A stretch of DNA of 64,000 nt, from positions 4,910 to 68,909 of the forward strand of contig CAOJUB010000002.1 in NCBI GenBank assembly GCA_948443805.1, read 5' to 3'. This document shows, one piece after another, positions 1-64,000 of this stretch. A program made the position numbers and the translations under genes. This DNA comes from an uncultured Clostridia bacterium (lineage in GTDB: Bacteria > Bacillota > Clostridia > Oscillospirales > UBA644). The notes under the pieces were generated by a model that made no database searches, was not told where the DNA came from, and was given only the letters and a program-made list of their open reading frames with translations. How positions within the stretch are numbered: position 1 is the first letter of the stretch; each line of letters begins with the position of its first letter.

Positions 1-1251
1 AGCGTGGGCGGTTGTGGCAGAACCAGAGAAAAAGTCAAGAATGATGTCGTTGTCAGAACAACCCATTTCCAAAACTTTTTCTATCAAATCTATTGGCTTC
101 GGAAAGTCAAATACTTTTAATTCATCAAAGATCGTTTTAATGAGTTTTGACCCGTCGGCTGTAGAACCAACATTTTCAAGCATTGTTCTATATGGTTTAA
201 GTCGAGGTTCAGTAGTTCTAATTTTTTCATAGACGATATATGTTCCATCATTTCTTGGTGAAAACTCAACATCGCCGTTTTTTACAGCGGCTAACATATT
301 CTCTTTACCCCAACGCCAGCGTCCTTCTATTCCGTCGTTTCTTATTGGATATACATCTTCACCATTTGGACCCGGTATAGGAAAAAACATAGTAGGTCTA
401 TCTTCGCGGCGCGAGTTAGAACCCCATTTGTTTAATTCTCGTCCACGACGATACTTGCCTTGTTCATCTTCACGGTCTAATGGTTCAGCTTCAATCAAAA
501 TTCGATTAAAAAAGCCACCTGAAACAACGGATTTTCCATAGCATATAATATATTCTTGGTCGCGTACAACAGTGTTGTTATCACTGCCGCCACCTTTTTT
601 TGACTGCCATGTAAACATACCTATAAAGTTTTCCTCCCCAAACACCTCATCACAAACCTTGCGTAGATTCGTAACCTCATTATCATCAATACTAATAAAA
701 ATCACGCCGTCATCCCGCAACAGGTTCGCCGCCAAACGCAGGCGGGGATACATCATATTCAGCCAGTTTGTATGATAGCGTCCCATCGTTTCGGGGTTGC
801 TCTTTGTAGTCTGCTGGGTGACTTCCTTATACCGCGCCATAGGATCGGCAAAATCGTCCTCATACACAAAATCGTTGCCGGTGTTGTAGGGAGGATCAAT
901 GTAGATCATCTTCACCTTGCGGTAGTAGGCGGTTTGCAGGAGCTTGAGGACTTCCAGATTGTCGCCTTCTATGTAGAGATTCTGCGTTGTGCCAAAATTG
1001 ACGCTTTCCTCCGGGCAAGGACGCAGCGTACCGGTGGAACGCTTTTGCGCCAATTTCAGGCATTCCGCTTTGCCTTTCCACTCAAACTTGTATTTTTCAA
1101 AATCGTTATCGATGTACTCACCACAGAGTGACAGAAGCTTGTCTATATCCAGTTTGCCCTCTGCAAAGCATTCGGGGAATATTGCTTTCAGCTTGTCCAT
1201 GTTGGTTTGCTCTATATTCATCGAGAGTCCGTCTAATATGTTATTTTCCAT
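1..1251 (-). CDS. Type III R-M Mod-like N6-adenine DNA methyltransferase, 5' portion only (417 codons; ORF open to the window edge, so absent from the ORF track)
   Basis: Own minus-strand translation from the ATG at 1251: MENNILDGLSMNIEQTNMDKLKAIFPECFAEGKLDIDKLL... Catalytic motif IDPPYNTGNDFVYEDDF (rc ~850-905); RELNKWGSNSRREDRPTMFFPIPGPNG (rc 361-480); AdoMet motif DIILDFFSGSATTAHA at rc 1-48. No in-frame stop down to position 1. Confidence 0.85.
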   Translation of the reverse strand, partial: MENNILDGLSMNIEQTNMDKLKAIFPECFAEGKLDIDKLLSLCGEYIDNDFEKYKFEWKGKAECLKLAQKRSTGTLRPCPEESVNFGTTQNLYIEGDNLEVLKLLQTAYYRKVKMIYIDPPYNTGNDFVYEDDFADPMARYKEVTQQTTKSNPETMGRYHTNWLNMMYPRLRLAANLLRDDGVIFISIDDNEVTNLRKVCDEVFGEENFIGMFTWQSKKGGGSDNNTVVRDQEYIICYGKSVVSGGFFNRILIEAEPLDREDEQGKYRRGRELNKWGSNSRREDRPTMFFPIPGPNGEDVYPIRNDGIEGRWRWGKENMLAAVKNGDVEFSPRNDGTYIVYEKIRTTEPRLKPYRTMLENVGSTADGSKLIKTIFDELKVFDFPKPIDLIEKVLEMGCSDNDIILDFFSGSATTAHA

Positions 1252-1256
1252 TGTTT

Positions 1257-1532
1257 TTATTCTCCTCTTACCCAATGTGTATTTGACAAACCCACACTGT
1301 ACTCTTTTAGATTCAGTAGAATTTCTCCGCGTTTAAGTTTTTCAAATGTTTCTTTTATTGATTCTATTTCATAATGATAATTGTCGCTATATTCAAACTC
1401 TTTATAATCATCTTTGAAAGTCGGATTTTTAGATAATACTCTGCCGACTACAGTTCCCGATTGATCAAACAACACATTTTCTCGACTCAACTTAGCTTTC
1501 GTATTAAGTGTAAACACAAACATATCATTCAC
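1257..1532 (-). CDS. Hypothetical 91-aa protein, translationally coupled between the SH3b protein and Mod
   Basis: ORF track. There is a 5-nt gap to the Mod start and a 6-nt gap from the upstream stop. No motif recognised. Confidence 0.5.
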   Translation of the reverse strand: MNDMFVFTLNTKAKLSRENVLFDQSGTVVGRVLSKNPTFKDDYKEFEYSDNYHYEIESIKETFEKLKRGEILLNLKEYSVGLSNTHWVRGE

Positions 1533-1538
1533 GGCTCA

Positions 1539-2396
1539 TCAACCTCTTTCCACACTGATTTTGGATACCCATCCTGTATATTCCTCACCCGATTCGTTGG
1601 TATATTTTACTTCTAACCAACGTGGTATCTCGGATACAACTTTCAATTCTGTATCGTACGAAAGAGTGCATATTATATTTGCTTTTGAATTTGCAGCTTC
1701 TCTCAAATAGGCATGTTCTTTTATAATCCAACAACATTCCGTTTCATTAAAGAACAATGCTTTTGTCTGAGCGACCATGTCTGTATAAAACTCGCAAGTT
1801 TCCGGGATTTGTGGGATAACCATAATCAGATTTAATATAAGCAATACCAACCAAAACTTTTTCTTTACATCCTCAAATTTGTCATACAACGATCTTGGCT
1901 TTTGTTTAAGCTCCTCAATTTGCAATTCAAATTCTTGAGCCACTTCTTCTTTACTAAGAACAATTTCGCCATACTTTACAGACATATCGGAAAGTATTTC
2001 TACTTCTGAGAAATCTATAGCATTAAATGCCAGCGATGACAAGGTGTTTGTGGATATTGAGTGAATTACTTCGCCAATTTGGTATTGACATTGTTCAAGC
2101 ATTCTTTGCAGTGAATCCGTAAAAAAATATGGAGAATATAATTCAGATAATTGCTGAGCTACAGAAGTTAATGGCTCAAATTCAATTTTAGGTATTTTCA
2201 ATGCAAAATCAGACATTGTCCGCATAATTGGTTGTAATGTATTTGCAATAGAAATAGAATTGGCAGCGATAGAATATTGAGATAATGCAGTGCTAATCGT
2301 ATCCAAAATAGGAGGGTGGCAGCACTGCTCAATTCTATCATATATTCGTTGCTGCCTCTCCAAAGCTTCTTCAAAAGGTGACTTTTTATCAAGCAT
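1539..2396 (-). CDS. Hypothetical 285-aa protein with one TM helix and a C-terminal bacterial SH3-like domain
   Basis: Hydrophobic segment FWLVLLILNLIMVIPQI. The C-terminus ...AYLREAANSKANIICTLSYDTELKVVSEIPRWLEVKYTNESGEEYTGWVSKISVE fits the SH3b pattern (W..V.y..G..GWV). Its start lies 1 nt after the SNF2 stop. Confidence 0.6.
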   Translation of the reverse strand: MLDKKSPFEEALERQQRIYDRIEQCCHPPILDTISTALSQYSIAANSISIANTLQPIMRTMSDFALKIPKIEFEPLTSVAQQLSELYSPYFFTDSLQRMLEQCQYQIGEVIHSISTNTLSSLAFNAIDFSEVEILSDMSVKYGEIVLSKEEVAQEFELQIEELKQKPRSLYDKFEDVKKKFWLVLLILNLIMVIPQIPETCEFYTDMVAQTKALFFNETECCWIIKEHAYLREAANSKANIICTLSYDTELKVVSEIPRWLEVKYTNESGEEYTGWVSKISVERG

Positions 2397-2397
2397 A

Positions 2398-5067
2398 TTA
2401 TATATTTTTTTCCTCCACTTTCAATACAAATTCTCTTGTGACCCTTGCGGTCAGCTTTTCTTTTTCGGTAAATTCTTTGATTTGTTCCTCTAATTCCAAA
2501 TCCAGTCGCATGGCGTCAAAAAACTGACTTTCCTGTTTCTTCATATATTCCTGCCGGAGGAGATTGATTTTTTTATCCAACGCAAGCAGCTTTAAGCGGT
2601 CATTTGTAATCGATTCCCGTTCGACTTCTGTCGCTTTTATCTGTCTGTCAAGCGCATCCAAATCATGGGTGAGAGCGGTTTTCTTTACTTTTGCCTTTAG
2701 TTTCATTTGATCGATTTCTTCCGCCTGTGATTGAGAGTATTTCTCCGATTGCCGGGCGATTAAAGCATCGACGTCAACATGACGGTCAAGCTTATGGGTT
2801 TTGCTGCCGTTTTTGAGCCAGTGGGGACTTTTATATCCTTCCTCGGTGTAGGCTTCCACAGAAAGATTCAAAATAGCTTGACATTCTTCCTCCGATAGAA
2901 TTCTATCGGACTGTGTTTTGCCAACCAACATGGGGATTTCAGTTGATATGCTGTTTGCGGAAGAGGAAAGACTGATACTATACAAACCGATTTCACACGG
3001 CTCATAAGCTTCACTCTTTACGCGCAAAGTTCCATTGTCCGCACATGTAAGTGCATGGATAATTCCTCTCCCGATAATACTTGTCAGTGTGATCCTGCTG
3101 TGACGCGGTTTGAAATCCTTTGCCATTCCGTAGGATTTCAGGCTTTGATACGGTTTATTGCGGCTGCCTGTCCAATAATAGAACAATTTCGGCAGTTCTT
3201 TGTAATTGGTGGCAGTAACGGTTTTTTCATCATCGTCGATTATATAGGTACAATCGTTGTGCGTCTCATTATATTGCTCAAAAAAGAATTTTACGATATT
3301 CCACAGTGCGACATTGATTTCCTCTGCCTTTTCACTGATATAATGAGGCGATATTGTAATTTTATCTGCAAGTTCCTTTGTGAATGTAGTAAACAGTACA
3401 TCCTCAGCAGAAGAAACAAGTTGCCTGTTTTTGGCTTCATTCTGTATCAGTGCCTGTTGATAATCGGTTTCCACCTGTGCTTTCGTGCGGATACGCTGCG
3501 ACACTGATTCAAACGCTGTATCCAAATTCTCGGTAAATCCGCCGATCACTTCATCGGTAATACCGAACACACCGTCAGCTACAAGCATTCGTTTATTAAC
3601 AAGCTCTAATTTACGCACATCGGCAAAATTGTTCTTATCAATAAACGCTAAGGAAATGACATCGTTTTCCTGCCCTAATCGGTGGCATCGGTCGATGCGC
3701 TGTTCCATTTTCAAGGTGTTATAAAGCAAATCGTAATGGATAACAAAGGCGGCGTCCTCTAAATTAAATCCTTTCGCGCCATTATCGGTAGAGAGAAGGA
3801 TTTCACCATCCGTCTTGAACTTCTGAATCGTGCTGTAATCCGTGCTGCCATTGTAAATACAGGTTTTATATTTTGGGGATAACAAGGCAGAAAGCATTTT
3901 CTGCGTTTCAACGCTTTCGGTAAAAATGACTACTTTCTTCCTTGCGCCGGATTTTTTCATCAGTGCAAATCCGTTTTTCAGCGCAATAAGCAATTGTTTT
4001 GCTTTTGTGTCCTTTGTAATACTTTCAACAACGGCCAGCATCCGCTGCCATTCGGATAGCTCGTCCTGTGCATCCGGCATCGTTTCCAGCCGTCTAACAA
4101 TGCCTTTGATCGTCTGCAAAATCGCGGCGGTTGAAGAGCTTTGCAAGCTTAAAAGCCGCAGCGCAAGGTCGTATTGATCCATTTCCGGAAAGGCAATTTT
4201 ATTCGGTTTATTTATGTAGGCATAGAGCAGGTCATACAGTTCTCGCTCTTTCGGAGACGCTGTATATTCATTTGTGATTAGAATCCGATTCGGTACTTTA
4301 GCATAATCCTTTGCCTGTGAACGAAGCGTGCGGAAGCAATATTTACTTACTCTTTCGGCAAGTTCGATATAATTCCCCGGTTTTCGCAAATAGCGCGACA
4401 GAAATTCCTGCTCATCGGGCAAAACGGTTTCATCGACAAACCAAATAAGCCCGTACAGATCCATGATATTCTTTTCTATCGGCGTCCCGGTTATCAGCAG
4501 TTTGAAAGAATCATCAGAAATGCGTTTTAATGCTTTTGCCTGTTTGCTATCTTCACGGTAAACAGAGGATAACGCGTTTGCTTCTTCAAATATTGTCAAA
4601 TCCCAGTGAACGTCTTTTGCTGCCGACTCATTATCTGTGACAAAATCATAAGTGGAAATTACGATAGCGTCCTGTAAAAAAGCATTCGTATAATCGTCGG
4701 AGATGTTGGCATTCCAATCTTCACGGTTCGTCAGAACAATATAAGGAATTGTATAATAGCGATCAATCATCTCCGTCCACTGCATGAGCAAATCGGCGTT
4801 GGGAGTGACAAGTAAAATACGACTGTGGCTTTCCACCCATTTTTGTGTGATGACAAGCATCGCCTCATGGCTTTTTCCCATTCCGGCTTCATCACAAAGT
4901 ATGACGCCTTTTTGATAGGGTGAACGCAAAGCAAAATTTGCTGCCGCAATTTGGAACGGATAAATTTTAATGTCGGAAGAAGCAAACGCAGGAACAAACC
5001 CATCCTCGCCGGACAGGCTATCCAGTATTCTTGCTGTGTAATAAGCATGAAACGGCGTTTGCTGCAT
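2398..5067 (-). CDS. SNF2-family (SF2) helicase with a long C-terminal extension and coiled coil
   Basis: Motif I LCDEAGMGKSHEAM, motif II WDLTIFEEANAL, motif VI QRIDRCHRLGQ. The track start at 5091 is a TTG; the ATG at 5067 (MQQTPFHAYY) is preceded by GGAAGGAAG. Confidence 0.9.
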   Translation of the reverse strand: MQQTPFHAYYTARILDSLSGEDGFVPAFASSDIKIYPFQIAAANFALRSPYQKGVILCDEAGMGKSHEAMLVITQKWVESHSRILLVTPNADLLMQWTEMIDRYYTIPYIVLTNREDWNANISDDYTNAFLQDAIVISTYDFVTDNESAAKDVHWDLTIFEEANALSSVYREDSKQAKALKRISDDSFKLLITGTPIEKNIMDLYGLIWFVDETVLPDEQEFLSRYLRKPGNYIELAERVSKYCFRTLRSQAKDYAKVPNRILITNEYTASPKERELYDLLYAYINKPNKIAFPEMDQYDLALRLLSLQSSSTAAILQTIKGIVRRLETMPDAQDELSEWQRMLAVVESITKDTKAKQLLIALKNGFALMKKSGARKKVVIFTESVETQKMLSALLSPKYKTCIYNGSTDYSTIQKFKTDGEILLSTDNGAKGFNLEDAAFVIHYDLLYNTLKMEQRIDRCHRLGQENDVISLAFIDKNNFADVRKLELVNKRMLVADGVFGITDEVIGGFTENLDTAFESVSQRIRTKAQVETDYQQALIQNEAKNRQLVSSAEDVLFTTFTKELADKITISPHYISEKAEEINVALWNIVKFFFEQYNETHNDCTYIIDDDEKTVTATNYKELPKLFYYWTGSRNKPYQSLKSYGMAKDFKPRHSRITLTSIIGRGIIHALTCADNGTLRVKSEAYEPCEIGLYSISLSSSANSISTEIPMLVGKTQSDRILSEEECQAILNLSVEAYTEEGYKSPHWLKNGSKTHKLDRHVDVDALIARQSEKYSQSQAEEIDQMKLKAKVKKTALTHDLDALDRQIKATEVERESITNDRLKLLALDKKINLLRQEYMKKQESQFFDAMRLDLELEEQIKEFTEKEKLTARVTREFVLKVEEKNI

Positions 5068-5094
5068 TTTGTACTTCCTTCCATTTATCAAGAT

Positions 5095-5210
5095 TTATGT
5101 CTTGAAACCTTTATAGTAGTAGCTGTGGTCGATGCCTTCATTTAGACCTAATGACTATGAATATCATCGGTTAGAGCAGCTTTGAGAATATGTTTAATAG
5201 GACTGTTTGC
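5095..5210 (-). pseudogene. Decayed ghost of a fic gene 3' end
   Basis: The nucleotide sequence aligns by eye to the 3' end of the intact fic gene (5377-5525). Translation gives KHILKAALTDDIHSH* and, in another frame, GLNEGIDHSYYYKGFKT*, versus KHILKAALTNDIHSREVYMKGIDHSYYYEGYSTFKTEEL in the intact copy. Confidence 0.6.
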
Positions 5211-5414
5211 TCAAATCAACACTTCCCATTTGCCGTATCTCTTTCCACTTTCTCTGCGGATATAGTTCTTTTCCTGCAAAGATTTCATCAGTCGTTTTAC
5301 GGTGCTGAGGGATTTACATTGATGTTCCAAAGTGTCAAATTGACACTTTGGAATTAAAAAATGATACTTTGGGATTTTACAATTCCTCCGTCTTAAAGGT
5401 CGAATACCCCTCAT
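5211..5414 (-). pseudogene. Probable remnant ORF encoding only a C-terminal winged-helix segment
   Basis: The 67-aa ORF overlaps the fic 3' end. Only the tail SLSTVKRLMKSLQEKNYIRRESGKRYGKWEVLI looks like the wHTH that ends large Fic or AlbA_2-type proteins. The N-terminal part is Arg/Lys junk. Confidence 0.4.
5325..5353. repeat. Perfect 14-bp inverted repeat with a 1-nt centre (ttccaaagtgtcaa a ttgacactttggaa), plus a third half-site-like copy at 5361-5373
   Basis: Read directly from the sequence. It lies 24 nt downstream of the fic stop, and no T-run follows on either strand. Confidence 0.6.
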
Positions 5415-5982
5415 AGTAATAACTGTGGTCGATGCCTTTCATATAGACCTCACGGCTATGGATATCGTTTGTCAGAGCAGCCTTGAGGATATGTTTGATT
5501 TCGATATCCTTAATCGGACTACGCTCCATGGCAAGCAGGTAATCCTCTCTATCTACCTTGCTCCAGTCGACTATCTTACCGATCTCCTTCTTAAAGATGC
5601 AATCCAACCAAATGCGTGTACTTCTGCCGTTGCCTTCACGGAAAGGGTGAGCAATATTCATTTCAACATACTTTTCGATGATTTCATCAAAGTTGGACTG
5701 AGGCATTTTATCAATGTTTGCAAGTGCTGCTTCAAGATACATCAGCGGTGCAAAACGAAAGTTACCTTTTGAAATGTTTACAGTGCGTATCTCTCCGGCA
5801 AAAAAATAAATATCGTCAAACAGGTATTTATGAATCGCTTTCAATGATTCGAATTTGCCTGCTTCTAATTTATCGAGAATCCCGTTTCCAAAAAGTTCGA
5901 TTGCTTTCTTTTTACTGATTCTTTCTTCCGCTTCGGCAATTTCGGGCGAGCTGGTAATGCCTAATTTATTTTTAGGCGCCAT
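5377..5982 (-). CDS. fic: Fic-domain protein (AMP-transferase family), class III with a C-terminal auto-inhibitory helix
   Basis: Fic motif HPFREGNGRSTR and C-terminal S-x-x-x-E-G (SYYYEG). The start was chosen at MAPKNK (ATG 5980-5982), 1 nt after the HTH stop; the track start at 6033 overlaps the HTH gene. Confidence 0.9.
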   Translation of the reverse strand: MAPKNKLGITSSPEIAEAEERISKKKAIELFGNGILDKLEAGKFESLKAIHKYLFDDIYFFAGEIRTVNISKGNFRFAPLMYLEAALANIDKMPQSNFDEIIEKYVEMNIAHPFREGNGRSTRIWLDCIFKKEIGKIVDWSKVDREDYLLAMERSPIKDIEIKHILKAALTNDIHSREVYMKGIDHSYYYEGYSTFKTEEL

Positions 5983-5983
5983 A

Positions 5984-6205
5984 TTATTTATCCCCCTTTG
6001 TTTCGTCGGGAATAAGTTCCATGATATCGCCAATATCGCAGTTCAGGGCAGCGCAAATTTTTGTGAGGGTATCTACGGTCACATTTTCGCCCTTCGTCAT
6101 TTTTGTTATGGTATAATTACTGACATCGGCAACACGGCATAAATCTTTTTTCTTCATGTCGTGATCGATCAGTAGTTTCCAGAGTTTTTTATAACTAACA
6201 GCCAT
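5984..6205 (-). CDS. XRE/Cro-C1-type HTH protein (73 aa), putative antitoxin or regulator of fic
   Basis: MAVSYKKLWKLLIDHDMKKKDLCRVADVSNYTITKMTKGENVTVDTLTKICAALNCDIGDIMELI is a typical HTH_3 sequence. The RBS gaggtg precedes the ATG at 6205. The 195-aa track ORF is an upstream over-extension. Confidence 0.85.
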   Translation of the reverse strand: MAVSYKKLWKLLIDHDMKKKDLCRVADVSNYTITKMTKGENVTVDTLTKICAALNCDIGDIMELIPDETKGDK

Positions 6206-6246
6206 ATAGCACACCTCGAAAAACTGGAATATAGTTTTACAGATAT

Positions 6247-6275
6247 AGTATATCACAATTTTATACAAATTGCAA
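6247..6275 (-). promoter_or_regulatory. Sigma-70-like promoter for HTH-fic (TTGCAA-N17-TATACT)
   Basis: rc: ttgcaa tttgtataaaattgtga tatact, located about 40 nt upstream of the HTH start. Confidence 0.45.
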
Positions 6276-6448
6276 CAGCATAACAAAGCGATAACTTTAT
6301 TTTTGATTGATAACTCTCTAAACTTTAACGTAAAAACAACTTTCAAGCTAAAAATCGATACCTCGCACATGACTTTGTGTGTTCTTCGCCGTAACCGGGG
6401 CACCGATTTGCACGGCCAAAGCGGTATAATTATGGTAAAAAGTAGCCC

Positions 6449-6507
6449 TGTTCTATGAGAAATTCTAAGAATTGCTTTTAGAAATTTCTTAGAACTCGAG
6501 CAAAAGC
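6449..6507 (+). repeat. Copy A of an imperfect ~59-bp direct repeat (partner at 17964-18022)
   Basis: Collinear identical blocks gttctat / aaattctaa / tagaactcga at the same offsets in both copies. I counted about 38 of 59 identities without gaps. Confidence 0.5.
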
Positions 6508-6638
6508 ATAGATCCTTTGCGACATTGATTTTGACACGGTTTTCGAGATGTCCCAAAAAGCCTAAAAACACGGCGATTTTCAGGCTTCCTGTAACTTCCT
6601 TTATCTTCCGTCAGATTCAGTTAACTTCTGTTTTGCGT

Positions 6639-6700
6639 GAATGACTCGAAATCAGTTTGGGAGCAATCCCACGCGGGTTCGAATCCCGCCCTCTGCGCCA
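6639..6700 (+). tRNA. 3' fragment (~62 nt) of a class II tRNA-Ser(CGA)-like gene; the 5' half is missing (att-site-type remnant)
   Basis: Anticodon arm aatga-CTCGAAA-tcagt, variable-arm hairpin tggga-gcaa-tccca, T-arm gcggg-ttcgaat-cccgc, acceptor 3' strand cctctgc + g + cca. No complementary 5' acceptor strand (gcagagg) or D-arm is present upstream. Confidence 0.7.
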
Positions 6701-6729
6701 ACGCGGCTTATGTCCGCGCAAAAAATAAG

Positions 6730-6754
6730 CTGCAAGGAATTCCTTGCGGCTTTT
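6730..6754 (+). terminator. Hairpin (gcaagg-aatt-ccttgc) plus T-run directly downstream of the tRNA fragment
   Basis: A perfect 16-nt palindrome at 6732-6747 is followed by ggctttt. Confidence 0.55.
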
Positions 6755-6778
6755 CACATATGAAAGGACTGCCCATCT

Positions 6779-7273
6779 ATGGCATCAAGAAAACCGATTG
6801 TCCGGCAAACAGCATGGCTGTCTCTCATTCCGCAGATATTGTTTATAGGTGCTTTATACATAATTTATAGTTTCTTTATTGAGTCTAAACTTTTCTCCAT
6901 TTACCTTACATTGCTTACGTATTTGTTTCTTTCTATAACTTTAAGATCTTCCTTATCACGCTACCACAGAAAAGGGATGACTCTTGTTAAAAAAGAAAAA
7001 TATGAACAGGCAATAGAAGCATTTCAAAAAAGTTATTCGTTTTTTTCAAAATATACATGGATTGATCAGTACCGATTTATTACAATGCTTTCCTCCAGTA
7101 AAATTTCATATCGGGAAATGGCGCTCCTAAATATTGCTTTTTGCTATTCGCAAATTGATAACGGAAAAAATTCAAAAGATTATTACTTAAAAACGATTCA
7201 GTATTTTCCGAATAGTGAAGTCGCTAAAGCATCCTTAAAGATGATTCGATCTATTAAAAACCAAAACGAATAA
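6779..7273 (+). CDS. Hypothetical membrane protein (2 TM) with a TPR-like C-terminal half
   Basis: The ORF track shows hydrophobic stretches WLSLIPQILFIGALYIIYSFF and LFSIYLTLLTYLFLSI, then EKYEQAIEAFQKSYSFF...ALLNIAFCYSQIDN. Confidence 0.5.
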   Translation: MASRKPIVRQTAWLSLIPQILFIGALYIIYSFFIESKLFSIYLTLLTYLFLSITLRSSLSRYHRKGMTLVKKEKYEQAIEAFQKSYSFFSKYTWIDQYRFITMLSSSKISYREMALLNIAFCYSQIDNGKNSKDYYLKTIQYFPNSEVAKASLKMIRSIKNQNE

Positions 7274-7557
7274 TTCTCTCTCGTTCTCTAAACAAAATTC
7301 TGTAAATTTTAAAACATTTGGCAAAACAAAGAAAAAAGATGTATAAACGGTTTGAGCGGGCAAATGAATCTCCTCATTCACTTTCTCACGGACTTGTATT
7401 ACGATTGGTTGAACAAAGCCAAACAGGCACGGGACGAATATCTCGCAGGCCAAATGTCAGCGGAAGAGGCGCTTCGTATTATTACAGCAGAATAAAAAAA
7501 CAGGCAGCGGGCAAGGTCAACATCGAGTTGATTTTATTCGCTGCCTATCTTGATATT

Positions 7558-7834
7558 TTATTTATTATCCGTGTTCTGCACCACTTCGATAAGCAGCTGC
7601 ACTGCAAGTTTGAAGCCGGCGGTGAAAACCTGCAATTTTTTCATACCGTGCAGTTTGGATTCACCGTTTTTGAACTTTTCAAATATCTCTTTCTGCCGTT
7701 CGTTGAGTGTTGCTATCAAATCATCCTGATATCGGATGATATATCATAACATTTCACCGTATGAGCTCCCACGCTTAAAGCTGCATTCCTTCAGAATTTG
7801 TTGCCGTAATATAAATCTTCAAGTGTTGTCCTAT
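7558..7834 (-). pseudogene. Decayed small helical-protein gene of a type I associate with Firmicutes conjugative or mobile elements
   Basis: RBS aaggag + 9 nt + ATA (not ATG). There are three frame-broken pieces: HLKIYITATNSEGMQL*, ..SSYGEML*, and RYQDDLIATLNERQKEIFEKFKNGESKLHGMKKLQVFTAGFKLAVQLLIEVVQNTDNK*. The family resemblance is from memory only. Confidence 0.4.
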
Positions 7835-7931
7835 GTATTGTATCTCCTTTTGCAACACATAGATATAATACAAGATCTTTCACAGATCCAACTTTTTTCC
7901 GATATAAAATCAAAAGTACCGCGAATACGCT

Positions 7932-8123
7932 TTATTCTTGTTCTTCGGTTATTGACAAATCGATATAACAATCCTTACTTTTAAAACTTCTGCGCAAATA
8001 ATCGTGACCACCATCTACAGCGCAAGCACCACATTTACATTTTACATATTCATGGCGATCCGTTGATTCAATAATATCTCCGCATAATTTGCATTGAATT
8101 GCATTCTTAATGATCTTTCGCAT
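7932..8123 (-). CDS. Small Cys-rich zinc-ribbon protein (63 aa)
   Basis: MRKIIKNAIQCKLCGDIIESTDRHEYVKCKCGACAVDGGHDYLRR... carries CxxC...CxCxxC. The RBS aaggag lies 8 nt before the ATG at 8123. It is the last gene of the minus-strand operon. Confidence 0.6.
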   Translation of the reverse strand: MRKIIKNAIQCKLCGDIIESTDRHEYVKCKCGACAVDGGHDYLRRSFKSKDCYIDLSITEEQE

Positions 8124-8189
8124 ATGACGATCTCCTTTGTAGTACAACAACATGCCACAGGGATTTTATGAAGTCCATAGAAAACATAT

Positions 8190-10997
8190 TTATTCCGCAA
8201 GGGTCTGTTTTCTTTCAATATCGCTACAAACCATTCGTGTTACATAATTTGCATCGTGTTTACAGGTTTCAATAATATATTCATACGATTCTTTGGTAAT
8301 GCCAGGAACATGTAGAATATGTTGTAAAATCAAATTTTTAATATACACATTATCACGCTCGATCAACGAAACAATATGGCGATTAATAATTTCTCGATTA
8401 TCCGTATTTCGTAATAGCGCTAATAAAATCCTTGTGGAATTCCAACGTATATCAACATAATCTGTATGCATCCACGCAAAAGCATAATGAAGTATGGTTG
8501 TTTCTATCGGCTTCTGAAAAGCCACATTAGAAGACAGTTCTAAGTAATTAGCAATAAAACTCGTAACAGAAATTGTTGTTGCGATATTATCTTTAAGATA
8601 AGGGAATAATTCGAGTAAATCCGCATGCACATCAATACCCATAGCAGAAAATAATATTTTAAGGCTAATAGTCAATGCAATGTTATCAATATTAGATGAG
8701 AACGGAAAACTGTCACCGGCTATTATTTGTGATTCATTTTCTAATATATTTCTATAGATATCTTTATTATGTTCATACGATTTAGGATATTTTTCAATTA
8801 TGCAACATAACAGAGCAACCGCATCCATTTTAGTAGATAGTGATTCGCTTGACTCAAGCAAAGTTTGAGATACTGCTAAAATTATAGAATCAATTAAGAC
8901 ATCTTCATATTGTTGATCGCTATCTAATAATATCGATTTAATTGTGGCAATTTCTCTTGTTCCGTGACCAAAATACCTGCCGTTCTTTCCTTGTGTTTCG
9001 TTATTATTCTTGACTATTTCAAGATTCTTATTTAAGAATACCGGGTAATCTGAAACTTTATTCTCTGTAGTTTCAAGTCGATAATTATTGTAATAAAATT
9101 CCGGCAAATATGTCTCTACGGTTTTATCGAGTTCATTAGTTAATTCGCGATTTTGATTTCTAATTACACACAGAAAAAAAGGACTTCGTTTTACTAATTC
9201 ACAATCATTTTGCAAAACATCAATGATACTCGCAATTAATTTTTTTGCATTTTCCTCCCGCATTTTAGTTATATCAATTCTTTTTGATATAAGTTTAAAC
9301 ATGTCCATATACCATCGGCTAAGGCGTTTCTGAACGAATTTGCAACATATTTCTGCTAAAACATCTTGTGATAATCGATGAGACACATTTGAAAGGTTTT
9401 TAAAAACACTTTCTCCAATTGAAATATTTTTGTCTTCATCATCAATCCAAGCGTAAATAATTTTTAGCATTGAAGATTCATAAAAGCGGAATTTTTCGTC
9501 ATTTAAATAATATCCAACCGTTGCAAAGCCAAGCAATTGCTGCCGTATTCTTTTATGAGTTATTGGATGCAATGAACAAAAATCCATTATTTTTTCCGCG
9601 TCAGCATCAGAAAGCTTGCTCAGTATTTCTGGGAAAGTGTTTTGAATACCTATCACTTCTTTTTCTTTTCCGCCTCTTATTGCATACTTAAGCAAATCTC
9701 TGCGAAAAGACCAATCATCATATCTGCTTGATAAATAAAAGAGGAATTCTTTTTCTTTATCAAAAAGCATAAGGATATGTGTTAATGAACCATTATACAT
9801 AGCAACTATGAATGTACTTGCCAGCAGTTTACCAAATTCGTTCAAATTTCCGCCTAAAGAAACAGTATACGGCGACTCGGTTTTATGTTTATATAATCCT
9901 TGTATATATTTTTCTTGTAACGATTCATTACACCTATCAATCACAGGATAATACAACTCATCCTGACTTTCGTCCAATTCTTTTTGTGCTTCAGATTCAA
10001 AGTAGGTATTCTTTTGTTCGCACAGTTCCCAATGTTGATTTCGTAGATCAATCAAAATATCCTTTATAATCCACGAGGGTTGTTTTGTTTCTTTTGCAAT
10101 CTTAAGCGCATCACTGAGGTACTTTACGCTATCATCTATCTTTCCATTAAAATATGATTGAATTGCTTGCCATCTTAAACTAACAACATTAAAAACCTCT
10201 TTGTCTTGAATAGATTTCAAGCACTCTAAAAACATTGAAACATTAAACTCTTTAATAGTTTTCCCTTCGAACATGATTGGGAGAAACTGAACTCCCCAAT
10301 CATCCAGTTCACTGGTCTGTATAGGATCGTCCGGAAAGCGAGAAAATGATATTCCTGTAATAGAGCGCAATATATAATCTGTAGTTTTATCAATATTCTT
10401 TAGTACAGATTTTGGGAAACTCATGTTTTGACAAGTACTTACAGAAGTTATGTCAATGTCTTTTGTAGACTCCCATTCTGTTTCAGACATTGAGATTTTC
10501 CCTTGACAATAATAATGATAAATGCGAACTATATCACTCAACAATGCTGTTGCACCATTTTTACTAAGGTCGTTAAAGGTGTGCACAGTTTTACTTTTTG
10601 TAAAATTTGCACCCATTAAGCTTTTTTCTAATGGCGTTTTTTCTTTTTGATTTTCATCACAAAAATAGTATAATGCTTTGATCTTATTTCGCTGTACCAC
10701 ATCTATTTCTGCTTTTACGCCATCCGGTATCCCGTCAGCATTATCAATAAGAAAAATACATATATCAGAATCTTCAAGCGCAAAAGTATAATGTACTCCC
10801 GCGCTAAGTGTGGATGCTTCTTCACCCTCAAATGTATACACTTCTGCCAAACCAGTTTTTTCGATAGATTCTTTGAGTTCAGCACGAATAGGATCATACT
10901 TTGGAGGTTCCTCAGCCCTATCGCACTTTGAACTGATAAAAACCTTGATTTTTTGTGACGGTATTACTTGCATACTTTCTTTTTTTTGATTAATCAT
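8190..10997 (-). CDS. 935-aa protein: N-terminal DUF4062-like (TIR/deoxyribosyltransferase-like Rossmannoid) domain plus ~800 aa of TPR/HEAT-like helical repeats
   Basis: The N-terminus KVFISSKCD..IRAELKESIEKTGLAEVYTFEGEEAS...SDICIFLIDNADG..GVKAEIDVV..KIKALYYF follows the DUF4062 pattern as I remember it. The rest is helical-repeat-like (e.g. SVKYLSDALKIAKETKQPSWIIKDILIDLRN; IRWNSTRILLALLRNTDNREIINRHIVSLIE). No Walker A/B motif was seen. Confidence 0.7.
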   Translation of the reverse strand: MINQKKESMQVIPSQKIKVFISSKCDRAEEPPKYDPIRAELKESIEKTGLAEVYTFEGEEASTLSAGVHYTFALEDSDICIFLIDNADGIPDGVKAEIDVVQRNKIKALYYFCDENQKEKTPLEKSLMGANFTKSKTVHTFNDLSKNGATALLSDIVRIYHYYCQGKISMSETEWESTKDIDITSVSTCQNMSFPKSVLKNIDKTTDYILRSITGISFSRFPDDPIQTSELDDWGVQFLPIMFEGKTIKEFNVSMFLECLKSIQDKEVFNVVSLRWQAIQSYFNGKIDDSVKYLSDALKIAKETKQPSWIIKDILIDLRNQHWELCEQKNTYFESEAQKELDESQDELYYPVIDRCNESLQEKYIQGLYKHKTESPYTVSLGGNLNEFGKLLASTFIVAMYNGSLTHILMLFDKEKEFLFYLSSRYDDWSFRRDLLKYAIRGGKEKEVIGIQNTFPEILSKLSDADAEKIMDFCSLHPITHKRIRQQLLGFATVGYYLNDEKFRFYESSMLKIIYAWIDDEDKNISIGESVFKNLSNVSHRLSQDVLAEICCKFVQKRLSRWYMDMFKLISKRIDITKMREENAKKLIASIIDVLQNDCELVKRSPFFLCVIRNQNRELTNELDKTVETYLPEFYYNNYRLETTENKVSDYPVFLNKNLEIVKNNNETQGKNGRYFGHGTREIATIKSILLDSDQQYEDVLIDSIILAVSQTLLESSESLSTKMDAVALLCCIIEKYPKSYEHNKDIYRNILENESQIIAGDSFPFSSNIDNIALTISLKILFSAMGIDVHADLLELFPYLKDNIATTISVTSFIANYLELSSNVAFQKPIETTILHYAFAWMHTDYVDIRWNSTRILLALLRNTDNREIINRHIVSLIERDNVYIKNLILQHILHVPGITKESYEYIIETCKHDANYVTRMVCSDIERKQTLAE

Positions 10998-10998
10998 G

Positions 10999-11620
10999 CT
11001 AACGTATCCACCTTATTTTTTCTTTGTCTGAGTCATAGCTTATATCCTCAAGCATCATTTCACGATCTTGTTTTGGAAGGCTGTTTATATACTTATCCCA
11101 ATCTAAAATAGAATAATTAAAGAATGTGAACTTTTCCTTGTTCTTTTTATAGTAATTCTCTGCTGGCAAACATAGGATCATACAAAGTCTTCTTACACTA
11201 ACGCTATATTCGCGGTGCTCTACGCCATCATTATCTATTGTTAGTGTTCCTGCTTCACCACCATATATTTTAAAAGGTTTTTCAGTTTCAATAACTATTT
11301 TAAAGTGTTCAATAGGACAATTTTTCTGATTATGGCGTTTCTTATATTCGTCATTATCAAGATTAGGGTTCCCTTGATGAAATAGTGGACCTCTAAAATT
11401 ATATACAATTTCCCCACTCAAATAAGGCATGTCCGGCACTCCATCCATGGGAGGAGATTTTTTGTATTTCCCGATATGCTCTATAACGGATTGTAGAGCC
11501 CTTATTGGGATATTCAGCTTTGCCGCATATATCGGGAAGCGTTAGCGCTAATGATAAAGCAGCAAAATACAAATTATGAGATAAAGCTGTATTTATCTCT
11601 TCAATAAGTTTTATTATCAA
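10999..11620 (-). pseudogene. HEPN-like (R-x4-H) protein gene split by a frameshift in an A6 (T6 on +) tract
   Basis: ORFs 11399-11620 and 10999-11448 overlap in different frames. Joining them at the run at 11458-11463 gives ...STIRYRAYREIQK|KSPPMDGVPDMPYLSGEIVYNFRGPLFHQGNPNLD... (about 207 aa). The N-terminal helix is YFAALSLALTLPDICGKAEYP and the R-x4-H motif is RGPLFH. Its stop is 1 nt before the start of the 935-aa gene. Confidence 0.55.
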
Positions 11621-11641
11621 AGCACAATCCTCCTTTGCCGA

Positions 11642-12713
11642 CTAATTACCTTTCAAATATTTCATAAGCTGTACGGTTGCTTTGCTACGTCCCTGAACGC
11701 TTGAAAGACCGTTTTCTTTAAGTTCTCTCAGCGGATACTTGTCCGGGGCGTATTTTTCTATGAGCTTTAATCCCATATAACGGATGTCGGAATCTTTAGC
11801 CAACTCCTTATAATAGGGATAGTCCTCGTCCGAGCGGTTCCCGTACAAATCGGCGGCAATTACTTCGCATTTATACATAATGGCCTTGTATTTTTCACCG
11901 ACGTAAATATAAACGGTATCGCCAACCGACGTATTGGTGGACTGGCGCCATTCGATTACGTCCAAACTATCAAAAGCGGCTACAATATCGTAATATTTCG
12001 GATTGCACGGAATCACCCATACGTCATCAAGCCGAGAGAAAACCTGACGTCCTTCAGCTTTTGCACGAATATCATTTAACCACTCGCCGTTATACTTAAA
12101 ATAACGCGGTCCGGCAACACCCCATTTGCTACCGAGCAGTTCGGTGGCAAGGGCAGAAAGAGACAATTTTCTACCCTCATATTCCACGGTCTTATCGTCA
12201 ATAACGCTACACTGTGCACCGGAGTTTGCATTACCCTGACTAACAAACGTAATGGTAGCGCCTACGGGAATATTACACTTAGAGAATGTGAACGGTGCCA
12301 TGCGCTCGATGTGTTGTTCTTCGATATCCTGTGCCAGTTCTTCGCTCTGTCGTTCTACCGCCGTCGGCTCATACAAGTGAAGTCTATCTTTGCGACCGCC
12401 TAATACAGCGATGGTTTCAAGGATAGAATACGCCTGTTCGGGCGACATAGCGTAAAACTCACGCACTCGATTTTTACCGTCTACGTTGTCAATAGAGCGC
12501 AGATTAGGATTGAGTTGGTCGATCAGAGCATGGAGCTTTAAATCCGTCAAGCGTTCATCAACCTCGTATGTAGCATAAATGCGGAAAGAAAACGGAATGC
12601 ACTCGCTGTTATTCAGTTGTTTTAACCGTGATTCCACGTTATCGGCATAACCGATTTTTACGTATTGAGGGAATGACGGGTTTTCCAGAATATATTACTC
12701 CAGATTCTTTCAT
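11642..12713 (-). pseudogene. GIY-YIG superfamily (T5orf172/MUG113-type) N-terminus + unassigned middle module + C-terminal EVE/PUA-like domain; the 5' end is frameshifted
   Basis: The RBS gaggtg plus ATG at 12713 opens MKESGVIY..., which stops after 24 codons. The main frame reads *YILENPSFPQYVKIGYADNVESRLKQLNNSECIPFSFRIYATYEV...EFY. The C-terminus is VWVIPCNPKYYDIVAAFDSLDVIEWRQSTNTSVGDTVYIYVGEKYKAIMYKCEV. The track start at 12637 is an internal GTG. Confidence 0.6.
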
Positions 12714-12736
12714 AAGCACCTCAAATATTTGTTTTA

Positions 12737-15493
12737 TTATTGCACACAAAACCGCATCTTTTGCATTGAAAGCAACGATTGTTTAATTGACTCATAATGT
12801 TCCTCTATACCATAAGCACGTAAAACGGTAATGTCAAAATTACGCCTATCCTCCAGGGTCAACTCAACACTTGTATGCTCGACTTGTCTATCTAATAAAG
12901 GTTCAAACGCTTCTAAAATTGCATTCTTATTTTCATTAGATAAGAGTTCAGGATTAAGCATAAATGCATTTCTAATTGTTGTGCTACTTATATCTAAGGC
13001 TCCAAGCCCTCTTCCAAAACCAACCGCCTCAATATAAAACATTCCTAATATTGAATTCAATAATGCATGATATAATGATACTTCTGTATATCCAGATTTC
13101 TTTTTCAAACCAATAAGTCTTTGGTTAATAAAAGTCGGCTCATCAAACTTGGCAAAAAACAACCTTCTATCAGGATTCATAGTTGTTACTATATCAGCGG
13201 TATTGGTCGATGCCATTTCATACCATTGCATATTTCTTCTTGCTAAAACTTCAGGCAATGGACGGCCTACGCCATTTACACCATTTTGGAATCGTGCTAT
13301 CCAAGATAATGCACCTTGATGATTTTGCATCCTCAATTCATCTAAACTTAACGCACAACAAAAAGCATCATTATCTGCTTCGGCTTTAAGAGTATCTATG
13401 TTTCTTGCATTTTTAAGCACCTTTTTAATATATACTTCTTCGATGCCGTGCCCATTTTCAGGATAAAACATTGTGTCCCAACCACGGCGTTCTCCACGAA
13501 CAACAGTAAAAACAGTAGAAATAGGGCACAGTTTTTCTCTGATATCAAGTAACCAGCGTATGTTGTGGAAAAGAGCTGAAAGAGAAACGTTCATATCAGC
13601 CAATGCTGCGATTTCTGATTTTGAATACTGCTTATAGCTCATTATACTATCATTAATTTCTCTGTTCAACAAAGATGAATTTACAATAGTATCACGTATA
13701 GATGTATCTGCGTAAATTTCAGATAATTTGTTGTGCCAAACGCAAAACGCTGTTTGTTCACCATCAGTGGGATGTTCGATATGATCTTTTTTAGAAAAAA
13801 TCGTGATTATCGTAACCACCTGTGCATTATTAAACCAGCGTTCCGCATCGCTGATGTGTATTTGATCGATTTTATAATAAAAGCCAAGTGCCTTAAATAA
13901 TTCCTTTCCCGCTGTCGTACCCAACCAAGAATTTGAAGTGATTATTCCTAAACGACCATTATTTTCAATAATTTCATATAACGAAAACAAAATATATGAA
14001 TAATAATCACTTCTATTGCTTAAAGCAATATTGGTATGTTGCAGGACATTTTCTCTAATGGTATTAATATATCTCCAGTCACTATCGGATATTTTTTCAA
14101 AAGGGATAAAAGGCAAATTAGAAACTACCGTATCAAACTTCGGAATTTGAAATGTCATCGCTTCACCATTAATTGGATTGGTGATATTGATTTCATCGCC
14201 TTCTCGCAATTCAAAAACATTTTTTTGAAATATTTTGTTGGGAAGGTTAATTGCTTCGACATTTGTCATACTTATGGTTGCCAATTGTAATGGAAGTGAG
14301 AACTTATCTTCCGCCCAAGTTGAATTAACGGCATTTTCGATATTCCCCAGGTTATCCCTTTTATTATTCAATATAGCTTTTGGAATAGAGCCCGTGCCAC
14401 AACAAGGATCTATCGCATTACCAGACCAATTTAGCGTTGTCAAACAAACTAATAATTCTGCTAATATATCCGGGGTAGTAAACTGACCATTTAACTCTCT
14501 TTTAGTAATAGCTACAGTTTTCTCGAGAACATTTTGAAGAGTACCTTGCTCAATTTGACGAAGTCCATTGTCTTTTAAGAAAATATTTAAATCCATCAGA
14601 TCATGCCAAGTGTCCGCTGGGATGTGGTCATTATGTTCTATACTATTAAAAATATTAAAAAAGTCACATGTTGCAGTAATATTTTGAAAGATTTCGTTTG
14701 CATGATTTACTTCAGACTCAAAATCTAATGTTTCAATAGTCAGAGCACCATTATGACGCGATTTTATTAAATGCGCAAAAATGATTCTGTTAGTCCAATT
14801 TATAAGAAGTGCTTTAGCATATGCATCATACATATTAGTTTCATCATAGGTGTACTCTGTTTGTACTTCGTTCCACCATACTGATAAAAACGCATTGATT
14901 CTTGCATCTAAAACAGCTGCACTATGCAATTCTGCGCTGACCAATGTTTTGTTTCGTTCAATAATTTTGGAAATAATTGTATCCGATAAAAATTCACCAA
15001 TCTCTGTTCCGCGAATATCGCCTGATATTAAGAATGCATTTATTTCTATAAGTATTCTTTCGATAATTGGCAGCCACTCATTTTTGTATCTTTCAACATC
15101 TTCTCGTGTTTGTATATGGTTGGTTTCATTCCACTGCCGAACAATCTCGAACTCATCATCTTCATTTTTTACATATAGCACACCTGCTGTAAAGTTCCAT
15201 ATAAAACAACTATTCAGTCCTAATGAACGTGCTTTACGTATCGCATCTTCAATAAAAGCATTGTCAGTTATGGTGGTATCGGGCAGTTTCAACTCCCAAC
15301 CTTGCAGAATTTGTGTTTGATTCTCGTCGCCATAAAGCAACACATCTGGGAACATGCTTCTATGGCCTGTTGAAATCGTACTTTCTCCTCCTGCTCTTAC
15401 GATTCGCAAGCCCATAGTTTGCAGTTTAATATTTATATCTGAAATCATAGAGATTGCCCAACTACGTTCATTTCGTCTTACTATTGTCGGCAT
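12737..15493 (-). CDS. Type IIG (Eco57I-like) bifunctional restriction endonuclease / gamma-class N6-adenine methyltransferase, 918 aa
   Basis: N-terminal PD-(D/E)xK candidate FPDVLLYGD...QGWELKLPD. MTase motif I NAIDPCCGTGSIPKA precedes motif IV VVSNLPFIPF. A long C-terminal region is consistent with a target-recognition domain. Confidence 0.65.
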   Translation of the reverse strand: MPTIVRRNERSWAISMISDINIKLQTMGLRIVRAGGESTISTGHRSMFPDVLLYGDENQTQILQGWELKLPDTTITDNAFIEDAIRKARSLGLNSCFIWNFTAGVLYVKNEDDEFEIVRQWNETNHIQTREDVERYKNEWLPIIERILIEINAFLISGDIRGTEIGEFLSDTIISKIIERNKTLVSAELHSAAVLDARINAFLSVWWNEVQTEYTYDETNMYDAYAKALLINWTNRIIFAHLIKSRHNGALTIETLDFESEVNHANEIFQNITATCDFFNIFNSIEHNDHIPADTWHDLMDLNIFLKDNGLRQIEQGTLQNVLEKTVAITKRELNGQFTTPDILAELLVCLTTLNWSGNAIDPCCGTGSIPKAILNNKRDNLGNIENAVNSTWAEDKFSLPLQLATISMTNVEAINLPNKIFQKNVFELREGDEINITNPINGEAMTFQIPKFDTVVSNLPFIPFEKISDSDWRYINTIRENVLQHTNIALSNRSDYYSYILFSLYEIIENNGRLGIITSNSWLGTTAGKELFKALGFYYKIDQIHISDAERWFNNAQVVTIITIFSKKDHIEHPTDGEQTAFCVWHNKLSEIYADTSIRDTIVNSSLLNREINDSIMSYKQYSKSEIAALADMNVSLSALFHNIRWLLDIREKLCPISTVFTVVRGERRGWDTMFYPENGHGIEEVYIKKVLKNARNIDTLKAEADNDAFCCALSLDELRMQNHQGALSWIARFQNGVNGVGRPLPEVLARRNMQWYEMASTNTADIVTTMNPDRRLFFAKFDEPTFINQRLIGLKKKSGYTEVSLYHALLNSILGMFYIEAVGFGRGLGALDISSTTIRNAFMLNPELLSNENKNAILEAFEPLLDRQVEHTSVELTLEDRRNFDITVLRAYGIEEHYESIKQSLLSMQKMRFCVQ

Positions 15494-15498
15494 ATTCT

Positions 15499-16350
15499 TT
15501 ACCTCGTTTCAAATTCTGAAATCAAATTTGTTGATGCTATATGACTCTTTGTTTTTTTATCAATAGATTCCCACGCTAAAAATAGTCGTCTTTTAGCAAC
15601 GTCAATATAATCAATTTCATCTTTTTTAAATAATGCAACATCTTCGTTTTTTTCTATTCCTATAAAGTTTCTGCCTTCCATTAAAGCTGCAACTAAAAAT
15701 GAACCGCTACCAAAGGTGTTGTCTAAAATCACATCTCCTGGATTAGAATATGTTTTGATAAAATAGCGTCCTAATTCTACTGGCTTTTGCGTAGGGTGAA
15801 CGACCTCGCCTTCGCACTCTGCTGTCTTAATATAAATTATATCAGTAGGGTAACGTTCTCCATCACTCTGAACGTGTACTGGTTGAAAATCGCCATAACT
15901 ACCACTCAATTGGTTTTTGCGAACACCTTTATCGTAGGGAACACCACTCGTCATTTGTGGGTTATATGTTGGTTGCTTTTTGTAAAATACACACACATCT
16001 TCGTGTTTTCTGAGCGGTTGTTTTTTTGCATTCAGGAAATTAGTTGGCTTCGATTTTTCCCAAATCCACTTGTATTTATAAAGATTCGGCTGACTTAATA
16101 TAAGTTTTGCAGTAAACAGACCTTGCGATGTCAAAACTATGGCACCATTAGGTTTTATTATCCTATTGTATTGTTCCCACAGTTGTTCTAATGGAATATA
16201 ACTATCCCATTGGTTTTGTGTGATTCCATACGGCAAATCGCATAAAATCATATCTATGCTTTCATCGGGCAATTTTTTCATCACCTCAATGCAGTCACCT
16301 TCAAACAATTTATTAACCAATGGATATATTTTTGATGTAATATCAATCAT
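15499..16350 (-). CDS. Beta-class site-specific DNA methyltransferase (N6A/N4C; PF01555-like), 283 aa
   Basis: Motif IV ILCDLPYG, then HPTQKP, then motif I ILDNTFGSGSFLVAA. A 5-nt gap separates it from the downstream IIG gene. Confidence 0.9.
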   Translation of the reverse strand: MIDITSKIYPLVNKLFEGDCIEVMKKLPDESIDMILCDLPYGITQNQWDSYIPLEQLWEQYNRIIKPNGAIVLTSQGLFTAKLILSQPNLYKYKWIWEKSKPTNFLNAKKQPLRKHEDVCVFYKKQPTYNPQMTSGVPYDKGVRKNQLSGSYGDFQPVHVQSDGERYPTDIIYIKTAECEGEVVHPTQKPVELGRYFIKTYSNPGDVILDNTFGSGSFLVAALMEGRNFIGIEKNEDVALFKKDEIDYIDVAKRRLFLAWESIDKKTKSHIASTNLISEFETR

Positions 16351-16467
16351 TATTTTTGCTCCTATAACATTCTTGAGTTAATTTTCCAAACTGTATCATC
16401 CAAAACGAGATGATTAGGTTATTTCAGCCTAACACCGTTTTATTGTGGTCGGCTTCCAGCTTTACTT

Positions 16468-17769
16468 TTAATCTTTCTTCATATACTTTTTACTGCTGCC
16501 GCGGCCGACTATAACGATTAGTCCTTCTTTTTCCATTTGCTTCATCAGCGTATAGGCGCGAGTGTTTTTGATTTCGAGTAATTCTTGCACCTCGCTGTCG
16601 GTGATTTGACCGTTTTCTTCAATGAAATCAAGGACAATCTGCATTTGGGGAGTGATGGCTGCCGTCGCAGTCATCGTTTCTTTCGCATTATTACTGTTCA
16701 TATTGGGAAGAACGATTTTGAAAGTATTCGCCGTAACTTCAATACGGGGCTGAACAGCGCAATTACTGTAAAAATTATAAATTCTGCGAATACCCGTGCC
16801 GTAGGATTCAATCAAGTGCAGACGGTGAAATACTTCTGCAAGTTTTTTGTTGCGCGGCTGAGAAATTCCGCTGCGAATATCGTCAGGAGATAAGCCGGGC
16901 AACAAGCCGCCTATTGATATAAATTCCATCTCGTTATCATTCACGTTGATAATGATACTGCCGCTGAAACTGTAATCGCGATGCACGATTGCATTGAGTA
17001 ATGCCTCGCGGATAGCTTCCTGCGGATAGTCGGAGCTTTCCACTCTCTCCAATCCTTTGAAGGTTGAGACTGTTTTATTGCATAGCATCAGATAGCCGAA
17101 AGAATCCTCAAGCTGTTCAAAAATTGAGCCTGTGAATTCTTTGCTGTCGCGGAATTCAGTGTTGGAATCATTTCCGAACACAGCAACCTTTGTTGTGTGC
17201 AGACACTGGTCGGATAAGAGGAGAGCCAGATTGGTGTAAAGCGAATTGGAATCGTCGGTAATTCCGAGGACGCGATATTTTTCCTCTGAGAACTCCACAT
17301 TATATTTTTTGAACATTTTCTCTGCGGCGTGGAAGGAAAGGGATTGTTCCATAGAACGCATATCTTCAAACACATCGCCGTCCGATTCTTTAATCATTCG
17401 GCGGATTTGTTCAGGAGAAGCCTGCGTGCTTGACGCGCCTTGGCGGATATATACGCCGCTGGGTTTCAAACCCTTTGATTTGAGATAATACGGCTTATAG
17501 CTACCCTCGCCGACAGTAATTTTTACGACCTTATTGTCCTGTAACGTGTATTTTATAAACATCGTAACATCCGGCTGAATAGCGTCTCGAATACCATTGG
17601 TAATTCTTGTGTAGGTTTCGTCTACGTTATCAATGCCAACCACATTACCGTTATCGTCAATTCCGATATATATCGTTCCGCCGTCCGTATTTGCAAAAGC
17701 AATTACTTCTTTATAAATCTCATCCGTAATCTGTAATTTAAATTCAATATTTTCGGTTTCAAATTTCAT
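16468..17769 (-). CDS. AlbA_2 (Schlafen-like) + HATPase_c_4-like + C-terminal wHTH protein ('putative transcriptional regulator' type)
   Basis: ENIEFKLQITDEIYKEVIAFANTDGGTIYIGIDDNGNVVGI; REALLNAIVHRDYSFSGSIIINV; C-terminal ELLEIKNTRAYTLMKQMEKEGLIVIVGRGSSKKY. Confidence 0.8.
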   Translation of the reverse strand: MKFETENIEFKLQITDEIYKEVIAFANTDGGTIYIGIDDNGNVVGIDNVDETYTRITNGIRDAIQPDVTMFIKYTLQDNKVVKITVGEGSYKPYYLKSKGLKPSGVYIRQGASSTQASPEQIRRMIKESDGDVFEDMRSMEQSLSFHAAEKMFKKYNVEFSEEKYRVLGITDDSNSLYTNLALLLSDQCLHTTKVAVFGNDSNTEFRDSKEFTGSIFEQLEDSFGYLMLCNKTVSTFKGLERVESSDYPQEAIREALLNAIVHRDYSFSGSIIINVNDNEMEFISIGGLLPGLSPDDIRSGISQPRNKKLAEVFHRLHLIESYGTGIRRIYNFYSNCAVQPRIEVTANTFKIVLPNMNSNNAKETMTATAAITPQMQIVLDFIEENGQITDSEVQELLEIKNTRAYTLMKQMEKEGLIVIVGRGSSKKYMKKD

Positions 17770-17801
17770 GGGAAAATGCCTCCGTATTATATTACAATAT
17801 C

Positions 17802-17830
17802 ATTATACTCTTTTTTTTCACAAAAATCAA
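17802..17830 (-). promoter_or_regulatory. Promoter of the AlbA_2-type gene (TTGATT-N17-TATAAT)
   Basis: rc: ttgatt tttgtgaaaaaaaagag tataat, located about 30 nt upstream of the ATG at 17769. Confidence 0.5.
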
Positions 17831-17838
17831 CCGAATAA

Positions 17839-17863
17839 AGTGAAAATTCAGCGAATTTTCACT
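17839..17863. repeat. Perfect 11-bp inverted repeat with a 3-nt spacer (agtgaaaattc agc gaattttcact), just upstream of the -35
   Basis: Read directly from the sequence. It is operator-like. Confidence 0.55.
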
Positions 17864-17963
17864 TTAAAAGAGAATAAACCTACACAATTTTGTGTTTCGT
17901 ATGCCTCAACCGGTGCTTTTTATTGCACTGCCAAATGGGTGATTTTCGTGTGAAAACACCCGC

Positions 17964-18022
17964 AGTTCTATCAAAAATTCTAATAGGCTTTCCCGAAAAT
18001 CCGCTAGAACTCGATGAAATCG
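17964..18022 (+). repeat. Copy B of the imperfect ~59-bp direct repeat (partner at 6449-6507), at the AT-rich/GC-rich transition
   Basis: See copy A. Confidence 0.5.
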
Positions 18023-18154
18023 GAGGAGACTTTCAGACTCGGATTTTCACTGTGTTAATGTAAGAAATTCAGGGGCACTCAAAAAGTATCGAGAGAAACT
18101 GTCAATCTCCTCCAGCAGATAAAAAAACGAATACAGAAGCATTTCCGTCTGTAT

Positions 18155-18209
18155 TTTACCTCGATTTTACAGGATCAGGATAACGGATTTGATGTTTGGC
18201 CGGTATAAT
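18155..18209 (+). promoter_or_regulatory. Pho box (four hexamers at 11-bp phase: tttacc/tttaca/aggata/tttgat) + 10 nt + TATAAT; pstS promoter
   Basis: Hexamers sit at 18155, 18166, 18177 and 18188, with the -10 at 18204-18209. The same geometry recurs at 24592 and 28118. Confidence 0.65.
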
Positions 18210-18254
18210 AAAGCCGTAATCCCAAAAGGTATTAAAAAATCAAAGGAGATTTTG

Positions 18255-19118
18255 ATGATGAAAATGAAAAAAATACTGGCATTGACGCTTGCGGCGGTCT
18301 GCGCTCTCGGTATGTTCGCGGGATGCGGAAAGCAAAATCCCGGGGACGGTCAGGAAACGGATCATAACAAGCAAAAAACGGAGATAACCGGTACGGTAGC
18401 GACCGACGGCTCCACCTCGATGGAAAAAGTGATCGGATCGCTGAAAGAAACCTTTGAGGCAGAAAACAAGGGGATCACCGTTACCTACAATCCCACCGGC
18501 TCCGGCACGGGAATTACGGCTGTATCCGAGGGACGTTGCGATATCGGACTTTCCAGCCGTGATCTGAAAGACGAAGAAAAAGCAAAAGGACTTACCGGAA
18601 CGGTCATCGCTTACGACGGTATCGCCATTATCGTCAATCCTGAAAATACGGTTTCTGATCTTACCATCGAACAGATTGCAAAAATCTACACCGGTGAAAT
18701 CAAAAACTGGAAAGAAGTCGGCGGCAAGGACGCAGAAATTGTATGTATCGGCAGAGAAGCCGGCAGCGGCACCCGCGACGGCTTTGAATCCATTACAGGA
18801 ACAAAAGATAAATGCACCTTGAAACAGGAGCTTACCTCTACCGGCGACGTTATTACCACGGTTGCGGGGAATCCCGGGGCAATCGGCTATGCTTCTCTTG
18901 CTTCTGTCAAGGACAGCGTAAAGGCGCTCAAGGTCGGGGGCGTGACGCCGAGCGAGGAGACGATCAAGGACGGAAGCTACAAGGTTCAGCGTAATTTCGT
19001 GCTGGTAACAAAGACCGGCGGAAAACTGTCCGACGCGGCGCAGAAATTCTTTGACTATATTACATCGGCGGAGGCTTCAGTGGTCATCAAAAAGGCGGGC
19101 GCCGTCCCTGTAAAGTAG
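18255..19118 (+). CDS. pstS: Phosphate ABC transporter substrate-binding lipoprotein PstS
   Basis: The RBS aaaggag precedes the ATG at 18255. Signal/lipobox MMKMKKILALTLAAVCALGMFAGC. Typical PstS motifs include GSGTG and GREAGSGTR. Confidence 0.9.
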   Translation: MMKMKKILALTLAAVCALGMFAGCGKQNPGDGQETDHNKQKTEITGTVATDGSTSMEKVIGSLKETFEAENKGITVTYNPTGSGTGITAVSEGRCDIGLSSRDLKDEEKAKGLTGTVIAYDGIAIIVNPENTVSDLTIEQIAKIYTGEIKNWKEVGGKDAEIVCIGREAGSGTRDGFESITGTKDKCTLKQELTSTGDVITTVAGNPGAIGYASLASVKDSVKALKVGGVTPSEETIKDGSYKVQRNFVLVTKTGGKLSDAAQKFFDYITSAEASVVIKKAGAVPVK

Positions 19119-19130
19119 AGTATGAGGAAA

Positions 19131-19156
19131 GCGGCGGCAAAAAAGCCGCCGTTTTT
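19131..19156 (+). terminator. Intra-operon hairpin (gcggcggc-aaaaaa-gccgccg) plus T-run between pstS and pstC
   Basis: Read directly from the sequence. A partial terminator after pstS is common in pst operons. Confidence 0.5.
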
Positions 19157-19176
19157 CACACCTTGAAAGGAATGTA

Positions 19177-20052
19177 GTGATGAAGAAAAAGAGAGTATTT
19201 GAAAACATCATACACGGCATATTCCTGATACTGGGGCTTGTTACGGTCGGTTTCGTTCTGCTGATTACGGTGTATCTTATCATATCAGGTATTCCTGCGA
19301 TCCGGGAGATCGGATTATTTCCATTTCTGTTCGGAAGGACTTGGGCTTCCACTGCCGCCGAGCCGTCCTACGGGATTCTGCCGTTTATTCTGACCAGTAT
19401 ATACGGTACAGCAGGAGCTATCGTAATTGGTGTACCGATTGGGTTTATGACCGCCGTGTATCTTGCCAAGCTTGCGCCGAAGGGCGTAAAATCCGTTATG
19501 AGCGCAGCGGTCAGCCTGCTTGCGGGAATCCCCTCGGTGGTGTACGGTCTGGTGGGAATGATCGTGCTTGTTCCCGCGGTGCGGAAGTTATTTCATCTGC
19601 CGGACGGGGCAAGTCTGTTTGCGGCAATTATTGTTTTAGCGGTTATGATTCTCCCGTCCATTATCAAAGTGTCAGTCACCGCGTTGGAAGCCGTTCCGAA
19701 GGAATATGAGGATGCTTCTTTAGCGCTTGGCGCAACGCCTGCGGAAACCTATTTTCGGGTGTCCGTTCCCGCTGCCAAAAGCGGCATTGCGGCGGCTGTC
19801 GTGCTGGGCGTAGGGCGCGCTATCGGCGAGGCGATGGCGGTTATGATGGTGGCAGGCAATGTCGCCAATATGCCGTCTCTGTTCGGAAGCGTGCGCTTTC
19901 TTACCACAGCGGTCGCCTCGGAAATGTCCTATTCAAGCGGATTACAGCGGCAGGCGCTGTTTTCCATTGCTCTTGTGCTGTTTCTCTTTATCATGCTGAT
20001 AAACGCGGCGCTGAATTTCTTTTTGAAGCGGGATAAGGAGGGCGGAAAATGA
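19177..20052 (+). CDS. pstC: Phosphate ABC transporter permease PstC
   Basis: A multi-TM protein with operon position and sequence typical of PstC (..ASEMSYSSGLQRQALFSIALVLF..). Confidence 0.9.
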   Translation: MMKKKRVFENIIHGIFLILGLVTVGFVLLITVYLIISGIPAIREIGLFPFLFGRTWASTAAEPSYGILPFILTSIYGTAGAIVIGVPIGFMTAVYLAKLAPKGVKSVMSAAVSLLAGIPSVVYGLVGMIVLVPAVRKLFHLPDGASLFAAIIVLAVMILPSIIKVSVTALEAVPKEYEDASLALGATPAETYFRVSVPAAKSGIAAAVVLGVGRAIGEAMAVMMVAGNVANMPSLFGSVRFLTTAVASEMSYSSGLQRQALFSIALVLFLFIMLINAALNFFLKRDKEGGK

Positions 20053-20897
20053 ACAGAGGACGAAAATGCTACATTCTTGGGATGAAGCTGCTTATGTGGC
20101 TGTCGGCAGGAATCACGGCGGCGCTTACGCTGTTTCTGCTCGGATATATCCTGCTGAAAGGGATTCCCTATATCACATGGGAGCTGCTTTCCACAAAACC
20201 CAGTTATATTGCAGAGCGAATCGGCATTCTGCCGGATATTCTGAACACCCTGTACATCATCTTTGCAACGCTTGTTTTCGTGATTCCTCTTGGTGTGGGA
20301 GCGGCGATCTATCTGACCGAATATGCAAAGAACAAACGGCTTGTCGGTATGATCGAATACGCGGCGGAAACCCTGTCGGGAATTCCTTCAATTATTTACG
20401 GTCTTGTGGGTATGCTGTTCTTCTGCACATTTCTGAATTTGAAAACCTCACTGCTTGCGGGAGCGCTGACACTGGTAATCATGAATCTGCCGACCGTCAT
20501 GCGCACGACCCAGGAGAGCCTCAAAACCGTGCCGCAAAGCTACCGTGAAGGCGCTTTCGGACTGGGCGCGGGCAAATGGCGGGTAATCCGTACTGTGGTG
20601 CTCCCCGGATGCGTAGACGGTGTGATTACGGGCTGTATTCTTTCTGTCGGCAGAATTCTCGGAGAGTCGGCGGCGCTGCTGTTCACTGCCGGAATTGCAC
20701 ACGATTTATATGGACTGTTTGAAGGTCTTTCAAACTCGGGAAGTACGCTGACAGTGGCTCTGTATGTTTATGCGAAGGAACAGGGCGAGTTTGAGATAGC
20801 CTTTGCCATCGCCGCAATTCTGATGATTCTGACGTTGCTAATCAACCTTGCCGCCGCCCTTATCAGCCGCTATTTCAAAAAAAGGAGAAGCCTATGA
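20049..20897 (+). CDS. pstA: Phosphate ABC transporter permease PstA
   Basis: Overlaps the pstC stop by 4 nt. It is a multi-TM protein containing [24 protein letters not shown]. Confidence 0.9.
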
Positions 20898-21649
20898 GCA
20901 GTATCATGACAATAAAAGACCTGTGTTTATGGTACGGTAAAGCACAGGCGCTGAAAAATATCAATATGGAAATCCCCGAAAAAAGTATTACAGCACTAAT
21001 CGGTCCGTCGGGATGCGGAAAATCCACGTTTTTGAAAACGCTGAACCGAATGAACGACCTGATAACCGGCGTCAGAATTACAGGCGATGTAATATATAAC
21101 GGAAAGAATATCTATGATTCCTCCGTAGACATCAACGAACTGCGGAAGAATATCGGCATGGTGTTCCAGAAGCCGAATCCGTTTCCCATGAGCATTTACG
21201 ACAACATTGCCTACGGCCCGCGCACCCACGGCATCAGAAGCCGCGCAAAACTTGACGATATTGTGGAGCGTTCATTGAAAAATGCGGCGATTTGGGAGGA
21301 AGTCAAGGATCGGCTGAAAAAGAACGCGCTGGGGCTTTCCGGCGGTCAGCAGCAAAGGCTCTGCATCGCCCGCGCCCTTGCGGTAGAGCCGCAGATTCTT
21401 CTCATGGACGAGCCGACCTCGGCGCTCGACCCTATCTCCACCTCGCATATTGAAGAGCTGGCCATGAAGCTGAAAGAAAAATATACCATTGTTATTGTAA
21501 CGCACAATATGCAGCAGGCGGTGCGTATTTCAGATAATACGGCGTTCTTCCTCTTGGGAGACTTAGTGGAGTTTTCCGAAACGGAAACGATGTTCTCACA
21601 GCCGAAGGATAAACGGACAGAGGATTATATTACAGGGAGGTTCGGATAA
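20894..21649 (+). CDS. pstB: Phosphate ABC transporter ATP-binding protein PstB
   Basis: Walker [10 protein letters not shown], signature LSGGQQQRL, Walker [12 protein letters not shown]. Confidence 0.95.
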
Positions 21650-22291
21650 ATGCGGTCAAAGTTTGATGAACAGTTAGAGCTGCTTCATAAGGAAATGATT
21701 GAAATGGGCGCGCTTTGCGAGAATGCCATCGCGCTGGCGGCAAAGGCGCTTTCTGAGGGAAATATTAAAATTGCGGATACGATTCCTGAACTGTCCGCCG
21801 AGATAGACCGAAAGGAACGGGACATTGAAACCATGTGCATGAAGCTGCTCTTACAGCAGCAGCCGGTGGCAAAGGATTTGCGAACGATTTCCTCCGCACT
21901 GAAAATGGTAACGGATATGGAGCGCATTGGAGACAATTCCGGCGATATTGCAGAGATTGTGACTATGGCGAACATCTCACCCTCCGATAATACAAAGCAT
22001 ATTCAGGATATGGCGAGAGCGACCATAAAAATGGTAACCGACAGTATTGACGCATTTGTAAAGCGGGATATAAAGCTGGCAAGGGCGGTGATTGCCTATG
22101 ACGATGTGGTGGACAGCTATTTTGACGAGATCAAAACAAGCCTGATCGCGCGGTTCGGAGACCCTACGGCAAATGGTGAAAAAGTCCTCGATCTTCTGAT
22201 GATCGCCAAGTATTTTGAGCGCATGGGCGATCATGCGGCGGAGATTGCAAAATGGGTGCTGTTCTCTATTACGGGAAATAAAGAAGGATAA
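21650..22291 (+). CDS. phoU: Phosphate signalling regulator PhoU
   Basis: Two PhoU repeats (MERIGDNSGDIAE / FERMGDHAAEIAK), directly after pstB. Confidence 0.9.
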   Translation: MRSKFDEQLELLHKEMIEMGALCENAIALAAKALSEGNIKIADTIPELSAEIDRKERDIETMCMKLLLQQQPVAKDLRTISSALKMVTDMERIGDNSGDIAEIVTMANISPSDNTKHIQDMARATIKMVTDSIDAFVKRDIKLARAVIAYDDVVDSYFDEIKTSLIARFGDPTANGEKVLDLLMIAKYFERMGDHAAEIAKWVLFSITGNKEG

Positions 22292-22298
22292 AAAATAT

Positions 22299-22336
22299 GC
22301 AGGCTGCGGGACAAAACTCCGCAGCCTGTTTTATTT
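22299..22336 (+). terminator. Rho-independent terminator of the pst-phoU operon
   Basis: gcaggctgcgg-gacaaaact-ccgcagcctg followed by ttttattt. Confidence 0.8.
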
Positions 22337-22430
22337 ATAAATTGACGAGATTGATTTTTCGCTCTGTCTGTTTAATGTTATAACCGCCTCGAATTCGGCT
22401 TATTGTATAAAAAATTTAACAAACGGAGAA

Positions 22431-22459
22431 TTGACAAATCATAGAAAATGAAGTATAAT
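22431..22459 (+). promoter_or_regulatory. Consensus promoter TTGACA-N17-TATAAT
   Basis: ttgaca aatcatagaaaatgaag tataat. Confidence 0.7.
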
Positions 22460-22465
22460 AAATTG

Positions 22466-22600
22466 AATAAAGGGAGTAGCTTGCATAGAATCTTCTGTGT
22501 TTATGAAGCCGTCAGTACGATCTTTAAGATCCGGTTTTGTAATGAAATGGCGAGACTTTGTCGATATTAAACGGCAGGGCTTTCGCCATTTTTATTTTGC
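22466..22600 (+). promoter_or_regulatory. yybP-ykoY-like (Mn2+) riboswitch leader with terminator
   Basis: The 5' conserved block is AAAGGGAGUAGC (22469-22480) and the 3' block is GGCGAGACUUUG (22549-22560); AAAG/CUUU can close P1. The terminator aatggcga...tcgccatt + tttttatttt overlaps the 3' block. Confidence 0.55.
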
Positions 22601-22621
22601 CGTTCATAAGGAGGAACTCCT

Positions 22622-23548
22622 ATGGAGATAGTTTTGCAGTCAGCGTTTCTTGCGCTGGGTTTTCTGATGCTGACAAAGGGCGCCGACTGGTTTGTCGACG
22701 GCGCGTCGGGAATAGCGTCCAAGCTTAAAATTCCGCAGCTTATCATCGGGCTTACCGTGGTTGCCATGGGGACAAGCGCGCCGGAAGCGGCGGTCAGCAT
22801 ATCCTCGGCCTTAAAAGGAACGGCGGATATAACCATCGGAAATGTGCTGGGAAGCAATATAATAAACATTCTGATTATTTTAGGGCTTTCCGCAGTTATT
22901 GTTCCGCTTTCCGTCCGTCAATCAACGATCCGTCATGAAATTCCTTTTTTACTCGGAATCACCGCGCTTTTTCTGGCGCAGGGCATAGACGGCGTTATCG
23001 GAAAGCTTGACTGCGCGATACTGCTGCTCTGCTTTTTCGGTTATATTGCATACCTGTTTACCACGGCAAAAAAGCAGACGGTAAAGGAACCGGAATTGAA
23101 AGTCCGTCACAAACCGTGGCAGCTTATTTTTTTAACGGTTGCAGGACTTGCATTGATTATTTTCGGAAGCGATATGGCGGTGGACGCCGCTACCGCCATT
23201 GCAAAACGTATCGGAATCAGCGAACGGTTTATCGGACTGACGATCGTTGCTCTCGGCACATCGCTTCCGGAGCTGTTCACCTCGGTAACCGCAGCGAAAA
23301 AGGGAAACGCGGATATCGCCATCGGAAACATTGTAGGCAGCAACATTTTCAACATTCTGTTTGTCACAGGCCTTTCAGCGCTGCTCATACCGGTACCGTT
23401 TGCACATTCCTTTATTTTCGATATCGGAGTTGCCATCGTATCGATACTGTTATTATTGATTTTCTGTCTCAAAAAGAAAAAACTGAGCAAATTACACGGC
23501 GCATTAATGCTTTTAGGATACACGTGTTACTTTATTTATATTCTGTAG
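22622..23548 (+). CDS. Ca2+/cation antiporter, CaCA (YrbG-like) family
   Basis: Two alpha-repeats: GNVLGSNIINILIILG and GNIVGSNIFNILFVTG. Confidence 0.85.
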   Translation: MEIVLQSAFLALGFLMLTKGADWFVDGASGIASKLKIPQLIIGLTVVAMGTSAPEAAVSISSALKGTADITIGNVLGSNIINILIILGLSAVIVPLSVRQSTIRHEIPFLLGITALFLAQGIDGVIGKLDCAILLLCFFGYIAYLFTTAKKQTVKEPELKVRHKPWQLIFLTVAGLALIIFGSDMAVDAATAIAKRIGISERFIGLTIVALGTSLPELFTSVTAAKKGNADIAIGNIVGSNIFNILFVTGLSALLIPVPFAHSFIFDIGVAIVSILLLLIFCLKKKKLSKLHGALMLLGYTCYFIYIL

Positions 23549-23727
23549 TTTCGTTTAGAAAATGACACACAATCCTATAGTAATTGTAAACGACAGACGG
23601 CGGAAAGCTATACTTTTCACCATCGCTTCTATTTGAAATCTTCTGTAATATCCTCTTCCAAGTTGAAAAACACATTTTTTGTGCTATTATTCTTTTTGAT
23701 ATTGATACATTTGGGGAAGGGAAAATT

Positions 23728-24582
23728 ATGTGGCTTATCATGGCTGTCATGTCTGCATTTTTTGCAGGAATAACTTCTATCCTTGCAAAATACGGCATAA
23801 AAAAGACAGATTCCGATATCGCAACGGCATTGCGGACAGTCGTTGTACTGCTGTTTTCATGGGGTATGGTACTGCTTGTCGGTTCTGCAAAGTCGGTTAT
23901 CGATATAAGATCCCTTGTGTTCTTGGTTCTGTCCGGACTCGCAACCGGCGCCTCGTGGATTTGCTATTTTAAAGCGCTGTCTATGGGAGACGTCAACAAA
24001 GTTGTGCCGGTCGATAAATCCAGCACGATACTTTCGATACTGATTGCGATCATTTTATTTGGTGAAACAGAGCATTTGGCAGTTAAGCTATTCGGTACGG
24101 CGCTTCTTGCAGCCGGCATTTTCCTAATGATCGAAAAGAAACATACGGGAAAAGAAGTCAGGGGCGACAGGTGGATAATTTATGCCGGACTGTCCGCTGT
24201 GTTTGCCGCTCTCACCTCTAGTCTCGCCAAAGTCGGCATAACAGATGTTGAATCGAATCTTGCCACAGCGATACGCACAGGCGTTGTGCTTGTTATAGCA
24301 TGGGGCATTGTCCTAATGAAAGGCAAGCAGAAAGAAATCAAAGAAATAAGCAAAAAGGAATTTGTTTTTATTGCTCTTTCCGGACTTGCAACTGGGGCAT
24401 CGTGGCTCTGCTATTACTATGCAATTCAAAACGGTGTTGTCAGCGTAGTCGTGCCAATTGATAAATTAAGTATTATTTTTACGGTCGCATTCTCCTATTT
24501 TGTGTTAGGGGAAAAGTTCGGCAAAAAAGCTTTTATCGGTCTTTGCTTTATGATATTCGGGACTTTGGCAATGGCAATATAG
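23728..24582 (+). CDS. DMT-superfamily (EamA-like) transporter, tandem-duplicated
   Basis: Two homologous halves (..FAGITSILAKYGIKKTDSDIATALRTVVVLLFSW.. / ..FAALTSSLAKVGITDVESNLATAIRTGVVLVIAW..). Confidence 0.75.
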   Translation: MWLIMAVMSAFFAGITSILAKYGIKKTDSDIATALRTVVVLLFSWGMVLLVGSAKSVIDIRSLVFLVLSGLATGASWICYFKALSMGDVNKVVPVDKSSTILSILIAIILFGETEHLAVKLFGTALLAAGIFLMIEKKHTGKEVRGDRWIIYAGLSAVFAALTSSLAKVGITDVESNLATAIRTGVVLVIAWGIVLMKGKQKEIKEISKKEFVFIALSGLATGASWLCYYYAIQNGVVSVVVPIDKLSIIFTVAFSYFVLGEKFGKKAFIGLCFMIFGTLAMAI

Positions 24583-24591
24583 GAATAGGAT

Positions 24592-24646
24592 TTTACACCG
24601 ATTTTACAATACTGCGGTATCGGATTTGACCTGCTTGCGGTATGAT
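24592..24646 (+). promoter_or_regulatory. Pho box (tttaca/tttaca/gcggta/tttgac) + 10 nt + TATGAT; promoter of the two-component operon
   Basis: Hexamers sit at 24592, 24603, 24614 and 24625, with the -10 at 24641-24646. Confidence 0.6.
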
Positions 24647-24810
24647 AAAATTAAACAAAGGCATTATCCATAGAGGTCGGGAGGCGACAAAAATCTGAAA
24701 ACGGCCCGTTTTTCAGACGCGAAATTTTGCAGCCGCCTCACCGTAAAGTGCAAATATTCAAAGAAAGGCGCGCAAAAGTTCATAAACCTTAGAAAGGCAT
24801 GGTCATAACT

Positions 24811-25491
24811 ATGATTTTTTGTGTGGAAGACGATCAGGCCATACGGGATCTGATGATCTATACGCTGAACTCCGCCGGCTTTGCCGCATCCGGCTTTGAA
24901 GACGGGAAAGCCTTCTTTTCGGCTTTGGAGAAAAACAAGCCGGAACTGATTATGCTGGATATCATGCTGCCCGGCGAAGATGGAATTACTATTCTGAAAA
25001 AGCTGCGCGGCAATACTTCCACCTCGGATATTCCGGTCATTATGGCAACGGCGAAAGGCACGGAATACGACAAGGTGATCGGGCTTGATCTGGGGGCGGA
25101 CGATTATCTCGTAAAACCCTTCGGTATGATGGAGATGACAGCCCGTGTGAAAGCCGTGCTGCGAAGGGCGATTGTAAACGACCGTGCGCTTGTTCTGCGC
25201 GTAGGGAAATTAGAACTGAATATGAACAATCATATCGTTCTGGCCGACGGAAAGCGTATAGAGCTTACCCTGAAAGAATATGAAATGCTCCGGCTGTTTA
25301 TGAAAAATCCCGGCAAGGTTTTTACCCGGGATCAGATTCTCGGTCAGGTTTGGGATTTTGATTATTCGGGAGAAACAAGAACGGTGGACGTGCATGTGGG
25401 AACGCTGCGGACAAAGCTCGGAGACTGCGCCGAATGCATTGAAACCGTCCGGGGAGTCGGATACCGAATGGAGGCAAAGTCTGAAAGATGA
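24811..25491 (+). CDS. OmpR-family response regulator, PhoP/PhoB-type
   Basis: Receiver domain (DDQAIRDL...IMLDIMLPGEDG) plus winged-helix output (RTVDVHVGTLRTKL...VRGVGYR). The ATG at 24811 was chosen because the context aaagg..ataactATG is repeated at the kinase start; the track start is 24799. Confidence 0.85.
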   Translation: MIFCVEDDQAIRDLMIYTLNSAGFAASGFEDGKAFFSALEKNKPELIMLDIMLPGEDGITILKKLRGNTSTSDIPVIMATAKGTEYDKVIGLDLGADDYLVKPFGMMEMTARVKAVLRRAIVNDRALVLRVGKLELNMNNHIVLADGKRIELTLKEYEMLRLFMKNPGKVFTRDQILGQVWDFDYSGETRTVDVHVGTLRTKLGDCAECIETVRGVGYRMEAKSER

Positions 25492-25612
25492 GGAATTTCA
25501 TAACGCAAAATTTGCTGCTTTCAGACGCGATTTGCGCCTTGCGGCTCATACGGCGCCACATTTCGCCGACAGCGAAACCGATGCAAATCGTGAAAAAGGA
25601 ACGGCTATAACT

Positions 25613-27274
25613 ATGACAAAACGGATATTCCGCACCATACTTATTGTGGCAGTCTGCGTGCTCCTCGCCGCCGTTGTGCTGTTTATGACGATTCTCTACG
25701 ACTATTTTTCCGCTGTAGGACAAAATCAGCTCAGAACCCAGCTGGATTTAGCCTCGCAGGGCGTTATAAACGAGGGCGCCGGTTATTTTGACGGGCTGGA
25801 TGCAAAAAACTACCGCATCACATGGATCGGTACCAACGGAAAGGTGCTTTTTGACAGCGCTTCCGAGGCGGAAGAGATGGAAAATCATTTTCAGCGTGAA
25901 GAAGTAAAGGAAGCGTTTGCCGAAGGGTACGGCGAGGATTCCCGCTATTCGTCAACCCTGACCGAACGCTATCTGTACAGCGCCAAGCGGCTTCCCAACG
26001 GAACCGTTCTTCGTATGTCGGTAACACAGAATTCACTGCTTGTGCTTACCCTCGGTATGCTTCAACCCATTTGTGTTATCTTTGCGGCGGCTTTTATTCT
26101 GTCGGTTGTTTTGGCTTCCCGTTTGTCAAAGAAAATCGTGAAGCCGCTCAACGAACTGAATCTGGACGAGCCCCTGAACAACGAGGAATACGATGAACTG
26201 TCTCCCCTGCTCCGACGTATAGATGTCCAGCAGCGGCAGATCCAGCGGCAGAAAAAGGAACTGGAACGCAAGCAAAGCGAATTTGACACCGTAACAAGGG
26301 GGATGACGGAAGGGATTGTGCTCTTAAATCAAAAGAGCGCGATACTCAGCATCAACCGCGCGGCGGCACAGCTGCTTGAAGCAAGTACCTTTGATGCCGG
26401 AAAAGATATTCTCACGGTAAACCGCCGTCCGGAATTGACAGAGCTTCTGCGCAAGGCACAAAGCAGCGGGCATTGTGAAACGGTTATGGATTTTGAATCG
26501 GGAATCTATCAGCTGTCCGCAAGCCCGGTAGTATCCGATGGCAAAATGATCGGCACAGTGCTTTTGATGTTTGACGCAACAGAAAAAGAAAAGAATGAAC
26601 AAATCCGGAGGGAATTTACGGCGAATGTATCGCATGAACTGAAAACGCCGCTTCATGCCATCCTTGGGAGCGCCGAACTGATGGCAAACGGAATGGTAAA
26701 GACAGAGGATATTCCCACATTTTCCACGCGAATCTATACCGAAACCCAGCGGATGATACGGCTGGTGGAGGATATCATCAGACTGTCCCATTTAGACGAA
26801 GGCGCAGAGGATATGAAGCATGAGGAAACGGATCTCCTTTCCATTGCCGACAGTGTTGTTGAAAGCCTGAAGCCGGAAGCGGAAAACAGCGGCATGACAA
26901 TGGAACTTAGGGGTGAAAAGACCGTAATCCAGGGCATTCCGCAGCTGCTTGAAAGTATTGTCTATAACCTCTGCGACAATGCGATCAAATATAACCGAAA
27001 AGGCGGCTCGGTATCGGTAGAAGTAAAGAGTGACAATGAATTTGCCGTTCTGACCGTTTCCGATACGGGTATCGGAATCCCGCCGGAACATCGTGAACGG
27101 ATATTTGAGCGCTTCTACCGGGTAGATAAGAGCCATTCCAAAGAGATTGGCGGTACGGGACTCGGCCTTTCCATCGTCAAGCACGCGGCACGGCTGCATC
27201 ATGCTGAAATCGATCTGAAAAGCGTTGTAGAGGTTGGAACGACAGTTACGGTAAAATTCCCGAAAAACGGTTAA
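25613..27274 (+). CDS. Sensor histidine kinase, PhoR-type
   Basis: The start MTKRIFRTILIVAVCVLLAAVVLF (RBS aaaagga) is followed by a second TM helix, a PAS-like segment, the H-box FTANVSHELKTPL, the N-box DNAIKYN, and the G-boxes DTGIGI / GGTGLGLSIV. The track start at 25358 overlaps the regulator gene. Confidence 0.85.
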   Translation: MTKRIFRTILIVAVCVLLAAVVLFMTILYDYFSAVGQNQLRTQLDLASQGVINEGAGYFDGLDAKNYRITWIGTNGKVLFDSASEAEEMENHFQREEVKEAFAEGYGEDSRYSSTLTERYLYSAKRLPNGTVLRMSVTQNSLLVLTLGMLQPICVIFAAAFILSVVLASRLSKKIVKPLNELNLDEPLNNEEYDELSPLLRRIDVQQRQIQRQKKELERKQSEFDTVTRGMTEGIVLLNQKSAILSINRAAAQLLEASTFDAGKDILTVNRRPELTELLRKAQSSGHCETVMDFESGIYQLSASPVVSDGKMIGTVLLMFDATEKEKNEQIRREFTANVSHELKTPLHAILGSAELMANGMVKTEDIPTFSTRIYTETQRMIRLVEDIIRLSHLDEGAEDMKHEETDLLSIADSVVESLKPEAENSGMTMELRGEKTVIQGIPQLLESIVYNLCDNAIKYNRKGGSVSVEVKSDNEFAVLTVSDTGIGIPPEHRERIFERFYRVDKSHSKEIGGTGLGLSIVKHAARLHHAEIDLKSVVEVGTTVTVKFPKNG

Positions 27275-27284
27275 GGGAGAATTT

Positions 27285-28058
27285 ATGGAGAAACTGAGAG
27301 AGAAAAAAGGCTTTATCTGCGATATGGACGGCGTGATCTATCACGGAAACAGACTGCTTGACGGCGTAAAGGAGTTTGTGGATTGGCTGTATCGGGAAAA
27401 CAAGGAATTTCTTTTCCTGACCAACGCAAGCCGCAAAACACCGAAAGAGCTTCAGCAAAAGATGTCGCGGCTCGGACTCGATATCAGCGAGGAGCATTTC
27501 TACACCAGCGCGCTTGCCACGGCAAAATTCTTGCAAAATCAGGCGCCGGAATGCAGCGTTTATGCGATCGGCGAGCATGGGCTGTACAATGCGCTTTACG
27601 ACGCAGGGATCAGTATCAACGAGGTAGACCCCGATTTTGTTGTTGTCGGAGAAACAGACGATTATTGTTACAGCCATATACAAAAAGCTATGACCCTTGT
27701 AAATAACGGCGCGAGATTGATCGCAACCAACACCGACCTTACGGGGCCGATTGAAGGCGGCATCGCGCCAGCCTGCCGCGCATTTGTTATGCCGATTGAA
27801 GCGACCACGGGAAAAACGGCGTATTATATCGGCAAGCCCAATCCCCTTATGATGCGGACGGGTCTGCAAATGCTGAATGTCCATTCCTCCGAAGCGGCGA
27901 TGATCGGCGACAGGATGGACACGGACATTGTAGCGGGAATCGAAACGGGTCTTGATACGATACTGGTGCTCAGCGGCGTTACCACAAGAGAAAGCATGAA
28001 GATTTTTCCGTACCGACCACGACTGATTTTGAACGGCGTCGGGGATATAGTGAGATAG
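27285..28058 (+). CDS. HAD-IIA family phosphatase (NagD-like)
   Basis: Motif I ICDMDGVIYHG, plus LTNAS, GKP and GDRMDTDI. It starts 10 nt after the kinase stop. Confidence 0.8.
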   Translation: MEKLREKKGFICDMDGVIYHGNRLLDGVKEFVDWLYRENKEFLFLTNASRKTPKELQQKMSRLGLDISEEHFYTSALATAKFLQNQAPECSVYAIGEHGLYNALYDAGISINEVDPDFVVVGETDDYCYSHIQKAMTLVNNGARLIATNTDLTGPIEGGIAPACRAFVMPIEATTGKTAYYIGKPNPLMMRTGLQMLNVHSSEAAMIGDRMDTDIVAGIETGLDTILVLSGVTTRESMKIFPYRPRLILNGVGDIVR

Positions 28059-28066
28059 CTGAAGAT

Positions 28067-28116
28067 AGGCTCTGCCGAAAAACATAGAACTATGTTTTTC
28101 GGCAGAGCCTTTTTCA
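28067..28116 (+). terminator. Rho-independent terminator (20-bp stem)
   Basis: aggctctgccgaaaaacata-gaac-tatgtttttcggcagagcct + ttttt. Confidence 0.85.
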
Positions 28117-28117
28117 C

Positions 28118-28172
28118 TTTACAAAAACTTTACACAACCGTGATAACGGATTTGATGTAAATTTGATACGAT
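28118..28172 (+). promoter_or_regulatory. Pho box (tttaca/tttaca/gtgata/tttgat) + 10 nt + TACGAT; promoter of the Na/Pi symporter gene
   Basis: Hexamers sit at 28118, 28129, 28140 and 28151, with the -10 at 28167-28172. Confidence 0.6.
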
Positions 28173-28211
28173 GTATCTGTAGAAATGCGATTGTGTAAAG
28201 GAAGAGATTCT

Positions 28212-29966
28212 ATGGATATTTTTCATGTATTGACAATGATCGGAGGGCTGTGCCTGTTCCTGTTCGGGATGAACATTATGGGGCAGGCGCTGGAGCGCAG
28301 GGCGGGAAACAAACTGCGCCTGCTTCTCGGGAAACTCACAACAGGCAAGGCAGCCGGACTGCTGACAGGGCTTGGCGTTACGGCGGTTATACAGAGTTCC
28401 TCGGCAACGACTGTGATGGTGGTCGGATTTGTCAACTCGGGGCTGATGACCTTAAAACAGGCGATCAACGTGATCATGGGCGCCAATATCGGCACCACAG
28501 TCACCGCGTGGATATTGAGCCTTGCAGGAATCGACAGCGGCAATATCTTTGTAAAGCTTTTGAAGCCCACTTCCTTTACGCCCGTTCTGGCGCTGGTCGG
28601 AATCCTGTTTTATATGTTCTGCAAAAGCTCAAAGAAAAAGGACACGGGCATGATTCTGCTCGGCTTTGCCACGCTGATGTTCGGTATGGAAACGATGTCG
28701 GAAGCCGTTTCGGGACTGGGCGACATACCGGCGTTTCAAAACCTGTTTATCCTTTTTAAAAATCCGATCCTCGGCGTACTTGCCGGCGCAATTCTCACGG
28801 CAATCATTCAGTCCAGCTCGGCATCGGTGGGTATTTTGCAGGCGCTTGCCGTTACGGGACGCGTGTCCTACGGCGCGGCGATCCCGATTATTATGGGGCA
28901 GAACATCGGCACCTGCGTGACGGCGATGATCTCATCGGTAGGCGCAAACAAAAACGCAAAGCGCGCCGCTATGGTGCATCTGTCCTTTAATGTGATCGGA
29001 ACGGCAGTTTGGCTGGCTGTATACTGCCTTGTAAAAGTGATATTCCGTCCGGTTCTGCTCAATGAGTCGGCTTCCCTGTTCGGTATTGCCGTCGCGCACT
29101 CGGCATTCAATATTCTCTGCACCGTTCTTATGCTTCCTCTGACGGGTGTTCTTGAAAAACTGGTAATCAAACTGATACCCGACTCAAAAAAACAGGAAAC
29201 AAAAACAGAACTGGACGAAAGACTGCTTGCCGCGCCGTCGATCGCTCTGGAACGCTGCCACGAAGTCGCTGCAGATATGGCGAAAACAGCGGTACAGGCG
29301 CTTGCAGACGGACTGACCTCCTTACATCAATATACACCGGAGTTGGCAGAAGCGATCCGAAAAAAAGAGGATATAACCGATCATTATGAAGATATGCTCG
29401 GCACCTATCTTGTGCATCTGAGTTCCAGACAGATCAGCGAGCAGGACAGCGCAGAAGCGGCGAAGCTGCTCAAGATTATCGGAGATTTTGAACGAATCGC
29501 AGATCACGGCGTAAATCTTTTGGATTCAGCCGAGGAAATGAAAGAAAAAAGCGTAAGGCTTTCGGAAACAGCCAAGGAAGAACTTGAAGTGATTTCTTCG
29601 GCAGTGTGTGAAATCCTTGATCTGGCACTTATGGCATTTCTGAACGACGACCTGAAAGCCGCTGAAAAGGTGGAGCCTCTCGAGCAGGTCATAGATGCGC
29701 TGAAAGAAACATTGCGGACAAGCCATATACTCCGTATGCAGCAGGGACGCTGCTCTATTGATGCCGGTTTTATATGGTCCGACCTGCTCACAAATCTGGA
29801 GCGAACCTCGGATCACTGCTCCAATATCGCCGGATGCGTAACCGATATGGCGCACCACAATATGAACATCCATGAATCCCTGCGCGAGATTAAAAATGAC
29901 AGCGAGGATTTCAAAAAACAATTTCAATTCTATACAGAAAAATATAAATTGTTGAAGAATGAATAG
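28212..29966 (+). CDS. Na+/phosphate cotransporter family protein with C-terminal PhoU-like domains
   Basis: MDIFHVLTMIGGLCLFLFGMNIMGQALE, QSSSATTVMVVGF and QSSSASVGILQAL are the Na_Pi_cotrans repeats. The C-terminus carries ERIADHGVNL and ERTSDHCSNIA. RBS aaaggaag. Confidence 0.85.
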   Translation: MDIFHVLTMIGGLCLFLFGMNIMGQALERRAGNKLRLLLGKLTTGKAAGLLTGLGVTAVIQSSSATTVMVVGFVNSGLMTLKQAINVIMGANIGTTVTAWILSLAGIDSGNIFVKLLKPTSFTPVLALVGILFYMFCKSSKKKDTGMILLGFATLMFGMETMSEAVSGLGDIPAFQNLFILFKNPILGVLAGAILTAIIQSSSASVGILQALAVTGRVSYGAAIPIIMGQNIGTCVTAMISSVGANKNAKRAAMVHLSFNVIGTAVWLAVYCLVKVIFRPVLLNESASLFGIAVAHSAFNILCTVLMLPLTGVLEKLVIKLIPDSKKQETKTELDERLLAAPSIALERCHEVAADMAKTAVQALADGLTSLHQYTPELAEAIRKKEDITDHYEDMLGTYLVHLSSRQISEQDSAEAAKLLKIIGDFERIADHGVNLLDSAEEMKEKSVRLSETAKEELEVISSAVCEILDLALMAFLNDDLKAAEKVEPLEQVIDALKETLRTSHILRMQQGRCSIDAGFIWSDLLTNLERTSDHCSNIAGCVTDMAHHNMNIHESLREIKNDSEDFKKQFQFYTEKYKLLKNE

Positions 29967-30120
29967 AAAGAGACGGCAGTTTGAATACTTGAAAAAGGGC
30001 TTCCATGTCCATTATGCGGCGACAAATTCTACGAATACGGGAAAGAAGAATCTTCCGGTAATCTTTCTGAAAACGGAATAAAAACACCGGTTATTCCTTC
30101 TATGACGAGGGATTAAAAAA

Positions 30121-30166
30121 GGGCGGCGGCAAAGAAAAATTATCTCTTTGCCGCCGCCTTTAACAT
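30121..30166. terminator. Bidirectional hairpin (ggcggcggcaaaga / tctttgccgccgcc), with the T-run better on the minus strand
   Basis: Read directly from the sequence. It lies between the convergent Na/Pi and cupin genes. Confidence 0.6.
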
Positions 30167-30249
30167 ACAGAATCAAGCTGTTTTAACTCTTTGAATTACA
30201 CATAAGGATTTTTGACATCTACAGAATTTCTTATTTTTAGCCGTTTCAC

Positions 30250-30603
30250 TTAATACATCACGGCATCGTCTGCGGTAAAGACGCCAAGTGAATTTTCTTT
30301 TACCTGTATGCAGACATAAGTTATTCCGGAATCTTCCGCTGCGAAAAACCGTCTTTTTGCAGCAGGAGCGATTCTCAGCCAATCGCCTGCCGTAAGTTTA
30401 ACTTCTTCGGCGTCGATTATTGCACGGCCGTTGCCTGCAAGGATTCCGTAGATTTCTTCATTATTTTTGTGAGAATGAACAAACGGAACACTCGCGCCGG
30501 CAGGAAGCTGATTGACACTGATTTCTGCACCGGTTAAAGCGAGTTTTTCGTGAAGCTCTGCCCTGCCTTCGTTTCCGATGTTTGTTTTCGTATAGTTTTG
30601 CAT
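30250..30603 (-). CDS. Cupin-domain protein
   Basis: MQNYTKTNIG... with PFVHSHKNNEEIYGILAG...G. The RBS ggaggtg precedes the ATG at 30603. Confidence 0.7.
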   Translation of the reverse strand: MQNYTKTNIGNEGRAELHEKLALTGAEISVNQLPAGASVPFVHSHKNNEEIYGILAGNGRAIIDAEEVKLTAGDWLRIAPAAKRRFFAAEDSGITYVCIQVKENSLGVFTADDAVMY

Positions 30604-30751
30604 TCTATACACCTCCAAAAGTTTTAGCAATTTCTTTTTGCTTGACTATAGTTTACCACCAAGCAGAGAGAAAAACAAGTACGCACTTTTTTATAACTAT
30701 ATACAATTTTTAAAATGTATGATATAATATGTTTGTGAGGTGATAAAGAAT

Positions 30752-31084
30752 ATGAGAAAAAAAGATGAAATGACGGCTTGTCCGGTAGCAACAGCTGTAG
30801 CATTAATCGGCGGAAAGTGGAAATTACTCATTCTGCGGAATCTGAAAGTACGCCCATGGAGATTTAATGAATTGCTGAGAGATTTAGATGGAATATCGCA
30901 AAAGGTATTGACTGACAGCCTTCGACAGATGATGGATGATGGACTTGTGTACCGGCACGATTATCAAGAATTGCCCCCGAAAGTAGAGTATGGTCTGACA
31001 GACCTCGGACGGGAGATGCTGCCGATTATCAATGCCCTTGCCGATTTTGGAAACTATTATCAATCGTTAAATAATAAAACTTAA
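30752..31084 (+). CDS. HxlR-family transcriptional regulator (divergent from the cupin gene)
   Basis: CPVATAVALIGGKWKLLILRNL...RFNELLRDLDGISQKVLTDSLRQMMDDGLV...YGLTDLG. Confidence 0.85.
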   Translation: MRKKDEMTACPVATAVALIGGKWKLLILRNLKVRPWRFNELLRDLDGISQKVLTDSLRQMMDDGLVYRHDYQELPPKVEYGLTDLGREMLPIINALADFGNYYQSLNNKT

Positions 31085-31200
31085 TAACATTGATTTATCA
31101 TAAATTTCTCTCCGGTATTTTCAAATCTCTTTTCATCTTTCTTCCGATATTTTTTACTACTGCCGCAGCCGATATAAAGAATTAGACCGTCAACGGTCAT
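31081..31200 (-). pseudogene. Ghost of the 3' end of an AlbA_2/wHTH-type regulator gene
   Basis: The 39-codon ORF MTVDGLILYIGCGSSKKYRKKDEK... has nt 31134-31200 aligning by eye (about 80% identity) to 16470-16540, the 3' end of the intact gene (..GLIVIVGRGSSKKYMKKD*). Confidence 0.45.
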
Positions 31201-31245
31201 GCAGCCGATTCGAGACATCATAGAAAAAGAAAAATGAGCCGCCGT

Positions 31246-31437
31246 CTATCCGAACAAAAGGCAGCCCATCGCCCGAAAATGAACGATTTTTTCCTCAATT
31301 ACCGCCGGGGGAACACCCCAATATTCCGCCAAACAATTTTTGCAGAGAAACCTTTCCGCACTGCGGCTTACCATGCGCCGATATACCGCGATTTCATCGG
31401 TGGAAAGCAACCGGCCGCATTTTTCACAGCATTCCAT
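31246..31437 (-). CDS. Small Cys-rich (CxxC...CxxC) hypothetical protein
   Basis: MECCEKCGRLLSTDEIAVYRRMVSRSAERFLCKNCLAEYWGV... The ATG at 31437 avoids overlap with the upstream gene. Confidence 0.4.
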   Translation of the reverse strand: MECCEKCGRLLSTDEIAVYRRMVSRSAERFLCKNCLAEYWGVPPAVIEEKIVHFRAMGCLLFG

Positions 31438-31451
31438 AAAGGTATTCCCCT

Positions 31452-32570
31452 TTACATACGAACCAATTCGCCGAAGAAAATCCGGCACGACCGGCTAGGA
31501 AACGCAAGGCTGAAATGATCCGACAGCCCCTTGATTTCCTCTCCGGTCATCACATCCTGCAGGTTCATGCAATAACCCGAAGAAACGGGAATTCCGGCGT
31601 CTTCAAAGAAGAAATCGGTATACTGCGTCTTGTCATCCAGATTAAAAAAACCAACGGCATATCCGCCGTTTTCCAGCTGACGCAGAAAAGACCGGTTTTC
31701 ATACCGCTGCGTAACCAGCACCGGGGGCCGGCACTCCGCGTCCTGATTGAGGGAAATCAAATTTTTGTTCAGAAGCAAATTCCGGTAATCCTCCGGAAGA
31801 TTCCGCAGATCGCAGCCAAGCATCAGCGGCACCCCACAAAAACACCAGAGAGAAAACTGCATGACATATTCGTCCCAGGTACAGCCGCCTGCACCGACGT
31901 TGCCTGCGCCGTTCATCCCAACGGTGAGCATATCCATATCGTTGAAGCAATTTGGACCGGAAGCATAAAGAAAATCAAACTGACTTTTTGCAATATCGCG
32001 AAAAGAAACAAAACAGTCGAAGATATCGCCCGTAGAGCGGTACATATGCGCGCCGGCGCCGCGCATCCAACGGTAGCTTTCCCCTTCTCCCCAATTACAG
32101 GCGGAAAAAAGGATGTCCCGGCCGCAAGCACGGAGAGCATTGCCCATCCGGTGATACAGCAATTTTCCGTTCGCCGTCTTCGGTAGGTTGCAATAATCAT
32201 ATTTCAGAAAATCCACGCCCCATTCGGCGAAAGTTTCGGCATCAATAAACTCATGGTCAAAACTGCCCGGATAATTCTGGCAGGTCCGAACCCCGGCGCA
32301 GGAATAAATCCCGAGTTTAAGACCCCTTGCATGTATTTCCTCTGCAAGAGCTTTGATTCCGCGCGGAAATTTTTCGGCGTCCGGGACAAGCCGTCCGTTT
32401 TTCCGCTGTTTTTCCGCCCAGCAGTCGTCAATCACCACATATTCATACCCGGCGTCGCGGAAACCGAACCGAACCATGGCATCCGCCGTCTGAAGAATCA
32501 GGTCTTCAGAAATATCCCGTCCGAAAGTATTCCACGAATTCCAGCCCATCGGGGGTTTTGTAACCAGCAT
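31452..32570 (-). CDS. Alpha-galactosidase, GH27 family
   Basis: PPMGWNSWNTFG...YEYVVIDDCW...LKLGIYSCAG..TC...DFLKYDYC. Confidence 0.9.
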   Translation of the reverse strand: MLVTKPPMGWNSWNTFGRDISEDLILQTADAMVRFGFRDAGYEYVVIDDCWAEKQRKNGRLVPDAEKFPRGIKALAEEIHARGLKLGIYSCAGVRTCQNYPGSFDHEFIDAETFAEWGVDFLKYDYCNLPKTANGKLLYHRMGNALRACGRDILFSACNWGEGESYRWMRGAGAHMYRSTGDIFDCFVSFRDIAKSQFDFLYASGPNCFNDMDMLTVGMNGAGNVGAGGCTWDEYVMQFSLWCFCGVPLMLGCDLRNLPEDYRNLLLNKNLISLNQDAECRPPVLVTQRYENRSFLRQLENGGYAVGFFNLDDKTQYTDFFFEDAGIPVSSGYCMNLQDVMTGEEIKGLSDHFSLAFPSRSCRIFFGELVRM

Positions 32571-32612
32571 AAGAAATCTCCCTTTTTTCCTAAAAATCGA
32601 TCCGCCGAAAAA

Positions 32613-33029
32613 TCAGATCACATAATCCGTGCCATAATATAATAACAGGCCGTCGGTCAGTTCAATCCGCAGAATCACCGTATTTTCATCCGCAAAATTA
32701 GTATGGCCGTTGTCGATCCATTCGGCAAAAACCTGCCGCAATTTTTCCGCCATGACGGCATTTTCTTTTTTCCCGAAATAGCCCAGACTGACGCCATTGC
32801 CGTGCGCCGTAAACCATTCGCCGGAAATTGCGGCGACAGGATTTTTTTCCAGCTGCTTCATCTTGTTGGAAAGCGCATAGGTAATAACGTAAAACGCCCC
32901 GTCTTCATAATAGGCGTTTACATTCCGCACATAAGGAATTCCATTTTCCACCGTGGCCAAAGCGATCACCGTATCTTTTCCAAAGCGCTCCGTCATTGCT
33001 TTTTCAGCGTCCGGATTCAATTTTTTCAT
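32613..33029 (-). CDS. Pyridoxamine 5'-phosphate oxidase-like (FMN-binding split barrel) family protein
   Basis: MKKLNPDAEKAMTERFGKDTVIALATVENGIPYVRNVNAYYEDGAFYVITYALSNKMKQLEKNP... The RBS aaggaggt precedes the ATG at 33029. Confidence 0.6.
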   Translation of the reverse strand: MKKLNPDAEKAMTERFGKDTVIALATVENGIPYVRNVNAYYEDGAFYVITYALSNKMKQLEKNPVAAISGEWFTAHGNGVSLGYFGKKENAVMAEKLRQVFAEWIDNGHTNFADENTVILRIELTDGLLLYYGTDYVI

Positions 33030-33295
33030 TCGATAGACCTCCTTATCATTCCGGTTTTTATCGCAGATTGAAAGAAAAGATGCCTTTTCCCTATTCTTTT
33101 CTTCCTCATCATAACACAAAAAAAAGGGTATGTCAAGAAAAAAATGGATATCAGATAAGATTCCGAAACTTTTTTTTGAAATTATCGCTTCTTATATTGA
33201 TTTTAGAAGAAAAAAATGATATGATAGAATATATAATGTTATAATATATAGGAAAACAAGCGTCGTTCTGCATTCTCAGAAAAAGGAGGTTCGCC

Positions 33296-34186
33296 ATGCA
33301 GCAGATTTGGGAATATATTGTCAACACTGGCAAAAATCTGTCGTTTCCCACCGATATCATCGACATAGCGTTTATCTGCATTGTTGTATACCTGGTGCTG
33401 AAGTTTATCCGGGATACCCGCGCCGCTCAGTTTGCAAAAGGAATCCTGATTGTTTTCGTGCTGTATCAGGTTGCGGCGATCTTCAACCTTGACGCAACCA
33501 AACGGATTATCGACGAATTTATCAACTTTGGAATCATCGCGATTCTGATTATTTTCCAGCCGGAACTGCGAAGCATGCTGGAAAAGATCGGACGGAAAGG
33601 ATTTACCAAGATTTTTTCGATCAGCTCGGCAGAAGACCGAAAACTGCGGAACTCCCGGATATTTGAAGTCATCAAAGCCGTTGTTGAAGCTTCGACCGAC
33701 CTTTCTGCAACCAAAACCGGCGCGCTGATGGTTATTGAGCGGGATACCAAACTCGGAGAAACCATCAACAGCGGAACCATCATCAACGCCGATCCGGCAG
33801 TCGCCATGATCAAAAATATTTTCTTTCCGAAAGCACCCATGCATGACGGCGCAATGATTATCCGGGATGAAAAAATCTTTGCCGCCGGCTGTTTTCTGCC
33901 GCTTTCCAATTCAAAAATGGACGAAGATCTGGGAACCCGGCATCATGCAGCGCTGGGGATGTCGGAAGTTTCCGATGCGATCATTGTAGTGGTCTCGGAA
34001 GAAACGGGAAACATCTCGGTCGCCATGGACGGAAGATTACAGCGGGGGCTGACCCCGGAAGCGCTGAGCCAGCTGCTCCGGACCAACCTGCTGCTGGAAG
34101 AAGAAAAAAAAGATATGGTTTCGAATATCAAGAAAAAAAGGAACGCGAAAAAGAACGCCGGAAAAGAAACGGAGGAAGAAGTCTGA
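33296..34186 (+). CDS. cdaA: Diadenylate cyclase CdaA (membrane-anchored DisA_N/DAC domain)
   Basis: Three N-terminal TM helices, then GALMVIERD...DGAMIIRD...LGTRHHAALGMSEVSDAIIVVVSEETG. Confidence 0.9.
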   Translation: MQQIWEYIVNTGKNLSFPTDIIDIAFICIVVYLVLKFIRDTRAAQFAKGILIVFVLYQVAAIFNLDATKRIIDEFINFGIIAILIIFQPELRSMLEKIGRKGFTKIFSISSAEDRKLRNSRIFEVIKAVVEASTDLSATKTGALMVIERDTKLGETINSGTIINADPAVAMIKNIFFPKAPMHDGAMIIRDEKIFAAGCFLPLSNSKMDEDLGTRHHAALGMSEVSDAIIVVVSEETGNISVAMDGRLQRGLTPEALSQLLRTNLLLEEEKKDMVSNIKKKRNAKKNAGKETEEEV

Positions 34187-34292
34187 AAAACAAATTTTCC
34201 AGACGGGAAGTTTTTGTAGGAAAAGCATCTTTCCGTATTGCTGAAACTGTCAAAAACTTCCGTATTCTCAAGAGAAAGGAATGGTTAGAATC

Positions 34293-35561
34293 ATGAGAAA
34301 ATTCCTCCAAAAAGCGGCGGAACTGTATTCCCGCGCAGTCAGAAGCAACTGGCTGCTGGCGGTGATCTCGGTTGTTTTGGGAACCGCAATGTGGATTTAC
34401 ATGATCAATACTTCCGGGACGATCCGAACGACAGAATATCAGAAAGTACCGGTCAAAATCGAACTGGCCGGAACCGTGCCCGAACGGTACGGACTGTATA
34501 TGATGCAGGACGGGACGCTGCACACAGTAAACGTGGAAGTAGAAGGATCGCGGGCAAAAATGATGAATTTCTCGCGGGAAGACCTGACCGTTTCCCTCGA
34601 TCTCTCTCCGGTAACAACGCCGGGAGGCTATAACTTAGATGTGAAAGTCCGTTCGAAAGATTCGGACGTAACGGTGGTTTCGGTGGAACCGGCAACGATT
34701 TATTTTGAATTCGACGATCTTGTTACCAAAGCGTTTCCGATCAAGTTTAACTATACCGGAACGCTGACCGACGGTTATGTTCTGACAAAAGAAATTGCAC
34801 AGCCGGCCGAAATTGAAATCAGCGGACCGGCCTCGATTGTCAACACCATTGGCAATATTTCAATCCCGGTCAATATCAACGGCGCAAAAAATCCGATTTC
34901 GGGGACACAGATTCTCAATCTGCAGACAACCGAAAACCAAACGGTGGAGCGAACTTATCTAACCGTTTCTGCCGAAGAAATCCAATATGAAATCGGCATT
35001 GCCTACCAGAAAACCGTTCCGGTGGAAGTTTTGCTGGCAAACCGCTACGGTGGGGATGAATCGAACTATCTGATCATGCAGTATACGCCGGAATCGGTTA
35101 TGATTCAGGGGTCTGAAAAGGACTTGATGGGCGTTAATAAAATCTCAATCGGTGAAGTTCCAACAGAAACAATTGCAGGGACAAAGCAGACCTTCTCGAT
35201 GGCGCTGCCGCAGAATCCGCTTTATACCTATGCAGACACGTCGCTGGCAGAAATCGCCGTTGAGGTCTCGCTGGATCAGAATGCAAGCGTCCGGAACTAT
35301 ACATTTGAAGGCTCTTATATTTCCAATATTTCGCTGCTTAATATACCGGAAGGAAAAACGGCGCGAATTACCGACACGTCATTTACGCTGCCGATCCGGT
35401 CGCTCAACTATGTATTCGACAATATCGATATCAATGATATTTCGCTCAGCGTCGATCTTTCCAAACCCAACGCCGATGGGAAATACCCCATTTCGGTACA
35501 AATACCCGGCGTTCCGTTCGGCGTAATGAAGCAGATTTATGTATCGGTGGAAATCAACTGA
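34293..35561 (+). CDS. cdaR: CdaR (YbbR-repeat) regulator of CdaA
   Basis: Sits directly downstream of cdaA, with an N-terminal TM helix and repeated YbbR-like beta modules. The track start is 34281. Confidence 0.75.
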   Translation: MRKFLQKAAELYSRAVRSNWLLAVISVVLGTAMWIYMINTSGTIRTTEYQKVPVKIELAGTVPERYGLYMMQDGTLHTVNVEVEGSRAKMMNFSREDLTVSLDLSPVTTPGGYNLDVKVRSKDSDVTVVSVEPATIYFEFDDLVTKAFPIKFNYTGTLTDGYVLTKEIAQPAEIEISGPASIVNTIGNISIPVNINGAKNPISGTQILNLQTTENQTVERTYLTVSAEEIQYEIGIAYQKTVPVEVLLANRYGGDESNYLIMQYTPESVMIQGSEKDLMGVNKISIGEVPTETIAGTKQTFSMALPQNPLYTYADTSLAEIAVEVSLDQNASVRNYTFEGSYISNISLLNIPEGKTARITDTSFTLPIRSLNYVFDNIDINDISLSVDLSKPNADGKYPISVQIPGVPFGVMKQIYVSVEIN

Positions 35562-35618
35562 AAAAAATAAAAAGGGACAGAAAATTTCTGTCCCTTCTCG
35601 CACGGAAAAGGATAAAAA

Positions 35619-37145
35619 ATGAAGATCATTCACAATATCAAACTGCCCGTCACCGCAACCCATCAAGAAGCGGTGCGGTCTGCGGCAAAAAAAGCAGGGA
35701 TTGCGCCTTCCTGCAGCGGATTTGTGCAAAAAGAAGCCCTTGACTGCCGGCGAGGCGAAGCCTATAAAATTTTTTCCGTTGTTCTGGACACGGAAAAAGA
35801 AAGCCCTCTACTGAAAGAATATCAGGAATATGTGTTCACCCCGCCCAAACCGCCGGATACCAAAATCCGCCCCTATATTATCGGGACAGGCCCGGCCGGC
35901 CTCTTCTGCGCGCTGACTTTGCTTGATTTCGGCGTCCGGCCAATCCTGATCGAACGCGGAGACCCCGTAGAAAAGCGAGCAGAAAAAGTATCAATGTTCT
36001 GGAAAGGGAATTCCCTTGACACAGAGAGCAACGTGCAATTCGGCGAAGGGGGCGCCGGCACCTTCTCCGACGGAAAGCTGACAACAAGAATTCATGATCC
36101 GAGATGCCGCAAAGTACTGGAGCTGTTTGTCGCCCACGGCGCGCCGGAAGAAATCCTCTGGAAAGCAAAAGCCCATATCGGAACCGATCTGCTCCGGCAG
36201 GTCATCGTCAATATCCGGAACGACATCCTTTCCCGGGGCGGAGAATTCCGGTTCCGGACAAAATTGGAAAACATCTGCATCCAAAATCAGAAACTTCGCA
36301 CCGTCACGCTGAACGGAGAAGAATTCCCGGCAGAAAAAGCGGTGCTCGCCGTCGGAAACGGCGCGACCGATACCTTTTCCATGCTGCTGAGGCAACCCCT
36401 CGTTTTTGAAACTAAACCTATGGCATTTGGATTCCGCCAGGAACATCTGCAAAAAGAAATTGACGACGCGCGATACCGCCGTCTGCCCGATTCGATCCGG
36501 GAAATACTCCCCCCGGCGGATTATTCGTTTTATACTCACCTGACCCCGGAAACCTGTGTTTATACCTTTTGCATGTGCCCCGGGGGAAGCGTGGTCAATG
36601 CCTCTTCCCTGCCGGGACGGCTGACCGTTAACGGGATGAGCCGGCATGCCAGAGACGGAAAAAACGCAAACGCCGCTCTGCTGGTTTCTTATCGGCCGAA
36701 AACGGTTCAACAGGCGCTTTCCCTTCAGAAGGAACTGGAAGAGAGGGCTTTTACCATAGGAAACGGACGGTTACCAATCACCCGGGATCTCGACAAGGCA
36801 AAAACCCTGACAGGCGTTTCCCCTACGGCAATGCCAAACACCTGCGAAGCGGATTTTTCGCGGATTTTCCCGCGGGAAATGCTGCATTCCCTCCAAAACG
36901 GAGCCCGGTTATTCCAAAAAGAAGTCCTGCATGGGGCGACTACCGTACCGCCGGTATACACCGCGCCGGAAACCCGGAGTTCTTCCCCGCTGCGGATCAA
37001 AAGAGACCCGGAAACATTACAGGCAGTTAAAGCAGAAGGGGTTTATCCCTGCGGAGAAGGCGCCGGCTATGCGGGAGGCATCATGTCGTCGGCCGTAGAC
37101 GGCCTGAGAACGGCAGAAAAAATCCTGACGGAACCAAACAGATAA
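35619..37145 (+). CDS. FAD-dependent oxidoreductase (COG2509-like)
   Basis: IIGTGPAGLFCAL dinucleotide fold, GAGTFSDGKLTT, and C-terminal CGEGAGYAGGIMSSAVDG. Confidence 0.75.
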   Translation: MKIIHNIKLPVTATHQEAVRSAAKKAGIAPSCSGFVQKEALDCRRGEAYKIFSVVLDTEKESPLLKEYQEYVFTPPKPPDTKIRPYIIGTGPAGLFCALTLLDFGVRPILIERGDPVEKRAEKVSMFWKGNSLDTESNVQFGEGGAGTFSDGKLTTRIHDPRCRKVLELFVAHGAPEEILWKAKAHIGTDLLRQVIVNIRNDILSRGGEFRFRTKLENICIQNQKLRTVTLNGEEFPAEKAVLAVGNGATDTFSMLLRQPLVFETKPMAFGFRQEHLQKEIDDARYRRLPDSIREILPPADYSFYTHLTPETCVYTFCMCPGGSVVNASSLPGRLTVNGMSRHARDGKNANAALLVSYRPKTVQQALSLQKELEERAFTIGNGRLPITRDLDKAKTLTGVSPTAMPNTCEADFSRIFPREMLHSLQNGARLFQKEVLHGATTVPPVYTAPETRSSSPLRIKRDPETLQAVKAEGVYPCGEGAGYAGGIMSSAVDGLRTAEKILTEPNR

Positions 37146-37220
37146 ACCTGCCGAAAATTCCCCGTTCTATTATTCGAAGAAAGGATCCGGTTCCGTATAA
37201 CGGAAACCGCCATATGCAAA

Positions 37221-37622
37221 ATGACAGTCTGCGGAAAAGTAATCCGAAAAAAAGAAAAAACAGTCCTGGTAAAAACCCAGCGCCCCGCTTCCTGCGAGGG
37301 ATGTGCCAATGCCGGAATATGCAACAAAAAAGAGCTGGAAATCGAAGCGCTCAACACCCTTTCGGCAAATGAGGGAGATTGGGTCAAAATCAATCTTCCC
37401 GAAGACCGGAAAGCGCTTTTTTTGCTGGGTTATATTTTTCTTGTCCCGGTCGGGATTCTCCTTCTTAGCGCCTGGCTTTACACAAAAAAAGTTTATCTGA
37501 CCTTTGCCGCGCTGCCGATGCTTGCCGCTTATCTGGTCTATCTGAAACGGCTGAACCGAACGCATAAAACCGTAAACTATACAATAGAAATCATTTCGCC
37601 GGCAGGAGACAGGGCAGAATGA
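37221..37622 (+). CDS. RseC/MucC (SoxR-reducing system) family protein
   Basis: VLVKTQRPASCEGCANAGICN... followed by two TM helices. Confidence 0.65.
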   Translation: MTVCGKVIRKKEKTVLVKTQRPASCEGCANAGICNKKELEIEALNTLSANEGDWVKINLPEDRKALFLLGYIFLVPVGILLLSAWLYTKKVYLTFAALPMLAAYLVYLKRLNRTHKTVNYTIEIISPAGDRAE

Positions 37623-38146
37623 AAAAGGGACAAAATCCCGCGGCAAAAAAAACAGCGGAACTTGCCCTGCTTCTGGCCGCGGCGCTGATTCTTTCCTATA
37701 TAGAAGCAGTGTTTCCCCTGAACACCGGGCTGCCGTTTGTAAAGATCGGCCTGTCGAACATTGCAGTCGTTACGGTTTTATACCGATATAACAGCAAAAC
37801 TGCGGCAGTTTTCGGAATTTTCAAATGTGTTCTTGCACTGCTCTTTACCGGAAGACTGGCTTCGCTCTTCTTTTCCCTGACAGGAATGGCCGCTTCGCTT
37901 GCGGGAATGATTCTGCTGAAAAAAACCAAAAAGTTTTCTCTTTTCGGGGTCACAGTATCAGGAGCAATCCTTCATATCTGGGGCCAAATGGCTGCCGCAG
38001 CGATCTTTTACCAGGGCGCGGCGCCGCTGAAACTGCTTCCGCTGCTGACGCTGACCGCCGCAGGATCGGGCGTTCTGGTGTGGCTGGCGGCAAAAACCGT
38101 GATCCGATATGCGGAAAAAACAGAGAAACTTTTTCCTGACACTTGA
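37619..38146 (+). CDS. Gx transporter / heptaprenyl-diphosphate-synthase-component-I-like membrane protein
   Basis: LSYIEAVFPLNTGLPFVKIGLSNIAVVTVLY. It overlaps the upstream stop by 4 nt. Confidence 0.6.
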   Translation: MKKGQNPAAKKTAELALLLAAALILSYIEAVFPLNTGLPFVKIGLSNIAVVTVLYRYNSKTAAVFGIFKCVLALLFTGRLASLFFSLTGMAASLAGMILLKKTKKFSLFGVTVSGAILHIWGQMAAAAIFYQGAAPLKLLPLLTLTAAGSGVLVWLAAKTVIRYAEKTEKLFPDT

Positions 38147-38171
38147 CATTGTTGTAAGATTATAGTATAAT
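38143..38171 (+). promoter_or_regulatory. Consensus promoter TTGACA-N17-TATAAT
   Basis: ttgaca ttgttgtaagattatag tataat. Confidence 0.65.
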
Positions 38172-38308
38172 AATTGCAGTACTCATGCAACGACCGTTTT
38201 TTGAAAAAATCAACCGGTCGGCTGATTCCATGAATTCTGTCCGGGCACGGCCGTCAGCGAAATAAATGCTGCCGTCCGAAATTCCCGGGTTGGGAGCAAT
38301 CTAACATT

Positions 38309-39559
38309 ATGATTATTCTTTATCAGATAATTCTGTATATCATCGTTATCTATGCGCTGTATTTTTCGATTTCCGGATTTCTGGCGATATGCAAAAACAA
38401 AAAAATCCCGCAGCGGCATCCGCCGAAATATAAATTCGCGATCCTGATTGCGGCAAGGAACGAAGAAAAAGTAATCGCAGGCTTACTGGAAAGTCTGGAC
38501 AATCAGAATTACCCCAAAGACCTCTACGAGGTTTTTGTCATCCCGAACAACTGCACCGACGCGACAGAGCAGATTGCACGGGACGCAGGCGCAACTATTG
38601 TACTTCCGGACGAACATATCTCGGCAAAAGGACAGGCTCTGAAATATACCATGCAGCAGCTTGCGCAGCGAGAGGATATTGATGCGTTTGCAGTTTTTGA
38701 CGCAGATAATATCGTACATCCGGATTTTCTGAAACGCATGAACGACGCGCTCTGCCATGACGGCGGAAAATATCGGATTGCGCAGGGATTCCGCGACAGT
38801 AAAAACTACGGCGATAACTGGATCAGCAGCGGATATTCGATCTTTTATTGGTATCAGAACCTCTTCTTCAACCGCTCGCGCATGATACTGAACGGCTCCG
38901 CTTCGATTAACGGAACCGGATTTATCCTCAAGAAAGAAATCTTTCTTGAACATGGTTTCGACACCTATACCATGACCGAAGATATTGAATTTACCGCACA
39001 GTGCGCCATCAACCGCGAAAGAATCTTATTTGTGGAAGACGCGGTTACTTATGATGAACAGCCCACCAATATTCATACTTCCTGGACGCAGCGCCGGAGG
39101 TGGTCGACCGGAACCATGCAGTGCTTCAAACGGTATTCCGGAAAACTGCTGGGAGGCTTTTTCCGAGGAAAAGGGCTTCCCTGTCTGGACATGTTCATGA
39201 ATTTTGCCGCGCCATACATACAGATTATTTCTTTTCTTCTGCTGGTGTGCCGGATTGCATTCAGCGCTTTCGGAATCATTGTATCGGACGTCATTTCTTA
39301 TTTTTATTCGCTCGGCATAATCTTTTTTATTGCAACATATATCATTAGTATTATCATGTCGGCGGTTATTGTCATGTATAACCGAAAAAGCCTGTTTCAG
39401 GCGCTGACAGGCGTTTTGCTTTTCCCTGTTTTTATTATTATGTGGGTGCCGATCAACATTACCTGCCTGTTTGTGAAAAGCAAAAAATGGACGCAAATTC
39501 ATCACAGCCGAAACATTGATTCGGCGAATCTATTCGAATACAGCAAGGACAAGGAATAA
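38309..39559 (+). CDS. Family 2 glycosyltransferase, processive type with integral-membrane C-terminus
   Basis: KFAILIAARNEEKVI..., FDADN, and QRRRWSTG (the QxxRW motif), plus N- and C-terminal TM helices. Confidence 0.8.
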   Translation: MIILYQIILYIIVIYALYFSISGFLAICKNKKIPQRHPPKYKFAILIAARNEEKVIAGLLESLDNQNYPKDLYEVFVIPNNCTDATEQIARDAGATIVLPDEHISAKGQALKYTMQQLAQREDIDAFAVFDADNIVHPDFLKRMNDALCHDGGKYRIAQGFRDSKNYGDNWISSGYSIFYWYQNLFFNRSRMILNGSASINGTGFILKKEIFLEHGFDTYTMTEDIEFTAQCAINRERILFVEDAVTYDEQPTNIHTSWTQRRRWSTGTMQCFKRYSGKLLGGFFRGKGLPCLDMFMNFAAPYIQIISFLLLVCRIAFSAFGIIVSDVISYFYSLGIIFFIATYIISIIMSAVIVMYNRKSLFQALTGVLLFPVFIIMWVPINITCLFVKSKKWTQIHHSRNIDSANLFEYSKDKE

Positions 39560-39618
39560 TTTTCTTGTCCTTTTCCAATCCGGGAAAAAACAGCCCGTTT
39601 CAAAGGGAGGAGACAGAT

Positions 39619-40578
39619 ATGAACATAGCGGTGATCGGCTGCGGCCGGTGGGGAAGCTTTATCGCCTGGTATCTTTCACGGGGCGGCCATCGGATAACGA
39701 TCTATGGAAAAAAAGAATCCGAAACCTTCCAAACCTTGCAGAAAAAGAAAGGAAACGACCTACTCTCTTTTGAAAAAGATGTCTGCTTTTCCTCCGATCT
39801 GGAACAGACGCTCAAAGAAAATGAAGCGGTCATCATATCGATCAACTCGCAGGGGCTGCGAACGCTGATGGAAGAAATTCAGGTTTTTCAGCCGGAAAAA
39901 AAGATTTTTATTTTTTGCATGAAAGGGCTGGAAATTGAAACCGGCTGCCGCCTTTCGGAAATCGCGGAGACCTATCTTTCTGCTTCCAATCAGATTGCCG
40001 TATGGCTTGGCCCGGGACATGTGCAGGAATTTTGCCGGGGAATACCGAACTGTATGGTGATCGACAGCAAAGACGAAGCGCTGAAAAAATATCTGGTGGA
40101 AAAATTTACCACCTCGCTGATCCGCTTTTATTACGGGCAGGATCTGATCGGCAACGAGGTCGGTGCGGCGGCAAAAAATGTAATCGGCATTGCCGCAGGC
40201 ATGCTTGACGGGCTGAATCTGTCAACCCTGAAAGGCGCATTGATGTCCCGGGGAACCGGCGAAGTTTCCCGTTTGATTGCAGCCATGGGCGGAAACAAAC
40301 TTTCCGCTTACGGACTTTGCCATCTCGGCGACTATGAAGCAACCATCTTCTCTCCTTTCAGCCATAACCGGAAATTCGGGGAAGCATTTATTCAAAAAGA
40401 ACCGTATCATCAGCTCGCAGAAGGATATTATACCGTAAAAGCCCTGATGACCTTAAAAGAGCAATATCAGGTGGAACTTCCCATCTGCACGGCGGTTTAT
40501 GATATTCTGTATCATGGCGCGGACAGCGACGAAACGCTGAAAAGCCTTTTTGCCCGCAGTCTGAAAAATGAAATCTGA
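39619..40578 (+). CDS. NAD(P)H-dependent glycerol-3-phosphate dehydrogenase family protein (GpsA-like)
   Basis: MNIAVIGCGRWGSFIA..., WLGPGHVQEF, NVIGIAAGMLDGLNLSTLKGALMSRGTGEVSRL. RBS agggaggag. Confidence 0.7.
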   Translation: MNIAVIGCGRWGSFIAWYLSRGGHRITIYGKKESETFQTLQKKKGNDLLSFEKDVCFSSDLEQTLKENEAVIISINSQGLRTLMEEIQVFQPEKKIFIFCMKGLEIETGCRLSEIAETYLSASNQIAVWLGPGHVQEFCRGIPNCMVIDSKDEALKKYLVEKFTTSLIRFYYGQDLIGNEVGAAAKNVIGIAAGMLDGLNLSTLKGALMSRGTGEVSRLIAAMGGNKLSAYGLCHLGDYEATIFSPFSHNRKFGEAFIQKEPYHQLAEGYYTVKALMTLKEQYQVELPICTAVYDILYHGADSDETLKSLFARSLKNEI

Positions 40579-40710
40579 AAAAACAAAATTTATTATTTTC
40601 TAAAAAATTAAATTTTTACTTTTTCTGCTCCGGCTTTCAAAAGCAAAACGAATAATTCTCCTTTTATTGCAAACAATACCGTAGAAAATAAAAAAAAGGG
40701 AGTTTTATAT

Positions 40711-41262
40711 ATGAAAGCCACAGGTATTGTACGAAGAATCGACGATCTCGGACGGGTCGTGATTCCAAAAGAAATCAGAAAAACCATGCGCCTGAAAGAG
40801 GGCGCGCCGCTGGAAATCTACACCGATAAAGACGGAGAAATCATATTTAAAAAATATTCTCCGATCGGAGAACTTTCCAATTATGTCGGTGTTTTTTCTG
40901 AAATCATTAACAAATCCACAGGAAAAACCGTTGCGGTTGCCGATAAAGACCGGATCATCGCAGTTTCCGGAAGCAGGAAAAAAGAATTGCTGGAACGCCG
41001 GATTACCAAAGAGATTGAAAATTTTGCGGAAGAACGCCGGAATTACATTTATAAAATCGGCGATCCCCGGGTGCATGTAACCGAAGCGGCCGACGAATCG
41101 GACGATCTTTATGCCGGCATGGTCTGCCCGATTCTGGTAGAGGGAGACGTTATCGGCTCGATTATTCTTCTTCTCGATGATTCCGGCGCCGCCCCGAGCG
41201 AAACCGAAGTGCAGATTCTGACGACCTCAACCCAATTGCTGGCAAGACAGCTGGAATCTTAA
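40711..41262 (+). CDS. spoVT: Stage V sporulation protein T (AbrB-type N-terminus + GAF-like C-terminus)
   Basis: MKATGIVRRIDDLGRVVIPKEIRKTMRLKEGAPLEIYTDKDGEIIFKKYSPIGEL, 183 aa. Confidence 0.9.
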   Translation: MKATGIVRRIDDLGRVVIPKEIRKTMRLKEGAPLEIYTDKDGEIIFKKYSPIGELSNYVGVFSEIINKSTGKTVAVADKDRIIAVSGSRKKELLERRITKEIENFAEERRNYIYKIGDPRVHVTEAADESDDLYAGMVCPILVEGDVIGSIILLLDDSGAAPSETEVQILTTSTQLLARQLES

Positions 41263-41307
41263 ATACCCGGATATTTCCGGGTCTACATAAAGAAAGGAAC
41301 GGAAGGC

Positions 41308-41838
41308 ATGAATATCTGGCATGATATGAATCCCAAACGAATTGCAAAAAATGATTTTGTCGCCGTGGTAGAAATACAAAAAGGCAGCAAATGCAAATAT
41401 GAATTGGACAAGGAGACCGGTATTCTGATTCTCGACAGAATCCTGTATACCTCCACCCATTATCCGGCGAACTATGGATTTATTCCAAGGACGTATGCCG
41501 ATGATCTTGATCCGCTTGACGTCATTGTTCTCTGTTCGGAAGGGATTCACCCGCTGACTTCGGTGCGCTGCTATCCGATCGGCGTAATCTCGATGATCGA
41601 CAACGGGCGGTGCGATGAAAAAATCATCTCTATTCCCTTCAGTGATCCGTCCTATAACAGTTATCATGACGTCTCCGATCTGCCGCCGCATATTTTTGAA
41701 GAAATGATTCATTTTTTTACCGTATACAAAGAACTGGAAGGAAAACAAACAGCCGTCAATGAAATCCAGGGACGGAAAGAAGCCGAAGATATTATCGAAA
41801 AAGCAATCAACCAATACATTGAAAGCTTCTGCAAATAA
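41308..41838 (+). CDS. ppa: Inorganic pyrophosphatase, family I
   Basis: VVEIQKGSKCKYELDKETGILILDRILYTSTHYPANYGFIPRTYADDLDPLDVIVL. Confidence 0.9.
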   Translation: MNIWHDMNPKRIAKNDFVAVVEIQKGSKCKYELDKETGILILDRILYTSTHYPANYGFIPRTYADDLDPLDVIVLCSEGIHPLTSVRCYPIGVISMIDNGRCDEKIISIPFSDPSYNSYHDVSDLPPHIFEEMIHFFTVYKELEGKQTAVNEIQGRKEAEDIIEKAINQYIESFCK

Positions 41839-41952
41839 ACCTCTATTTTTCAAGGTTTCCACGACGTGTCAAGTAAAAAAGCCTTACATATAAAAATCAA
41901 GGATTCCGAATTTTTTTCAGAAAAAATTTTCATTATGATCAAAAAAAACGCC

Positions 41953-41981
41953 TTGACAGACGCAGCAGAATATGATAAAAT
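41953..41981 (+). promoter_or_regulatory. Promoter TTGACA-N17-TAAAAT of the T-box leader
   Basis: ttgaca gacgcagcagaatatga taaaat. Confidence 0.6.
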
Positions 41982-41987
41982 GGAATA

Positions 41988-42250
41988 AAGCATTGATGAA
42001 GAGAAGTACCTGACGGCATTCACTTTCAGGGAGCGGAAGACAGTGAGACCTCCGCAGCAGAACCGCAGGGAATAACACTTCGGAGCTGCAACCTGAACCC
42101 TGCGTTTTAGGCAGGCAGTAGGCGCGACGCTGCACAGGGCGTAAAACTGTGGAAAAAGGGATCGGAAACGATAATTTAGGTGGCACCGCGGATAATGAGA
42201 CAGCTTATTCGTCCTAAAGAAATTTAGGAGAAAGGCTGTCTCTCTTTTTA
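41988..42250 (+). promoter_or_regulatory. T-box riboswitch leader, Asn specifier
   Basis: Stem I start ttgatgaagagaagtac, the distal AGTGAGA, and the specifier loop GGGAAUAACAC (AAU/AAC, both Asn; AAC at 42074-42076). The T-box is AATTTAGGTGGCACCGCG (42173-42190). The terminator is gagacagc...gctgtctc + tcttttta (42197-42249). Confidence 0.85.
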
Positions 42251-42348
42251 TAGTTCGGAACCCGATGTCAGCCGTTCTGTAAAAAGAAGAAAACCGCCGG
42301 TTTCAGGCGGAGAACTTTGATTTCAGAAATAAAGGAGCGTGGCGCCAA

Positions 42349-43929
42349 ATGTGTTCGATCATGGGATATTTCGGAACAGAAATGTCCGAAAAAGAATTTC
42401 AGCAGGGTTTTGAAAAAACCGTTTCCAGAGGGCCGGATATGTCCCGGACCATCAAAACGGACGACGGCATTCTCGGTTTTCACCGGCTGGCGATCATGGG
42501 GCTGGAAGAAAACGGAATGCAGCCTTTTGAACGGGACGGCAGTTATGCCATTTGCAACGGCGAATTATACGGTTTCAGAAAGATAAAAAAAGAATTAGAA
42601 GAAAAAAATTACCGTTTCCAGAGCGGTTCGGACTGCGAAATTATCCTTCCGATGTACAAAGAATACGGCCTTTCGATGTTCTCTATGCTGGACGCAGAGT
42701 TCGCAATGGTCATCTATGATAAAGAAAATCGCCGTATTATCGCGGCCAGAGATCCGATCGGCATCCGTCCGCTGTTTTACGGTTATCGGGAAAACGGAGA
42801 CATCGTATTTGCCTCGGAAGCAAAAAATCTGGTAAGGCTGGTAAAAAAAGTAACCCCCTTCCCTCCCGGGCATTATTTCTGCAACGGCAAATTTACCTGT
42901 TACTGCGACCTGACAAAGGTAGAAACGGTCTGCAATGACAGCCATGAAGAGATTTATAAAAAAATCCATGATAAACTGGTTAAAGGCATCGAAAAGCGGC
43001 TTGACGCAGACGCGCCGCTGGGCTTTCTTCTGAGCGGCGGACTGGATAGCTCGCTGGTTTGCGCGGTCGCTGCAAAAATCCTGAAAAAACCGATTCGTAC
43101 TTTTGCTATCGGCATGAGTGAAGACGCCATTGACCTGAAATATGCAAAAGAAGTGGCCGATTACATCAAAAGCGACCACCAGGAAATCATTATCAACAAA
43201 GAAATCGTTCTGGAGAGTCTGGAAAAAGTCATCAGCATTCTCGGAACCTATGATATCACCACCATCCGGGCAAGCATGGGAATGTATCTGATCTGCAAGG
43301 CGATCCACGAGCAAACCGATATCCGGGTTCTTCTGACCGGTGAAATTTCCGATGAAATTTTCGGCTATAAATATACCGATTTTGCCCCCTCGCCCGAAGA
43401 ATTTCAGAAAGAAGCGGAAAAACGGCTGCGCGAACTGTATATGTATGATGTTCTGCGGGCAGACCGCTGTATTTCGGTTAACTCACTGGAAGCCCGGGTT
43501 CCGTTCGGAGACCTTGATTTTGTCCGGTATGTAATGTCGATCGACCCGGCAAAGAAAATGAACACCTATAATAAAGGAAAATACCTGCTCCGCAAGGCCT
43601 TTGAAGGCGATTATCTTCCCGATTCCATACTATACCGGGAAAAGGCCGCCTTCAGCGATGCGGTGGGTCATTCAATGGTTGATTATCTAAAAGAATTTGC
43701 AGAAAGCCGCTATACCGACGAAGAATTTGAACAAAAAAGAAAACGTTATGATTTTGCCCAGCCGTTTACCAAAGAATCGCTTCTCTACCGAGAGCTTTTT
43801 GAAAAATACTATCCGGATCAGGCCGAAATGGTTTCCGATTTCTGGATGCCGAATAAAACCTGGGAAGGATGCAACGTAAACGATCCGTCCGCCCGCGTAT
43901 TGAAAAACTACGGCGCAAGCGGAGAATAA
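42349..43929 (+). CDS. asnB: Asparagine synthase (glutamine-hydrolysing)
   Basis: N-terminal Cys nucleophile MCSIMGYFG and the PP-loop SGGLDSS. Confidence 0.9.
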   Translation: MCSIMGYFGTEMSEKEFQQGFEKTVSRGPDMSRTIKTDDGILGFHRLAIMGLEENGMQPFERDGSYAICNGELYGFRKIKKELEEKNYRFQSGSDCEIILPMYKEYGLSMFSMLDAEFAMVIYDKENRRIIAARDPIGIRPLFYGYRENGDIVFASEAKNLVRLVKKVTPFPPGHYFCNGKFTCYCDLTKVETVCNDSHEEIYKKIHDKLVKGIEKRLDADAPLGFLLSGGLDSSLVCAVAAKILKKPIRTFAIGMSEDAIDLKYAKEVADYIKSDHQEIIINKEIVLESLEKVISILGTYDITTIRASMGMYLICKAIHEQTDIRVLLTGEISDEIFGYKYTDFAPSPEEFQKEAEKRLRELYMYDVLRADRCISVNSLEARVPFGDLDFVRYVMSIDPAKKMNTYNKGKYLLRKAFEGDYLPDSILYREKAAFSDAVGHSMVDYLKEFAESRYTDEEFEQKRKRYDFAQPFTKESLLYRELFEKYYPDQAEMVSDFWMPNKTWEGCNVNDPSARVLKNYGASGE

Positions 43930-43935
43930 AAAAGA

Positions 43936-43967
43936 AACTCCTGAGAAATTCATCTCAGGAGTTTTTT
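43936..43967. terminator. Bidirectional hairpin (aactcctgaga / tctcaggagtt) plus T-run between convergent genes
   Basis: Read directly from the sequence. Confidence 0.75.
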
Positions 43968-44005
43968 CTCATAAATGTATCCTATAACTGAAAATAACAA
44001 CTCAG

Positions 44006-45043
44006 TCATTTCGGCAGATAGCGTATGGTCTTTTCTTCTTTTGACGGCGGCCTAACAAGCAGGCTGAAAAGCCCGGCAAAGGTCCCTGCCCCATAACAAA
44101 TATGCAGAAGGAAAAACAACCCCGGAAGCACGCAAAAAACAAGGTGTTTTTCTTTTTCAGCACAGATCGCCGCCACGCTCATGATAATGGAGACCAGAAA
44201 ATAAAGCCCCAAAAACAAAGCAGGAATCAGCGGAGAAAGAAAAGTAAGCAAAAGGGAAAGAAATAACCCGCAAACAAAAGCAAACGGGGCAAAATGATAC
44301 AAAGACACGCAACGAGGCTGAATCGCAAGCGTACGGCCGACCCAATAACCGTTCCCATATTTTTGGCGGAGCATTTTTTTCAGGCTGTTCCGGGTATGCT
44401 GATAAGAAATAATATCAGGACAAAGACAGATCTGATACCCTGCATCGCGAATCCGCAGACTCATTTCATTATCTTCGGTACGGCCGAGATTTTCGTTAAA
44501 TAACCCGGCTTTTTCAAAAACCTCTCTCCGGTAAGCCGCATGAAAAACAGATTTGACGTGTTTTTTTTCACTGCTCCGGCGAAAATCGGCAATACTTGAA
44601 CCGAACAGAGAACTTTCGGCCATCAGAAGCGTCCTTTTCCAGGGTGTTTCATCGTCGATAATATTCGGGCGGATACCGCCGGTAACCATTTCGCCGTCCA
44701 GATGATGCCGGACGTTATTTTCAACAAAATTTTCAGGAATCCGCGCATGGGCGTCAATTCGGAAAATAATATCTCCGGTAGAAACAGAAATTACCTTATT
44801 CCAACCCGCCGCCTGGATTTTTTTCGGATTTTCCGCAACGACAATGTTATAGAATTCATGTTGATGTTCTTTCTGAAAACGTTCAAAAACAGCTTTTGTT
44901 CCGTCAGTAGAAGCACTGTCAACCAGAACGATTTCTGTTTTTTCTTTCGGATAAGACTGCGAAAGAAAATCATTCAGCAGATCACCGATATATTCCTGTT
45001 CATTATATGCAATCGTGCATAGCGAAACAAGGAAATCACTCAT
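44006..45043 (-). CDS. Family 2 glycosyltransferase with C-terminal TM segments
   Basis: MSDFLVSLCTIAYNEQEYIGDLLNDFLSQSYPKEKTEIVLVDSASTDGT. The ATG at 45043 has ggag 8 nt upstream. Confidence 0.8.
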   Translation of the reverse strand: MSDFLVSLCTIAYNEQEYIGDLLNDFLSQSYPKEKTEIVLVDSASTDGTKAVFERFQKEHQHEFYNIVVAENPKKIQAAGWNKVISVSTGDIIFRIDAHARIPENFVENNVRHHLDGEMVTGGIRPNIIDDETPWKRTLLMAESSLFGSSIADFRRSSEKKHVKSVFHAAYRREVFEKAGLFNENLGRTEDNEMSLRIRDAGYQICLCPDIISYQHTRNSLKKMLRQKYGNGYWVGRTLAIQPRCVSLYHFAPFAFVCGLFLSLLLTFLSPLIPALFLGLYFLVSIIMSVAAICAEKEKHLVFCVLPGLFFLLHICYGAGTFAGLFSLLVRPPSKEEKTIRYLPK

Positions 45044-45209
45044 AGAAATCTCCATTCCCGCCGCTGAAACGGCTAAAAACTGAACGAACAGCCCAAAGGC
45101 TCTTGCTGCCTCTCAAATAAGCAATCCTCTGAACCGATAAAACGAACCGGAAAGGAAAGCCCGATAGTGAAAAAGAGTTGAACCGAAAAGCAAGGCTCAA
45201 CTCTCTGTT

Positions 45210-45283
45210 TGGCTGCGGAACTAGGATTTGAACCCAGACAAACAGAGTCAGAGTCTGTCGTGCTACCCTTACACAATTCCGCA
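45210..45283 (-). tRNA. tRNA-Gln (anticodon CUG)
   Basis: rc: TGCGGAA-TT-GTGTAAGGGTAGCAC-G-ACAGA-CTCTGAC-TCTGT-TTGT-CTGGG-TTCAAAT-CCTAG-TTCCGCA-G-CCA. The full cloverleaf was folded by hand. A terminator hairpin follows at about 45165-45205. Confidence 0.9.
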
Positions 45284-45294
45284 TTGCGTAATTT

Positions 45295-45323
45295 ATTATA
45301 CACGATTTTGTGTTATTTGTCAA
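45295..45323 (-). promoter_or_regulatory. Consensus promoter TTGACA-N17-TATAAT for tRNA-Gln
   Basis: rc: ttgaca aataacacaaaatcgtg tataat. Confidence 0.65.
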
Positions 45324-45449
45324 TATGATTTTTATGAAATATTTTTGACTTTTCCTATAAAGAACCCAGCTTCCGAATATGATTTCAGAACGCCCGCTGT
45401 ATGCAATACAGCGGGCGTTCCATTATCAGAAAAATTTTCTTCCGAAACC

Positions 45450-47579
45450 TCAGTTCGCCGGTTCACCGACCGGATAAGGCAAACCACTCCATTTCGCAAG
45501 GTATCTTGCCAGAACAACAGCGTCGGCCGCTTTTACTTCTCCGTCTTTGTCGAAGTCGATCGCGTCTTTGTTGAAGCTGTCATCCATCGTCCATTTTGCA
45601 AGGTATCTGGAAGCAAGAACTTTATCCTTGGAATCCACTTTTCCGCTGCCGTCTACATCACCCCAGATGAACCCGGCAACTTCGTTTCCGCACCAGGTGC
45701 ATACGCCGTTCTCTACATGGTGATTCTGCGGATTGACTTCTCCGTATTCTCTTCCGCAGACTTCACAGACCGCTTTCGCTACGCATGTCGCCGTTCCGCC
45801 CTTATGTTCGGTGCAAGGCGGTGTCAGCTCGCGCTCAATAGCAGAACCAAGCGCAATTTTAGTATCAAGGAAGTTATCTCCGTCGGCATTGTACTTGGCA
45901 ACACTTGTTGTAACAGTCCGGATCATTTCATCCGTTTTTTCTTTTCCGACAAGATCCTGATACATTGTCAGATACTGATAATCCTCAATACCGTCACGCA
46001 TAGATTCAATCCGAAGAGAACCAACGGGACCGTTAATTCCGACATCGGAACCCGGCCAGAGAAGAATGCCGTTTCCGTGAACGACGCCCTGAAGGCCGCT
46101 CTCGTAATAAGCATTATCCCAGCCGTCATAGTTCGTGCCGCGGAACCATCCGTTTGCATAGTAATAAAGGAAACCTTCCACATTATACAGTTTCTGCTGC
46201 CAGAAAAGCATTCTCGGCGCAATACCGTCGCTTTCAATCAGCAGATTGCAGAACGGATATCTCGGACCGGAAGCGACATACCACCACATCTCATCGCCGC
46301 CTGCCTGTTCCTCATACATAATTTCCGAAATTTCCTTACCGTAATGCGAATCGACAAATTTGCTGGCAGCCAGCGCTTCATCCGTCAGTTCACCGCCGCC
46401 TGCCCAGGTAACGTCGGTCAGAAGCTGAACTTTGGAATCTTTAAATTCGCCGCTGTTCAGTTCTTCCTGCTCGGCACGGGTCAAAAATGCATTGGTTTCC
46501 GGACACCACAGATTTACATACGGTTTACTGAATTCAATACCGCCGATATAGGGATCCCGAGAATAAGGCGCGTCCTGATTATACGGAACCAAAATACGAG
46601 CGCCAGAGAAATTTTGATTAATGGTTTCTACCGCGCTTTTCAGTTTATCGAAATGTGCCGGAGCAAACGGTTCATCCACCGGATAGAAATAAGCTTTTTC
46701 CAGCCAACCATCATTTGCCGACAGCGTCCGATACAATTTTCTCATTGCAGCTTCACCCAATTCTTCGCTGTTATAAGCAAAACCATGAATACGGAAAGAA
46801 TTTACTCTCGGATTATCCAGATATTTTGCCAGCGTTTCCTGTGGGCTTCTGACGTCAACCGGAATATTGTAGGCACAGATTCTGTTTTCCAGCAAATAAT
46901 CATAATAGATCTGGTATAATTCATCCGCCGAAAGACCAGAGGCAGCGTGGAAGGTTTTCAGCAGATTTCTGTCAAGATAGATCGCTGTTTTTGCTTCTGT
47001 TTTTTCAGAAAGAGCAAATTTCCAGACATGCAGAAAAACTTTTGCCTTTTTCACTTCATTGTCTGCGCTGTCTTTTACGGTAACGGTTGCCTCATAATCC
47101 CCAGCAGGCGTATCGGCAGCGGTTTTTACTTTAATATAAAAAGCCTGGGAATGATCGGCGGAAATATCAAAGGCTTCGCCGGCATAAGGAACGATCTGGT
47201 CGGCCTGCAGCCCGAGATCCCCAATCGAAGTATAATACTCTTTAAAGAGTTCCGGGGTAAGTTTATCCCCCTTGCTGTTCACAAAATCACTGACCGAAGC
47301 AGTAAGACCACTTTTATCGGCAGACGGAGCCAGGAAAAACTGACAGCCCTCAATCTCATTCTGCGCCATATAAATGGTATAGGTACTGCGTCCGCTAGAG
47401 GTCGTGTTGGTAGGCTGAACTTTGATATACGGGTGATCCATCCACATGGTAATCTCCGAATCTTCGTTCGCTGCTGTTATCGGTTCATAATCCGCCTCTG
47501 TTTCAACTGCGGCAAACATCCCGCAGGACAAAGAAAAAATAAGAACCAAAGCAAGGCCTAAAGACAAATATTTTTTCAT
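45450..47579 (-). CDS. Secreted DUF4091/GH123-like protein with a Cys-rich linker and C-terminal dockerin
   Basis: Signal peptide MKKYLSLGLALVLIFSLSCGMFAA (RBS aaggag). The body shows IYMAQNEIEGCQFFL, HVWKFAL, YPVDEP and SLRIESMRDGIEDYQYL. The dockerin is GDVDGSGKVDSKD...DFDKDGEVKAAD. Confidence 0.75.
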   Translation of the reverse strand: MKKYLSLGLALVLIFSLSCGMFAAVETEADYEPITAANEDSEITMWMDHPYIKVQPTNTTSSGRSTYTIYMAQNEIEGCQFFLAPSADKSGLTASVSDFVNSKGDKLTPELFKEYYTSIGDLGLQADQIVPYAGEAFDISADHSQAFYIKVKTAADTPAGDYEATVTVKDSADNEVKKAKVFLHVWKFALSEKTEAKTAIYLDRNLLKTFHAASGLSADELYQIYYDYLLENRICAYNIPVDVRSPQETLAKYLDNPRVNSFRIHGFAYNSEELGEAAMRKLYRTLSANDGWLEKAYFYPVDEPFAPAHFDKLKSAVETINQNFSGARILVPYNQDAPYSRDPYIGGIEFSKPYVNLWCPETNAFLTRAEQEELNSGEFKDSKVQLLTDVTWAGGGELTDEALAASKFVDSHYGKEISEIMYEEQAGGDEMWWYVASGPRYPFCNLLIESDGIAPRMLFWQQKLYNVEGFLYYYANGWFRGTNYDGWDNAYYESGLQGVVHGNGILLWPGSDVGINGPVGSLRIESMRDGIEDYQYLTMYQDLVGKEKTDEMIRTVTTSVAKYNADGDNFLDTKIALGSAIERELTPPCTEHKGGTATCVAKAVCEVCGREYGEVNPQNHHVENGVCTWCGNEVAGFIWGDVDGSGKVDSKDKVLASRYLAKWTMDDSFNKDAIDFDKDGEVKAADAVVLARYLAKWSGLPYPVGEPAN

Positions 47580-47617
47580 ATGCACACTCCTTTTCATTTT
47601 ATTGTGTTTACACAAAT

Positions 47618-47646
47618 ATTATACATTTTTTTCTCGGCTTTGTCAA
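47618..47646 (-). promoter_or_regulatory. Consensus promoter TTGACA-N17-TATAAT
   Basis: rc: ttgaca aagccgagaaaaaaatg tataat. Confidence 0.65.
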
Positions 47647-47677
47647 GGGTTTCTTTGCATTTCCCAGGAAAAACCTG

Positions 47678-47720
47678 AAAAAAAGAGGGCACTTATTTTA
47701 ACAAGTGCCCTCTTTTTTTC
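47678..47720. terminator. Bidirectional hairpin (agagggcactt / aagtgccctct) flanked by A- and T-runs
   Basis: Read directly from the sequence. It terminates the 800-aa gene on the minus strand. Confidence 0.8.
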
Positions 47721-47755
47721 TTTATTCTTTTTCCGCCGACAAACGGAAGGAAAAA

Positions 47756-50158
47756 TTATTCAAAAAATTTCTTTTTTGCAACAACGGCTGCGCCGCCCAG
47801 AAGTGCGGTTATCGAAGAAAGCGCATAAACATCTCCGCTGGAAGTTCCGGGATTTGCTTTATTATCGTCTTTCTCGGAGCCGCCCTGCTGATTGTTATTA
47901 TTCGAATCACTGTTGCCGGGAATAACCGGTGTTTCGCTGAGTTTAGCAAGAACTTCGGTTTTTGTCTGTGCACAATACTGACAGGTGTAGAGTTTTGCAC
48001 CTTCTGCTTTTGTGGTTGCCTCAAGCGTTACCACGCCGTCATTCCATACATGACCGCCGCTGTTTTTACAGCCAAGCTTAAAGGCGTCCGCAGTGATATC
48101 TGCTTTACCATCGGTAACAACAACATTTTTCATTGCAAGCTGAATATCAAATTTTCTCAAAAAGAGAGAACCGAGTTTTTCTTCACCGATTTCCGATCTT
48201 GCCGCGCAAAGAGCTTCTTCCTGATAGGTGTAAATTTCCTGACCGTTTACGTAAACCGCCAATTCAGGGATTGTACCGAATTCATCTTCTGCCGTACGCA
48301 GCTGAACCGTAAAGGTAACCCACTCGTCCAGCGGCCAATCTACAGGAACAGGATCAATAACATCTTTAATCGAACTGTCGCCGGGCAGATAACGGAGGAA
48401 CATCTTTTTATTCTGTGCATCGTAACCAGCGGCATAGGTGCCCGCGCTTTTTCCGGCGGTACCGCCGACCATCATATAAAAAGTAGCGCCGTCGTCCGGT
48501 CTCTTTTCACGGTCGGTAAGACCCATATACATGGTATCTTTCATCAGAATATCCGCAGAGAAAGTAAAGTTGTTTCTATCATAGTTACGGCCTTCATTTG
48601 AACCGAAACCTACGCCGGAATCCGCATTAGCTTTCGTAAACAAACGGAAACCGATACCTGCGGGAGAACCGTCGACAACTTTGGAATCTTCTTTAATTCT
48701 TGTAATGGTGATCTCGGCAGAAACCTCAAAATCGGTAATATCCGGGTTTCTTGTGGAATTCCAGTAAAGTTTTCTCTGATACATTGCACGGTCGGTCGCA
48801 TCCGCGTCATATTCGCAGTAACGGTTTATGCCGTCATTATCAGGATTTCTCGGAATGATAATCATACCGGGAACACCGTTTTGATAATCGGTTTTATCCA
48901 AGAAAATCTTACCGATTTCTTCGTTTTTGTTTACCGGATCGCCGTTTTCGTCAACCAAATCTTCAGAGAAGTCCAGATTGATAATTTCTTTATTTTTAAC
49001 CAAGTCTTTGAAAATCAAATTGTCCAGTCTATACGAAAGATATCTCGACCAGAAGAAGAGCGGATCTTCCGCCGTGGTGTCATAGAAAACTTCATCAAAA
49101 CATCCGGGGTTGTTGTAAGAAGCAATCACGTTACCATCGATGAGAACAGAAATCGTCGCGCCGACTCTACGAACGGCAAGAATATGCGTATCGCCTTCAT
49201 TCCAGGTAAACGGAGCGTTTGCCTGAGAGGGCCACGTAGAAGCATCGTCAAACAGATTTTTTTCCACATCATAGGTCAGACCGGCTCTCTGGCTGTCAAA
49301 CCAATAACCGGCAAACAGCTGATCTTTTGTCGAACCCGTGTAATAATAAGTACCGGTATCTGCCCAGGTCCAGTTTACGTAACCGATATCGGTTACAACA
49401 TAATCGTTTTCAGCAGCAAGGATGAAATCATTCTCAAACCGGCTGAGATAAACGCGGTCTTCGTAATTTTTAATTTCTTTTTTCGGAAGATCCTTATACA
49501 GATGATCGCAAGTTACAGAGAAATTGTAATATCTGAAATCCCGAACCGAATCATCGTCTCTCTTTCTCCAGTACTGACGGTCGAGAATATTAAAATCTTC
49601 GCCCATCAGAATACCGATACAACCGATATCCAGATCAATTCCGTCATTGCTGAAAGAAAGCTGATATTTTCCGTCAAACACGTCGGAGGAGGCCGAAACC
49701 ATCTCTGCATTGTCGCAGTAAAGGGTAACGGTGTCGCCGAATTTACGGATCATAATATCATACCACTTATTTTCAAGCAGCTGCCAGTCAAAATCCTTTT
49801 CCGCAAGGGTAACGCCGTCAACGACAACCTTGAATTTTTTATCGGCAAACCAATAGCCGATAAAATCGTTGCCGGCCTCGGAGAACGAAACGCCCCAGTA
49901 AGCCTTGTCGGTGTTCGCAGCGTCAACAGAATTGACCCGCAGTTCATTCGACCAGGTAAATCCGTCGAAGGTTTCCCGGGTCGTCATTTTATGAAAACCA
50001 TATCCAGAACTAAGCATTTTTGTTGTTCCGTCGTCAAGAGCCATCATACCGGCGTCTCTGCTCTGCGTATAGACAGTCACGTCGCTCGAAGCAGACAGGC
50101 TGGCTACAATTGAGATGACAAACGCAACAGCCAAAACGACTGTGAGTATTTTTTTCAT
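47756..50158 (-). CDS. Secreted 800-aa multi-domain (beta-sandwich/LamG-like, low confidence) protein with a C-terminal TM anchor and KKK tail
   Basis: Signal peptide MKKILTVVLAVAFVISIVASLSA. The C-terminus is ...GGHVWNDGVVTLEATTKAEGAKLYTCQYCAQTKTE...NPGTSSGDVYALSSITALLGGAAVVAKKKFFE. Confidence 0.7.
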   Translation of the reverse strand: MKKILTVVLAVAFVISIVASLSASSDVTVYTQSRDAGMMALDDGTTKMLSSGYGFHKMTTRETFDGFTWSNELRVNSVDAANTDKAYWGVSFSEAGNDFIGYWFADKKFKVVVDGVTLAEKDFDWQLLENKWYDIMIRKFGDTVTLYCDNAEMVSASSDVFDGKYQLSFSNDGIDLDIGCIGILMGEDFNILDRQYWRKRDDDSVRDFRYYNFSVTCDHLYKDLPKKEIKNYEDRVYLSRFENDFILAAENDYVVTDIGYVNWTWADTGTYYYTGSTKDQLFAGYWFDSQRAGLTYDVEKNLFDDASTWPSQANAPFTWNEGDTHILAVRRVGATISVLIDGNVIASYNNPGCFDEVFYDTTAEDPLFFWSRYLSYRLDNLIFKDLVKNKEIINLDFSEDLVDENGDPVNKNEEIGKIFLDKTDYQNGVPGMIIIPRNPDNDGINRYCEYDADATDRAMYQRKLYWNSTRNPDITDFEVSAEITITRIKEDSKVVDGSPAGIGFRLFTKANADSGVGFGSNEGRNYDRNNFTFSADILMKDTMYMGLTDREKRPDDGATFYMMVGGTAGKSAGTYAAGYDAQNKKMFLRYLPGDSSIKDVIDPVPVDWPLDEWVTFTVQLRTAEDEFGTIPELAVYVNGQEIYTYQEEALCAARSEIGEEKLGSLFLRKFDIQLAMKNVVVTDGKADITADAFKLGCKNSGGHVWNDGVVTLEATTKAEGAKLYTCQYCAQTKTEVLAKLSETPVIPGNSDSNNNNQQGGSEKDDNKANPGTSSGDVYALSSITALLGGAAVVAKKKFFE

Positions 50159-50193
50159 CGCAAAGTCCCTCCAAAGACAATTTTGTTGTTTAT

Positions 50194-50222
50194 ATTATAG
50201 CATTTTGAAAAGCAAATGTCAA
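50194..50222 (-). promoter_or_regulatory. Consensus promoter TTGACA-N17-TATAAT
   Basis: rc: ttgaca tttgcttttcaaaatgc tataat. Confidence 0.65.
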
Positions 50223-50418
50223 GGCGGCAATCATAAAATATCTATGTCTTATATGTGAACAAACAACGGATTTGATGAAAACCGGAAGATCCTGGGAATT
50301 GGGAGCCTCCGCGGCCTTTCCTGCGATTCAAACAAACGGCAGAAAAGAAAAAAATGGAAAAAGAAAAAAGAGAAGCGGATATTTGTCCGCTTCTCTTTCA
50401 ATATTCCAAATTTTTCGA

Positions 50419-53400
50419 TTAGGAATTGGTTGCAGGCTCGCCTACCGGATAGGGCAGACCAGTCCATTTTGCAAGGTATCTTGCCAGAACAACAGCATCG
50501 GCCGCTTTTACTTCGCCGTCTTTGTCGAAGTCGATCGCGTCTTTGTTGAAGCTGTCATCCATCGTCCATTTTGCAAGGTATCTGGAAGCAAGAACTTTAT
50601 CCTTGGAATCTACTTTTCCGCTGCCGTCTACGTCACCCCAGATGAACGAAACCGGTTCAGCAGCGCCGCACATGGTGCATTTGCCGTCTTCATAGTTATG
50701 GTCGATCTGCGGATGTTCTTCATCGGCAATCGTAATTTCTTCGCCGCAATCTGCGCAGGTTCCGGTCTTGGTTCCGGCCTTCTGGCAGGACGCGTCATCA
50801 TTGTAGGTATATTCTGCAACGTTATGAACGTCAGAAGCCAATGCGCCGTAGGTCTTGCCGCACTCTTCGCAGACAGCCAGAGCAGAGCAGGTAGCGCTGC
50901 CGCCGACGTGCGGAGTAGCAAGGCCAAGGTTTTCGACATCGTTGGTGAAATGGAATCCGCGGATTCTCATCGGTACATTAAAGATACGATAAGAAAGAGC
51001 TTGTGCCCATTCGCCCTGATGTGCCAAGTCGGGATCGGTTGCCGAAACAACCACTTCGCCGTTGATGATCAGCTCTACTTTGGTAGAATCGTCATACTGC
51101 GTATTGCCGTCGTTATCAACGTATTCTTCTTTGACGTTGGTCAGACGAACAACCCACTGAATGATTTCATCCATCGGCATATCAAATTCTTTGGTATCCA
51201 ATTCGTAACCGGTGGTTACGTCTTTGATGAACGCAACTTTGTTCGTGAAATCGTATCCTACGCCGATACCGCTAGCACCGTTGTAGTTACCAACGAAGTT
51301 ATAGAAGGTCGAACCGTAGTTGTAGTCAGCCATCAGAGCACAGCTCATAAAGACAACGTCCATAGTGATGGCATAATCTTCTGCCGTGTTATAAACTTTT
51401 TCATAATCGTTGTGGAAGTTGTAGTTGTTAGCCAGCGCGCCGAAACGAACCCAGTTATCCGGCATGGTAGCTTCTTTTTCAACACCGTTCCACTGTGCGA
51501 ACATATCATACTGCTGACCGTCGTCGTTATTGTTGAATACGATCTTGTTCCGAATCGTATTTGCATATCTGGTTCTGATATCGCCCTCTTTTGCATTTCC
51601 GGCTTCGATTTCAGCGGCCAGCCATTCAGCATAGCCTTCATCCTCTTCGGAGAAGTAGTAATTCTGGTCTGCCAGAATGGTATAGTCGATATACAAATCG
51701 TTTCCGTTGAAGTTGGGAATCAGGTACGATTCGCCGGCAAGAACCTCGTCTTCCGCTGTAGCAACAGCAACACCGTCAACATAAATCGTTACTTTATTGC
51801 CAACTCTCTTCAGGCCGAATTCGAGATCGGCAACGCCGTCGGCAGGAATCTGAATGGTTTCTTCAGAAACTGCAAGATTCGTGGGCGTACCGTCTTTTAC
51901 AGCCATGATAATAAATTTGCCCATATCAACATTATAATATGCCTGAGCCTGGACAGCAGCCTGGTTAAACATAATACCAACGGTGGAACCGTCGTTTTTC
52001 GCTGCCATGCGGAAATTCATAACAAAAGAAAAATCAGTTACTTTATCTTTGGTAACCATATTAGTAGCAGCTGTAGTAGAATCGCTGTGAATTACCTTGT
52101 CGCTGGTGTTGGAAGACATTTCAGATTTCGATCCGTCCTGCGTTCCGGCAATTCTGCCGCAGACGCCGCATCTGTTATGAACCAGGTTTTTGTGGCCGAG
52201 AGCGCCGTTATCGGGATCATCCGCGCCGCAGCGGTCGCATTTCTGCGCGGTGGTGCAGGTTGCGGGGATGGTAAAGTTATGTCCCAGAGCGGGGATAATA
52301 ACTTTGCCGTCTTCGCTGCAGTTTTCTCTGGTACAGAGAACCGCATGCGTACAGTCGGGATTCTTACGATCGGTTACGTGAGGAACTTCGTCAACAGATT
52401 CGTTACATCTGGAGCAGGTTCCCGGCTGGCCGCAGACGGTAGTGCCGTAGTCGTGACCCAGCGCTTTGCCTTCGGTCTCGCCACAAACAGAGCAGGTCTT
52501 CGGAGCCGTACAGGTAGCATCCTGCCAATTATGGCCGCTGATGTCGCCTTCAGTAGCGCCGCAAGTCTTACAGGTTTTCGGTGCAACACAGGTTGCGTCC
52601 TTCCAGTTATGACCGGTAGCCGGAGCAATCACTTTATCTGCATTCGGACAATTATCTCTGGTACAGAGCTGCGCTTCCGTACAGGTCGGAGCAGCGCGGT
52701 CCGGAATATGGCCGAGAGGAACGTTTTCTGCTTTTCCGCAGACAGAACAGGCTCTGGAAGCTGTACAGGTTGCATCTGTCCAAGTATGGTTAGAACCTTC
52801 CGCAGCCGTATATTTATAGGTGCCGCGAACAAGCTGTTCTTCTTTCATATAAGTAGCAGAATCTGTGACAGTATAAACAAAGCCAGAATCAACGGTTGTT
52901 TCGTTAAAATTGTACGTATTCATAACCGCGCCAGAACCAGCGCCGATAACAACCTTTGAAATATCCCATGCAGATTCCTGAATACAAAGTGTTTTGTTGT
53001 AGGCATCAGCAGAATCGGCATATTTCAATTTATCTTTATTCAAGAAAGGATACTCGATTGATGTCAGCTTTAATGTGCCATCAATATAAATTTGTACTTT
53101 CTTTCCAACATCGCGGCCGTTCTGCACGATTTTAATGGTATGAGTCGCGCCTTCAGCCCAATCAAAGTCCGCTTTGCTCTGATCAAGATCACAGTCATCA
53201 AGGTCTAAATACTTACCATCAACGGTGCCGCCGACACCAACAACCAGTTTTTTGTTGATAGCATCATAACCAGCAAAAGGGGTACCATAATCGCTGTTAT
53301 ATGCGAGATAAAAATAAAGCCCAGGCCAATAAGCACAGGTTGCTTTATCATAGTCACTGGCACCATTAAAAGTTGCGGTAATTTCAATCATAACACCGCT

Positions 53401-53577
53401 TTCGGGGTTCGTGTCATCACCATAAAGAACCCTTCTTGCTGCCGATTCATCTCTCTCTGTGTGAAAATACCAGTTATCACCGGGATCATTTTCACAGACA
53501 CCAGCCGCAAAGGTCGGCACGGTAATCAGAGAAAGAACCATCGCCAGCGCCATGACTGACGCTAAGAATTTTTTCAT
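50419..53577 (-). CDS. Secreted ~1052-aa multi-domain protein: beta-sandwich modules, an eight-unit His/Cys-rich repeat array, and a C-terminal dockerin
   Basis: Signal peptide MKKFLASVMALAMVLSLITVPTFAAG (RBS ggaggt). The array is HTWTDATCTASRACSVCG...GHNWKDATCVAPKTCKTCG...GHNWQDATCTAPKTCSVCG... The dockerin is identical in type to that of the 45450 gene. A terminator lies at about 50355-50397. Confidence 0.75.
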   Translation of the reverse strand: MKKFLASVMALAMVLSLITVPTFAAGVCENDPGDNWYFHTERDESAARRVLYGDDTNPESGVMIEITATFNGASDYDKATCAYWPGLYFYLAYNSDYGTPFAGYDAINKKLVVGVGGTVDGKYLDLDDCDLDQSKADFDWAEGATHTIKIVQNGRDVGKKVQIYIDGTLKLTSIEYPFLNKDKLKYADSADAYNKTLCIQESAWDISKVVIGAGSGAVMNTYNFNETTVDSGFVYTVTDSATYMKEEQLVRGTYKYTAAEGSNHTWTDATCTASRACSVCGKAENVPLGHIPDRAAPTCTEAQLCTRDNCPNADKVIAPATGHNWKDATCVAPKTCKTCGATEGDISGHNWQDATCTAPKTCSVCGETEGKALGHDYGTTVCGQPGTCSRCNESVDEVPHVTDRKNPDCTHAVLCTRENCSEDGKVIIPALGHNFTIPATCTTAQKCDRCGADDPDNGALGHKNLVHNRCGVCGRIAGTQDGSKSEMSSNTSDKVIHSDSTTAATNMVTKDKVTDFSFVMNFRMAAKNDGSTVGIMFNQAAVQAQAYYNVDMGKFIIMAVKDGTPTNLAVSEETIQIPADGVADLEFGLKRVGNKVTIYVDGVAVATAEDEVLAGESYLIPNFNGNDLYIDYTILADQNYYFSEEDEGYAEWLAAEIEAGNAKEGDIRTRYANTIRNKIVFNNNDDGQQYDMFAQWNGVEKEATMPDNWVRFGALANNYNFHNDYEKVYNTAEDYAITMDVVFMSCALMADYNYGSTFYNFVGNYNGASGIGVGYDFTNKVAFIKDVTTGYELDTKEFDMPMDEIIQWVVRLTNVKEEYVDNDGNTQYDDSTKVELIINGEVVVSATDPDLAHQGEWAQALSYRIFNVPMRIRGFHFTNDVENLGLATPHVGGSATCSALAVCEECGKTYGALASDVHNVAEYTYNDDASCQKAGTKTGTCADCGEEITIADEEHPQIDHNYEDGKCTMCGAAEPVSFIWGDVDGSGKVDSKDKVLASRYLAKWTMDDSFNKDAIDFDKDGEVKAADAVVLARYLAKWTGLPYPVGEPATNS

Positions 53578-53684
53578 TGCTATACCTCCAATAAATTTGT
53601 TTATGAAACGGACCCGGCCCTTTTGAAAGCAGCTTAGCAACAAAACTGTCTCTTCGGCAGGGAATCTCCTTCATATGCATATTC

Positions 53685-53713
53685 ATTATAGCATACCAAG
53701 TGTATCTTGTCAA
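53685..53713 (-). promoter_or_regulatory. Consensus promoter TTGACA-N17-TATAAT
   Basis: rc: ttgaca agatacacttggtatgc tataat. Confidence 0.65.
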
Positions 53714-53926
53714 GGGTGAGGCGAAAGAAAAAAATTTTTCCAAAATTAGTCGAAATCGTGAACTTTATGAAAACACCGCCTTTCTGCTCTCTCTTTCCGC
53801 CCTGAAAAGCGGCCGCGCGCCAAACCGGAAGAAAGCAATGTTCCCGAAGGAAAAACAGGCAAGGAACTTATTTTTTTCAGAAAAAAAGAACCGCAGGACA
53901 AGGCCTGCGGTTCTTTCAAAAATCAA

Positions 53927-54205
53927 TTATTTCTTTGCAACCGCGTCTTTGAGCGCTTTGCCTGCTTTGAAAACAGGAACGTTCGTTGCGGGGATGGTCA
54001 TCGGCTTTTTGGTCAGGGGATTGATTCCGTTGCGTTCGCCTCTGGCTTTTGATTCAAAAGTTCCAAAACCGATCAGCTGAACTTTGTCGCCGCCGACAAG
54101 AGCTTCCGAAATGGTGTCGAGAACACTTGCAAGAACTTTTTCGCAAGCAGCCTGGGGAAGATCGGACTTTTTCGCTACTTCTTTAATAAGATCTTTTCTG
54201 TTCAT
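53927..54205 (-). CDS. hup: Histone-like DNA-binding protein HU
   Basis: MNRKDLIKEVAKKSDL...VQLIGFGTFESKARGERNGINPLTKKPMTIPATNVPVFKAGKALKDAV. A terminator hairpin gaaccgcagg/cctgcggttc lies at about 53888-53920. Confidence 0.95.
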   Translation of the reverse strand: MNRKDLIKEVAKKSDLPQAACEKVLASVLDTISEALVGGDKVQLIGFGTFESKARGERNGINPLTKKPMTIPATNVPVFKAGKALKDAVAKK

Positions 54206-54331
54206 GGTTGTTTTCTATCCTTTCGTTCATAAAGAATTATTTCACATCCGCCAGGATAATCCGGGCAGATCAGTTAACAAAAAAACGAAAATCCCCAAAA
54301 AAATTGGGATGAGAGCGTTTTTTCCGGCCAT

Positions 54332-54360
54332 ATTATAGCATGTCCGCCGAAGAGTGTCAA
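54332..54360 (-). promoter_or_regulatory. Consensus promoter TTGACA-N17-TATAAT for hup
   Basis: rc: ttgaca ctcttcggcggacatgc tataat. Confidence 0.65.
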
Positions 54361-54974
54361 GCATTTACACAAAAAATTTTCAATTTTGTCAAAAAAAGAT
54401 AATTCCCGGGAAGAAATGGCTACAGGCAACCGCAGGACATTTTTCCTCGGCCACAGGCAACCGCACCTCGGTTGCCGGCGGTTTTGCATAAAAAAAGCGC
54501 GAAGGAAACGTTATTTTGCCAGCCGAACCCCGTTCCCGAGCCGGCAAAAAGCCTGCGAAGCGTTGGGGCAGCAGGATTTTTATCAGCCGGAAATCTATAT
54601 AATAAAAAAAATTCATTATTCCCTACCATATTTATAGATATCAATCGCAGTGATCTCCCACGGTCTCCCCTTTCGCAGCGTTTTCTGAAAATTTTGATGT
54701 CAGGCAATTTTCCTTTACAGGAAAAAGGAGCTCTTTCCCTCTTATTCCCGCCGAGAAACAGCACGGAAGGCGCTATCTGACAAGGAAAAAACCTTTACGC
54801 AAAAAATCTTTCTTTTCATTACCTTTTTCAAAATCCGGCATTTTTTTGCGGCAACGGGATATTCTAATAGAACAGAGCCGTATTTTTATCCCGGAAGGAA
54901 CGGCAGCGAAACAAGAAAAACAAAAACGGCAGGCCGGGTTTGCCAGTTTTTACAGATTATTCACAAAATAGCCC

Positions 54975-55003
54975 TTTACAAAAGCCGGGAAATGTGGTAA
55001 AAT
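54975..55003 (+). promoter_or_regulatory. Promoter TTTACA-N17-(TGg)TAAAAT for rpsO
   Basis: tttaca aaagccgggaaatgtgg taaaat. Confidence 0.55.
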
Positions 55004-55088
55004 GGATATACTACCTAATATGGGACGGTAGGCGTTCACCTCGCCTTTTCGCCTCATATTCAGGCGAATGAACGAAATATGGAGGTGA

Positions 55089-55358
55089 ATGGAAATGGTT
55101 AAAGAACTGAAGACGAACATTATTGAGTCGAACAAGCTTCATGAAAAGGACACCGGTTCTCCCGAAGTGCAGATCGCACTGCTGACCGAGAGAATCAACA
55201 GCCTGACCGAACATCTGAAGGTTCACAAAAAGGACTTTCATTCCAGAAGAGGTCTTCTGCAGATGGTTGGTAAAAGAAGAAATCTGCTCAATTATCTGAT
55301 GAAGAAGGATATCAGCCGTTACCGCGCGATCATCGCGAAACTGAATATCCGTAAGTAA
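55089..55358 (+). CDS. rpsO: 30S ribosomal protein S15
   Basis: [50 protein letters not shown] hairpin lies at 55372-55410 before pnp. Confidence 0.95.
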
Positions 55359-55539
55359 TTCAGAAACCAAAAACAGGACAAGGCGTTCTTTGCGGGGCGT
55401 CTTGTCCTGAAAAGCAACAACGAAAAAAATGCGACGAACGCAGTTGTTTTTGCAGTTATAAAAGCGCATGGCGGCGCGGTGCGTTTCTATAACTGCTTAA
55501 GCGGGAAAAGGCTGCGTATCGTCTAATCGAAAAGAAAGG

Positions 55540-57663
55540 ATGAACACAGCGATGAACATTTATGAAAACTATAAAGTTTTTCAAACCGAACTGGCAGGCA
55601 GACCGCTGATTGTTGAAACCGGTAAATTTGCGGGGCTGGCAAACGGTTCCTGCCTGGTTCGTTACGGCGAAACGGCCGTTCTGGCCACGGCAACCGCCTC
55701 GGCAAAGCCGAGAGACGGCATTGACTTCTTCCCTCTCGCAGTGGATTATGAAGAAAAGCTCTACAGTGTGGGCAGAATTCCCGGCAGCTTTCTGAAACGG
55801 GAAGGCCGTCCTTCGGAAAAAGCCATTCTGGCTTCCCGGATGATCGACCGGCCGATCCGCCCCCTTTTTCCGAAAGATATGCGCAACGACGTTGTCGTCA
55901 GCGTCACGCTGCTTTCGGTTGATAACGACTGCTCTCCGCAGATTGCCGGCATGATCGGCGCATCGGTTGCCATCTCGATTTCGGATATTCCCTGGAACGG
56001 GCCGATCGGCGGCGTACTGCTTGGGCTGGTTGACGGCGAATATGTGCTGAACCCGACGATTGAACAGAAAGAAAAATCCCAGATGGAAGTAACGGTTGTA
56101 GGAACGGCGGAAAAGATTGTAATGATCGAAGCCGGCGCAAAAGAAGTTCCTGAAGACGTCATGCTCAAAGGCATTATCTTTGCTCACCAGGAAATCAAGA
56201 AAACCGTGCAGTTTATTGAAGGAATCAAAGCGGAGATCGGCAAACCGAAATTTGAATACCAGAAAGCGTCGATCCCCGAAGAATTATACAGCGACGTCAA
56301 AGAATTCGCGCACGATATGATCCGGCACGCGCTGGACACCGACGACAAAGATGTCCGCGACGCACGGCTGGCGGAAGTTACGGCGGCGGTTGAAGAAAAA
56401 TTTGCCGAGAAATATCCCGACAGCAGCGCGGCCTTCGGCGAAGCGATTTACAAAACCGAAAAAATGATCGTTCGGAAAATGCTGCTCGAAGAGCATAAGC
56501 GCGTTGACGGCAGAGGACTGGAAGAAATCCGTCCGCTCTATGCGGAAGCCGGGCTTCTCCCCCGCGTTCACGGTTCCGGCCTGTTCAGCAGAGGACAGAC
56601 CCAGGTGCTGACGATCGCAACGCTCGGACCGATCTCGGAAAAGCAGCTTCTCGACGGTGTTGACCCCGAAGAAAGCAAACGGTATATGCATCATTATAAT
56701 ATGCCGGGCTATTCGGTAGGCGAAGCAAAATCTTCCAGAGGCGCAGGCAGACGGGAAATCGGACACGGCGCACTGGCGGAAAGATCGCTTGAACCGGTTA
56801 TTCCTTCGGAAGAAGACTTCCCCTATGCAATCCGTCTGGTTTCGGAGGTTCTTTCTTCGAATGGTTCTACTTCACAGGGCTCGGTCTGCGGTTCAACGCT
56901 TGCCTTAATGGACGCCGGCGTACCGATCAAGGCGCCGGTTGCGGGTATTTCCTGCGGTCTGGTAACCGATGAGGATCAGTGGCTGACCATGGTGGATATT
57001 CAGGGTATCGAAGATTTCTTCGGCGACATGGACTTTAAAGTTGCCGGAACAAAAAAAGGAATCACCTCGATCCAGATGGATATTAAAATCGATGGTCTGA
57101 CTTATGATATCATTGAAAAAGCATTTGAACAGACAAAAGCCGGAAGATATCATATCATAGACAACATTATCCTGAAAGCGATCCCCGCGCCCCGGCCGGA
57201 GCTTTCCAAATACGCGCCGAAAATCATGACTGTTGTCATTCCCACCGATAAAATCCGCGACGTCATCGGAACAGGCGGAAAAGTCATTCAGAAAATCGTA
57301 GCGGAAACCGGTGTTAAAATCGATATTGAAGACGACGGCAAGGTATTTATCGCTTATGTGGATAAAGAAGCCGGAGAAAAAGCGCTCGGCATTATCCGCG
57401 CCATTGTGGAAGGGCCGGCAATCGGAACTCTTTACAAAGGAACGGTTACCCGCCTGATGACCTTCGGCGCATTCGTCGAATTTGTCCCCGGAAAAGAAGG
57501 TTTGGTTCACATTTCTCAGCTGGATACCAAGAGAGTCGGCAAAGTAGAAGACGTGGTAAACGTCGGCGATGAAATCTGGGTTAAAGTAACCGAAATCGAC
57601 GATCAGGGCAGAATCAACCTGTCGAGAAAAGACGCGCTTGCCGAACTGGCAAACAAAGAATAA
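55540..57663 (+). CDS. pnp: Polyribonucleotide nucleotidyltransferase (PNPase)
   Basis: Two RNase PH domains, then KH (..VIGTGGKVIQKI..) and S1 (..GTVTRLMTFGAFVEF..GLVHISQL..). An alternative start at 55552 (MNIYEN) has better RBS spacing. Confidence 0.95.
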   Translation: MNTAMNIYENYKVFQTELAGRPLIVETGKFAGLANGSCLVRYGETAVLATATASAKPRDGIDFFPLAVDYEEKLYSVGRIPGSFLKREGRPSEKAILASRMIDRPIRPLFPKDMRNDVVVSVTLLSVDNDCSPQIAGMIGASVAISISDIPWNGPIGGVLLGLVDGEYVLNPTIEQKEKSQMEVTVVGTAEKIVMIEAGAKEVPEDVMLKGIIFAHQEIKKTVQFIEGIKAEIGKPKFEYQKASIPEELYSDVKEFAHDMIRHALDTDDKDVRDARLAEVTAAVEEKFAEKYPDSSAAFGEAIYKTEKMIVRKMLLEEHKRVDGRGLEEIRPLYAEAGLLPRVHGSGLFSRGQTQVLTIATLGPISEKQLLDGVDPEESKRYMHHYNMPGYSVGEAKSSRGAGRREIGHGALAERSLEPVIPSEEDFPYAIRLVSEVLSSNGSTSQGSVCGSTLALMDAGVPIKAPVAGISCGLVTDEDQWLTMVDIQGIEDFFGDMDFKVAGTKKGITSIQMDIKIDGLTYDIIEKAFEQTKAGRYHIIDNIILKAIPAPRPELSKYAPKIMTVVIPTDKIRDVIGTGGKVIQKIVAETGVKIDIEDDGKVFIAYVDKEAGEKALGIIRAIVEGPAIGTLYKGTVTRLMTFGAFVEFVPGKEGLVHISQLDTKRVGKVEDVVNVGDEIWVKVTEIDDQGRINLSRKDALAELANKE

Positions 57664-57738
57664 ACGTTCTGAAAAACGGCGTTTCAAAATTAAAAATAAT
57701 AGAAGGTATCACATTGTGGTACCTTCTTTGCTGTCAAA

Positions 57739-57767
57739 TTGACAAATTTAAAAAAATGTATTATAAT
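57739..57767 (+). promoter_or_regulatory. Consensus promoter TTGACA-N17-TATAAT, 190 nt upstream of the kinase-like gene
   Basis: ttgaca aatttaaaaaaatgtat tataat. Confidence 0.6.
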
Positions 57768-57955
57768 AAAGAACAGCAAGCTGTTCTTTGAAAAACATCT
57801 TTCGGCTGGACAGCCGAACAGCGCGCTGCGCCGCCGGTGTTTTTCCGGCACTAAACTCAGGGATAGAAAAAGCACAGCAAGCTGTTCTTTTTTGACAACC
57901 AGGCACGCAGAAAACACTGCGATCTTGGATTTTATTCCCCAAAAGGAAACCGCAA

Positions 57956-58951
57956 ATGGAAAACATTCTCCGCCAACATCAGAAACAGTATCCGCTGGCT
58001 CAGCCGCAGGACATGATTAAACTTCTCTTTCAGAGCGAATTCGGCTGCGGTCATTTCATCGCCGAAGAAAAAGAAGTCACATCCCGTATAAAAAAGGAAC
58101 GGCAATCGCTGTCAGTCATCGATGATATTCTGCCTGAACCAATCGGAAACGGTTTTTACCGGTTGCCTCTCAGCGCCCCGCTCGCCGACGAAACACTGGC
58201 TTCCATTTTTTTCCTTTCGGCGAAAAAAAACGGAACCTTCCAAGGCCTGAAAGAAAAACTGCAATATCTGAAAACAACGATACCCGTCCTTTACGATGAA
58301 ACCGCCGCCCGGCAAGCGCTGAACGGAGAAATCCCCCGGCACAGCGAAATTTACCGGAAAGCCTATCGTCCGGCTTATCGGATTATCACCGAAGAATTCG
58401 CCCGGTTTATCCGGATCTATTACCGGATCGACGCGCTTTCCGGCCGAAAAAATATTGCGATCGACGGACAGGCAGCCGCCGGAAAAACAACGCTCGGCAA
58501 TCGGCTGTTTGAGGTTTATCAAAAAAAAGCAAATCTGTTTCATACCGACGATTATTTTCTCCCTCTTGCAAGAAAAACAGAAGAACGGCTGAATGAACCG
58601 GGCGGAAATATTGATTACGAACGCTTCCGCCAGGAAATACTCGATCAACTCCCGTCCGATTCACTGACCTATTTCCCGTTTGACTGCCGGACGCAGACGC
58701 GCAAAGCCGGAATCAGCGTTGAGAAAAAAGAGATCAATATCATCGAAGGCGCGTATTCGCTACACCCTTTTTTCGGCAAAGCCTATGATCTGAGAATTTT
58801 ACTCCGAATCAACGAAAAAACACAAAAACAGCGGATTCAAAAAAGGAACGCCGCTTTGATCGCGCAAAAATTCTTTAACTGCTGGATTCCGCTGGAGAAT
58901 CGTTATCTGAAAGAATGCGCGCCGGAAACCGATCTGCAATACGAAGTCTGA
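57956..58951 (+). CDS. P-loop nucleoside/nucleotide kinase family protein (uridine-kinase-like) with an extra N-terminal domain
   Basis: Walker A IAIDGQAAAGKTTLGNRL, then HTDDYFLP. Confidence 0.6.
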   Translation: MENILRQHQKQYPLAQPQDMIKLLFQSEFGCGHFIAEEKEVTSRIKKERQSLSVIDDILPEPIGNGFYRLPLSAPLADETLASIFFLSAKKNGTFQGLKEKLQYLKTTIPVLYDETAARQALNGEIPRHSEIYRKAYRPAYRIITEEFARFIRIYYRIDALSGRKNIAIDGQAAAGKTTLGNRLFEVYQKKANLFHTDDYFLPLARKTEERLNEPGGNIDYERFRQEILDQLPSDSLTYFPFDCRTQTRKAGISVEKKEINIIEGAYSLHPFFGKAYDLRILLRINEKTQKQRIQKRNAALIAQKFFNCWIPLENRYLKECAPETDLQYEV

Positions 58952-59032
58952 AAGTTCACAGAAAATTCAAGAAAAATAAAGGAGAATTTTTACCGATTTC
59001 CGGAACAAAGAAACAGAGAGGGGCGATTTCGA

Positions 59033-59566
59033 TTGACGGACACCACGGTTTACCGGCGTTTTCTTGAGGGAGACCCCACGGCTTTTGAAGAAATCGTCAG
59101 CACATACCGAATTCCTCTCACCGGTTTTATTCTCAGCATCGTCCGGAACGAAAACACAGCCGAAGATATTGCAGCCGAAGTTTTTGCCCACCTTTTCCTG
59201 AAAAAAGAAGCGTTTGCTTTCCGCTCTTCGTTAAAAACCTATCTTTTCGCCATCGCCAAAAACAAAGCGAAAAAATGGCTAAAAAAAAGCAGCCGGACAA
59301 AACCGTATTCAGAAGCCGGAGAGAACGCCTCCCCCGAAGACATCTTTTTTCAGGATGAAAAAAAGAAATTGCTTTATCGCTGCCTGACCCGCATCAAGGA
59401 AGAATACCGTCAGGTTCTTTACCTGCTATATTGGGAAGAATGCAGCTATGAAGAAATCTCGAAAATCCTCATAAAAAGCAAAAAACAAATTGCCAACCTG
59501 GCCTTCCGGGGAAAACAGGCGCTGAAAAAAGAGATGGAAAGGGAGGGGTTTGAATATGCTGGATAA
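59033..59566 (+). CDS. ECF-type RNA polymerase sigma-70 family factor
   Basis: Region 2 is ...AEDIAAEVFAHLFLK...TYLFAIAKNKA and region 4 is EYRQVLYLLYWEECSYEEISKIL...IANLAFRGKQALKK. It uses a TTG start. Confidence 0.85.
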   Translation: MTDTTVYRRFLEGDPTAFEEIVSTYRIPLTGFILSIVRNENTAEDIAAEVFAHLFLKKEAFAFRSSLKTYLFAIAKNKAKKWLKKSSRTKPYSEAGENASPEDIFFQDEKKKLLYRCLTRIKEEYRQVLYLLYWEECSYEEISKILIKSKKQIANLAFRGKQALKKEMEREGFEYAG

Positions 59567-60113
59567 CCAAGCGTTTCTTGACAAGATTCAGGAAAAAATC
59601 AGAGCGCAGCAGAAAAGAAGACAAAAAAACCGCCGGATCGCCCTGACCGCCTTCAGTTTTGTCTGCCTCGCCTCCGTCCTGACCATAACCCACACCGCAG
59701 AAAAATGGCCGTTTTTTACCGTTATCACCGGTATACCCAATGAAAACGTCCCTCTCGGCGCCGACGACCTGATTCCCAGAGACGGAGCCACCCCCACCAA
59801 AATCCCAAACGAAATATCGGTACTTCTCCCGACAGACTTCGGAGAAGAACACCTGATAACGTCCGCAGAAGAAGCCGCACAGGCCGGCACCTCGCTTTCG
59901 GAATCGTTTTTCGACCGCGCCGTGCTTTTAACTTTCGAGGCAAAAGACTGCGCAAAGCAGGAAACCTGCACGGTGGAACTGCTTCCTGAACCGAACATCC
60001 TGTTTGTGACAATTACCCCGGCAGCCGACGGGATCGTACAGGACAACACCTCTTTTCAGATCGAAATCCCCAAAAACAAACTGCGGACCACTATCGTGAT
60101 TCAGACAAAATAA
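59550..60113 (+). CDS. Putative anti-sigma factor (single-pass membrane protein)
   Basis: Overlaps the sigma gene stop and has the TM helix IALTAFSFVCLASVLTI. The assignment rests on context only. Confidence 0.5.
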   Translation: MNMLDNQAFLDKIQEKIRAQQKRRQKNRRIALTAFSFVCLASVLTITHTAEKWPFFTVITGIPNENVPLGADDLIPRDGATPTKIPNEISVLLPTDFGEEHLITSAEEAAQAGTSLSESFFDRAVLLTFEAKDCAKQETCTVELLPEPNILFVTITPAADGIVQDNTSFQIEIPKNKLRTTIVIQTK

Positions 60114-60155
60114 AAATCCAGCCGCAACGAAATACAAAAAAAGGAAACAAGCAAA

Positions 60156-60911
60156 ATGTCTTACAAAAAAATCAAAGGCGCGCTTTCCGTGCTGCTTCTT
60201 TTTCTGTCCCTCCTGCTGAGCGGATGCCAGCAGGAAAAACTAATCCTTGACGAGGCTCTTCCGGTCGAAGTGTACCGGGTTTCAACCTCCGGCGAAGAAA
60301 CCTTTCTGCCGGCAGGAAAAGAAGGCCGGCAAAAGATCCTCTCGGTTTTTAACCGAAAAAAAATTCATTCCGGCATCCCGAACTGCGCCTATGATTATAT
60401 TATTACCATAGACGAAGACCGATTCGGCTATCACAGCGACTGCGGAAATGTTACCATGATCGGAAAAAACAGCTATTTTAAACTAACCGAAAAAGAATGC
60501 CAGCTGATTAACGATGCCTGTCAAGCGAAACCGCTTGAAGATACCGAACCGCTTGCCGCATGGATCAAAAAAGGAACGCTGACCGTTAAGTCCTCTTATT
60601 GCCGCGAAGGCAGCGGACAAGACAAAGTGCTTGCCGGGAAAGCGCTGAAAGCGCTTCGGGAATGGATCACCTCAATGGAAATTATGCCGGCGGACTATCC
60701 GAAAGGCAAAACCCCGCAGGACAATTTTGGCTCGGAGAGTTACAGCTTTGATTTCGGAAAAGGGAAAAAATTCGCCTGCTACATTGACGAAACCGGGAAA
60801 TTGGATATTCTTTTTGACGGAAACTGGTATTCCGTCAAGAATCCGAATGCGCCATTACTGGAAAAAATCTGTAATTTCGACTACAGCAGCAGAAATCAGC
60901 CGGCGAAATGA
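60156..60911 (+). CDS. Hypothetical lipoprotein
   Basis: Lipobox LLFLSLLLSGC. Confidence 0.6.
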   Translation: MSYKKIKGALSVLLLFLSLLLSGCQQEKLILDEALPVEVYRVSTSGEETFLPAGKEGRQKILSVFNRKKIHSGIPNCAYDYIITIDEDRFGYHSDCGNVTMIGKNSYFKLTEKECQLINDACQAKPLEDTEPLAAWIKKGTLTVKSSYCREGSGQDKVLAGKALKALREWITSMEIMPADYPKGKTPQDNFGSESYSFDFGKGKKFACYIDETGKLDILFDGNWYSVKNPNAPLLEKICNFDYSSRNQPAK

Positions 60912-61124
60912 AGCGCCCCGCCGCGTCAACAAAAATTCAGATTTCGCCCCTTGAAAAAACCGGCGGAATATAGTATAATAAACGAAGGAAACCGGACATA
61001 AAAAGCCTGTGCTGCGATAAAAAAGCTCGTGCGTTGTCAAAAACGCCCTTCTAAAAGCAAAGCGTAAAACTAGCGTTCCTGAAGCTGATTTTTTTGTGTT
61101 TTCCAACCCCCTACCGGGCGGCAT

Positions 61125-61199
61125 GCCCTCTTAGTTAAATGGATATAACCGTCCCCTCCTAAGGGACAATTGTGGGTTCGATTCCCGCAGAGGGTGCCA
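61125..61199 (+). tRNA. tRNA-Arg (anticodon CCU)
   Basis: GCCCTCT...anticodon arm GTCCC-CTCCTAA-GGGAC, T-arm GTGGG-TTCGATT-CCCGC, AGAGGGT-G-CCA (G1-U72 wobble). A terminator aactctccgg/ccggagagtt + T-run follows at 61200-61235. Confidence 0.8.
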
Positions 61200-61483
61200 A
61201 AACTCTCCGGTAAATTGCCGGAGAGTTTTTTTCTGTCTTTTTCCCGCTATGCAAACCCGTCATCTTTTAGGATCGAAAATCGGCATCCAACAGGGACTCT
61301 CCACCGGTTTTGATCCTGTATTCCGAACTTTTCCCCTATAATATTCCGGAACGGTTCGGAAAAAACGGAACGCTGTTCCCTTTCCGAAAAAATATTTTTT
61401 TTTAATCAGGCAACTATTTTTTTTCACAATTTCATGGTATGCTAAAAAAAGAAAACCGCTCAGCAGAAAAGAGGAACACAACA

Positions 61484-62392
61484 ATGAAACTGGAATTGAA
61501 AAACATCAAGAAAAGCTTCGGCGAAAAAAAAGTGCTTACAGAGGTTTCGCTGGTTGCCGAAGGAGGCAAAGCCTTCGGCCTGCTCGGACGAAACGGCGCC
61601 GGAAAAACAACGACGATCCGAATCCTGATGGACGTATTTCCTGCCGACAGCGGAGAAATCCTGTTCGACGGAAAACCCCTCCGCGATCAGCATATCGGCT
61701 TCGGATACCTTCCGGAAGAGCGGGGGCTGTATCCGAAAAAGAAAATCCTGGATCAGCTTCTCTATTTCGCCGCGCTGAAGGGCATGAAACAAACCGAATC
61801 GGTCAAAGCCATCGACTATTGGCTGGAGCGGCTCGGCATGACAGAATACCGAAACAAACGCCTGGACACCCTTTCCAAAGGAAACCAACAAAAAATCCAG
61901 CTGATCACAGCCTTGGCGCACAATCCTCAGATTGTGATTCTTGACGAACCCTTTTCAGGTCTTGACCCGGTCAACGCAATGCTGCTGAAAGAAGTAGTCA
62001 AAGAAGAAATCGCAAAAGGGAAAATCGTGCTCTTCTCCAGCCACCAGATGAACTATATCGAAGAATTCTGCGACAGCATTGCCATTCTGAATAACGGAAA
62101 AGCGGTTCTTCAGGGCGATCTGCGCGACATCAAACGCCATACCTCCCGTGATAAGCTGATTATCCGTTCGCCAGAAGCCGGAAAAATAGAAACGGCCTTT
62201 GCTCCGTTTGCGGAAAAACAAGCGGAAGACGAACTTTTGCTGCGGCTTTCCTCCCCAGAAAAGAAACAGCAGACCATGAAAGAGCTGACAGAGCAGTTTG
62301 ATATCGATGAAATCCGGGTGTTTGAACCGTCGCTGAACGATATTTTTATCACCTATACCAACGACAGCGCCGATCCGTTACAAAAAAATTAA
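61484..62392 (+). CDS. ABC transporter ATP-binding protein (ABC-2/NatA-like)
   Basis: Walker A GRNGAGKTT, signature LSKGNQQK, Walker B VILDEPFSGLD. The RBS aagagga precedes the ATG at 61484. Confidence 0.9.
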   Translation: MKLELKNIKKSFGEKKVLTEVSLVAEGGKAFGLLGRNGAGKTTTIRILMDVFPADSGEILFDGKPLRDQHIGFGYLPEERGLYPKKKILDQLLYFAALKGMKQTESVKAIDYWLERLGMTEYRNKRLDTLSKGNQQKIQLITALAHNPQIVILDEPFSGLDPVNAMLLKEVVKEEIAKGKIVLFSSHQMNYIEEFCDSIAILNNGKAVLQGDLRDIKRHTSRDKLIIRSPEAGKIETAFAPFAEKQAEDELLLRLSSPEKKQQTMKELTEQFDIDEIRVFEPSLNDIFITYTNDSADPLQKN

Positions 62393-62428
62393 ACTTCCCG
62401 CCCGGTCAAGAAGAGAAAGGAATCTATT

Positions 62429-63667
62429 ATGAAACAATTCGGAACCATTTTTCGGTTTGAATGTAAAAATTATCTGAAAAATAAAATTTTTGTCGGCGTG
62501 ACTGTTTTTCTGATCGCCCTGATTGCCGCCGTGATGTTTTTTCCGCGGATTCTTTCGCTGTTTGAATCCACCAAAGAACCGATGCCGAAAGACCGTCCGG
62601 TCATGCTGATTTCTGCCGGCACAGAAAATGCAGCCGCCGTGCAGGAAGCTTTCGCCGCGGCATTCGGAGAATACCAGATCGTGTTATCCGAAAACGGCAT
62701 CGGCAGTTTGCGTGAAAAGGTGGAATCCGGCGAGGCGGAATGCGCTTTTGCCATCGAATCCCTTACTTCTTACCGCTATTATGTAAAAAATCTTTCCATG
62801 TATGATGAAAAAACCTATGCGGCCGATGAAGTTCTGCGCAGTCTTTACCGGATTGACGCCATGACCAAAGCCGGGCTTAGCGAAACTAAAGCGGGAGAAA
62901 TTCTTGCCATGCCGATTCAGCACGAAACCGAAACGCTCGGGAAAGACCAGTTCCAGAACTTTTTTTACACTTATATTATGATTTTCGCCCTGTACATGGT
63001 GATTCTGCTTTACGGGCAGATGGTTGCGATGAATGTGGCAACCGAAAAAAGTTCCCGCGCTATGGAGCTGCTGATAACCAGTGCGAAACCTACCGCCATG
63101 ATGTTCGGGAAAGTATTCGCCTCCTGCCTGGCAGGATTGACCCAGCTGATCTGCGTATTCGGCTCGGCGATCTTATTTTTCAACTGCAACAAGGAATATT
63201 GGGGCGAAAACCCAATTATCAATTCGATATTCAACATGCCTACTGACCTGCTGCTGTACATGATTTTATTCTTTATCCTCGGTTTCTTCATTTACGCCTT
63301 CCTTTACGGTGCGATCGGATCAACTGCTTCCAAACTGGAAGACATCAACACCTCGGTCATGCCGATCACCATGCTGTTTATTATCGCCTTTTTCATTGTC
63401 ATTTTCTCGATGACCAGCGGCAATATAAACAGCGTTGTCATGCGGGTTTGCTCCTATATCCCCTTCACTTCCCCAATGGCGATGTTCACCCGGATTGCCA
63501 TGAGCGCCGTGCCGGCCTATGAAATTCTTTTATCGGTTGTGATTCTGGTCGCCTCGGTTGTCGGTGTCGGCGTTCTTTCGGCCAAAATCTATAGGGTAGG
63601 CGTTCTGCTCTACGGAACAACGCCGAAAATCGGCACGCTGCTGAAGTCCATCCGGAACGCAAAGTAA
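62429..63667 (+). CDS. ABC-2 family transporter permease (NatB-like)
   Basis: An N-terminal TM helix, a large extracytoplasmic loop, then a C-terminal 5-TM bundle. Confidence 0.8.
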   Translation: MKQFGTIFRFECKNYLKNKIFVGVTVFLIALIAAVMFFPRILSLFESTKEPMPKDRPVMLISAGTENAAAVQEAFAAAFGEYQIVLSENGIGSLREKVESGEAECAFAIESLTSYRYYVKNLSMYDEKTYAADEVLRSLYRIDAMTKAGLSETKAGEILAMPIQHETETLGKDQFQNFFYTYIMIFALYMVILLYGQMVAMNVATEKSSRAMELLITSAKPTAMMFGKVFASCLAGLTQLICVFGSAILFFNCNKEYWGENPIINSIFNMPTDLLLYMILFFILGFFIYAFLYGAIGSTASKLEDINTSVMPITMLFIIAFFIVIFSMTSGNINSVVMRVCSYIPFTSPMAMFTRIAMSAVPAYEILLSVVILVASVVGVGVLSAKIYRVGVLLYGTTPKIGTLLKSIRNAK

Positions 63668-63710
63668 ATTTTATAAAAGAAATATCTTATCCCCGGAAGA
63701 AAGGAGCGCT

Positions 63711-64000
63711 ATGCTTTTGAAAACCATTCTGATTATCGACGACGATATGCATATCGGAAATATGCTGGAAGAAGTTCTGCTAAAAGAAGGATACCGCGTA
63801 CAGCGCGCTTATTCCGGAACCGAAGCGCTGCTGTTGCTGAAAAACGCCGCGCCCGACCTGATTCTGCTGGATCTGATGCTTCCGGGGCTGAACGGAGAAG
63901 AGTTGCTGCCCCGGATCAAAGGCATTCCGGTCATTGTTGTCAGCGCGAAAACCGCAGTGGAAAGTAAAGTCAGTCTGCTGCTGAACGGCGCCTGTGATTA
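63711..64000 (+). CDS. Response regulator, receiver domain only (runs off the right edge)
   Basis: MLLKTILIIDDDMHIGNMLEEVLLKEGY...PDLILLDLMLPGLNGEELL...VIVVSAK. RBS aaggag. Confidence 0.85.
   Translation, partial: MLLKTILIIDDDMHIGNMLEEVLLKEGYRVQRAYSGTEALLLLKNAAPDLILLDLMLPGLNGEELLPRIKGIPVIVVSAKTAVESKVSLLLNGACD

Follow-up and report, generated by a model that had tools for sequence, protein, structure and literature searches.

The window, a 64,000-nt stretch of DNA from an uncultured Clostridia bacterium, carries at its left edge a gene for an SNF2-family ATPase and two small genes directly upstream of a type III Mod methyltransferase gene. This raises the question of whether these genes form one system and which known system, if any, they belong to. 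A preliminary description offered two readings, a non-canonical derivative of type III systems that has gained a translocase and a membrane/SH3b accessory, or the proximal part of a DISARM-like system.

Gene organization of the locus

The four minus-strand ORFs of that description, encoding SNF2, a 285-aa protein, a 91-aa protein, and Mod, are present as described, with gaps of 1, 6, and 5 nt when its start choices are used. The SNF2 ORF can be read from a TTG codon (2398–5091, 897 aa), whereas the ATG at 5067 is the start picked by gene callers and used by all homologues; the resulting 889-aa protein (2398–5067, minus strand) is encoded by the conserved first gene of the cassette. It is followed on the same strand by the genes for the 285-aa protein (1539–2396) and the 91-aa protein (1257–1532). 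The latter starts with GTG, and most homologues use an ATG three codons in (position 1523, 88 aa), which leaves a gap of 15 nt instead of 6. The N-terminal 417 of the 772 residues of Mod are encoded at 1–1251 on the minus strand, and the gene runs on left of the window. The 3' ends of the upstream genes contain Shine-Dalgarno-like motifs, and promoter and terminator scans gave no signal above chance. The genes may be translationally coupled to Mod, as previously proposed.

Upstream of SNF2, on the same strand, a 73-aa HTH_26 protein (5984–6205; Cro/C1-type, VanU-like; Pfam E-value 7.2e-21) is the putative operon regulator. Genes of this family lie 11–56 nt upstream of SNF2 in approximately 17 other loci. 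Between the two genes the window carries a 201-aa class III Fic (NmFic-like) adenylyltransferase (5377–5982, minus strand; NCBIfam ProtAdlyltaseNmFic, 307 bits against a cut-off of 230; PADLOC PDC-S04, 6.6e-102) as cargo, whereas in most relatives Fic is lacking and the HTH gene abuts SNF2. A recombination scar was found by blastn and blastp at 5113–5414 (minus strand), comprising a repeat of the 3' end of the Fic gene (5113–5195; 84 nt, 83% identical) and a 67-aa ORF remnant (5211–5414). The remnant resembles the wHTH C terminus of a Fic-wHTH cargo protein in another locus, L077 (31% identity over 45 aa, E-value 1e-4).

The left flank was read from contig L001, which is 99.88% identical to window positions 1–12410. 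Beyond position 1 it encodes the rest of Mod, a 120-aa protein from a small 23S-rRNA-IVP gene, a type III Res of 1049 aa, RecQ, and then a DRT reverse transcriptase. Window positions 1–6205 are the 5' half of one co-directional operon with the order HTH regulator, [Fic], SNF2 ATPase, [285-aa TM/SH3b protein and 91-aa protein], type III Mod, [23S-rRNA-IVP-like gene], type III Res, and [RecQ], where brackets mark variable genes.

The identification of Mod as a type III methyltransferase was borne out by matches to Pfam N6_N4_Mtase (PF01555, 3e-32) and PADLOC MTase_III (4.6e-140), and by the presence of both the catalytic DPPY motif (as IDPPYN) and DFFSGSATTAHA, which conforms to the FxGxG SAM motif. 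The target recognition domain (TRD, aa 201–380) is only 27–33% identical across loci, compared with 79–91% for its flanks, and a TRD swap breakpoint against L003-type Mod alleles lies at window position 664. The Mod of this lineage also carries a DUF559 nuclease-like insert. Res from L001 contains ResIII and RE_endonuc domains (PADLOC REase_III, E-value 0) and the motifs GTGKT, DEPQ, SAT, QKVGRGLR (QxxGRGLR), and PD..ETK (PD..ExK); its score against NCBIfam PRK15483 is 374 bits, under the cut-off of 564. RecQ from the same contig passes TIGR01389.

Conservation of the SNF2-Mod-Res order

The SNF2 protein matches Pfam SNF2-rel_dom (8.7e-24) and Helicase_C (3e-14) and its family has at least 1100 protein clusters. 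Motifs I, III, and VI are intact, and dN/dS is 0.09–0.11. Since motif II reads FEEAN, not DEAH, in the Clostridial clade, ATPase activity of these proteins is not assured. Its best named matches are models of DrmD (PADLOC PDLC02619, 1.8e-88; NCBIfam DrmD_b, 1.6e-85), and the best PADLOC match to HmaA is only 7.6e-26 and spans the helicase core.

Both the DrmD matches and the order of SNF2 followed by an adenine methylase, which is the class 1 DISARM layout, would suit the DISARM-like alternative, in which DrmD and DrmMI lie here and DrmA, DrmB, and DrmC lie left of the window. The left flank carries Res, RecQ, and the DRT reverse transcriptase instead, with no helicase-DUF1998 or PLD gene, and neither DrmA, DrmB (DUF1998/MZB), nor DrmC (PLD) was found within 10 kb on either side, in L001 and the window island. 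As a DrmD equivalog the SNF2 protein falls far short (287.9 bits against a cut-off of 950 for DrmD_b, NF038318, and 102 against 610 for NF038317). Mod is of the PF01555/MTase_III type rather than the PF13659 type of DrmMI, and no DrmMI model is among the 25 listed of its 30 PADLOC matches. The absence of drmA, drmB, and drmC in particular leaves the DISARM-like alternative with next to no probability.

To determine whether SNF2 belongs with Mod and Res, loci were collected with SNF2 from 80 species-level Clostridia genomes. SNF2, Mod, and Res follow one another on one strand in 51 of 55 informative loci, a survey that, being seeded with SNF2, cannot alone exclude members of this Res clade that lack SNF2. 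When loci were instead selected through Res, all three informative ones had a same-strand SNF2 upstream, even though the SNF2 proteins are just 38–39% identical. A distant version with the same order occurs in Escherichia coli, Salmonella, and Aeromonas, with SNF2 29–30% identical. The genes flanking the cassette differ completely between loci. The preliminary description had allowed that SNF2 might stand beside Mod by accident. An unrelated SNF2 gene and two small genes would then have landed upstream of a standard mod-res pair in a defense island crowded with genes. The window island (1–17.8 kb) is indeed packed with unrelated defense genes, and SNF2 helicases are common in such islands. However, the order persists in cargo-free loci, where the genes abut or overlap, in the Res-selected loci, and in a second phylum, all amid changing neighbors, making a chance juxtaposition very improbable. 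The invariant core is SNF2-Mod-Res, a type III restriction-modification (R-M) system with a permanently associated SNF2-family motor. Of the two original readings, the first, that of a type III system departing from the canonical form by a translocase, is essentially upheld, by the Res gene of the left flank and by SNF2 synteny with Mod and Res in almost every relative examined.

Cargo slots and the 285-aa and 91-aa proteins

The SNF2-Mod junction (slot X) and the Mod-Res junction (slot Y) exchange cargo by recombination. Counting a junction of 40 nt or less as empty, 12 loci have no cargo in slot X and three have none in slot Y, L059 lacking it in both, and the occupied slots hold 174 ORFs that fall into 77 unrelated clusters. 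The genes found there include PIWI with SIR2_2, ABC-3C (HNH/CTD11 with MC and DUF2326), Fic-wHTH, Schlafen, TIR, RES, RhuM, OLD-like, PIN-like, DUF6414 with AAA, and ParE/Phd, and in proteobacterial loci the same slot holds Abi_2 or AAA_21 with DUF4276. L018 and L044 share a PIWI cargo at 99% identity, although their SNF2 and Res proteins are 63 and 70% identical. Some slot genes (23S-rRNA-IVP and ParE/Phd) may be selfish rather than defensive. The earlier view, of the two small genes as inserts outside the textbook layouts and of the SH3b protein as an accessory of the system, can now be made more precise. Neither gene is a fixed component, and the pair is one of dozens of cargoes that replace one another in a slot with no cargo in 12 loci and with unrelated defense genes in others. 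The 285-aa and 91-aa genes appear to be the first-slot cargo of this lineage.

The 285-aa protein has a helical N-terminal region, a single hydrophobic, predicted transmembrane (TM) segment at residues ~181–199, and a C-terminal bacterial SH3 (SH3b) domain (~220–285), as judged by both profile and predicted fold. Residues 229–279 score 31.5 bits against SH3_3 (gathering score 27), and residues 220–285 are the only confident part of the AlphaFold2 model (pLDDT 85–91). In Foldseek searches of the PDB this part matched NlpC/P60 SH3b domains, the phiSM101 endolysin, and the CPE1231 SH3 with a probability of 1.00 but E-values no better than 4e-3 to 1e-2. The protein is predicted to have its N terminus inside and its C terminus outside (N-in, C-out), a positively charged KKK cluster preceding the TM segment and SH3b lying outside. 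The N-terminal 200 residues and the 91-aa protein, which is mostly β-strand, gave low-confidence models with no fold matches, and no known family was found for the 91-aa protein. Its reading frame is a real gene, being open in nine 90% clusters and one 47%-identical copy; dN/dS values are 0.18–0.5 for this ORF and 0.14–0.26 for the SH3 protein. It usually accompanies the SH3 protein gene and occurs without that gene in L073, after PIWI and SIR2.

The SH3 protein family comprises 11 clusters by word search and 98 representatives by HMMER. Its members also directly adjoin an enzyme of type ISP/IIG-like character (across a 2-nt gap) and enzymes of the MmeI family. The divergence of the SH3 protein is in step with the scaffold (cargo/SNF2 identities of 89/81, 49/68, 43/72, and 24/56%), so that it may be a long-standing partner specific to its lineage and not cargo that moves freely. 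This co-divergence, together with the co-directional gene with 1-nt spacing, the predicted topology, and the tight coupling of relatives to three different R-M classes, would fit a structural role. The 285-aa protein, together with the 91-aa protein, would then tether an SNF2/Mod/Res complex to the membrane and cell wall, holding it at the envelope as the point of entry for phage or conjugative DNA. We consider such a tether unlikely, given the 12 loci with an empty slot, the unrelated cargo in most others, the many family members without an R-M neighbor, and the unreliable model of the N-terminal region. At the other extreme, the pair could be an independent superinfection-exclusion or abortive-infection membrane module with no functional tie to restriction. 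Other slot cargoes (PIWI with SIR2, ABC-3C, OLD, TIR, and ParE/Phd) are self-contained, family members occur outside R-M loci, for instance on a conjugative element, and a single TM segment with an external SH3b domain would be in keeping with action at the envelope. On the other hand, approximately 14 of 38 metagenome relatives lie beside R-M genes and neither protein matched a known Sie or Abi family in PADLOC or Pfam, and we give little credence to a pure hitch-hiker. An SNF2-linked type III R-M operon with exchangeable cargo slots, in which the 285-aa/91-aa pair is an accessory membrane module, is probably the correct explanation.

Proposed mechanism and relation to known systems

From what is known of these families, Mod would methylate a short asymmetric site on one of its strands and Res would cut incoming unmethylated DNA, with the SNF2 ATPase most likely acting as an accessory translocase on DNA. 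In type III systems, ATP-dependent cleavage requires a pair of unmethylated sites in inverse orientation. The role of SNF2 is read from synteny only; it may act on invading DNA covered by proteins, by clearing or sensing it, or set the timing of Res, comparable with DrmD beside DrmMI in class 1 DISARM. The 285-aa protein would be anchored in the membrane, its fast-evolving N-terminal domain in the cytoplasm and its SH3b domain outside, where it would bind the cell wall. By analogy with PrrC in EcoprrI and TgvAB in its type I locus, it and the 91-aa protein may form a second-line module co-expressed with the restriction enzyme. It is conceivable, if rather doubtful, that SNF2-Mod-Res is a distinct, unnamed type III R-M subclass found in at least two phyla with SNF2 as an obligatory third component, that its junctions are a shared exchange site for a large and mostly uncharacterized library of defense genes, and that the TM/SH3b and 91-aa proteins are a new membrane guardian answering failed restriction.

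Defense genes inside R-M-like operons have been documented for PrrC, TgvAB, and Hma. PrrC, a guardian kept silent by the R-M enzyme and unleashed once a phage anti-restriction factor inhibits that enzyme, and TgvAB of Vibrio cholerae VPI-2 are, like the cargo described here, accessory defense genes embedded in and co-expressed with an R-M operon, and the 285-aa and 91-aa genes, flanked by SNF2 and mod at spacings of 1–6 nt, lie inside the operon as PrrC-like embedded effectors do. In contrast to those type I loci with one known cargo each, the present scaffold is type III, and its two slots take at least 77 clusters of cargo. The Hma and BREX-related systems centered on DUF499 also combine an SNF2 helicase and a methylase in one operon, and about two-thirds of Hma operons carry other defense genes inserted between core genes. 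Here, the nuclease is instead a separate type III Res, and neither a DUF499/BrxC-like ATPase nor a NOV_C or REase fusion on SNF2 was found in L001 or the window.

The methylation-associated defense system (MADS, mad1–8) shares with our operon the marking of self DNA by methylation, and RefSeq names the HTH gene upstream of the SNF2 gene of the E. coli relative MAD1. MADS methylates a bipartite motif, MAD6–8 are mandatory in its authors' model, and the paper mentions no SNF2 or helicase. No mad6–8 match is among the PADLOC matches listed for the operon proteins (the best 25 each for SNF2 and RecQ), and a weak mad3 match of the OLD-like insert in L003 is the only MADS match among those listed. 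Class 1 DISARM (DrmD-DrmMI-DrmA-DrmB-DrmC) likewise has an SNF2-family helicase directly upstream of an N6-adenine methylase, and differs from our operon in its DrmA/B/C core, its PF13659 rather than PF01555 methylase, and a DrmD whose cut-offs our SNF2 protein is far under, the nuclease here being a type III Res. Canonical type III R-M systems of the EcoP15I/EcoP1I type are also close and share with the locus a β-class Mod that has the DPPY and FxGxG motifs and an exchangeable TRD, a Res that combines SF2 motifs with a PD-ExK nuclease at its C terminus, and the position of mod upstream of res on one strand. Canonical systems consist of mod and res only, whereas here a conserved SNF2 gene precedes mod, extra genes occupy the SNF2-mod and mod-res junctions, and, in this lineage, Mod carries the DUF559 insert and RecQ follows res.

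The four-gene operon and its left flank

The left end of the window carries four minus-strand ORFs, namely SNF2 (2398-5091), a 285-aa TM/SH3b protein (the SH3 protein; 1539-2396), a 91-aa ORF (p91; 1257-1532) and a type III Mod, which starts at 1251 and leaves the window at its left end. The intergenic gaps of 1, 6 and 5 nt noted in the preliminary description were confirmed, and the identities it gave to SNF2, Mod and the TM/SH3b protein stand on profile matches, motifs and the hydrophobic segment. Like all its homologues, SNF2 most likely starts at the ATG at 5067 and is then 889 aa long; for p91, the fourth codon is the start in most homologues. SNF2 contains SNF2-rel_dom and Helicase_C (Pfam), and the helicase core was the sole region matched when the PDB was searched with a profile of the SNF2 alignment. 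Motifs I, III and VI are intact in the Clostridial clade, whereas motif II (residues 159-164) reads FEEAN across the clade instead of the DEAH usual for SNF2 proteins. Mod matches PF01555 (Pfam) and MTase_III (PADLOC, 4.6e-140) and contains the motifs IDPPYN and DFFSGSATTAHA. A promoter and terminator scan of the window operon returned nothing exceeding shuffled expectation; one strong-looking -10 box at 2397-2402 lies directly against an ATG and is probably a chance match.

The flank left of the window was read from L001, a 173-kb contig that is 99.88% identical to window 1-12410 and is among the 22 public contigs encoding the 285-aa protein. The full-length Mod of L001 comprises 772 aa (L001 11146-13464), with window 1-1251 encoding its N-terminus. 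In Mods of the window lineage a DUF559 (Vsr-like endonuclease) domain is inserted at aa 511-610, which is absent from the Mods of nearly all other loci (620-690 aa). The insert separates the methylase core from the C-terminal domain and keeps the usual acidic and His residues. Mod is followed by a 120-aa gene of the 23S-rRNA-IVP family (IVP) and then by a type III Res of 1049 aa (ResIII and RE_endonuc; PADLOC REase_III, E = 0), which retains all SF2 motifs and PD..ExK. Thus, where the preliminary description had left the choice between res and drm genes, the left flank, as represented by L001, holds a type III res. A complete RecQ lies 16 nt beyond res in L001 (17072-18889) and clears the TIGR01389 equivalog cut-off, and a UG5-type defence reverse transcriptase is found further on. 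Only the window lineage and the loci nearest to it (L018, L019 and L042) have RecQ in this position, 16-19 nt after res, the place being taken by an AAA_30/UvrD_C_2 helicase in L011 and an integrase in L098. A sister variant (L003, L005 and L006) has another Mod TRD and an OLD-like ATPase replacing the IVP gene.

The operon is part of a low-GC defence island. At 8190-12637 three minus-strand genes form a co-directional block; they encode a protein of 935 aa that neither Pfam nor PADLOC matches, one of 149 aa and one of 331 aa, a PDC-S57 candidate-defence protein. The gene for the first of these is divided in L001 (458 + 477 aa). A second minus-strand block at 12737-17769 completes the island; its products are a type IIG-like N6_Mtase/Eco57I protein (918 aa), an N6_N4 methylase (283 aa) and a Schlafen AlbA_2 + HATPase_c_4 protein (433 aa). 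The pstS phosphate transporter operon (from 18189, near 18.2 kb) marks the end of the island, and GC climbs there from ~37% to ~50%.

Synteny of SNF2, Mod and Res

The SNF2 family comprises at least 1100 clusters, the best 120 of which are all at least 65% identical over the full length. A survey scanning one genome per species yielded 80 Clostridia loci (SNF2 49-86% identical), in which SNF2, Mod and Res were located by tblastn. Mod lies 3' of SNF2 on the same strand in 67 of the 80, and in 12 of the 13 loci without Mod the sequence ends less than 700 nt after SNF2. Res is also present in 51 loci, and the order SNF2-Mod-Res is thus conserved in 51 of 55 informative loci; the exceptions, each with over 4 kb of sequence downstream, are L082, which lacks Mod, and L028, L053 and L091, which lack Res. 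When loci were instead selected by Res, on viral contigs, SNF2 was upstream in 3/3 informative cases, with SNF2 only 38-39% and Res 66-73% identical. The association of SNF2 with Mod, for which the preliminary description had allowed a chance juxtaposition, is therefore upheld by both samplings. The HTH regulator was considered as a core component and dropped, since it is directly 5' of SNF2 in only ~17 loci.

Other defence genes were seen beside individual cassettes. L013 contains a decayed cassette (9471-11419; SNF2 fragments, an SH3 protein and just the first 120 Mod codons) right behind a complete Wadjet JetABCD operon. In L010 a DEAD/Helicase_C/MZB (DUF1998) helicase of 1743 aa (1905-7136) precedes SNF2 by ~200 nt and has two unknown genes upstream of it. 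This helicase, the sole DUF1998 protein found near any cassette, may belong to a separate Druantia- or DISARM-like system.

A distant version of the cassette is found in Proteobacteria, with an SNF2 that is 29-30% identical over ~600 aa and has the canonical DEAH motif. The order HTH_17, SNF2, an interval with an IS, Abi_2 and a 69-aa ORF, N6_N4 methylase and ResIII is shared by Salmonella IncFIB plasmids and the chromosome of E. coli CFSAN064036, where it occupies 3086131-3095600 within an island at tRNA-Sec that is bounded by an integrase. Aeromonas pMC64A carries WYL, SNF2, an AAA_21 + DUF4276 pair and a methylase, cut off by an IS. The distant SNF2 is present in 30 of 5426 complete E. coli genomes, and the E. 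coli/Salmonella cassette offers a tractable model.

Cargo slots and the SH3 protein-p91 pair

The conserved scaffold has two variable intervals, slot X between SNF2 and Mod and slot Y between Mod and Res. Slot X is at most 40 nt in 12 loci and slot Y ~18-52 nt in three, both being empty in L059 (Ruminococcus sp. zg-924). The other loci hold 174 slot ORFs, nearly all co-directional, which form 77 clusters. Slot X cargo includes a PIWI-domain protein + SIR2_2, HNH/CTD11 + MC6/7 + DUF2326, Fic-wHTH, Schlafen AlbA_2 + HATPase_c_4 and IVP; slot Y cargo includes TIR, RES, RhuM, PIN-like, DUF6414 + AAA, OLD-like, IVP and ParE/Phd proteins. Many cargo representatives match nothing in Pfam; in a scan of 20 of them, 9 had no match at E ≤ 0.01. 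Families of 172, 200, 218, 256 and 264 aa are among the most frequent of the unrecognised cargo. Judging from sequence identities, cargo is transferred between scaffolds: PIWI and SIR2 of L018 match those of L044 at 97-99% identity, against 63% for SNF2 and 70% for Res, and the Fic-wHTH proteins of L063 and L079 are 79% identical, with SNF2 at 54%. The N-terminal 200 aa of Mod, beside slot X, have a median identity of 85-91% across species, compared with 40-77% by segment for SNF2, and this conservation points to an anchor for recombination on the Mod side of the slot. In the window, an 84-nt stretch of the Fic 3' end (5413-5496) is repeated directly (83% identical) at 5113-5195 on the minus strand, between Fic and SNF2, and a minus-strand 67-aa ORF at 5211-5414 has a faint likeness to the wHTH tail of the Fic-wHTH cargo. 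Repeat and ORF remnant look like a gene-replacement scar in a third slot between HTH and SNF2.

The slot X cargo of the window is the SH3 protein and p91, which occur together in the window lineage, L042, L098-L101 and L102. The SH3 protein is found without p91 in L009-L012 and L020, and a p91 relative without the SH3 protein in L073, downstream of PIWI+SIR2. The SH3 protein exceeds the Pfam gathering score for SH3_3, has a single hydrophobic segment (~181-199) and no detectable catalytic domain. Judged from the charges flanking the TM segment, the N-terminus would face the cytoplasm and the SH3b domain the exterior. In its AF2 model (mean pLDDT 54) the SH3b domain alone is confident, resembling bacterial SH3 domains, and for the p91 model (pLDDT 61) no Foldseek match fell below E = 0.3; neither predicted fold pointed to a function. 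p91 has no credible family in Pfam, PADLOC or NCBIfam. Its reading frame is conserved, staying open in nine clusters and also in a copy of 47% identity, and dN/dS is 0.18-0.5; p91 is therefore a real gene. The SH3 protein has diverged more rapidly than the scaffold, though in the same order. A full HMMER search gave 98 representative relatives, typically 280-350 aa long, whose juxtamembrane-TM-SH3b part is conserved and whose N-terminus varies. Among 38 metagenome loci classified by context, relatives occupy slot X of an SNF2-Mod-Res cassette in nine, lie 2 nt from a type ISP/IIG-like enzyme in three and adjoin MmeI-family enzymes in two, the remaining contexts being mixed or not resolvable.

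Proposed mechanism and comparison with known systems

From family knowledge, Mod and Res would work as a type III enzyme and SNF2 would be a dsDNA-dependent ATPase aiding or controlling them. SNF2 evolves more rapidly than either Mod or Res, and this would be consistent with a component that faces counter-measures from phages. R-M-like operons that harbour further defence genes are already known (PrrC, TgvAB and Hma insertions), and by analogy the slot genes may be accessory or back-up defences co-expressed with the operon, with the TM/SH3b protein and p91 as a putative envelope-associated member of this set.

Interest centres on SNF2 as a conserved partner and on the slots, which supply candidate defence genes. 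Such a partner would make a motor protein the third component of a whole type III clade, one that is common in gut Clostridia and has a distant version in E. coli and Salmonella. The cassette could offer a tractable route to the role of SNF2 proteins, such as DrmD, beside methylases. The two slots provide a ready guide for finding new defence genes: the recognisable cargo consists of abortive-infection/toxin modules, and the unrecognised cargo, including the 285-aa/91-aa pair, is therefore a good source of new immunity gene candidates. As far as the tested models show, current tools would annotate these loci as plain type III R-M with a stray 'DrmD-like' helicase. Literature searches on this architecture, incomplete in coverage, did not turn up any account of a type III cassette associated with SNF2, and an earlier account is possible.

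The preliminary description had also considered the proximal part of a DISARM-like system. This reading fails on the left flank, as DrmA, DrmB and DrmC are found neither in that of L001 nor in the window island, on scores below the cut-offs and on a methylase of the wrong family, and the locus lacks the defining features of class 1 DISARM. MADS was suggested by the RefSeq label 'MAD1' on the E. coli HTH_17 gene upstream of SNF2 and is excluded by its own definition, the features of which the locus does not share. The same is true of Hma/BR, which, together with Gao_RL, is excluded because the locus has no DUF499 ATPase. Type III R-M is regarded as a two-gene system; the locus has the Mod and Res that characterize it, but with SNF2 as a third conserved gene it departs from the two-gene definition.

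Follow-up and report, generated by a model that had tools for sequence, protein, structure and literature searches.

The DUF4062 domain has been described as an NADase in Swarozyc and renamed NIR (2026 preprint, 10.64898/2026.05.01.722283). An NADase role of DUF4062/NIR has been reported in Swarozyc, PsAvs2, Vulcan, Vesta and TEP1, with the catalytic glutamate at E97 in KpSwz, E98 in Vulcan, E103 in VstA and E108 in PsAvs2, and no NADase activity was seen for the NIR proteins Nwd1, Nwd2 and NPHP3. Vulcan, posted on bioRxiv in September 2026, is a single-protein, NAD+-depleting abortive-infection system composed of an N-terminal NIR domain with the catalytic E98 and C-terminal HEAT repeats, and the protein tested was WP_050009967.1 from Enterobacter roggenkampii (10.64898/2026.09.04.749371). 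Here, a 64,000-nucleotide stretch of DNA from an uncultured Clostridia bacterium (hereafter, the window) was analysed, in which the gene for a 935-residue protein probably acts on its own in abortive-infection defence, as a single-protein system of the NIR(DUF4062)-HEAT type with the architecture of Vulcan. A previous sequence-only reading had matched the gene set of this locus to no named system, a statement overtaken by the two 2026 preprints (Swarozyc/NIR and Vulcan). The gene and its parts are as follows:

8190-10997, minus strand: 935-residue giant ORF, intact, with an NIR/DUF4062 head and a HEAT-type solenoid
10503-10955, minus strand: NIR/DUF4062 TIR-like domain, residues ~15-165, from PF13271 family matches and the secondary structure of the model
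10827-10829, minus strand: codon of E57 (in TFEGEEAS, where the BB-loop begins), a near-invariant second acidic residue, conserved in 65/66
10707-10709, minus strand: codon of E97 (GVKAEIDVV in helix aC), predicted to be the catalytic glutamate, conserved in 65/66
8193-10400, minus strand: HEAT/ARM-type all-helical solenoid, residues ~200-935, from model helices and Foldseek; presumed sensor

The giant gene is undisrupted in the window and keeps every invariant residue, and the peptides KVFISSKCD, FEGEEAS and ALYYF previously read from it are all present. At least 892 homologues were found; the family comprises 669 clusters at 50% identity, with full-length members down to 23% identity, and its hosts are gut Clostridia (Oscillospiraceae, Lachnospiraceae, Massiliimalia). 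No relatives were detected by tblastn among 72,556 plasmids or among 50,697 phage genomes, and PADLOC 2.0, run on the window, contained no model for the giant. On sequence grounds, the protein is assigned to a large, Pfam-unannotated gut-Clostridia clade of NIR/DUF4062 proteins. Its AlphaFold model (pLDDT 89.6, pTM 0.76) opens with five strand-helix units and, after a disordered linker (residues 170-191), is made up of helices only, which agrees with the previously proposed layout of a strand-helix N-terminus followed by helical repeats, the helical part spanning ~740 residues.

The regular secondary-structure elements of the N-terminal domain in the model are bA 17-22, aA 34-46, bB 51-54, aB 66-75, bC 79-85, aC 92-103, bD 107-113, aD 122-126, bE 135-138 and aE 143-164, with block-mean pLDDT values of 80-91 up to residue 160. 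Judged on this topology of five strand-helix units over residues 17-164, the domain is predicted to be a TIR-like fold. PF13271 was the top Pfam family for 34 of the 36 family N-domains searched (best E=1.4e-7), four of ten divergent giant homologues scored above its gathering cut-off (25.6-32 bits vs 24.7), and about 33 of 120 homologues carried a precomputed PF13271 annotation. As the N-domain of the window itself is sub-threshold (13.3 bits, E=0.098), the DUF4062 assignment stands on family-level evidence. At that level, the N-terminal ~150 residues are best described as a divergent DUF4062/NIR TIR-like domain, and the PF13271 matches across the family bear out the same assignment in the sequence-only reading.

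E97 is found in helix aC and is present in 65 of 66 aligned giant homologues. The catalytic glutamate had previously been placed at E57, which is indeed conserved in 65/66; E97, however, fits the position and spacing of the published glutamates better and is the likelier equivalent. Since the Pfam alignments end around position 62-66 of the 82-position profile and do not reach the glutamate, this equivalence derives from spacing and helix position. An activity of the N-domain other than bulk NAD+ hydrolysis was considered, namely generation of a nucleotide-derived signal, hydrolysis of another nucleotide (NDT- or CMP-hydrolase-like) or oligomerisation only. In its favour, family N-domains also match, more weakly, TIR_2, CAP12-PCTIR_TIR and Nuc_deoxyrib_tr (the latter in 5/36, best E=9.8e-6), the NIR domain of PsAvs2 was once annotated as a CMP hydrolase and has a CMP hydrolase among its top structural matches, and some eukaryotic NIR domains are devoid of NADase activity, for which the authors speculate on functional diversification. 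We consider it unlikely because every bacterial NIR system tested to date depletes NAD+, the candidate catalytic glutamate is conserved and no signal-reading partner effector is conserved beside the giant.

The solenoid is helical from end to end, mostly with pLDDT >90, and its best Foldseek matches in the PDB are CAND1, the PP2A A-subunit and the importin-beta family (probability 0.95-1.0). A sequence scan of the giant revealed no Walker A motif, no NTPase family of Pfam, PADLOC or NCBIfam matched it, and the model contains no alpha/beta domain beyond residue 165. The earlier statement that the protein has no P-loop was thus correct, as was that on the missing STAND NTPase of Avs, given that residues 200-935 are all helical. 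A polar cluster is strongly conserved within the solenoid (R275, W309, D313, D317, R319, Q338, P351, D354, R355, S404 and R541), with R275, W309, D317, R319, P351, D354, S404 and R541 invariant. Such an invariant polar cluster is unusual if the only task of the solenoid is to bind phage proteins that vary, which counts against this role. The conserved residues of the giant provide targets for mutagenesis. As to NADase chemistry, trigger and defence phenotype, we infer that the TIR-like NIR head would be held inactive in the uninfected cell, that a phage-derived protein would be bound by the C-terminal HEAT solenoid, and that this binding would lift the inhibition or drive oligomerisation, with arrest of the infected cell as the outcome.

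The giant is flanked by the following features:

7558-7719, minus strand: truncated DUF6809 gene (PF20648 E=1.2e-9, profile positions 41-85 of 85)
7932-8153, minus strand: DUF7695 zinc-ribbon ORF (PF24749 E=9e-28; 63-aa core)
10999-11620, minus strand: pseudogene of a small-gene family of ~206 aa, from split ORFs, homologue alignments and two lesions
~11014-11026, minus strand: A-run of the small gene with a 1-nt insertion, from DNA alignment with L045 and L046
11481/11482, minus strand: junction of a 14-nt deletion in the small gene, from DNA alignments with the intact genes of L029, L045 and L046
11642-12637, minus strand: T5orf172/MUG113-like gene (PADLOC PDC-S57 E=2.6e-77; weak Pfam matches to T5orf172/MUG113)
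12737-15493, minus strand: Type IIG restriction-modification (R-M) enzyme (PADLOC REase_MTase_IIG E=1e-257; Pfam N6_Mtase, Eco57I)
15499-16350, minus strand: separate N6/N4 DNA methyltransferase (PADLOC MTase_II E=3e-69; Pfam N6_N4_Mtase)

Further defence-type genes of the window, identified with Pfam and PADLOC, are Fic/PDC-S04, a DrmD-like SNF2 helicase and an SLFN_AlbA_2 ATPase. The GC content is 0.32-0.44 at positions 1-18000 (0.32-0.38 around the giant), compared with 0.40-0.55 in the remaining window. The giant hence lies in a defence island next to a Type IIG R-M system, in line with the previous remark on defence genes beside R-M systems. Likewise, no ThsA-type partner and no cyclase (Thoeris/CBASS/Pycsar) was found among the window genes or the flanking ORFs of giant homologues, as had been noted. 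The zinc-ribbon ORF, previously given as 63 aa, spans 73 aa from the first ATG, and its 63-aa core corresponds to DUF7695 (PF24749). DUF7695 was found only in loci with a >=95%-identical giant (L009-L013), and neither in L014 (giant 94% identical) nor in any locus from another lineage, so that it appears to be an optional passenger outside the defence system. The T5orf172-like gene corresponds to PDC-S57, a single-gene candidate of PADLOC, and occupies the upstream position only in this lineage, where L009-L013 and L046 carry copies of 94% identity. In L009, L029 and L038 the cargo is followed downstream by a full-length DUF6809 gene, and in L014 by a 69%-identical ORF, which points to a backbone gene after the variable cargo region of related mobile elements. 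The neighbours of the giant (T5orf172/PDC-S57, the Type IIG R-M enzyme, the R-x4-H gene of ~206 aa and DUF7695) would each be a cargo cassette in its own right, lodged in the variable part of a low-GC mobile element or defence island.

Two lesions have made the small gene a pseudogene in this genome. It is split into ORFs 10999-11448 (149 aa) and 11399-11620 (73 aa), both on the minus strand, and its R-x4-H motif is RGPLFH at 11377-11394; this peptide and YFAALSLALTLPDICGKAEYP, both previously reported, are found in the sequence. The frameshift had been placed at an A6 tract, and repair at this site is incorrect: the actual frameshift is the 14-nt deletion, through which AACTTTGGTATGAT-type sequence was lost together with the codons for KLWYD, including an invariant W and an invariant Y. 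The 1-nt insertion abolishes the ancestral stop (DKEK-stop) and lengthens the ORF by IRWIR, so that it ends 1 nt from the ATG of the giant, whereas the gap is 15 nt in relatives that have kept the small gene intact. Because the insertion destroyed the normal stop, the 1-nt spacing is a by-product of decay; the spacing described previously is real, but the coupling was created by the insertion.

Homologues/clusters of the small gene number at least 835, and intact members are ~197-210 aa long. The R and the H of R-x4-H are invariant in 17 aligned homologues, and in a wider alignment of 38 the H is invariant and the R is >=90% conserved. Helix 74-87 of the protein model (pLDDT 86.6) contains the motif; the model is mostly helical with an additional three-stranded sheet, and the family has an invariant TLPDIC motif. 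The canonical four-helix HEPN core has no three-stranded sheet. The protein had been taken for a HEPN RNase on account of R-x4-H, which is conserved; yet no Pfam HEPN family matched at E<=1 in the 17 homologues, a sequence search of the PDB returned nothing at E<=10, no HEPN match was obtained in PADLOC or NCBIfam, and the fold search against the PDB gave no match at E<=1e-3, with weak HEPN matches to Csx1 (E=0.32, probability 0.38) and to AbiV and AF_0298 (E~1.4). As the fold has no significant match among solved structures, HEPN is unproven. Intact homologues usually adjoin or occupy R-M operons, where they are found between hsdM and hsdS and beside Type II, IIG and III R-M genes, as well as prophage accessory slots, including the lysis-integrase slot of temperate phages, with no giant at these sites. 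The ~206-aa family might cooperate with restriction systems. It is a tentative, rather doubtful proposal that this family is an undescribed single-gene abortive-infection or toxin family and, jointly, that the polar cluster of the giant solenoid is a ligand or peptide pocket. If the cluster were such a pocket, the giant clade would have a kind of sensor that differs from that of the characterised Vulcan. Experimental screens could reasonably include the R-M-embedded family, although its copy in the window is only a relic.

The autonomy of the giant was assessed by synteny in 28 loci of giant homologues, with 16 distinct loci from other lineages. The small gene was found in none (0/28; 0/16 distinct), and a profile search of every ORF in the 16 distinct loci yielded no match at E<=10. 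Neighbours on both sides of the giant are unrelated between lineages, and upstream gaps are typically 90-300 nt. Any one neighbour family accounts for at most 4 of the 108 flanking ORFs, among which are R-M, GmrSD, HNH, AAA_5, HEPN and integrase families. Within the lineage of the window, an intact small gene adjoins 95%-identical giants in L045 and L046, which are metagenome contigs of the same lineage (91-93% DNA identity) that share the order T5orf172, intact small gene, giant; it is absent beside the 94-96%-identical giants of L009-L014. The cassette was inserted exactly at the start codon of the giant in one sub-lineage and shares its ribosome-binding site (RBS) and operon. This precise placement, together with the intact copies in L045 and L046, could indicate that in this lineage alone the ~206-aa protein was a functional accessory of the giant (for instance, a second effector or regulator) recently lost here, but this is quite improbable because the sister elements L009-L014 work without it, the window copy carries two independent lesions and the family is usually housed elsewhere. 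The three-gene module of the sequence-only reading, in which a TIR-like sensor-effector is paired with a HEPN RNase and accompanied by the zinc ribbon, does have adjacent, co-directional and tightly spaced minus-strand genes in the window and a gene order seen twice, but is highly improbable and already largely refuted by synteny, since this adjacency is not conserved elsewhere, both instances of the order come from one lineage, equally close giants and all 16 distinct loci are free of the small gene, whose homologues are also seen in R-M operons and prophages that lack a giant, the window copy of the small gene is disrupted beside a giant with all invariant residues kept, DUF7695 is confined to near-identical loci, and the 1-nt "coupling" stems from an insertion. 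The small gene is thus best regarded as an optional cassette and no conserved partner, and the giant is predicted to act alone as a single-gene system. More generally, adjacency in defence hotspots can mimic an operon: as cargo genes are swapped at RBS/start-codon junctions, tight spacing alone is no evidence of a functional module.

Compared with known systems, the small gene shares with HEPN abortive-infection RNases (AbiV, Csx1/Csm6, HEPN-MNT) an R-x4-H motif in a helix of a small, mostly helical protein, a defence/R-M neighbourhood and the recurrence of HEPN proteins among its weak fold matches, and differs in its own TLPDIC motif and three-stranded sheet. Avs/bacterial NLR-like proteins with an NIR effector (PsAvs2) resemble the giant in carrying this effector at the N-terminus and a repeat sensor at the C-terminus, but possess a central STAND NTPase, whereas the giant has neither a Walker A motif nor an alpha/beta domain past residue 165. 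Swarozyc (KpSwz; DUF4062 + AUX) is likewise a single-protein DUF4062 NADase acting by abortive infection, with a catalytic E97, and its C-terminal domain senses the phage portal protein; the published description of AUX has helical stalks together with a hairpin and an alpha-loop-beta motif that form a ring around the portal, and mentions no ~740-residue HEAT solenoid like that of the giant. Vulcan is closest: both proteins have an N-terminal DUF4062/NIR domain joined directly to C-terminal HEAT-type repeats, no STAND NTPase, a single autonomous gene in a defence-island context and a conserved glutamate at nearly the same position (E97 vs E98), a likeness set by description that may be architectural only. 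Points of difference are the hosts (Enterobacteria for Vulcan, gut Clostridia for the giant family, which has no plasmid relatives by tblastn) and the invariant polar cluster of the giant solenoid. With the giant, the recently recognised NIR/DUF4062 NADase defence proteins would gain a large clade from gut Clostridia, and the Vulcan-type layout of NIR and HEAT without an NTPase now appears to reach well beyond Enterobacteria.

The region carries the following features (window positions; all on the minus strand).

2398-6571, minus: second defence-like block, comprising an SNF2 helicase, a Fic gene and a Cro/C1 HTH gene (PADLOC/NCBIfam)
7558-7719, minus: DUF6809 gene, of which only the C-terminal half is left (domain scan)
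7932-8153, minus: DUF7695 zinc-ribbon ORF of 73 aa with a 63-aa core (PF24749, E=9e-28)
8190-10997, minus: 935-aa ORF, hereafter the giant (ORF call)
10999-11448, minus: small-gene remnant of 149 aa (ORF call)
11399-11620, minus: small-gene remnant of 73 aa, overlapping the 149-aa ORF (ORF call)
11642-12637, minus: T5orf172/MUG113-like gene upstream of the small gene (PADLOC single-gene candidate PDC-S57, E=2.6e-77)
12737-15493, minus: Type IIG restriction-modification (R-M) enzyme (PADLOC, E=1e-257)
15499-16350, minus: DNA methyltransferase (Pfam/PADLOC scans)
16468-17769, minus: SLFN_AlbA_2 + HATPase_c_4 + wHTH gene at the head of the R-M/giant block (domain scan)

The GC content is 0.32-0.44 across positions 1-18000 and mostly higher in the remainder of the window, and a pst-type phosphate transporter operon begins at 18189, which places the island edge there. 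The PADLOC scan of the window returned the R-M genes, PDC-S57 and an NmFic-type Fic adenylyltransferase (PDC-S04, in the 2398-6571 block), with no usable match for the giant. The SNF2 helicase of the same block gave its best matches to DISARM DrmD (PADLOC E=2e-88), yet scored far under the NCBIfam equivalog cut-off, and no other DISARM components were seen beside it. No near-identical DNA turned up when 7800-12700 was searched by megablast in plasmids and in complete E. coli genomes. In Lachnospiraceae bacterium 10-1, a gene with the SLFN_AlbA_2 + HATPase_c_4 + wHTH set (L005:6352-7884) directly precedes a giant of 52% identity.

The giant itself had no usable match in Pfam, NCBIfam or PHROGs either, and none by tblastn against plasmids or phages. 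Its homologues number at least 892 at 90% clustering and form 669 clusters at 50% identity (311 of them at E<=1e-30); nearly all members are ~900-960 aa long, and the alignment spans their full length even at 23% identity. The DUF4062 assignment was exposed only by scanning many N-terminal domains rather than the window protein alone: scanned singly, 34 of 36 family N-domains matched DUF4062 (best E=1.4e-7), with minority matches to CAP12-PCTIR_TIR (9), TIR_2 (7) and Nuc_deoxyrib_tr (5). Pfam's own DUF4062 threshold was passed by four of ten divergent members, and PF13271 was precomputed in ~33 of 120 divergent homologues; a search of PDB sequences with the N-domain profile gave chance-level GTPase and kinase matches only. 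DUF6650 was rejected as a domain assignment, as its match in some homologues is a ~28-residue N-terminal leader missing from the window protein. This leader, MGVRLTGISTPVGGVSWEY, is conserved at the start of many homologues (P0036, P0117, P0241 and others; N-terminal ~30 aa), matches Pfam DUF6650 over its first 26-30 positions only (E~1e-8) and precedes the DUF4062 (NIR) domain.

The AlphaFold model of the giant (pLDDT 89.6, pTM 0.76) comprises five strand-helix units at 17-164, a disordered linker at 170-191 and helices only thereafter to residue 935. CAND1, the PP2A A-subunit and importin-beta proteins ranked first in Foldseek, which identifies the C-terminal region as a HEAT-type solenoid. 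The earlier description of the giant as DUF4062 plus helical repeats is borne out, and the first observation as a whole holds in part. No Walker A motif was found in the giant. Two N-domain residues, F20 and S22, do not vary, and Glu is present in 65 of 66 sequences at E57 and likewise at E97. A polar cluster within solenoid residues 275-541 (window 9375-10175) is likewise invariant or near-invariant, namely R275, W309, D313, D317, R319, Q338, Y350, P351, D354, R355, G403, S404 and R541. Conservation this strict would not be expected of a repeat scaffold whose presumed ligands are diverse phage proteins; the cluster may dock the NIR domain, mediate oligomerisation or form a ligand pocket.

The two overlapping ORFs at 10999-11448 and 11399-11620 are the remains of a single gene. 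Protein alignment revealed that a conserved KLWYD stretch is missing from the window copy, and DNA alignments against three intact genes (L029, L045 and L046) placed a 14-nt deletion between 11482 and 11481. The sequence-only reading had invoked a frameshift at an A6 tract; these alignments rule out that repair. A second lesion, a 1-nt insertion in the A-run at ~11014-11026, abolished the ancestral stop (DKEK*) and lengthened the frame by IRWIR. It is this extension alone that leaves 1 nt between the small-gene stop and the giant ATG, the gap being 15 nt in loci with an intact small gene. The small gene in the window is a pseudogene.

Its family comprises at least 835 homologues, typically 197-210 aa and intact, as retrieved with the sequence joined across the A6 tract. 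Neither residue of the R-x4-H motif varies among 17 sequences; among 38, H still does not vary and R is at least 90% conserved. The TLPDIC stretch is invariant, the next G is at least 90% conserved, and several W/Y/R/C/D positions are likewise conserved. The AlphaFold model is confident (pLDDT 86.6) and consists of helices and a three-stranded sheet. Foldseek against the PDB gave no match at E<=1e-3, with HEPN proteins recurring weakly in the list (Csx1, E=0.32; AbiV and AF_0298, E~1.4). Neither Pfam HEPN families in 17 members nor a PDB sequence search with the family yielded a match. The sole family-level match was PHROG 18591, which has no function assigned there, and the BFVD fold search returned two phage homologues only, both uncharacterised. 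With R-x4-H conserved, yet no significant fold or family match, a HEPN identity is possible but unproven.

Members of the small family lie between hsdM(-rhuM) and hsdS in Type I R-M operons (L030-L036), 3' of Eco57I-like methylases (L038), beside a HinfI R-M system and a Dam-type methylase (L029), and near KAP and AAA_15 ATPases. The slot beside the lysis cassette of temperate phages is a usual place of prophage exclusion and defence genes. Homologues were located between lysis genes and integrase in a Lentilactobacillus buchneri phage-plasmid (L043, 2147-2755) and directly downstream of lysis genes in Erysipelothrix phage SE-1 (L044, 3998-4510). The giant is absent from all these R-M, ATPase and phage settings; in L029 the small gene is followed by a 175-aa gene, which was considered as a giant relative and discarded, as comparison showed no relation.

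To assess synteny, 28 loci with giant homologues were searched by tblastn with three queries, the intact small protein, DUF7695 and T5orf172. The small gene was found in none of the 28, and a small-family profile run over every ORF of 16 distinct giant loci had no match at E<=10. DUF7695 and T5orf172 occurred together only where the giant was at least 95% identical; L026 has a single additional T5orf172 relative, 35% identical and located ~4 kb upstream of its giant. Direct neighbours of the giant are unrelated between lineages; R-M, GmrSD, HNH, AAA_5, HEPN, integrase and resolvase families occur in the flanking ORFs, none in more than 4 of 108. Gaps upstream of giant homologues are mostly 90-300 nt, which fits a gene transcribed on its own. 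Across the loci compared, therefore, the small gene, giant and DUF7695 do not constitute a conserved module. The proposed three-gene module falls on this co-location result, and the proposed pairing of the giant with a HEPN RNase finds no backing in synteny, PDB folds or Pfam HEPN families.

An intact small gene adjoins 95%-identical giants in L045 and L046 and is absent beside giants 94-96% identical in L009-L014; it is polymorphic within the window's own lineage. Comparison with L013 showed that a ~655-nt small-gene cassette sits precisely at the giant start codon (window 10963-11620 versus L013:5990-6010), having taken the giant's RBS and TTG start. The RBS GCAAAGGAGG..GTGCTTTG drives the giant in L013 and the small gene in the window, and the giant gained from the cassette 3' end a new RBS and a new 12-residue N-terminus, MINQKKESMQVI, which resembles the start of the gene following the small gene in L029. 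This exact placement and RBS takeover suggest that cargo genes of the hotspot are swapped by recombination at RBS/5'-CDS junctions.

DUF6809 lies just downstream of variable defence cargo in several elements that otherwise differ (L009:13152-13436, L014:9098-9388, L029:9471-9755, L038:8419-8688 and window 7558-7719); those of L009 and L038 also hold genes for AAA_25, MobC/NikA and a relaxase. The DUF6809 gene appears to form the conserved border of a cargo hotspot shared by a family of mobilisable elements in gut Clostridia. The sequence at 6640-6702 (plus strand) resembles a tRNA-Ser(CGA)-like gene reduced to its 3' portion: it has the anticodon loop, the long variable arm, the T-arm and the acceptor end ...GGGTTCGAATCCCGCCCTCTGCGCCA but lacks a 5' half. 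It is single-copy in the window, and ARAGORN called no tRNA there. This remnant is probably an att-site relic marking the boundary between two integrated elements, the SNF2/Fic/HTH block and the R-M/giant block.

According to two 2026 preprints, DUF4062, renamed NIR, is a TIR-like NADase in phage defence (10.64898/2026.05.01.722283; 10.64898/2026.09.04.749371). Swarozyc, a single DUF4062 + AUX protein, is activated by the phage portal and uses catalytic E97 (10.64898/2026.05.01.722283); PsAvs2, Vesta and Vulcan are further NIR systems tested (10.64898/2026.09.04.749371). A small lambda protein triggers the Enterobacter protein Vulcan (WP_050009967.1), which acts alone, depletes NAD+, arrests growth at high MOI and requires E98 (10.64898/2026.09.04.749371). 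The giant shares the NIR + HEAT architecture of Vulcan, and its conserved E97, the putative catalytic Glu, matches Vulcan E98 and Swarozyc E97 in position; the likeness to Vulcan may be one of architecture only. By this analogy, the giant would, as a single protein, most likely respond to a phage trigger by depleting NAD+. The sequence-only reading matched the gene set to no named system; DUF4062 + HEAT is now a named kind, and the giant family represents a large gut-Clostridia clade, a divergent addition to Vulcan-type systems.

Follow-up and report, generated by a model that had tools for sequence, protein, structure and literature searches.

A probable train of separable defence modules headed by a Type IIG restriction-modification pair in an uncultured Clostridia bacterium

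The window (the whole stretch of 64,000 nucleotides analysed here, from an uncultured Clostridia bacterium whose genome is a draft of 35 contigs) carries six co-directional genes on its minus strand, separated according to ORF calls and sequence by gaps of 5, 23, 21, 1 and 66 nt, and preceded by a seventh, a Schlafen AlbA_2 gene 117 nt upstream of the methylase gene. The block is located in a low-GC island beside the pst operon. Its last gap, between the 935-aa gene and the DUF7695 gene, is 66 nt when counted from the ATG at 8123 and 36 nt from the upstream ATG at 8153. The features are:

16468..17769, minus strand: Schlafen AlbA_2 gene, the upstream neighbour (433 aa; SLFN_AlbA_2, HATPase_c_4 and winged-HTH)
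15499..16350, minus strand: beta-class N6A/N4C DNA methyltransferase, intact (283 aa; Pfam and PADLOC)
12737..15493, minus strand: Type IIG bifunctional restriction-modification (R-M) enzyme, intact (918 aa; PADLOC and Pfam)
11642..12713, minus strand: T5orf172 (GIY-YIG-type) nuclease pseudogene (ATG 12713, stop 11642; 2-nt deletion)
10999..11620, minus strand: R-x4-H family pseudogene (TTG 11620, stop 10999; 14-nt deletion)
8190..10997, minus strand: 935-aa DUF4062/NIR/TIR-like plus HEAT-like solenoid protein, intact (AlphaFold, Foldseek, family profiles)
7932..8123, minus strand: DUF7695 zinc-ribbon-like small protein (63 aa from ATG 8123, or 73 aa from 8153)
7799..7898, minus strand: 5' remnant of a DUF6809 gene, start codon lost (blastn; end of cassette homology)

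The gaps given for the six genes in a first-pass annotation are borne out, but it omits that two of the frames are broken: the methylase, the Type IIG enzyme and the 935-aa protein are intact, while the third and fourth genes, of the GIY-YIG/T5orf172 and R-x4-H families, are pseudogenes. A scan of the minus strand from 18300 to 7000 gave no terminator-like site, and promoter-like matches were at the level of shuffled sequence (50 vs. 42.4 +/- 6.9). The spacing of the block is operon-like, yet not extraordinary: of the same-strand neighbours in the rest of the window, 38% of pairs are separated by no more than 25 nt and 59% by no more than 66 nt. Such packing is compatible with co-transcription, and judging from the assembly sequence the genes are probably co-transcribed. 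The Schlafen gene (SLFN_AlbA_2 2.9e-24, HATPase_c_4 4e-14) has a promoter-like site nearby at 17830-17802; it is outside the conserved R-M module, because homology to the R-M relative L018 begins only at 16417.

The first two genes are the genuine Type IIG pair that had been proposed. Over residues 5-917 the 918-aa enzyme matches positions 7-931 of the 935 in the PADLOC profile REase_MTase_IIG (1.3e-257), along with Pfam N6_Mtase (1e-11) and Eco57I (8.5e-10); its translation shows a PD..ExK-like motif (FPDVLL..GWELK) at the N-terminal end, the core of a gamma-class N6A methylase (DPCCGTGS, NLPF) and, C-terminally, a specificity region. The 283-aa protein (N6_N4_Mtase 1.9e-26 in Pfam, MTase_II 2.6e-69 in PADLOC) is its predicted companion methylase, and in all three relatives found the methylase gene lies directly upstream of the IIG gene, with amino acid identities for L018, L019 and G265, respectively, of 97.5%, 84% and 67% for the methylase and 94%, 84% and 46% for the R-M pair. 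The arrangement is that of the Eco57I type, with a single polypeptide of about 900-1000 aa that combines nuclease motif, gamma-class N6A core and specificity region, and a separate, directly adjacent methylase gene, the two being kept as a unit in relatives. M.Eco57I, the methylase of Eco57I, is of a large type. The companion here differs in being a 283-aa beta-class N6_N4 enzyme, and there is also no closely related solved structure, the only PDB sequence match being M.BseCI, at 4e-7 and in the methylase core.

What follows the pair in its relatives is different each time: a PDC-S60-like gene in L018, Hachiman HamA/HamB in L019, and Gabija GajA/GajB, with stop and start overlapping, in G265. 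These make a small set of three independent contexts, many metagenomic loci being near-duplicates, and none of them carries the downstream genes of this block, the very absence that the first-pass annotation had named as telling against its view of one layered, integrated immunity system. DNA homology to L018 spans 16417..12717, the end of R-M module homology, and homology with T5orf172 cassettes begins at 12715, so that the breaks coincide exactly with gene boundaries. Further down, blastn aligns window 10963..7799 with L001 10005..13185, and window 7898..7799 with L101 9404..9504. In L001 a 94%-identical cassette stands behind a type III system and lacks precisely the R-x4-H gene, which is thus an indel between the two; the ribosome-binding site and TTG start of the deleted gene are reused for the large protein. 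Exchange of modules at gene boundaries would let each newcomer inherit the preceding ribosome-binding site. These boundaries, the indel and the two pseudogenes count against a single integrated system.

The third gene belongs to a family of about 356 aa laid out as a nuclease, a middle domain and a C-terminal PUA-like (ASCH/EVE/YTH-superfamily) domain. Aligned at the DNA level with four homologues as reference, it is missing 2 nt between 12695 and 12694, at codon 7; the frame from ATG 12713 reaches a stop after 24 codons, and the long frame, 12637..11642, is offset. The loss sits in a short (AT)n run. An intact homologue matches Pfam T5orf172 (1.4e-12), which falls in the GIY-YIG clan, and the N-terminal 220 aa of the family match the PADLOC candidate PDC-S57 (2.6e-77). 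In an AlphaFold model of the protein (pLDDT 78.9) Foldseek pairs the N-terminal domain with Slx1 and the C-terminal domain best with ASCH 5y6b (E 9e-4, TM 0.54), followed by YTH. Pfam EVE appears below threshold in two of ten homologous domains. The reader nuclease of the first-pass annotation is therefore upheld as a GIY-YIG domain fused to a reader-type domain of predicted PUA-like fold, but the latter is not clearly EVE and the gene is broken in this genome.

Elsewhere this gene adjoins an R-M operon in all seven of the other independent contexts (again a small number, because of near-duplicate metagenomic loci), whatever the R-M type: in six it lies 11-43 nt behind the last R-M gene (two each of type I, IIG/MmeI-like and type III), and in one just ahead of a HaeIII-like pair. 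It is intact beside type I, type III and MmeI-like systems of unrelated specificities, and is followed by variable genes, namely an R-x4-H gene, a Schlafen gene, SIR2-pAgo, a ThsA-like SIR2 or a 935-aa gene. In 4 of about 8 genomes, type I operons contain short PDC-S57 homologues. According to PMC7251935, the family lists of Makarova 2011 and Doron 2018 count PF10544 among the R-M-associated families. A T5orf172 gene beside methyltransferase and restriction genes is also seen in YeeC of the DnmA/YeeA-YeeB-YeeC group of B. subtilis, YeeC itself having shown no phage phenotype in that host (PMC9973331). The present family differs in its additional C-terminal PUA-like domain, its lack of a helicase partner, its attachment to complete R-M systems having their own nuclease, and the broken copy in this genome.

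Alignment with L142, L101 and L108 shows that the fourth gene has lost 14 nt between 11482 and 11481, which breaks it into two ORFs, 11620..11399 and 11448..10999. Intact members among 835 homologues are 197-210 aa long, and R76 and H81, which form the R-x4-H motif, are invariant in 22 sequences; by this motif alone the protein could be called HEPN-like, and the family has no match among Pfam, NCBIfam, PADLOC or PDB profiles. It is found inside or behind restriction operons, including on more than 1000 contigs between hsdM and hsdS of a type I operon.

The 935-aa protein consists of a five-stranded alpha/beta domain of DUF4062/NIR/TIR-like character (residues ~17-165) and a HEAT-like alpha-solenoid (196-935). 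With its AlphaFold model (pLDDT 87.9) Foldseek returns HEAT/ARM solenoids only (CAND1, PP2A-A, importins). Two distant members of the family pass the Pfam threshold for DUF4062, with further matches to CAP12-PCTIR_TIR (6e-5) and Nuc_deoxyrib_tr (9e-6). Across 55 sequences, the most divergent at 22% identity, F20 is invariant and E97 is conserved in at least 90%. The family comprises 669 clusters at 50% identity, here from gut Clostridia, and the gene is missing from 60 related genomes. Upstream of it stand about 15 different neighbours, or none, among them DUF262-HNH, PDC-S18, KilA-N, IIG-like enzymes, RloB-like and Fic.

This architecture closely recalls Vulcan, a single protein with an N-terminal NIR/DUF4062 NADase and C-terminal HEAT repeats (bioRxiv 10.64898/2026.09.04.749371), and more generally Swarozyc and Evangelion, which join DUF4062 to an auxiliary region (bioRxiv 10.64898/2026.05.01.722283; 10.64898/2026.06.25.731849). 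What the 935-aa protein shares with them is its alpha/beta N-terminal domain, for which DUF4062, TIR and NDT matches across the 935-aa family range from weak to significant; the position of E97 is similar to the published catalytic Glu of KpSwz (E97) and Vulcan (E98), and the F20/E97 spacing agrees with F11/E87 of Eva01. The long solenoid is shared with Vulcan, and varying neighbours are as expected of a single-gene system. On the other side, the tested Vulcan protein is from Enterobacter, the likeness being one of architecture and a conserved Glu; the 935-aa genes often lie 0-40 nt behind restriction-type enzymes (IIG-like, a ResIII+Eco57I protein, DUF262-HNH); and the window's own N-terminal domain reaches only E = 0.1 against DUF4062. 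By this analogy the 935-aa protein is probably a Vulcan-type NADase that most likely acts alone in abortive infection, and the earlier suggestion of an abortive-infection effector is plausible. For the window's own sequence the NADase assignment is weak, being drawn from other members of the family, the topology of the fold and a single conserved Glu.

For the DUF7695 protein (Pfam 9e-28) a strong RBS, aaaggaga, favours the start at 8123, from which relatives are called. The gene follows the 935-aa gene only in the closest relatives (at least 92% identical; L001-L004) and is absent at 90 other loci of that family.

Taken together, we consider it reasonably likely that the block is a string of separable defence modules, arranged like an operon, that accreted on the low-GC island by the pst operon. 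In the first, self-sufficient module the 918-aa enzyme would, as in Eco57I-type systems, methylate an asymmetric site on one strand and cut unmodified DNA at a distance, with the 283-aa methylase guarding the other strand. The second, the T5orf172/GIY-YIG nuclease with its PUA-like domain, found at R-M operon edges elsewhere, and the third, the ~206-aa R-x4-H protein, likewise found inside or behind restriction operons, are dead here. In the fourth, by analogy with Vulcan and Swarozyc, sensing of a phage protein would fall to the solenoid and depletion of NAD+ to the TIR-like domain (Glu97), leading to abortive infection; the small zinc-ribbon gene follows this module. The modules would probably share a transcript without needing one another.

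A much less likely account is that the T5orf172-PUA and R-x4-H proteins, and perhaps the 935-aa protein, are back-up effectors, latent under or monitoring the neighbouring restriction enzyme and firing once a phage blocks or evades restriction. The idea of layered immunity would then hold in spirit, with a layer common to any type of R-M. PrrC is such a restriction-linked gene, embedded in the EcoprrI type I operon, and the R-x4-H and short PDC-S57 genes resemble it in being small, effector-like, co-directional and inside or directly behind R-M operons; they differ in having neither sequence relationship to PrrC nor an ATPase domain, and no fixed partner R-M type. The seven contexts out of seven, the positions within type I operons, the listing of PF10544 and gaps of 8-43 nt, which suggest shared transcripts, all favour this account. 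Free change of R-M type speaks against specific protein-protein contact, however; a SIR2-APAZ-pAgo fusion and ThsA-like SIR2, known to work alone, also follow the T5orf172-PUA gene; R-M genes are the commonest in islands, so some adjacency is expected; and here both candidate guards are dead beside an intact R-M pair.

That the two broken frames stem from errors in assembly or consensus, six intact genes existing in the living organism, is improbable: the deletions are known from the draft assembly alone and one falls in the (AT)n run, but 14 nt is atypical of consensus errors and neither lesion is in a long homopolymer, the frames diverging at a point other than the A6 run. Decay of the R-x4-H gene has a precedent in this cassette, because the sister lineage L001 lost it too, by clean deletion. 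Very improbable is a six-gene system in which methylases mark, a GIY-YIG-EVE protein reads modified bases and a HEPN/large-protein cassette executes abortive infection, for despite close spacing, the lack of predicted terminators and a PUA-like, reader-type domain in one array with a methylase, its downstream genes accompany none of the three R-M relatives, cassette edges are gene edges, two of six genes are inactivated, and the T5orf172-PUA gene is intact beside R-M systems of unrelated specificities, where a protein reading the m6A made by its neighbour would turn on the cell's own DNA.

The reading as separable modules may itself underrate one point. The tight, recurrent adjacency of the T5orf172-PUA and R-x4-H genes to R-M systems exceeds what simple island clustering would give and may point to a functional link with restriction. 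We infer that the T5orf172-PUA protein is probably an accessory nuclease of type IV kind, and this restriction-trailing gene is the most interesting part of the block.

The block comprises six co-directional reading units on the minus strand, running from 16350 to 7932 according to the ORF calls and the sequence itself.

Reading units of the block, in order of transcription
16350..15499, minus strand: methyltransferase, 283 aa
15493..12737, minus strand: Type IIG enzyme, 918 aa
ATG 12713 to stop 11642, minus strand: GIY-YIG/T5orf172 gene (gene 3), broken
TTG 11620 to stop 10999, minus strand: small gene with an R-x4-H motif (gene 4), broken
10997..8190, minus strand: large protein, 935 aa
ATG 8123 (alternative 8153) to 7932, minus strand: DUF7695 gene, 63 or 73 aa

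The gaps of 5, 23, 21, 1 and 66 nt reported in the first-pass annotation are borne out. Such spacing is typical of an operon but is not rare, as 38% of the same-strand pairs elsewhere in the window lie no more than 25 nt apart and 59% no more than 66 nt apart. A consensus scan of the minus strand from 18300 to 7000 found no terminator-like sites; the 50 promoter-like sites in the same stretch compare with 42.4 +/- 6.9 in shuffled sequences, and their frequency is therefore not above chance. The six genes are probably co-transcribed, to judge by the short gaps and the lack of a predicted terminator, both weak evidence. The GC content of the block is low (0.31-0.42, vs about 0.47 further on), and the low-GC stretch stops at the pst operon. 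Upstream of the methylase by 117 nt lies a gene for a 433-aa protein with Schlafen AlbA_2, HATPase_c_4 and wHTH domains (16468-17769, minus strand), and a good promoter-like site stands at 17830-17802. In two homologous loci, L142 and L108, the R-x4-H gene has a distantly related Schlafen AlbA_2 gene on its 3' side.

The 918-aa protein is matched over its full length by the PADLOC profile REase_MTase_IIG (1.3e-257) and, above cut-off, by Pfam N6_Mtase (1e-11) and Eco57I (8.5e-10). Its translation contains the motifs DPCCGTGS and NLPF, and a gamma-class N6-adenine methylase core is accordingly predicted within the one polypeptide. Its N-terminus gave no profile or structure match; a PD..ExK-like motif (FPDVLL..GWELK, residues ~48-70) was read there by eye. 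Pfam and PADLOC place the 283-aa protein among the beta-class N6_N4 methylases. Three relatives of the enzyme were compared, at 94% amino acid identity in L018 (from an Acutalibacteraceae MAG), 84% in L019 and 46% in genome G265; the search for further relatives among 400 genomes of the class gave one. The methylase lies directly upstream of the enzyme in all three (97.5%, 84% and 67% identical, respectively), and a separate, adjacent and co-conserved cognate methylase gene, as expected of an Eco57I-type Type IIG system, points to such a system here.

What follows the pair differs from one relative to the next. Within 8 kb of it, all three lack both the Schlafen gene and genes 3-6. The pair is followed in L018 by a PDC-S60-like gene of 499 aa, 20 nt downstream, in L019 by Hachiman (HamA, HamB) and in G265 by Gabija (GajA, GajB), where stop and start codons overlap; tight packing is therefore found there also with systems known to work alone. 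The G265 locus (L160, G265:C16, 3677-11257) reads methylase, IIG enzyme, GajA, GajB, with 8 nt shared between the enzyme and GajA genes, so that the restriction pair and Gabija are fused in one operon-like array; an 81-aa controller-like HTH gene overlaps the start of the methylase. DNA homology between the window and L018 (16417..12717) stops just short of the gene 3 ATG, with the RBS common to both, and homology with the T5orf172 cassettes of other loci starts at 12715. The first-pass annotation had taken the R-M pair and the downstream genes for one layered system, a reading to be given up should relatives of the pair never be found with those genes; it is given up here, because none of the three has them and the homology changes partners at 12717/12715.

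Genes 3 and 4 of the window appear from alignment to be decayed passengers. From the ATG at 12713 the frame stays open for only 24 codons (MKESGVIY...), and the long frame picks up at 12637; compared with four homologues, 2 nt are missing between 12695 and 12694 (window GTAA--TATATTCT vs homologues GTAATTTATATTCT in the DNA alignment), and the resulting frameshift detaches the GIY and YIG motifs from the remaining protein. Gene 4 is present as two ORFs (11620..11399 and 11448..10999), and alignment with three homologues shows 14 nt missing between 11482 and 11481, which deletes a conserved KLWYD segment of the protein. Slippage in the A6/T6 homopolymer was rejected as the cause of the gene 4 frameshift, because the 14-nt deletion sits upstream of that run. 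Phase variation was likewise rejected for both lesions because neither has a long repeat tract, there being only (AT)3 at one and the 14-nt deletion at the other.

Intact relatives of gene 3 are about 356 aa long and carry the NCBI label 'GIY-YIG nuclease family protein'. Residues 1-220 match the PADLOC candidate PDC-S57 (2.6e-77) as well as Pfam T5orf172 and MUG113, an intact homologue matching T5orf172 at 1.4e-12. An AlphaFold model of the family (pLDDT 78.9) was searched with Foldseek, and its N-terminal domain matches Slx1, a GIY-YIG nuclease; by profile and predicted fold, then, the family would be a GIY-YIG/T5orf172 nuclease. The last ~135 residues have no significant Pfam match: for EVE (PF01878) this protein gave none at E <= 10, and homologous domains reached E 0.024 in only two of ten. 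A profile of this domain run against PDB sequences returned only a chance match (E 0.83). In the model its best fold match is the Zymomonas mobilis ASCH protein (ZmASCH 5y6b; E 9e-4, probability 1.0, TM 0.54), followed by the E. faecalis ASC-1-like 3iuw and, more weakly, by YTHDC1/YTH domains, and it is accordingly modelled as a beta-barrel of the PUA-like superfamily (ASCH/EVE/YTH). The first-pass description of a GIY-YIG protein with an EVE reader is therefore right at the level of fold, as a GIY-YIG nuclease plus a PUA-like, reader-type domain, but not as to the EVE family. The same PUA-like domain turns up in other fusions within the class (L120-L130), behind YjbR/MmcQ-like N-terminal domains in about eight genomes and, in one case, ahead of a C-terminal HNH nuclease; because it takes these other partners, it suggests a mobile nucleic-acid-reading module.

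The T5orf172-PUA gene adjoins an R-M system in all seven distinct contexts, and the type of that system varies.

Contexts of the T5orf172-PUA gene
Window: Type IIG pair upstream, gap 23 nt
L001: type III system upstream, gap 11 nt
L142: type III system upstream, gap 13 nt
L108: type I system upstream, gap 19 nt
L157: type I system upstream, gap 43 nt
L148: MmeI-like enzyme and methylase upstream, gap 12 nt
L153: 70-aa HTH gene 8 nt upstream; T5orf172-PUA gene 78 nt before a C5-methylase/HaeIII-like pair

A search for more contexts gave one irrelevant match in viral contigs and, among 400 genomes of the phylum, none beyond the gene's own genome. Of about eight genomes with short homologues consisting of PDC-S57 only, four have them inside type I operons. 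On the 3' side stands, depending on the locus, an R-x4-H gene, a Schlafen AlbA_2 gene, a SIR2-APAZ-pAgo fusion, a ThsA-like SIR2, a Schlafen-type helicase or the 935-aa gene. The lists of R-M-associated defence families quoted in PMC7251935 already include T5orf172 (PF10544), and the DnmA-YeeB-YeeC cluster of B. subtilis includes a T5orf172 protein, YeeC, so far without a phage phenotype (PMC9973331). A literature search for the PUA-fused form trailing R-M systems found no paper.

At least 835 proteins of 197-210 aa make up the family of the reconstructed gene 4 protein; in 22 of them R76 and H81 are invariant, a spacing that fits the HEPN-type R-x4-H motif (R-x4-6-H). Searches of the family against Pfam, NCBIfam, PADLOC and PDB profiles gave no match, Pfam over the 22 members returning noise, so we offer HEPN membership as a hypothesis. 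A type I operon found on more than 1000 contigs has a 47%-identical member between its hsdM/RhuM and hsdS genes; closer relatives come after T5orf172-PUA where that gene trails type I and type III systems, and one adjoins a HinfI-type pair. More generally, type I operons of gut Clostridia (L102-L107 and L157) hold passengers among hsdM, hsdS and hsdR: RhuM and a 197-aa R-x4-H protein in the operon on more than 1000 contigs, and AbiJ_NTD4, a PIN protein and two unknowns in another. The cassette of L001 is 94% identical in DNA to that of the window, with the R-x4-H gene cleanly absent (L001 9980-10010 compared with window 11600-11640 and 10960-11000). Its large protein begins at the TTG and RBS used by gene 4 in the window and has 925 aa instead of 935. 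The arrangement looks like an in-frame deletion derivative of that in the window, and on this alignment would be a second, independent loss of the R-x4-H gene.

The adjacency of the T5orf172-PUA genes to R-M operons, and likewise that of the R-x4-H genes, is striking; a stricter form of layered immunity, in which the two proteins would back up or guard whichever R-M system precedes them, is a possible but less likely reading. We also put forward, as a possibility that we consider doubtful, that the ~356-aa T5orf172(GIY-YIG)-PUA proteins are an uncharacterised 'restriction-trailing' nuclease class docking 3' of type I, IIG and III operons. They would act as a second nuclease that reads modification or damage, either in the manner of a type IV enzyme or by guarding and backing up the R-M system ahead, and the conserved stop-RBS-start junction would be the entry point for swapped-in defence genes (R-x4-H, Schlafen, SIR2-pAgo, NIR-HEAT).

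At 50% identity the family of the 935-aa protein falls into 669 clusters, with lengths of 900-960 aa in nearly all of them; the gene is absent from 60 related genomes, tblastn against plasmids gave no match, and ten distant members looked up by cluster came back without protein names. The window's own gene 4 and 935-aa sequences matched nothing in Pfam, NCBIfam or PADLOC. In the AlphaFold model of the large protein (pLDDT 87.9), residues 17-165 form a five-stranded alpha/beta domain and residues 196-935 an all-helical solenoid. All top Foldseek matches of the solenoid are HEAT/ARM proteins (CAND1, PP2A-A, importins), with TM scores that are low because the curvature differs, and C-terminal HEAT repeats are predicted on this basis; the solenoid dominates the whole-model search, whose matches reflect it and not the N-terminal domain. 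Pfam DUF4062 matches the window protein at E = 0.1 and two distant members above cut-off (28.9 and 27.3 bits), and family members also match TIR and nucleoside-deoxyribosyltransferase (NDT) profiles. Across 55 family sequences, down to 22% identity, E97 is at least 90% conserved and F20 is invariant; the family thus appears to keep the conserved, predicted catalytic glutamate of DUF4062 NADases. DUF4062 (NIR) is a TIR-like NADase of single-gene abortive-infection systems (bioRxiv 10.64898/2026.09.04.749371, 10.64898/2026.05.01.722283, 10.64898/2026.06.25.731849), with published catalytic residues E97 in KpSwz and F11/E87 in Eva01 (bioRxiv 10.64898/2026.05.01.722283, 10.64898/2026.06.25.731849), and in Vulcan an N-terminal NIR domain with catalytic E98 is fused to C-terminal HEAT repeats (bioRxiv 10.64898/2026.09.04.749371). 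Compared by architecture, Vulcan and the 935-aa protein are alike in the conserved Glu and the HEAT solenoid; the N-terminus of the 935-aa protein may be of the NIR/DUF4062 type, and the protein fits the NIR/DUF4062-HEAT NADase plan by analogy.

Upstream of the 935-aa family, 97 loci show about 15 kinds of neighbour, or none. A DUF262-HNH restriction-type enzyme precedes it in 34 near-identical loci; other restriction-type neighbours are a 1364-aa ResIII+Eco57I enzyme and IIG-like enzymes of 843-860 aa, and the remaining kinds include PDC-S18/DUF5655, KilA-N, T5orf172-PUA, RloB-like and Fic proteins. Two loci whose 935-aa homologue is only ~51% identical, L083 and L089, retain 61 aa of the T5orf172-PUA C-terminus (4298-4480 and 6327-6509, respectively; 74-79% identical), 25 nt ahead of the large gene, which points to an older junction between the two genes that was later truncated. 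DUF7695 follows the 935-aa gene only in that gene's closest relatives.

Cassette homology ends at 7799. Beyond DUF7695, on its 3' side, a DUF6809 gene has decayed (minus strand, 7799-7898 and 7560-7750). Its first ~100 nt correspond to the 5' part of DUF6809 in L001 and L101, with the start codon gone; a DUF6809-like C-terminal reading (...LNERQKEIFEKFK...) comes next, in another register. The flanks of an 11.5-kb block, at 6367-6701 and 17833-18056, match L142 195-583, an integrase-proximal non-coding stretch of a mobilisable element, at 70% and 83%. Because both match the same stretch, the block may be bracketed by diverged mobile-element ends. The two flanks resemble each other weakly (65-75% over 50-95 nt by blastn); a ~59-bp flanking direct repeat was not recovered by repeat search, and blastn gives diverged similarity only.

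On the best reading of the array, independent modules have accreted and are probably co-transcribed. They are the Type IIG R-M pair, which is intact; genes 3 and 4, two decayed passengers of a 'restriction-trailing' kind; and the 935-aa gene, also intact, for a putative NIR-HEAT-type effector, with a small gene for a zinc ribbon behind it. One obligate six-gene system does not agree with the absence of genes 3-6 from all three R-M relatives, with the many neighbours of the 935-aa gene or with the R-x4-H indel between nearly identical cassettes. Of the layered immunity first proposed, the presence of several defences in one locus stands; the integrated six-gene system does not, its components failing to co-occur across relatives.

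Operon-like packing in defence islands is readily mistaken for a new multi-gene system, and comparison with relatives resolves this array into interchangeable modules strung together at gene boundaries, two of them already decayed. The basic picture of defence islands is unchanged, with concrete and cheap test candidates gained. Worth carrying forward are the T5orf172-PUA gene, an experimentally uncharacterised candidate found beside R-M operons whatever their restriction type, and the ~200-aa R-x4-H family inside type I operons on more than 1000 metagenomic contigs. The 935-aa family, a large one in gut Clostridia, would by analogy extend the NIR/DUF4062-HEAT architecture to abundant human-gut Firmicutes.
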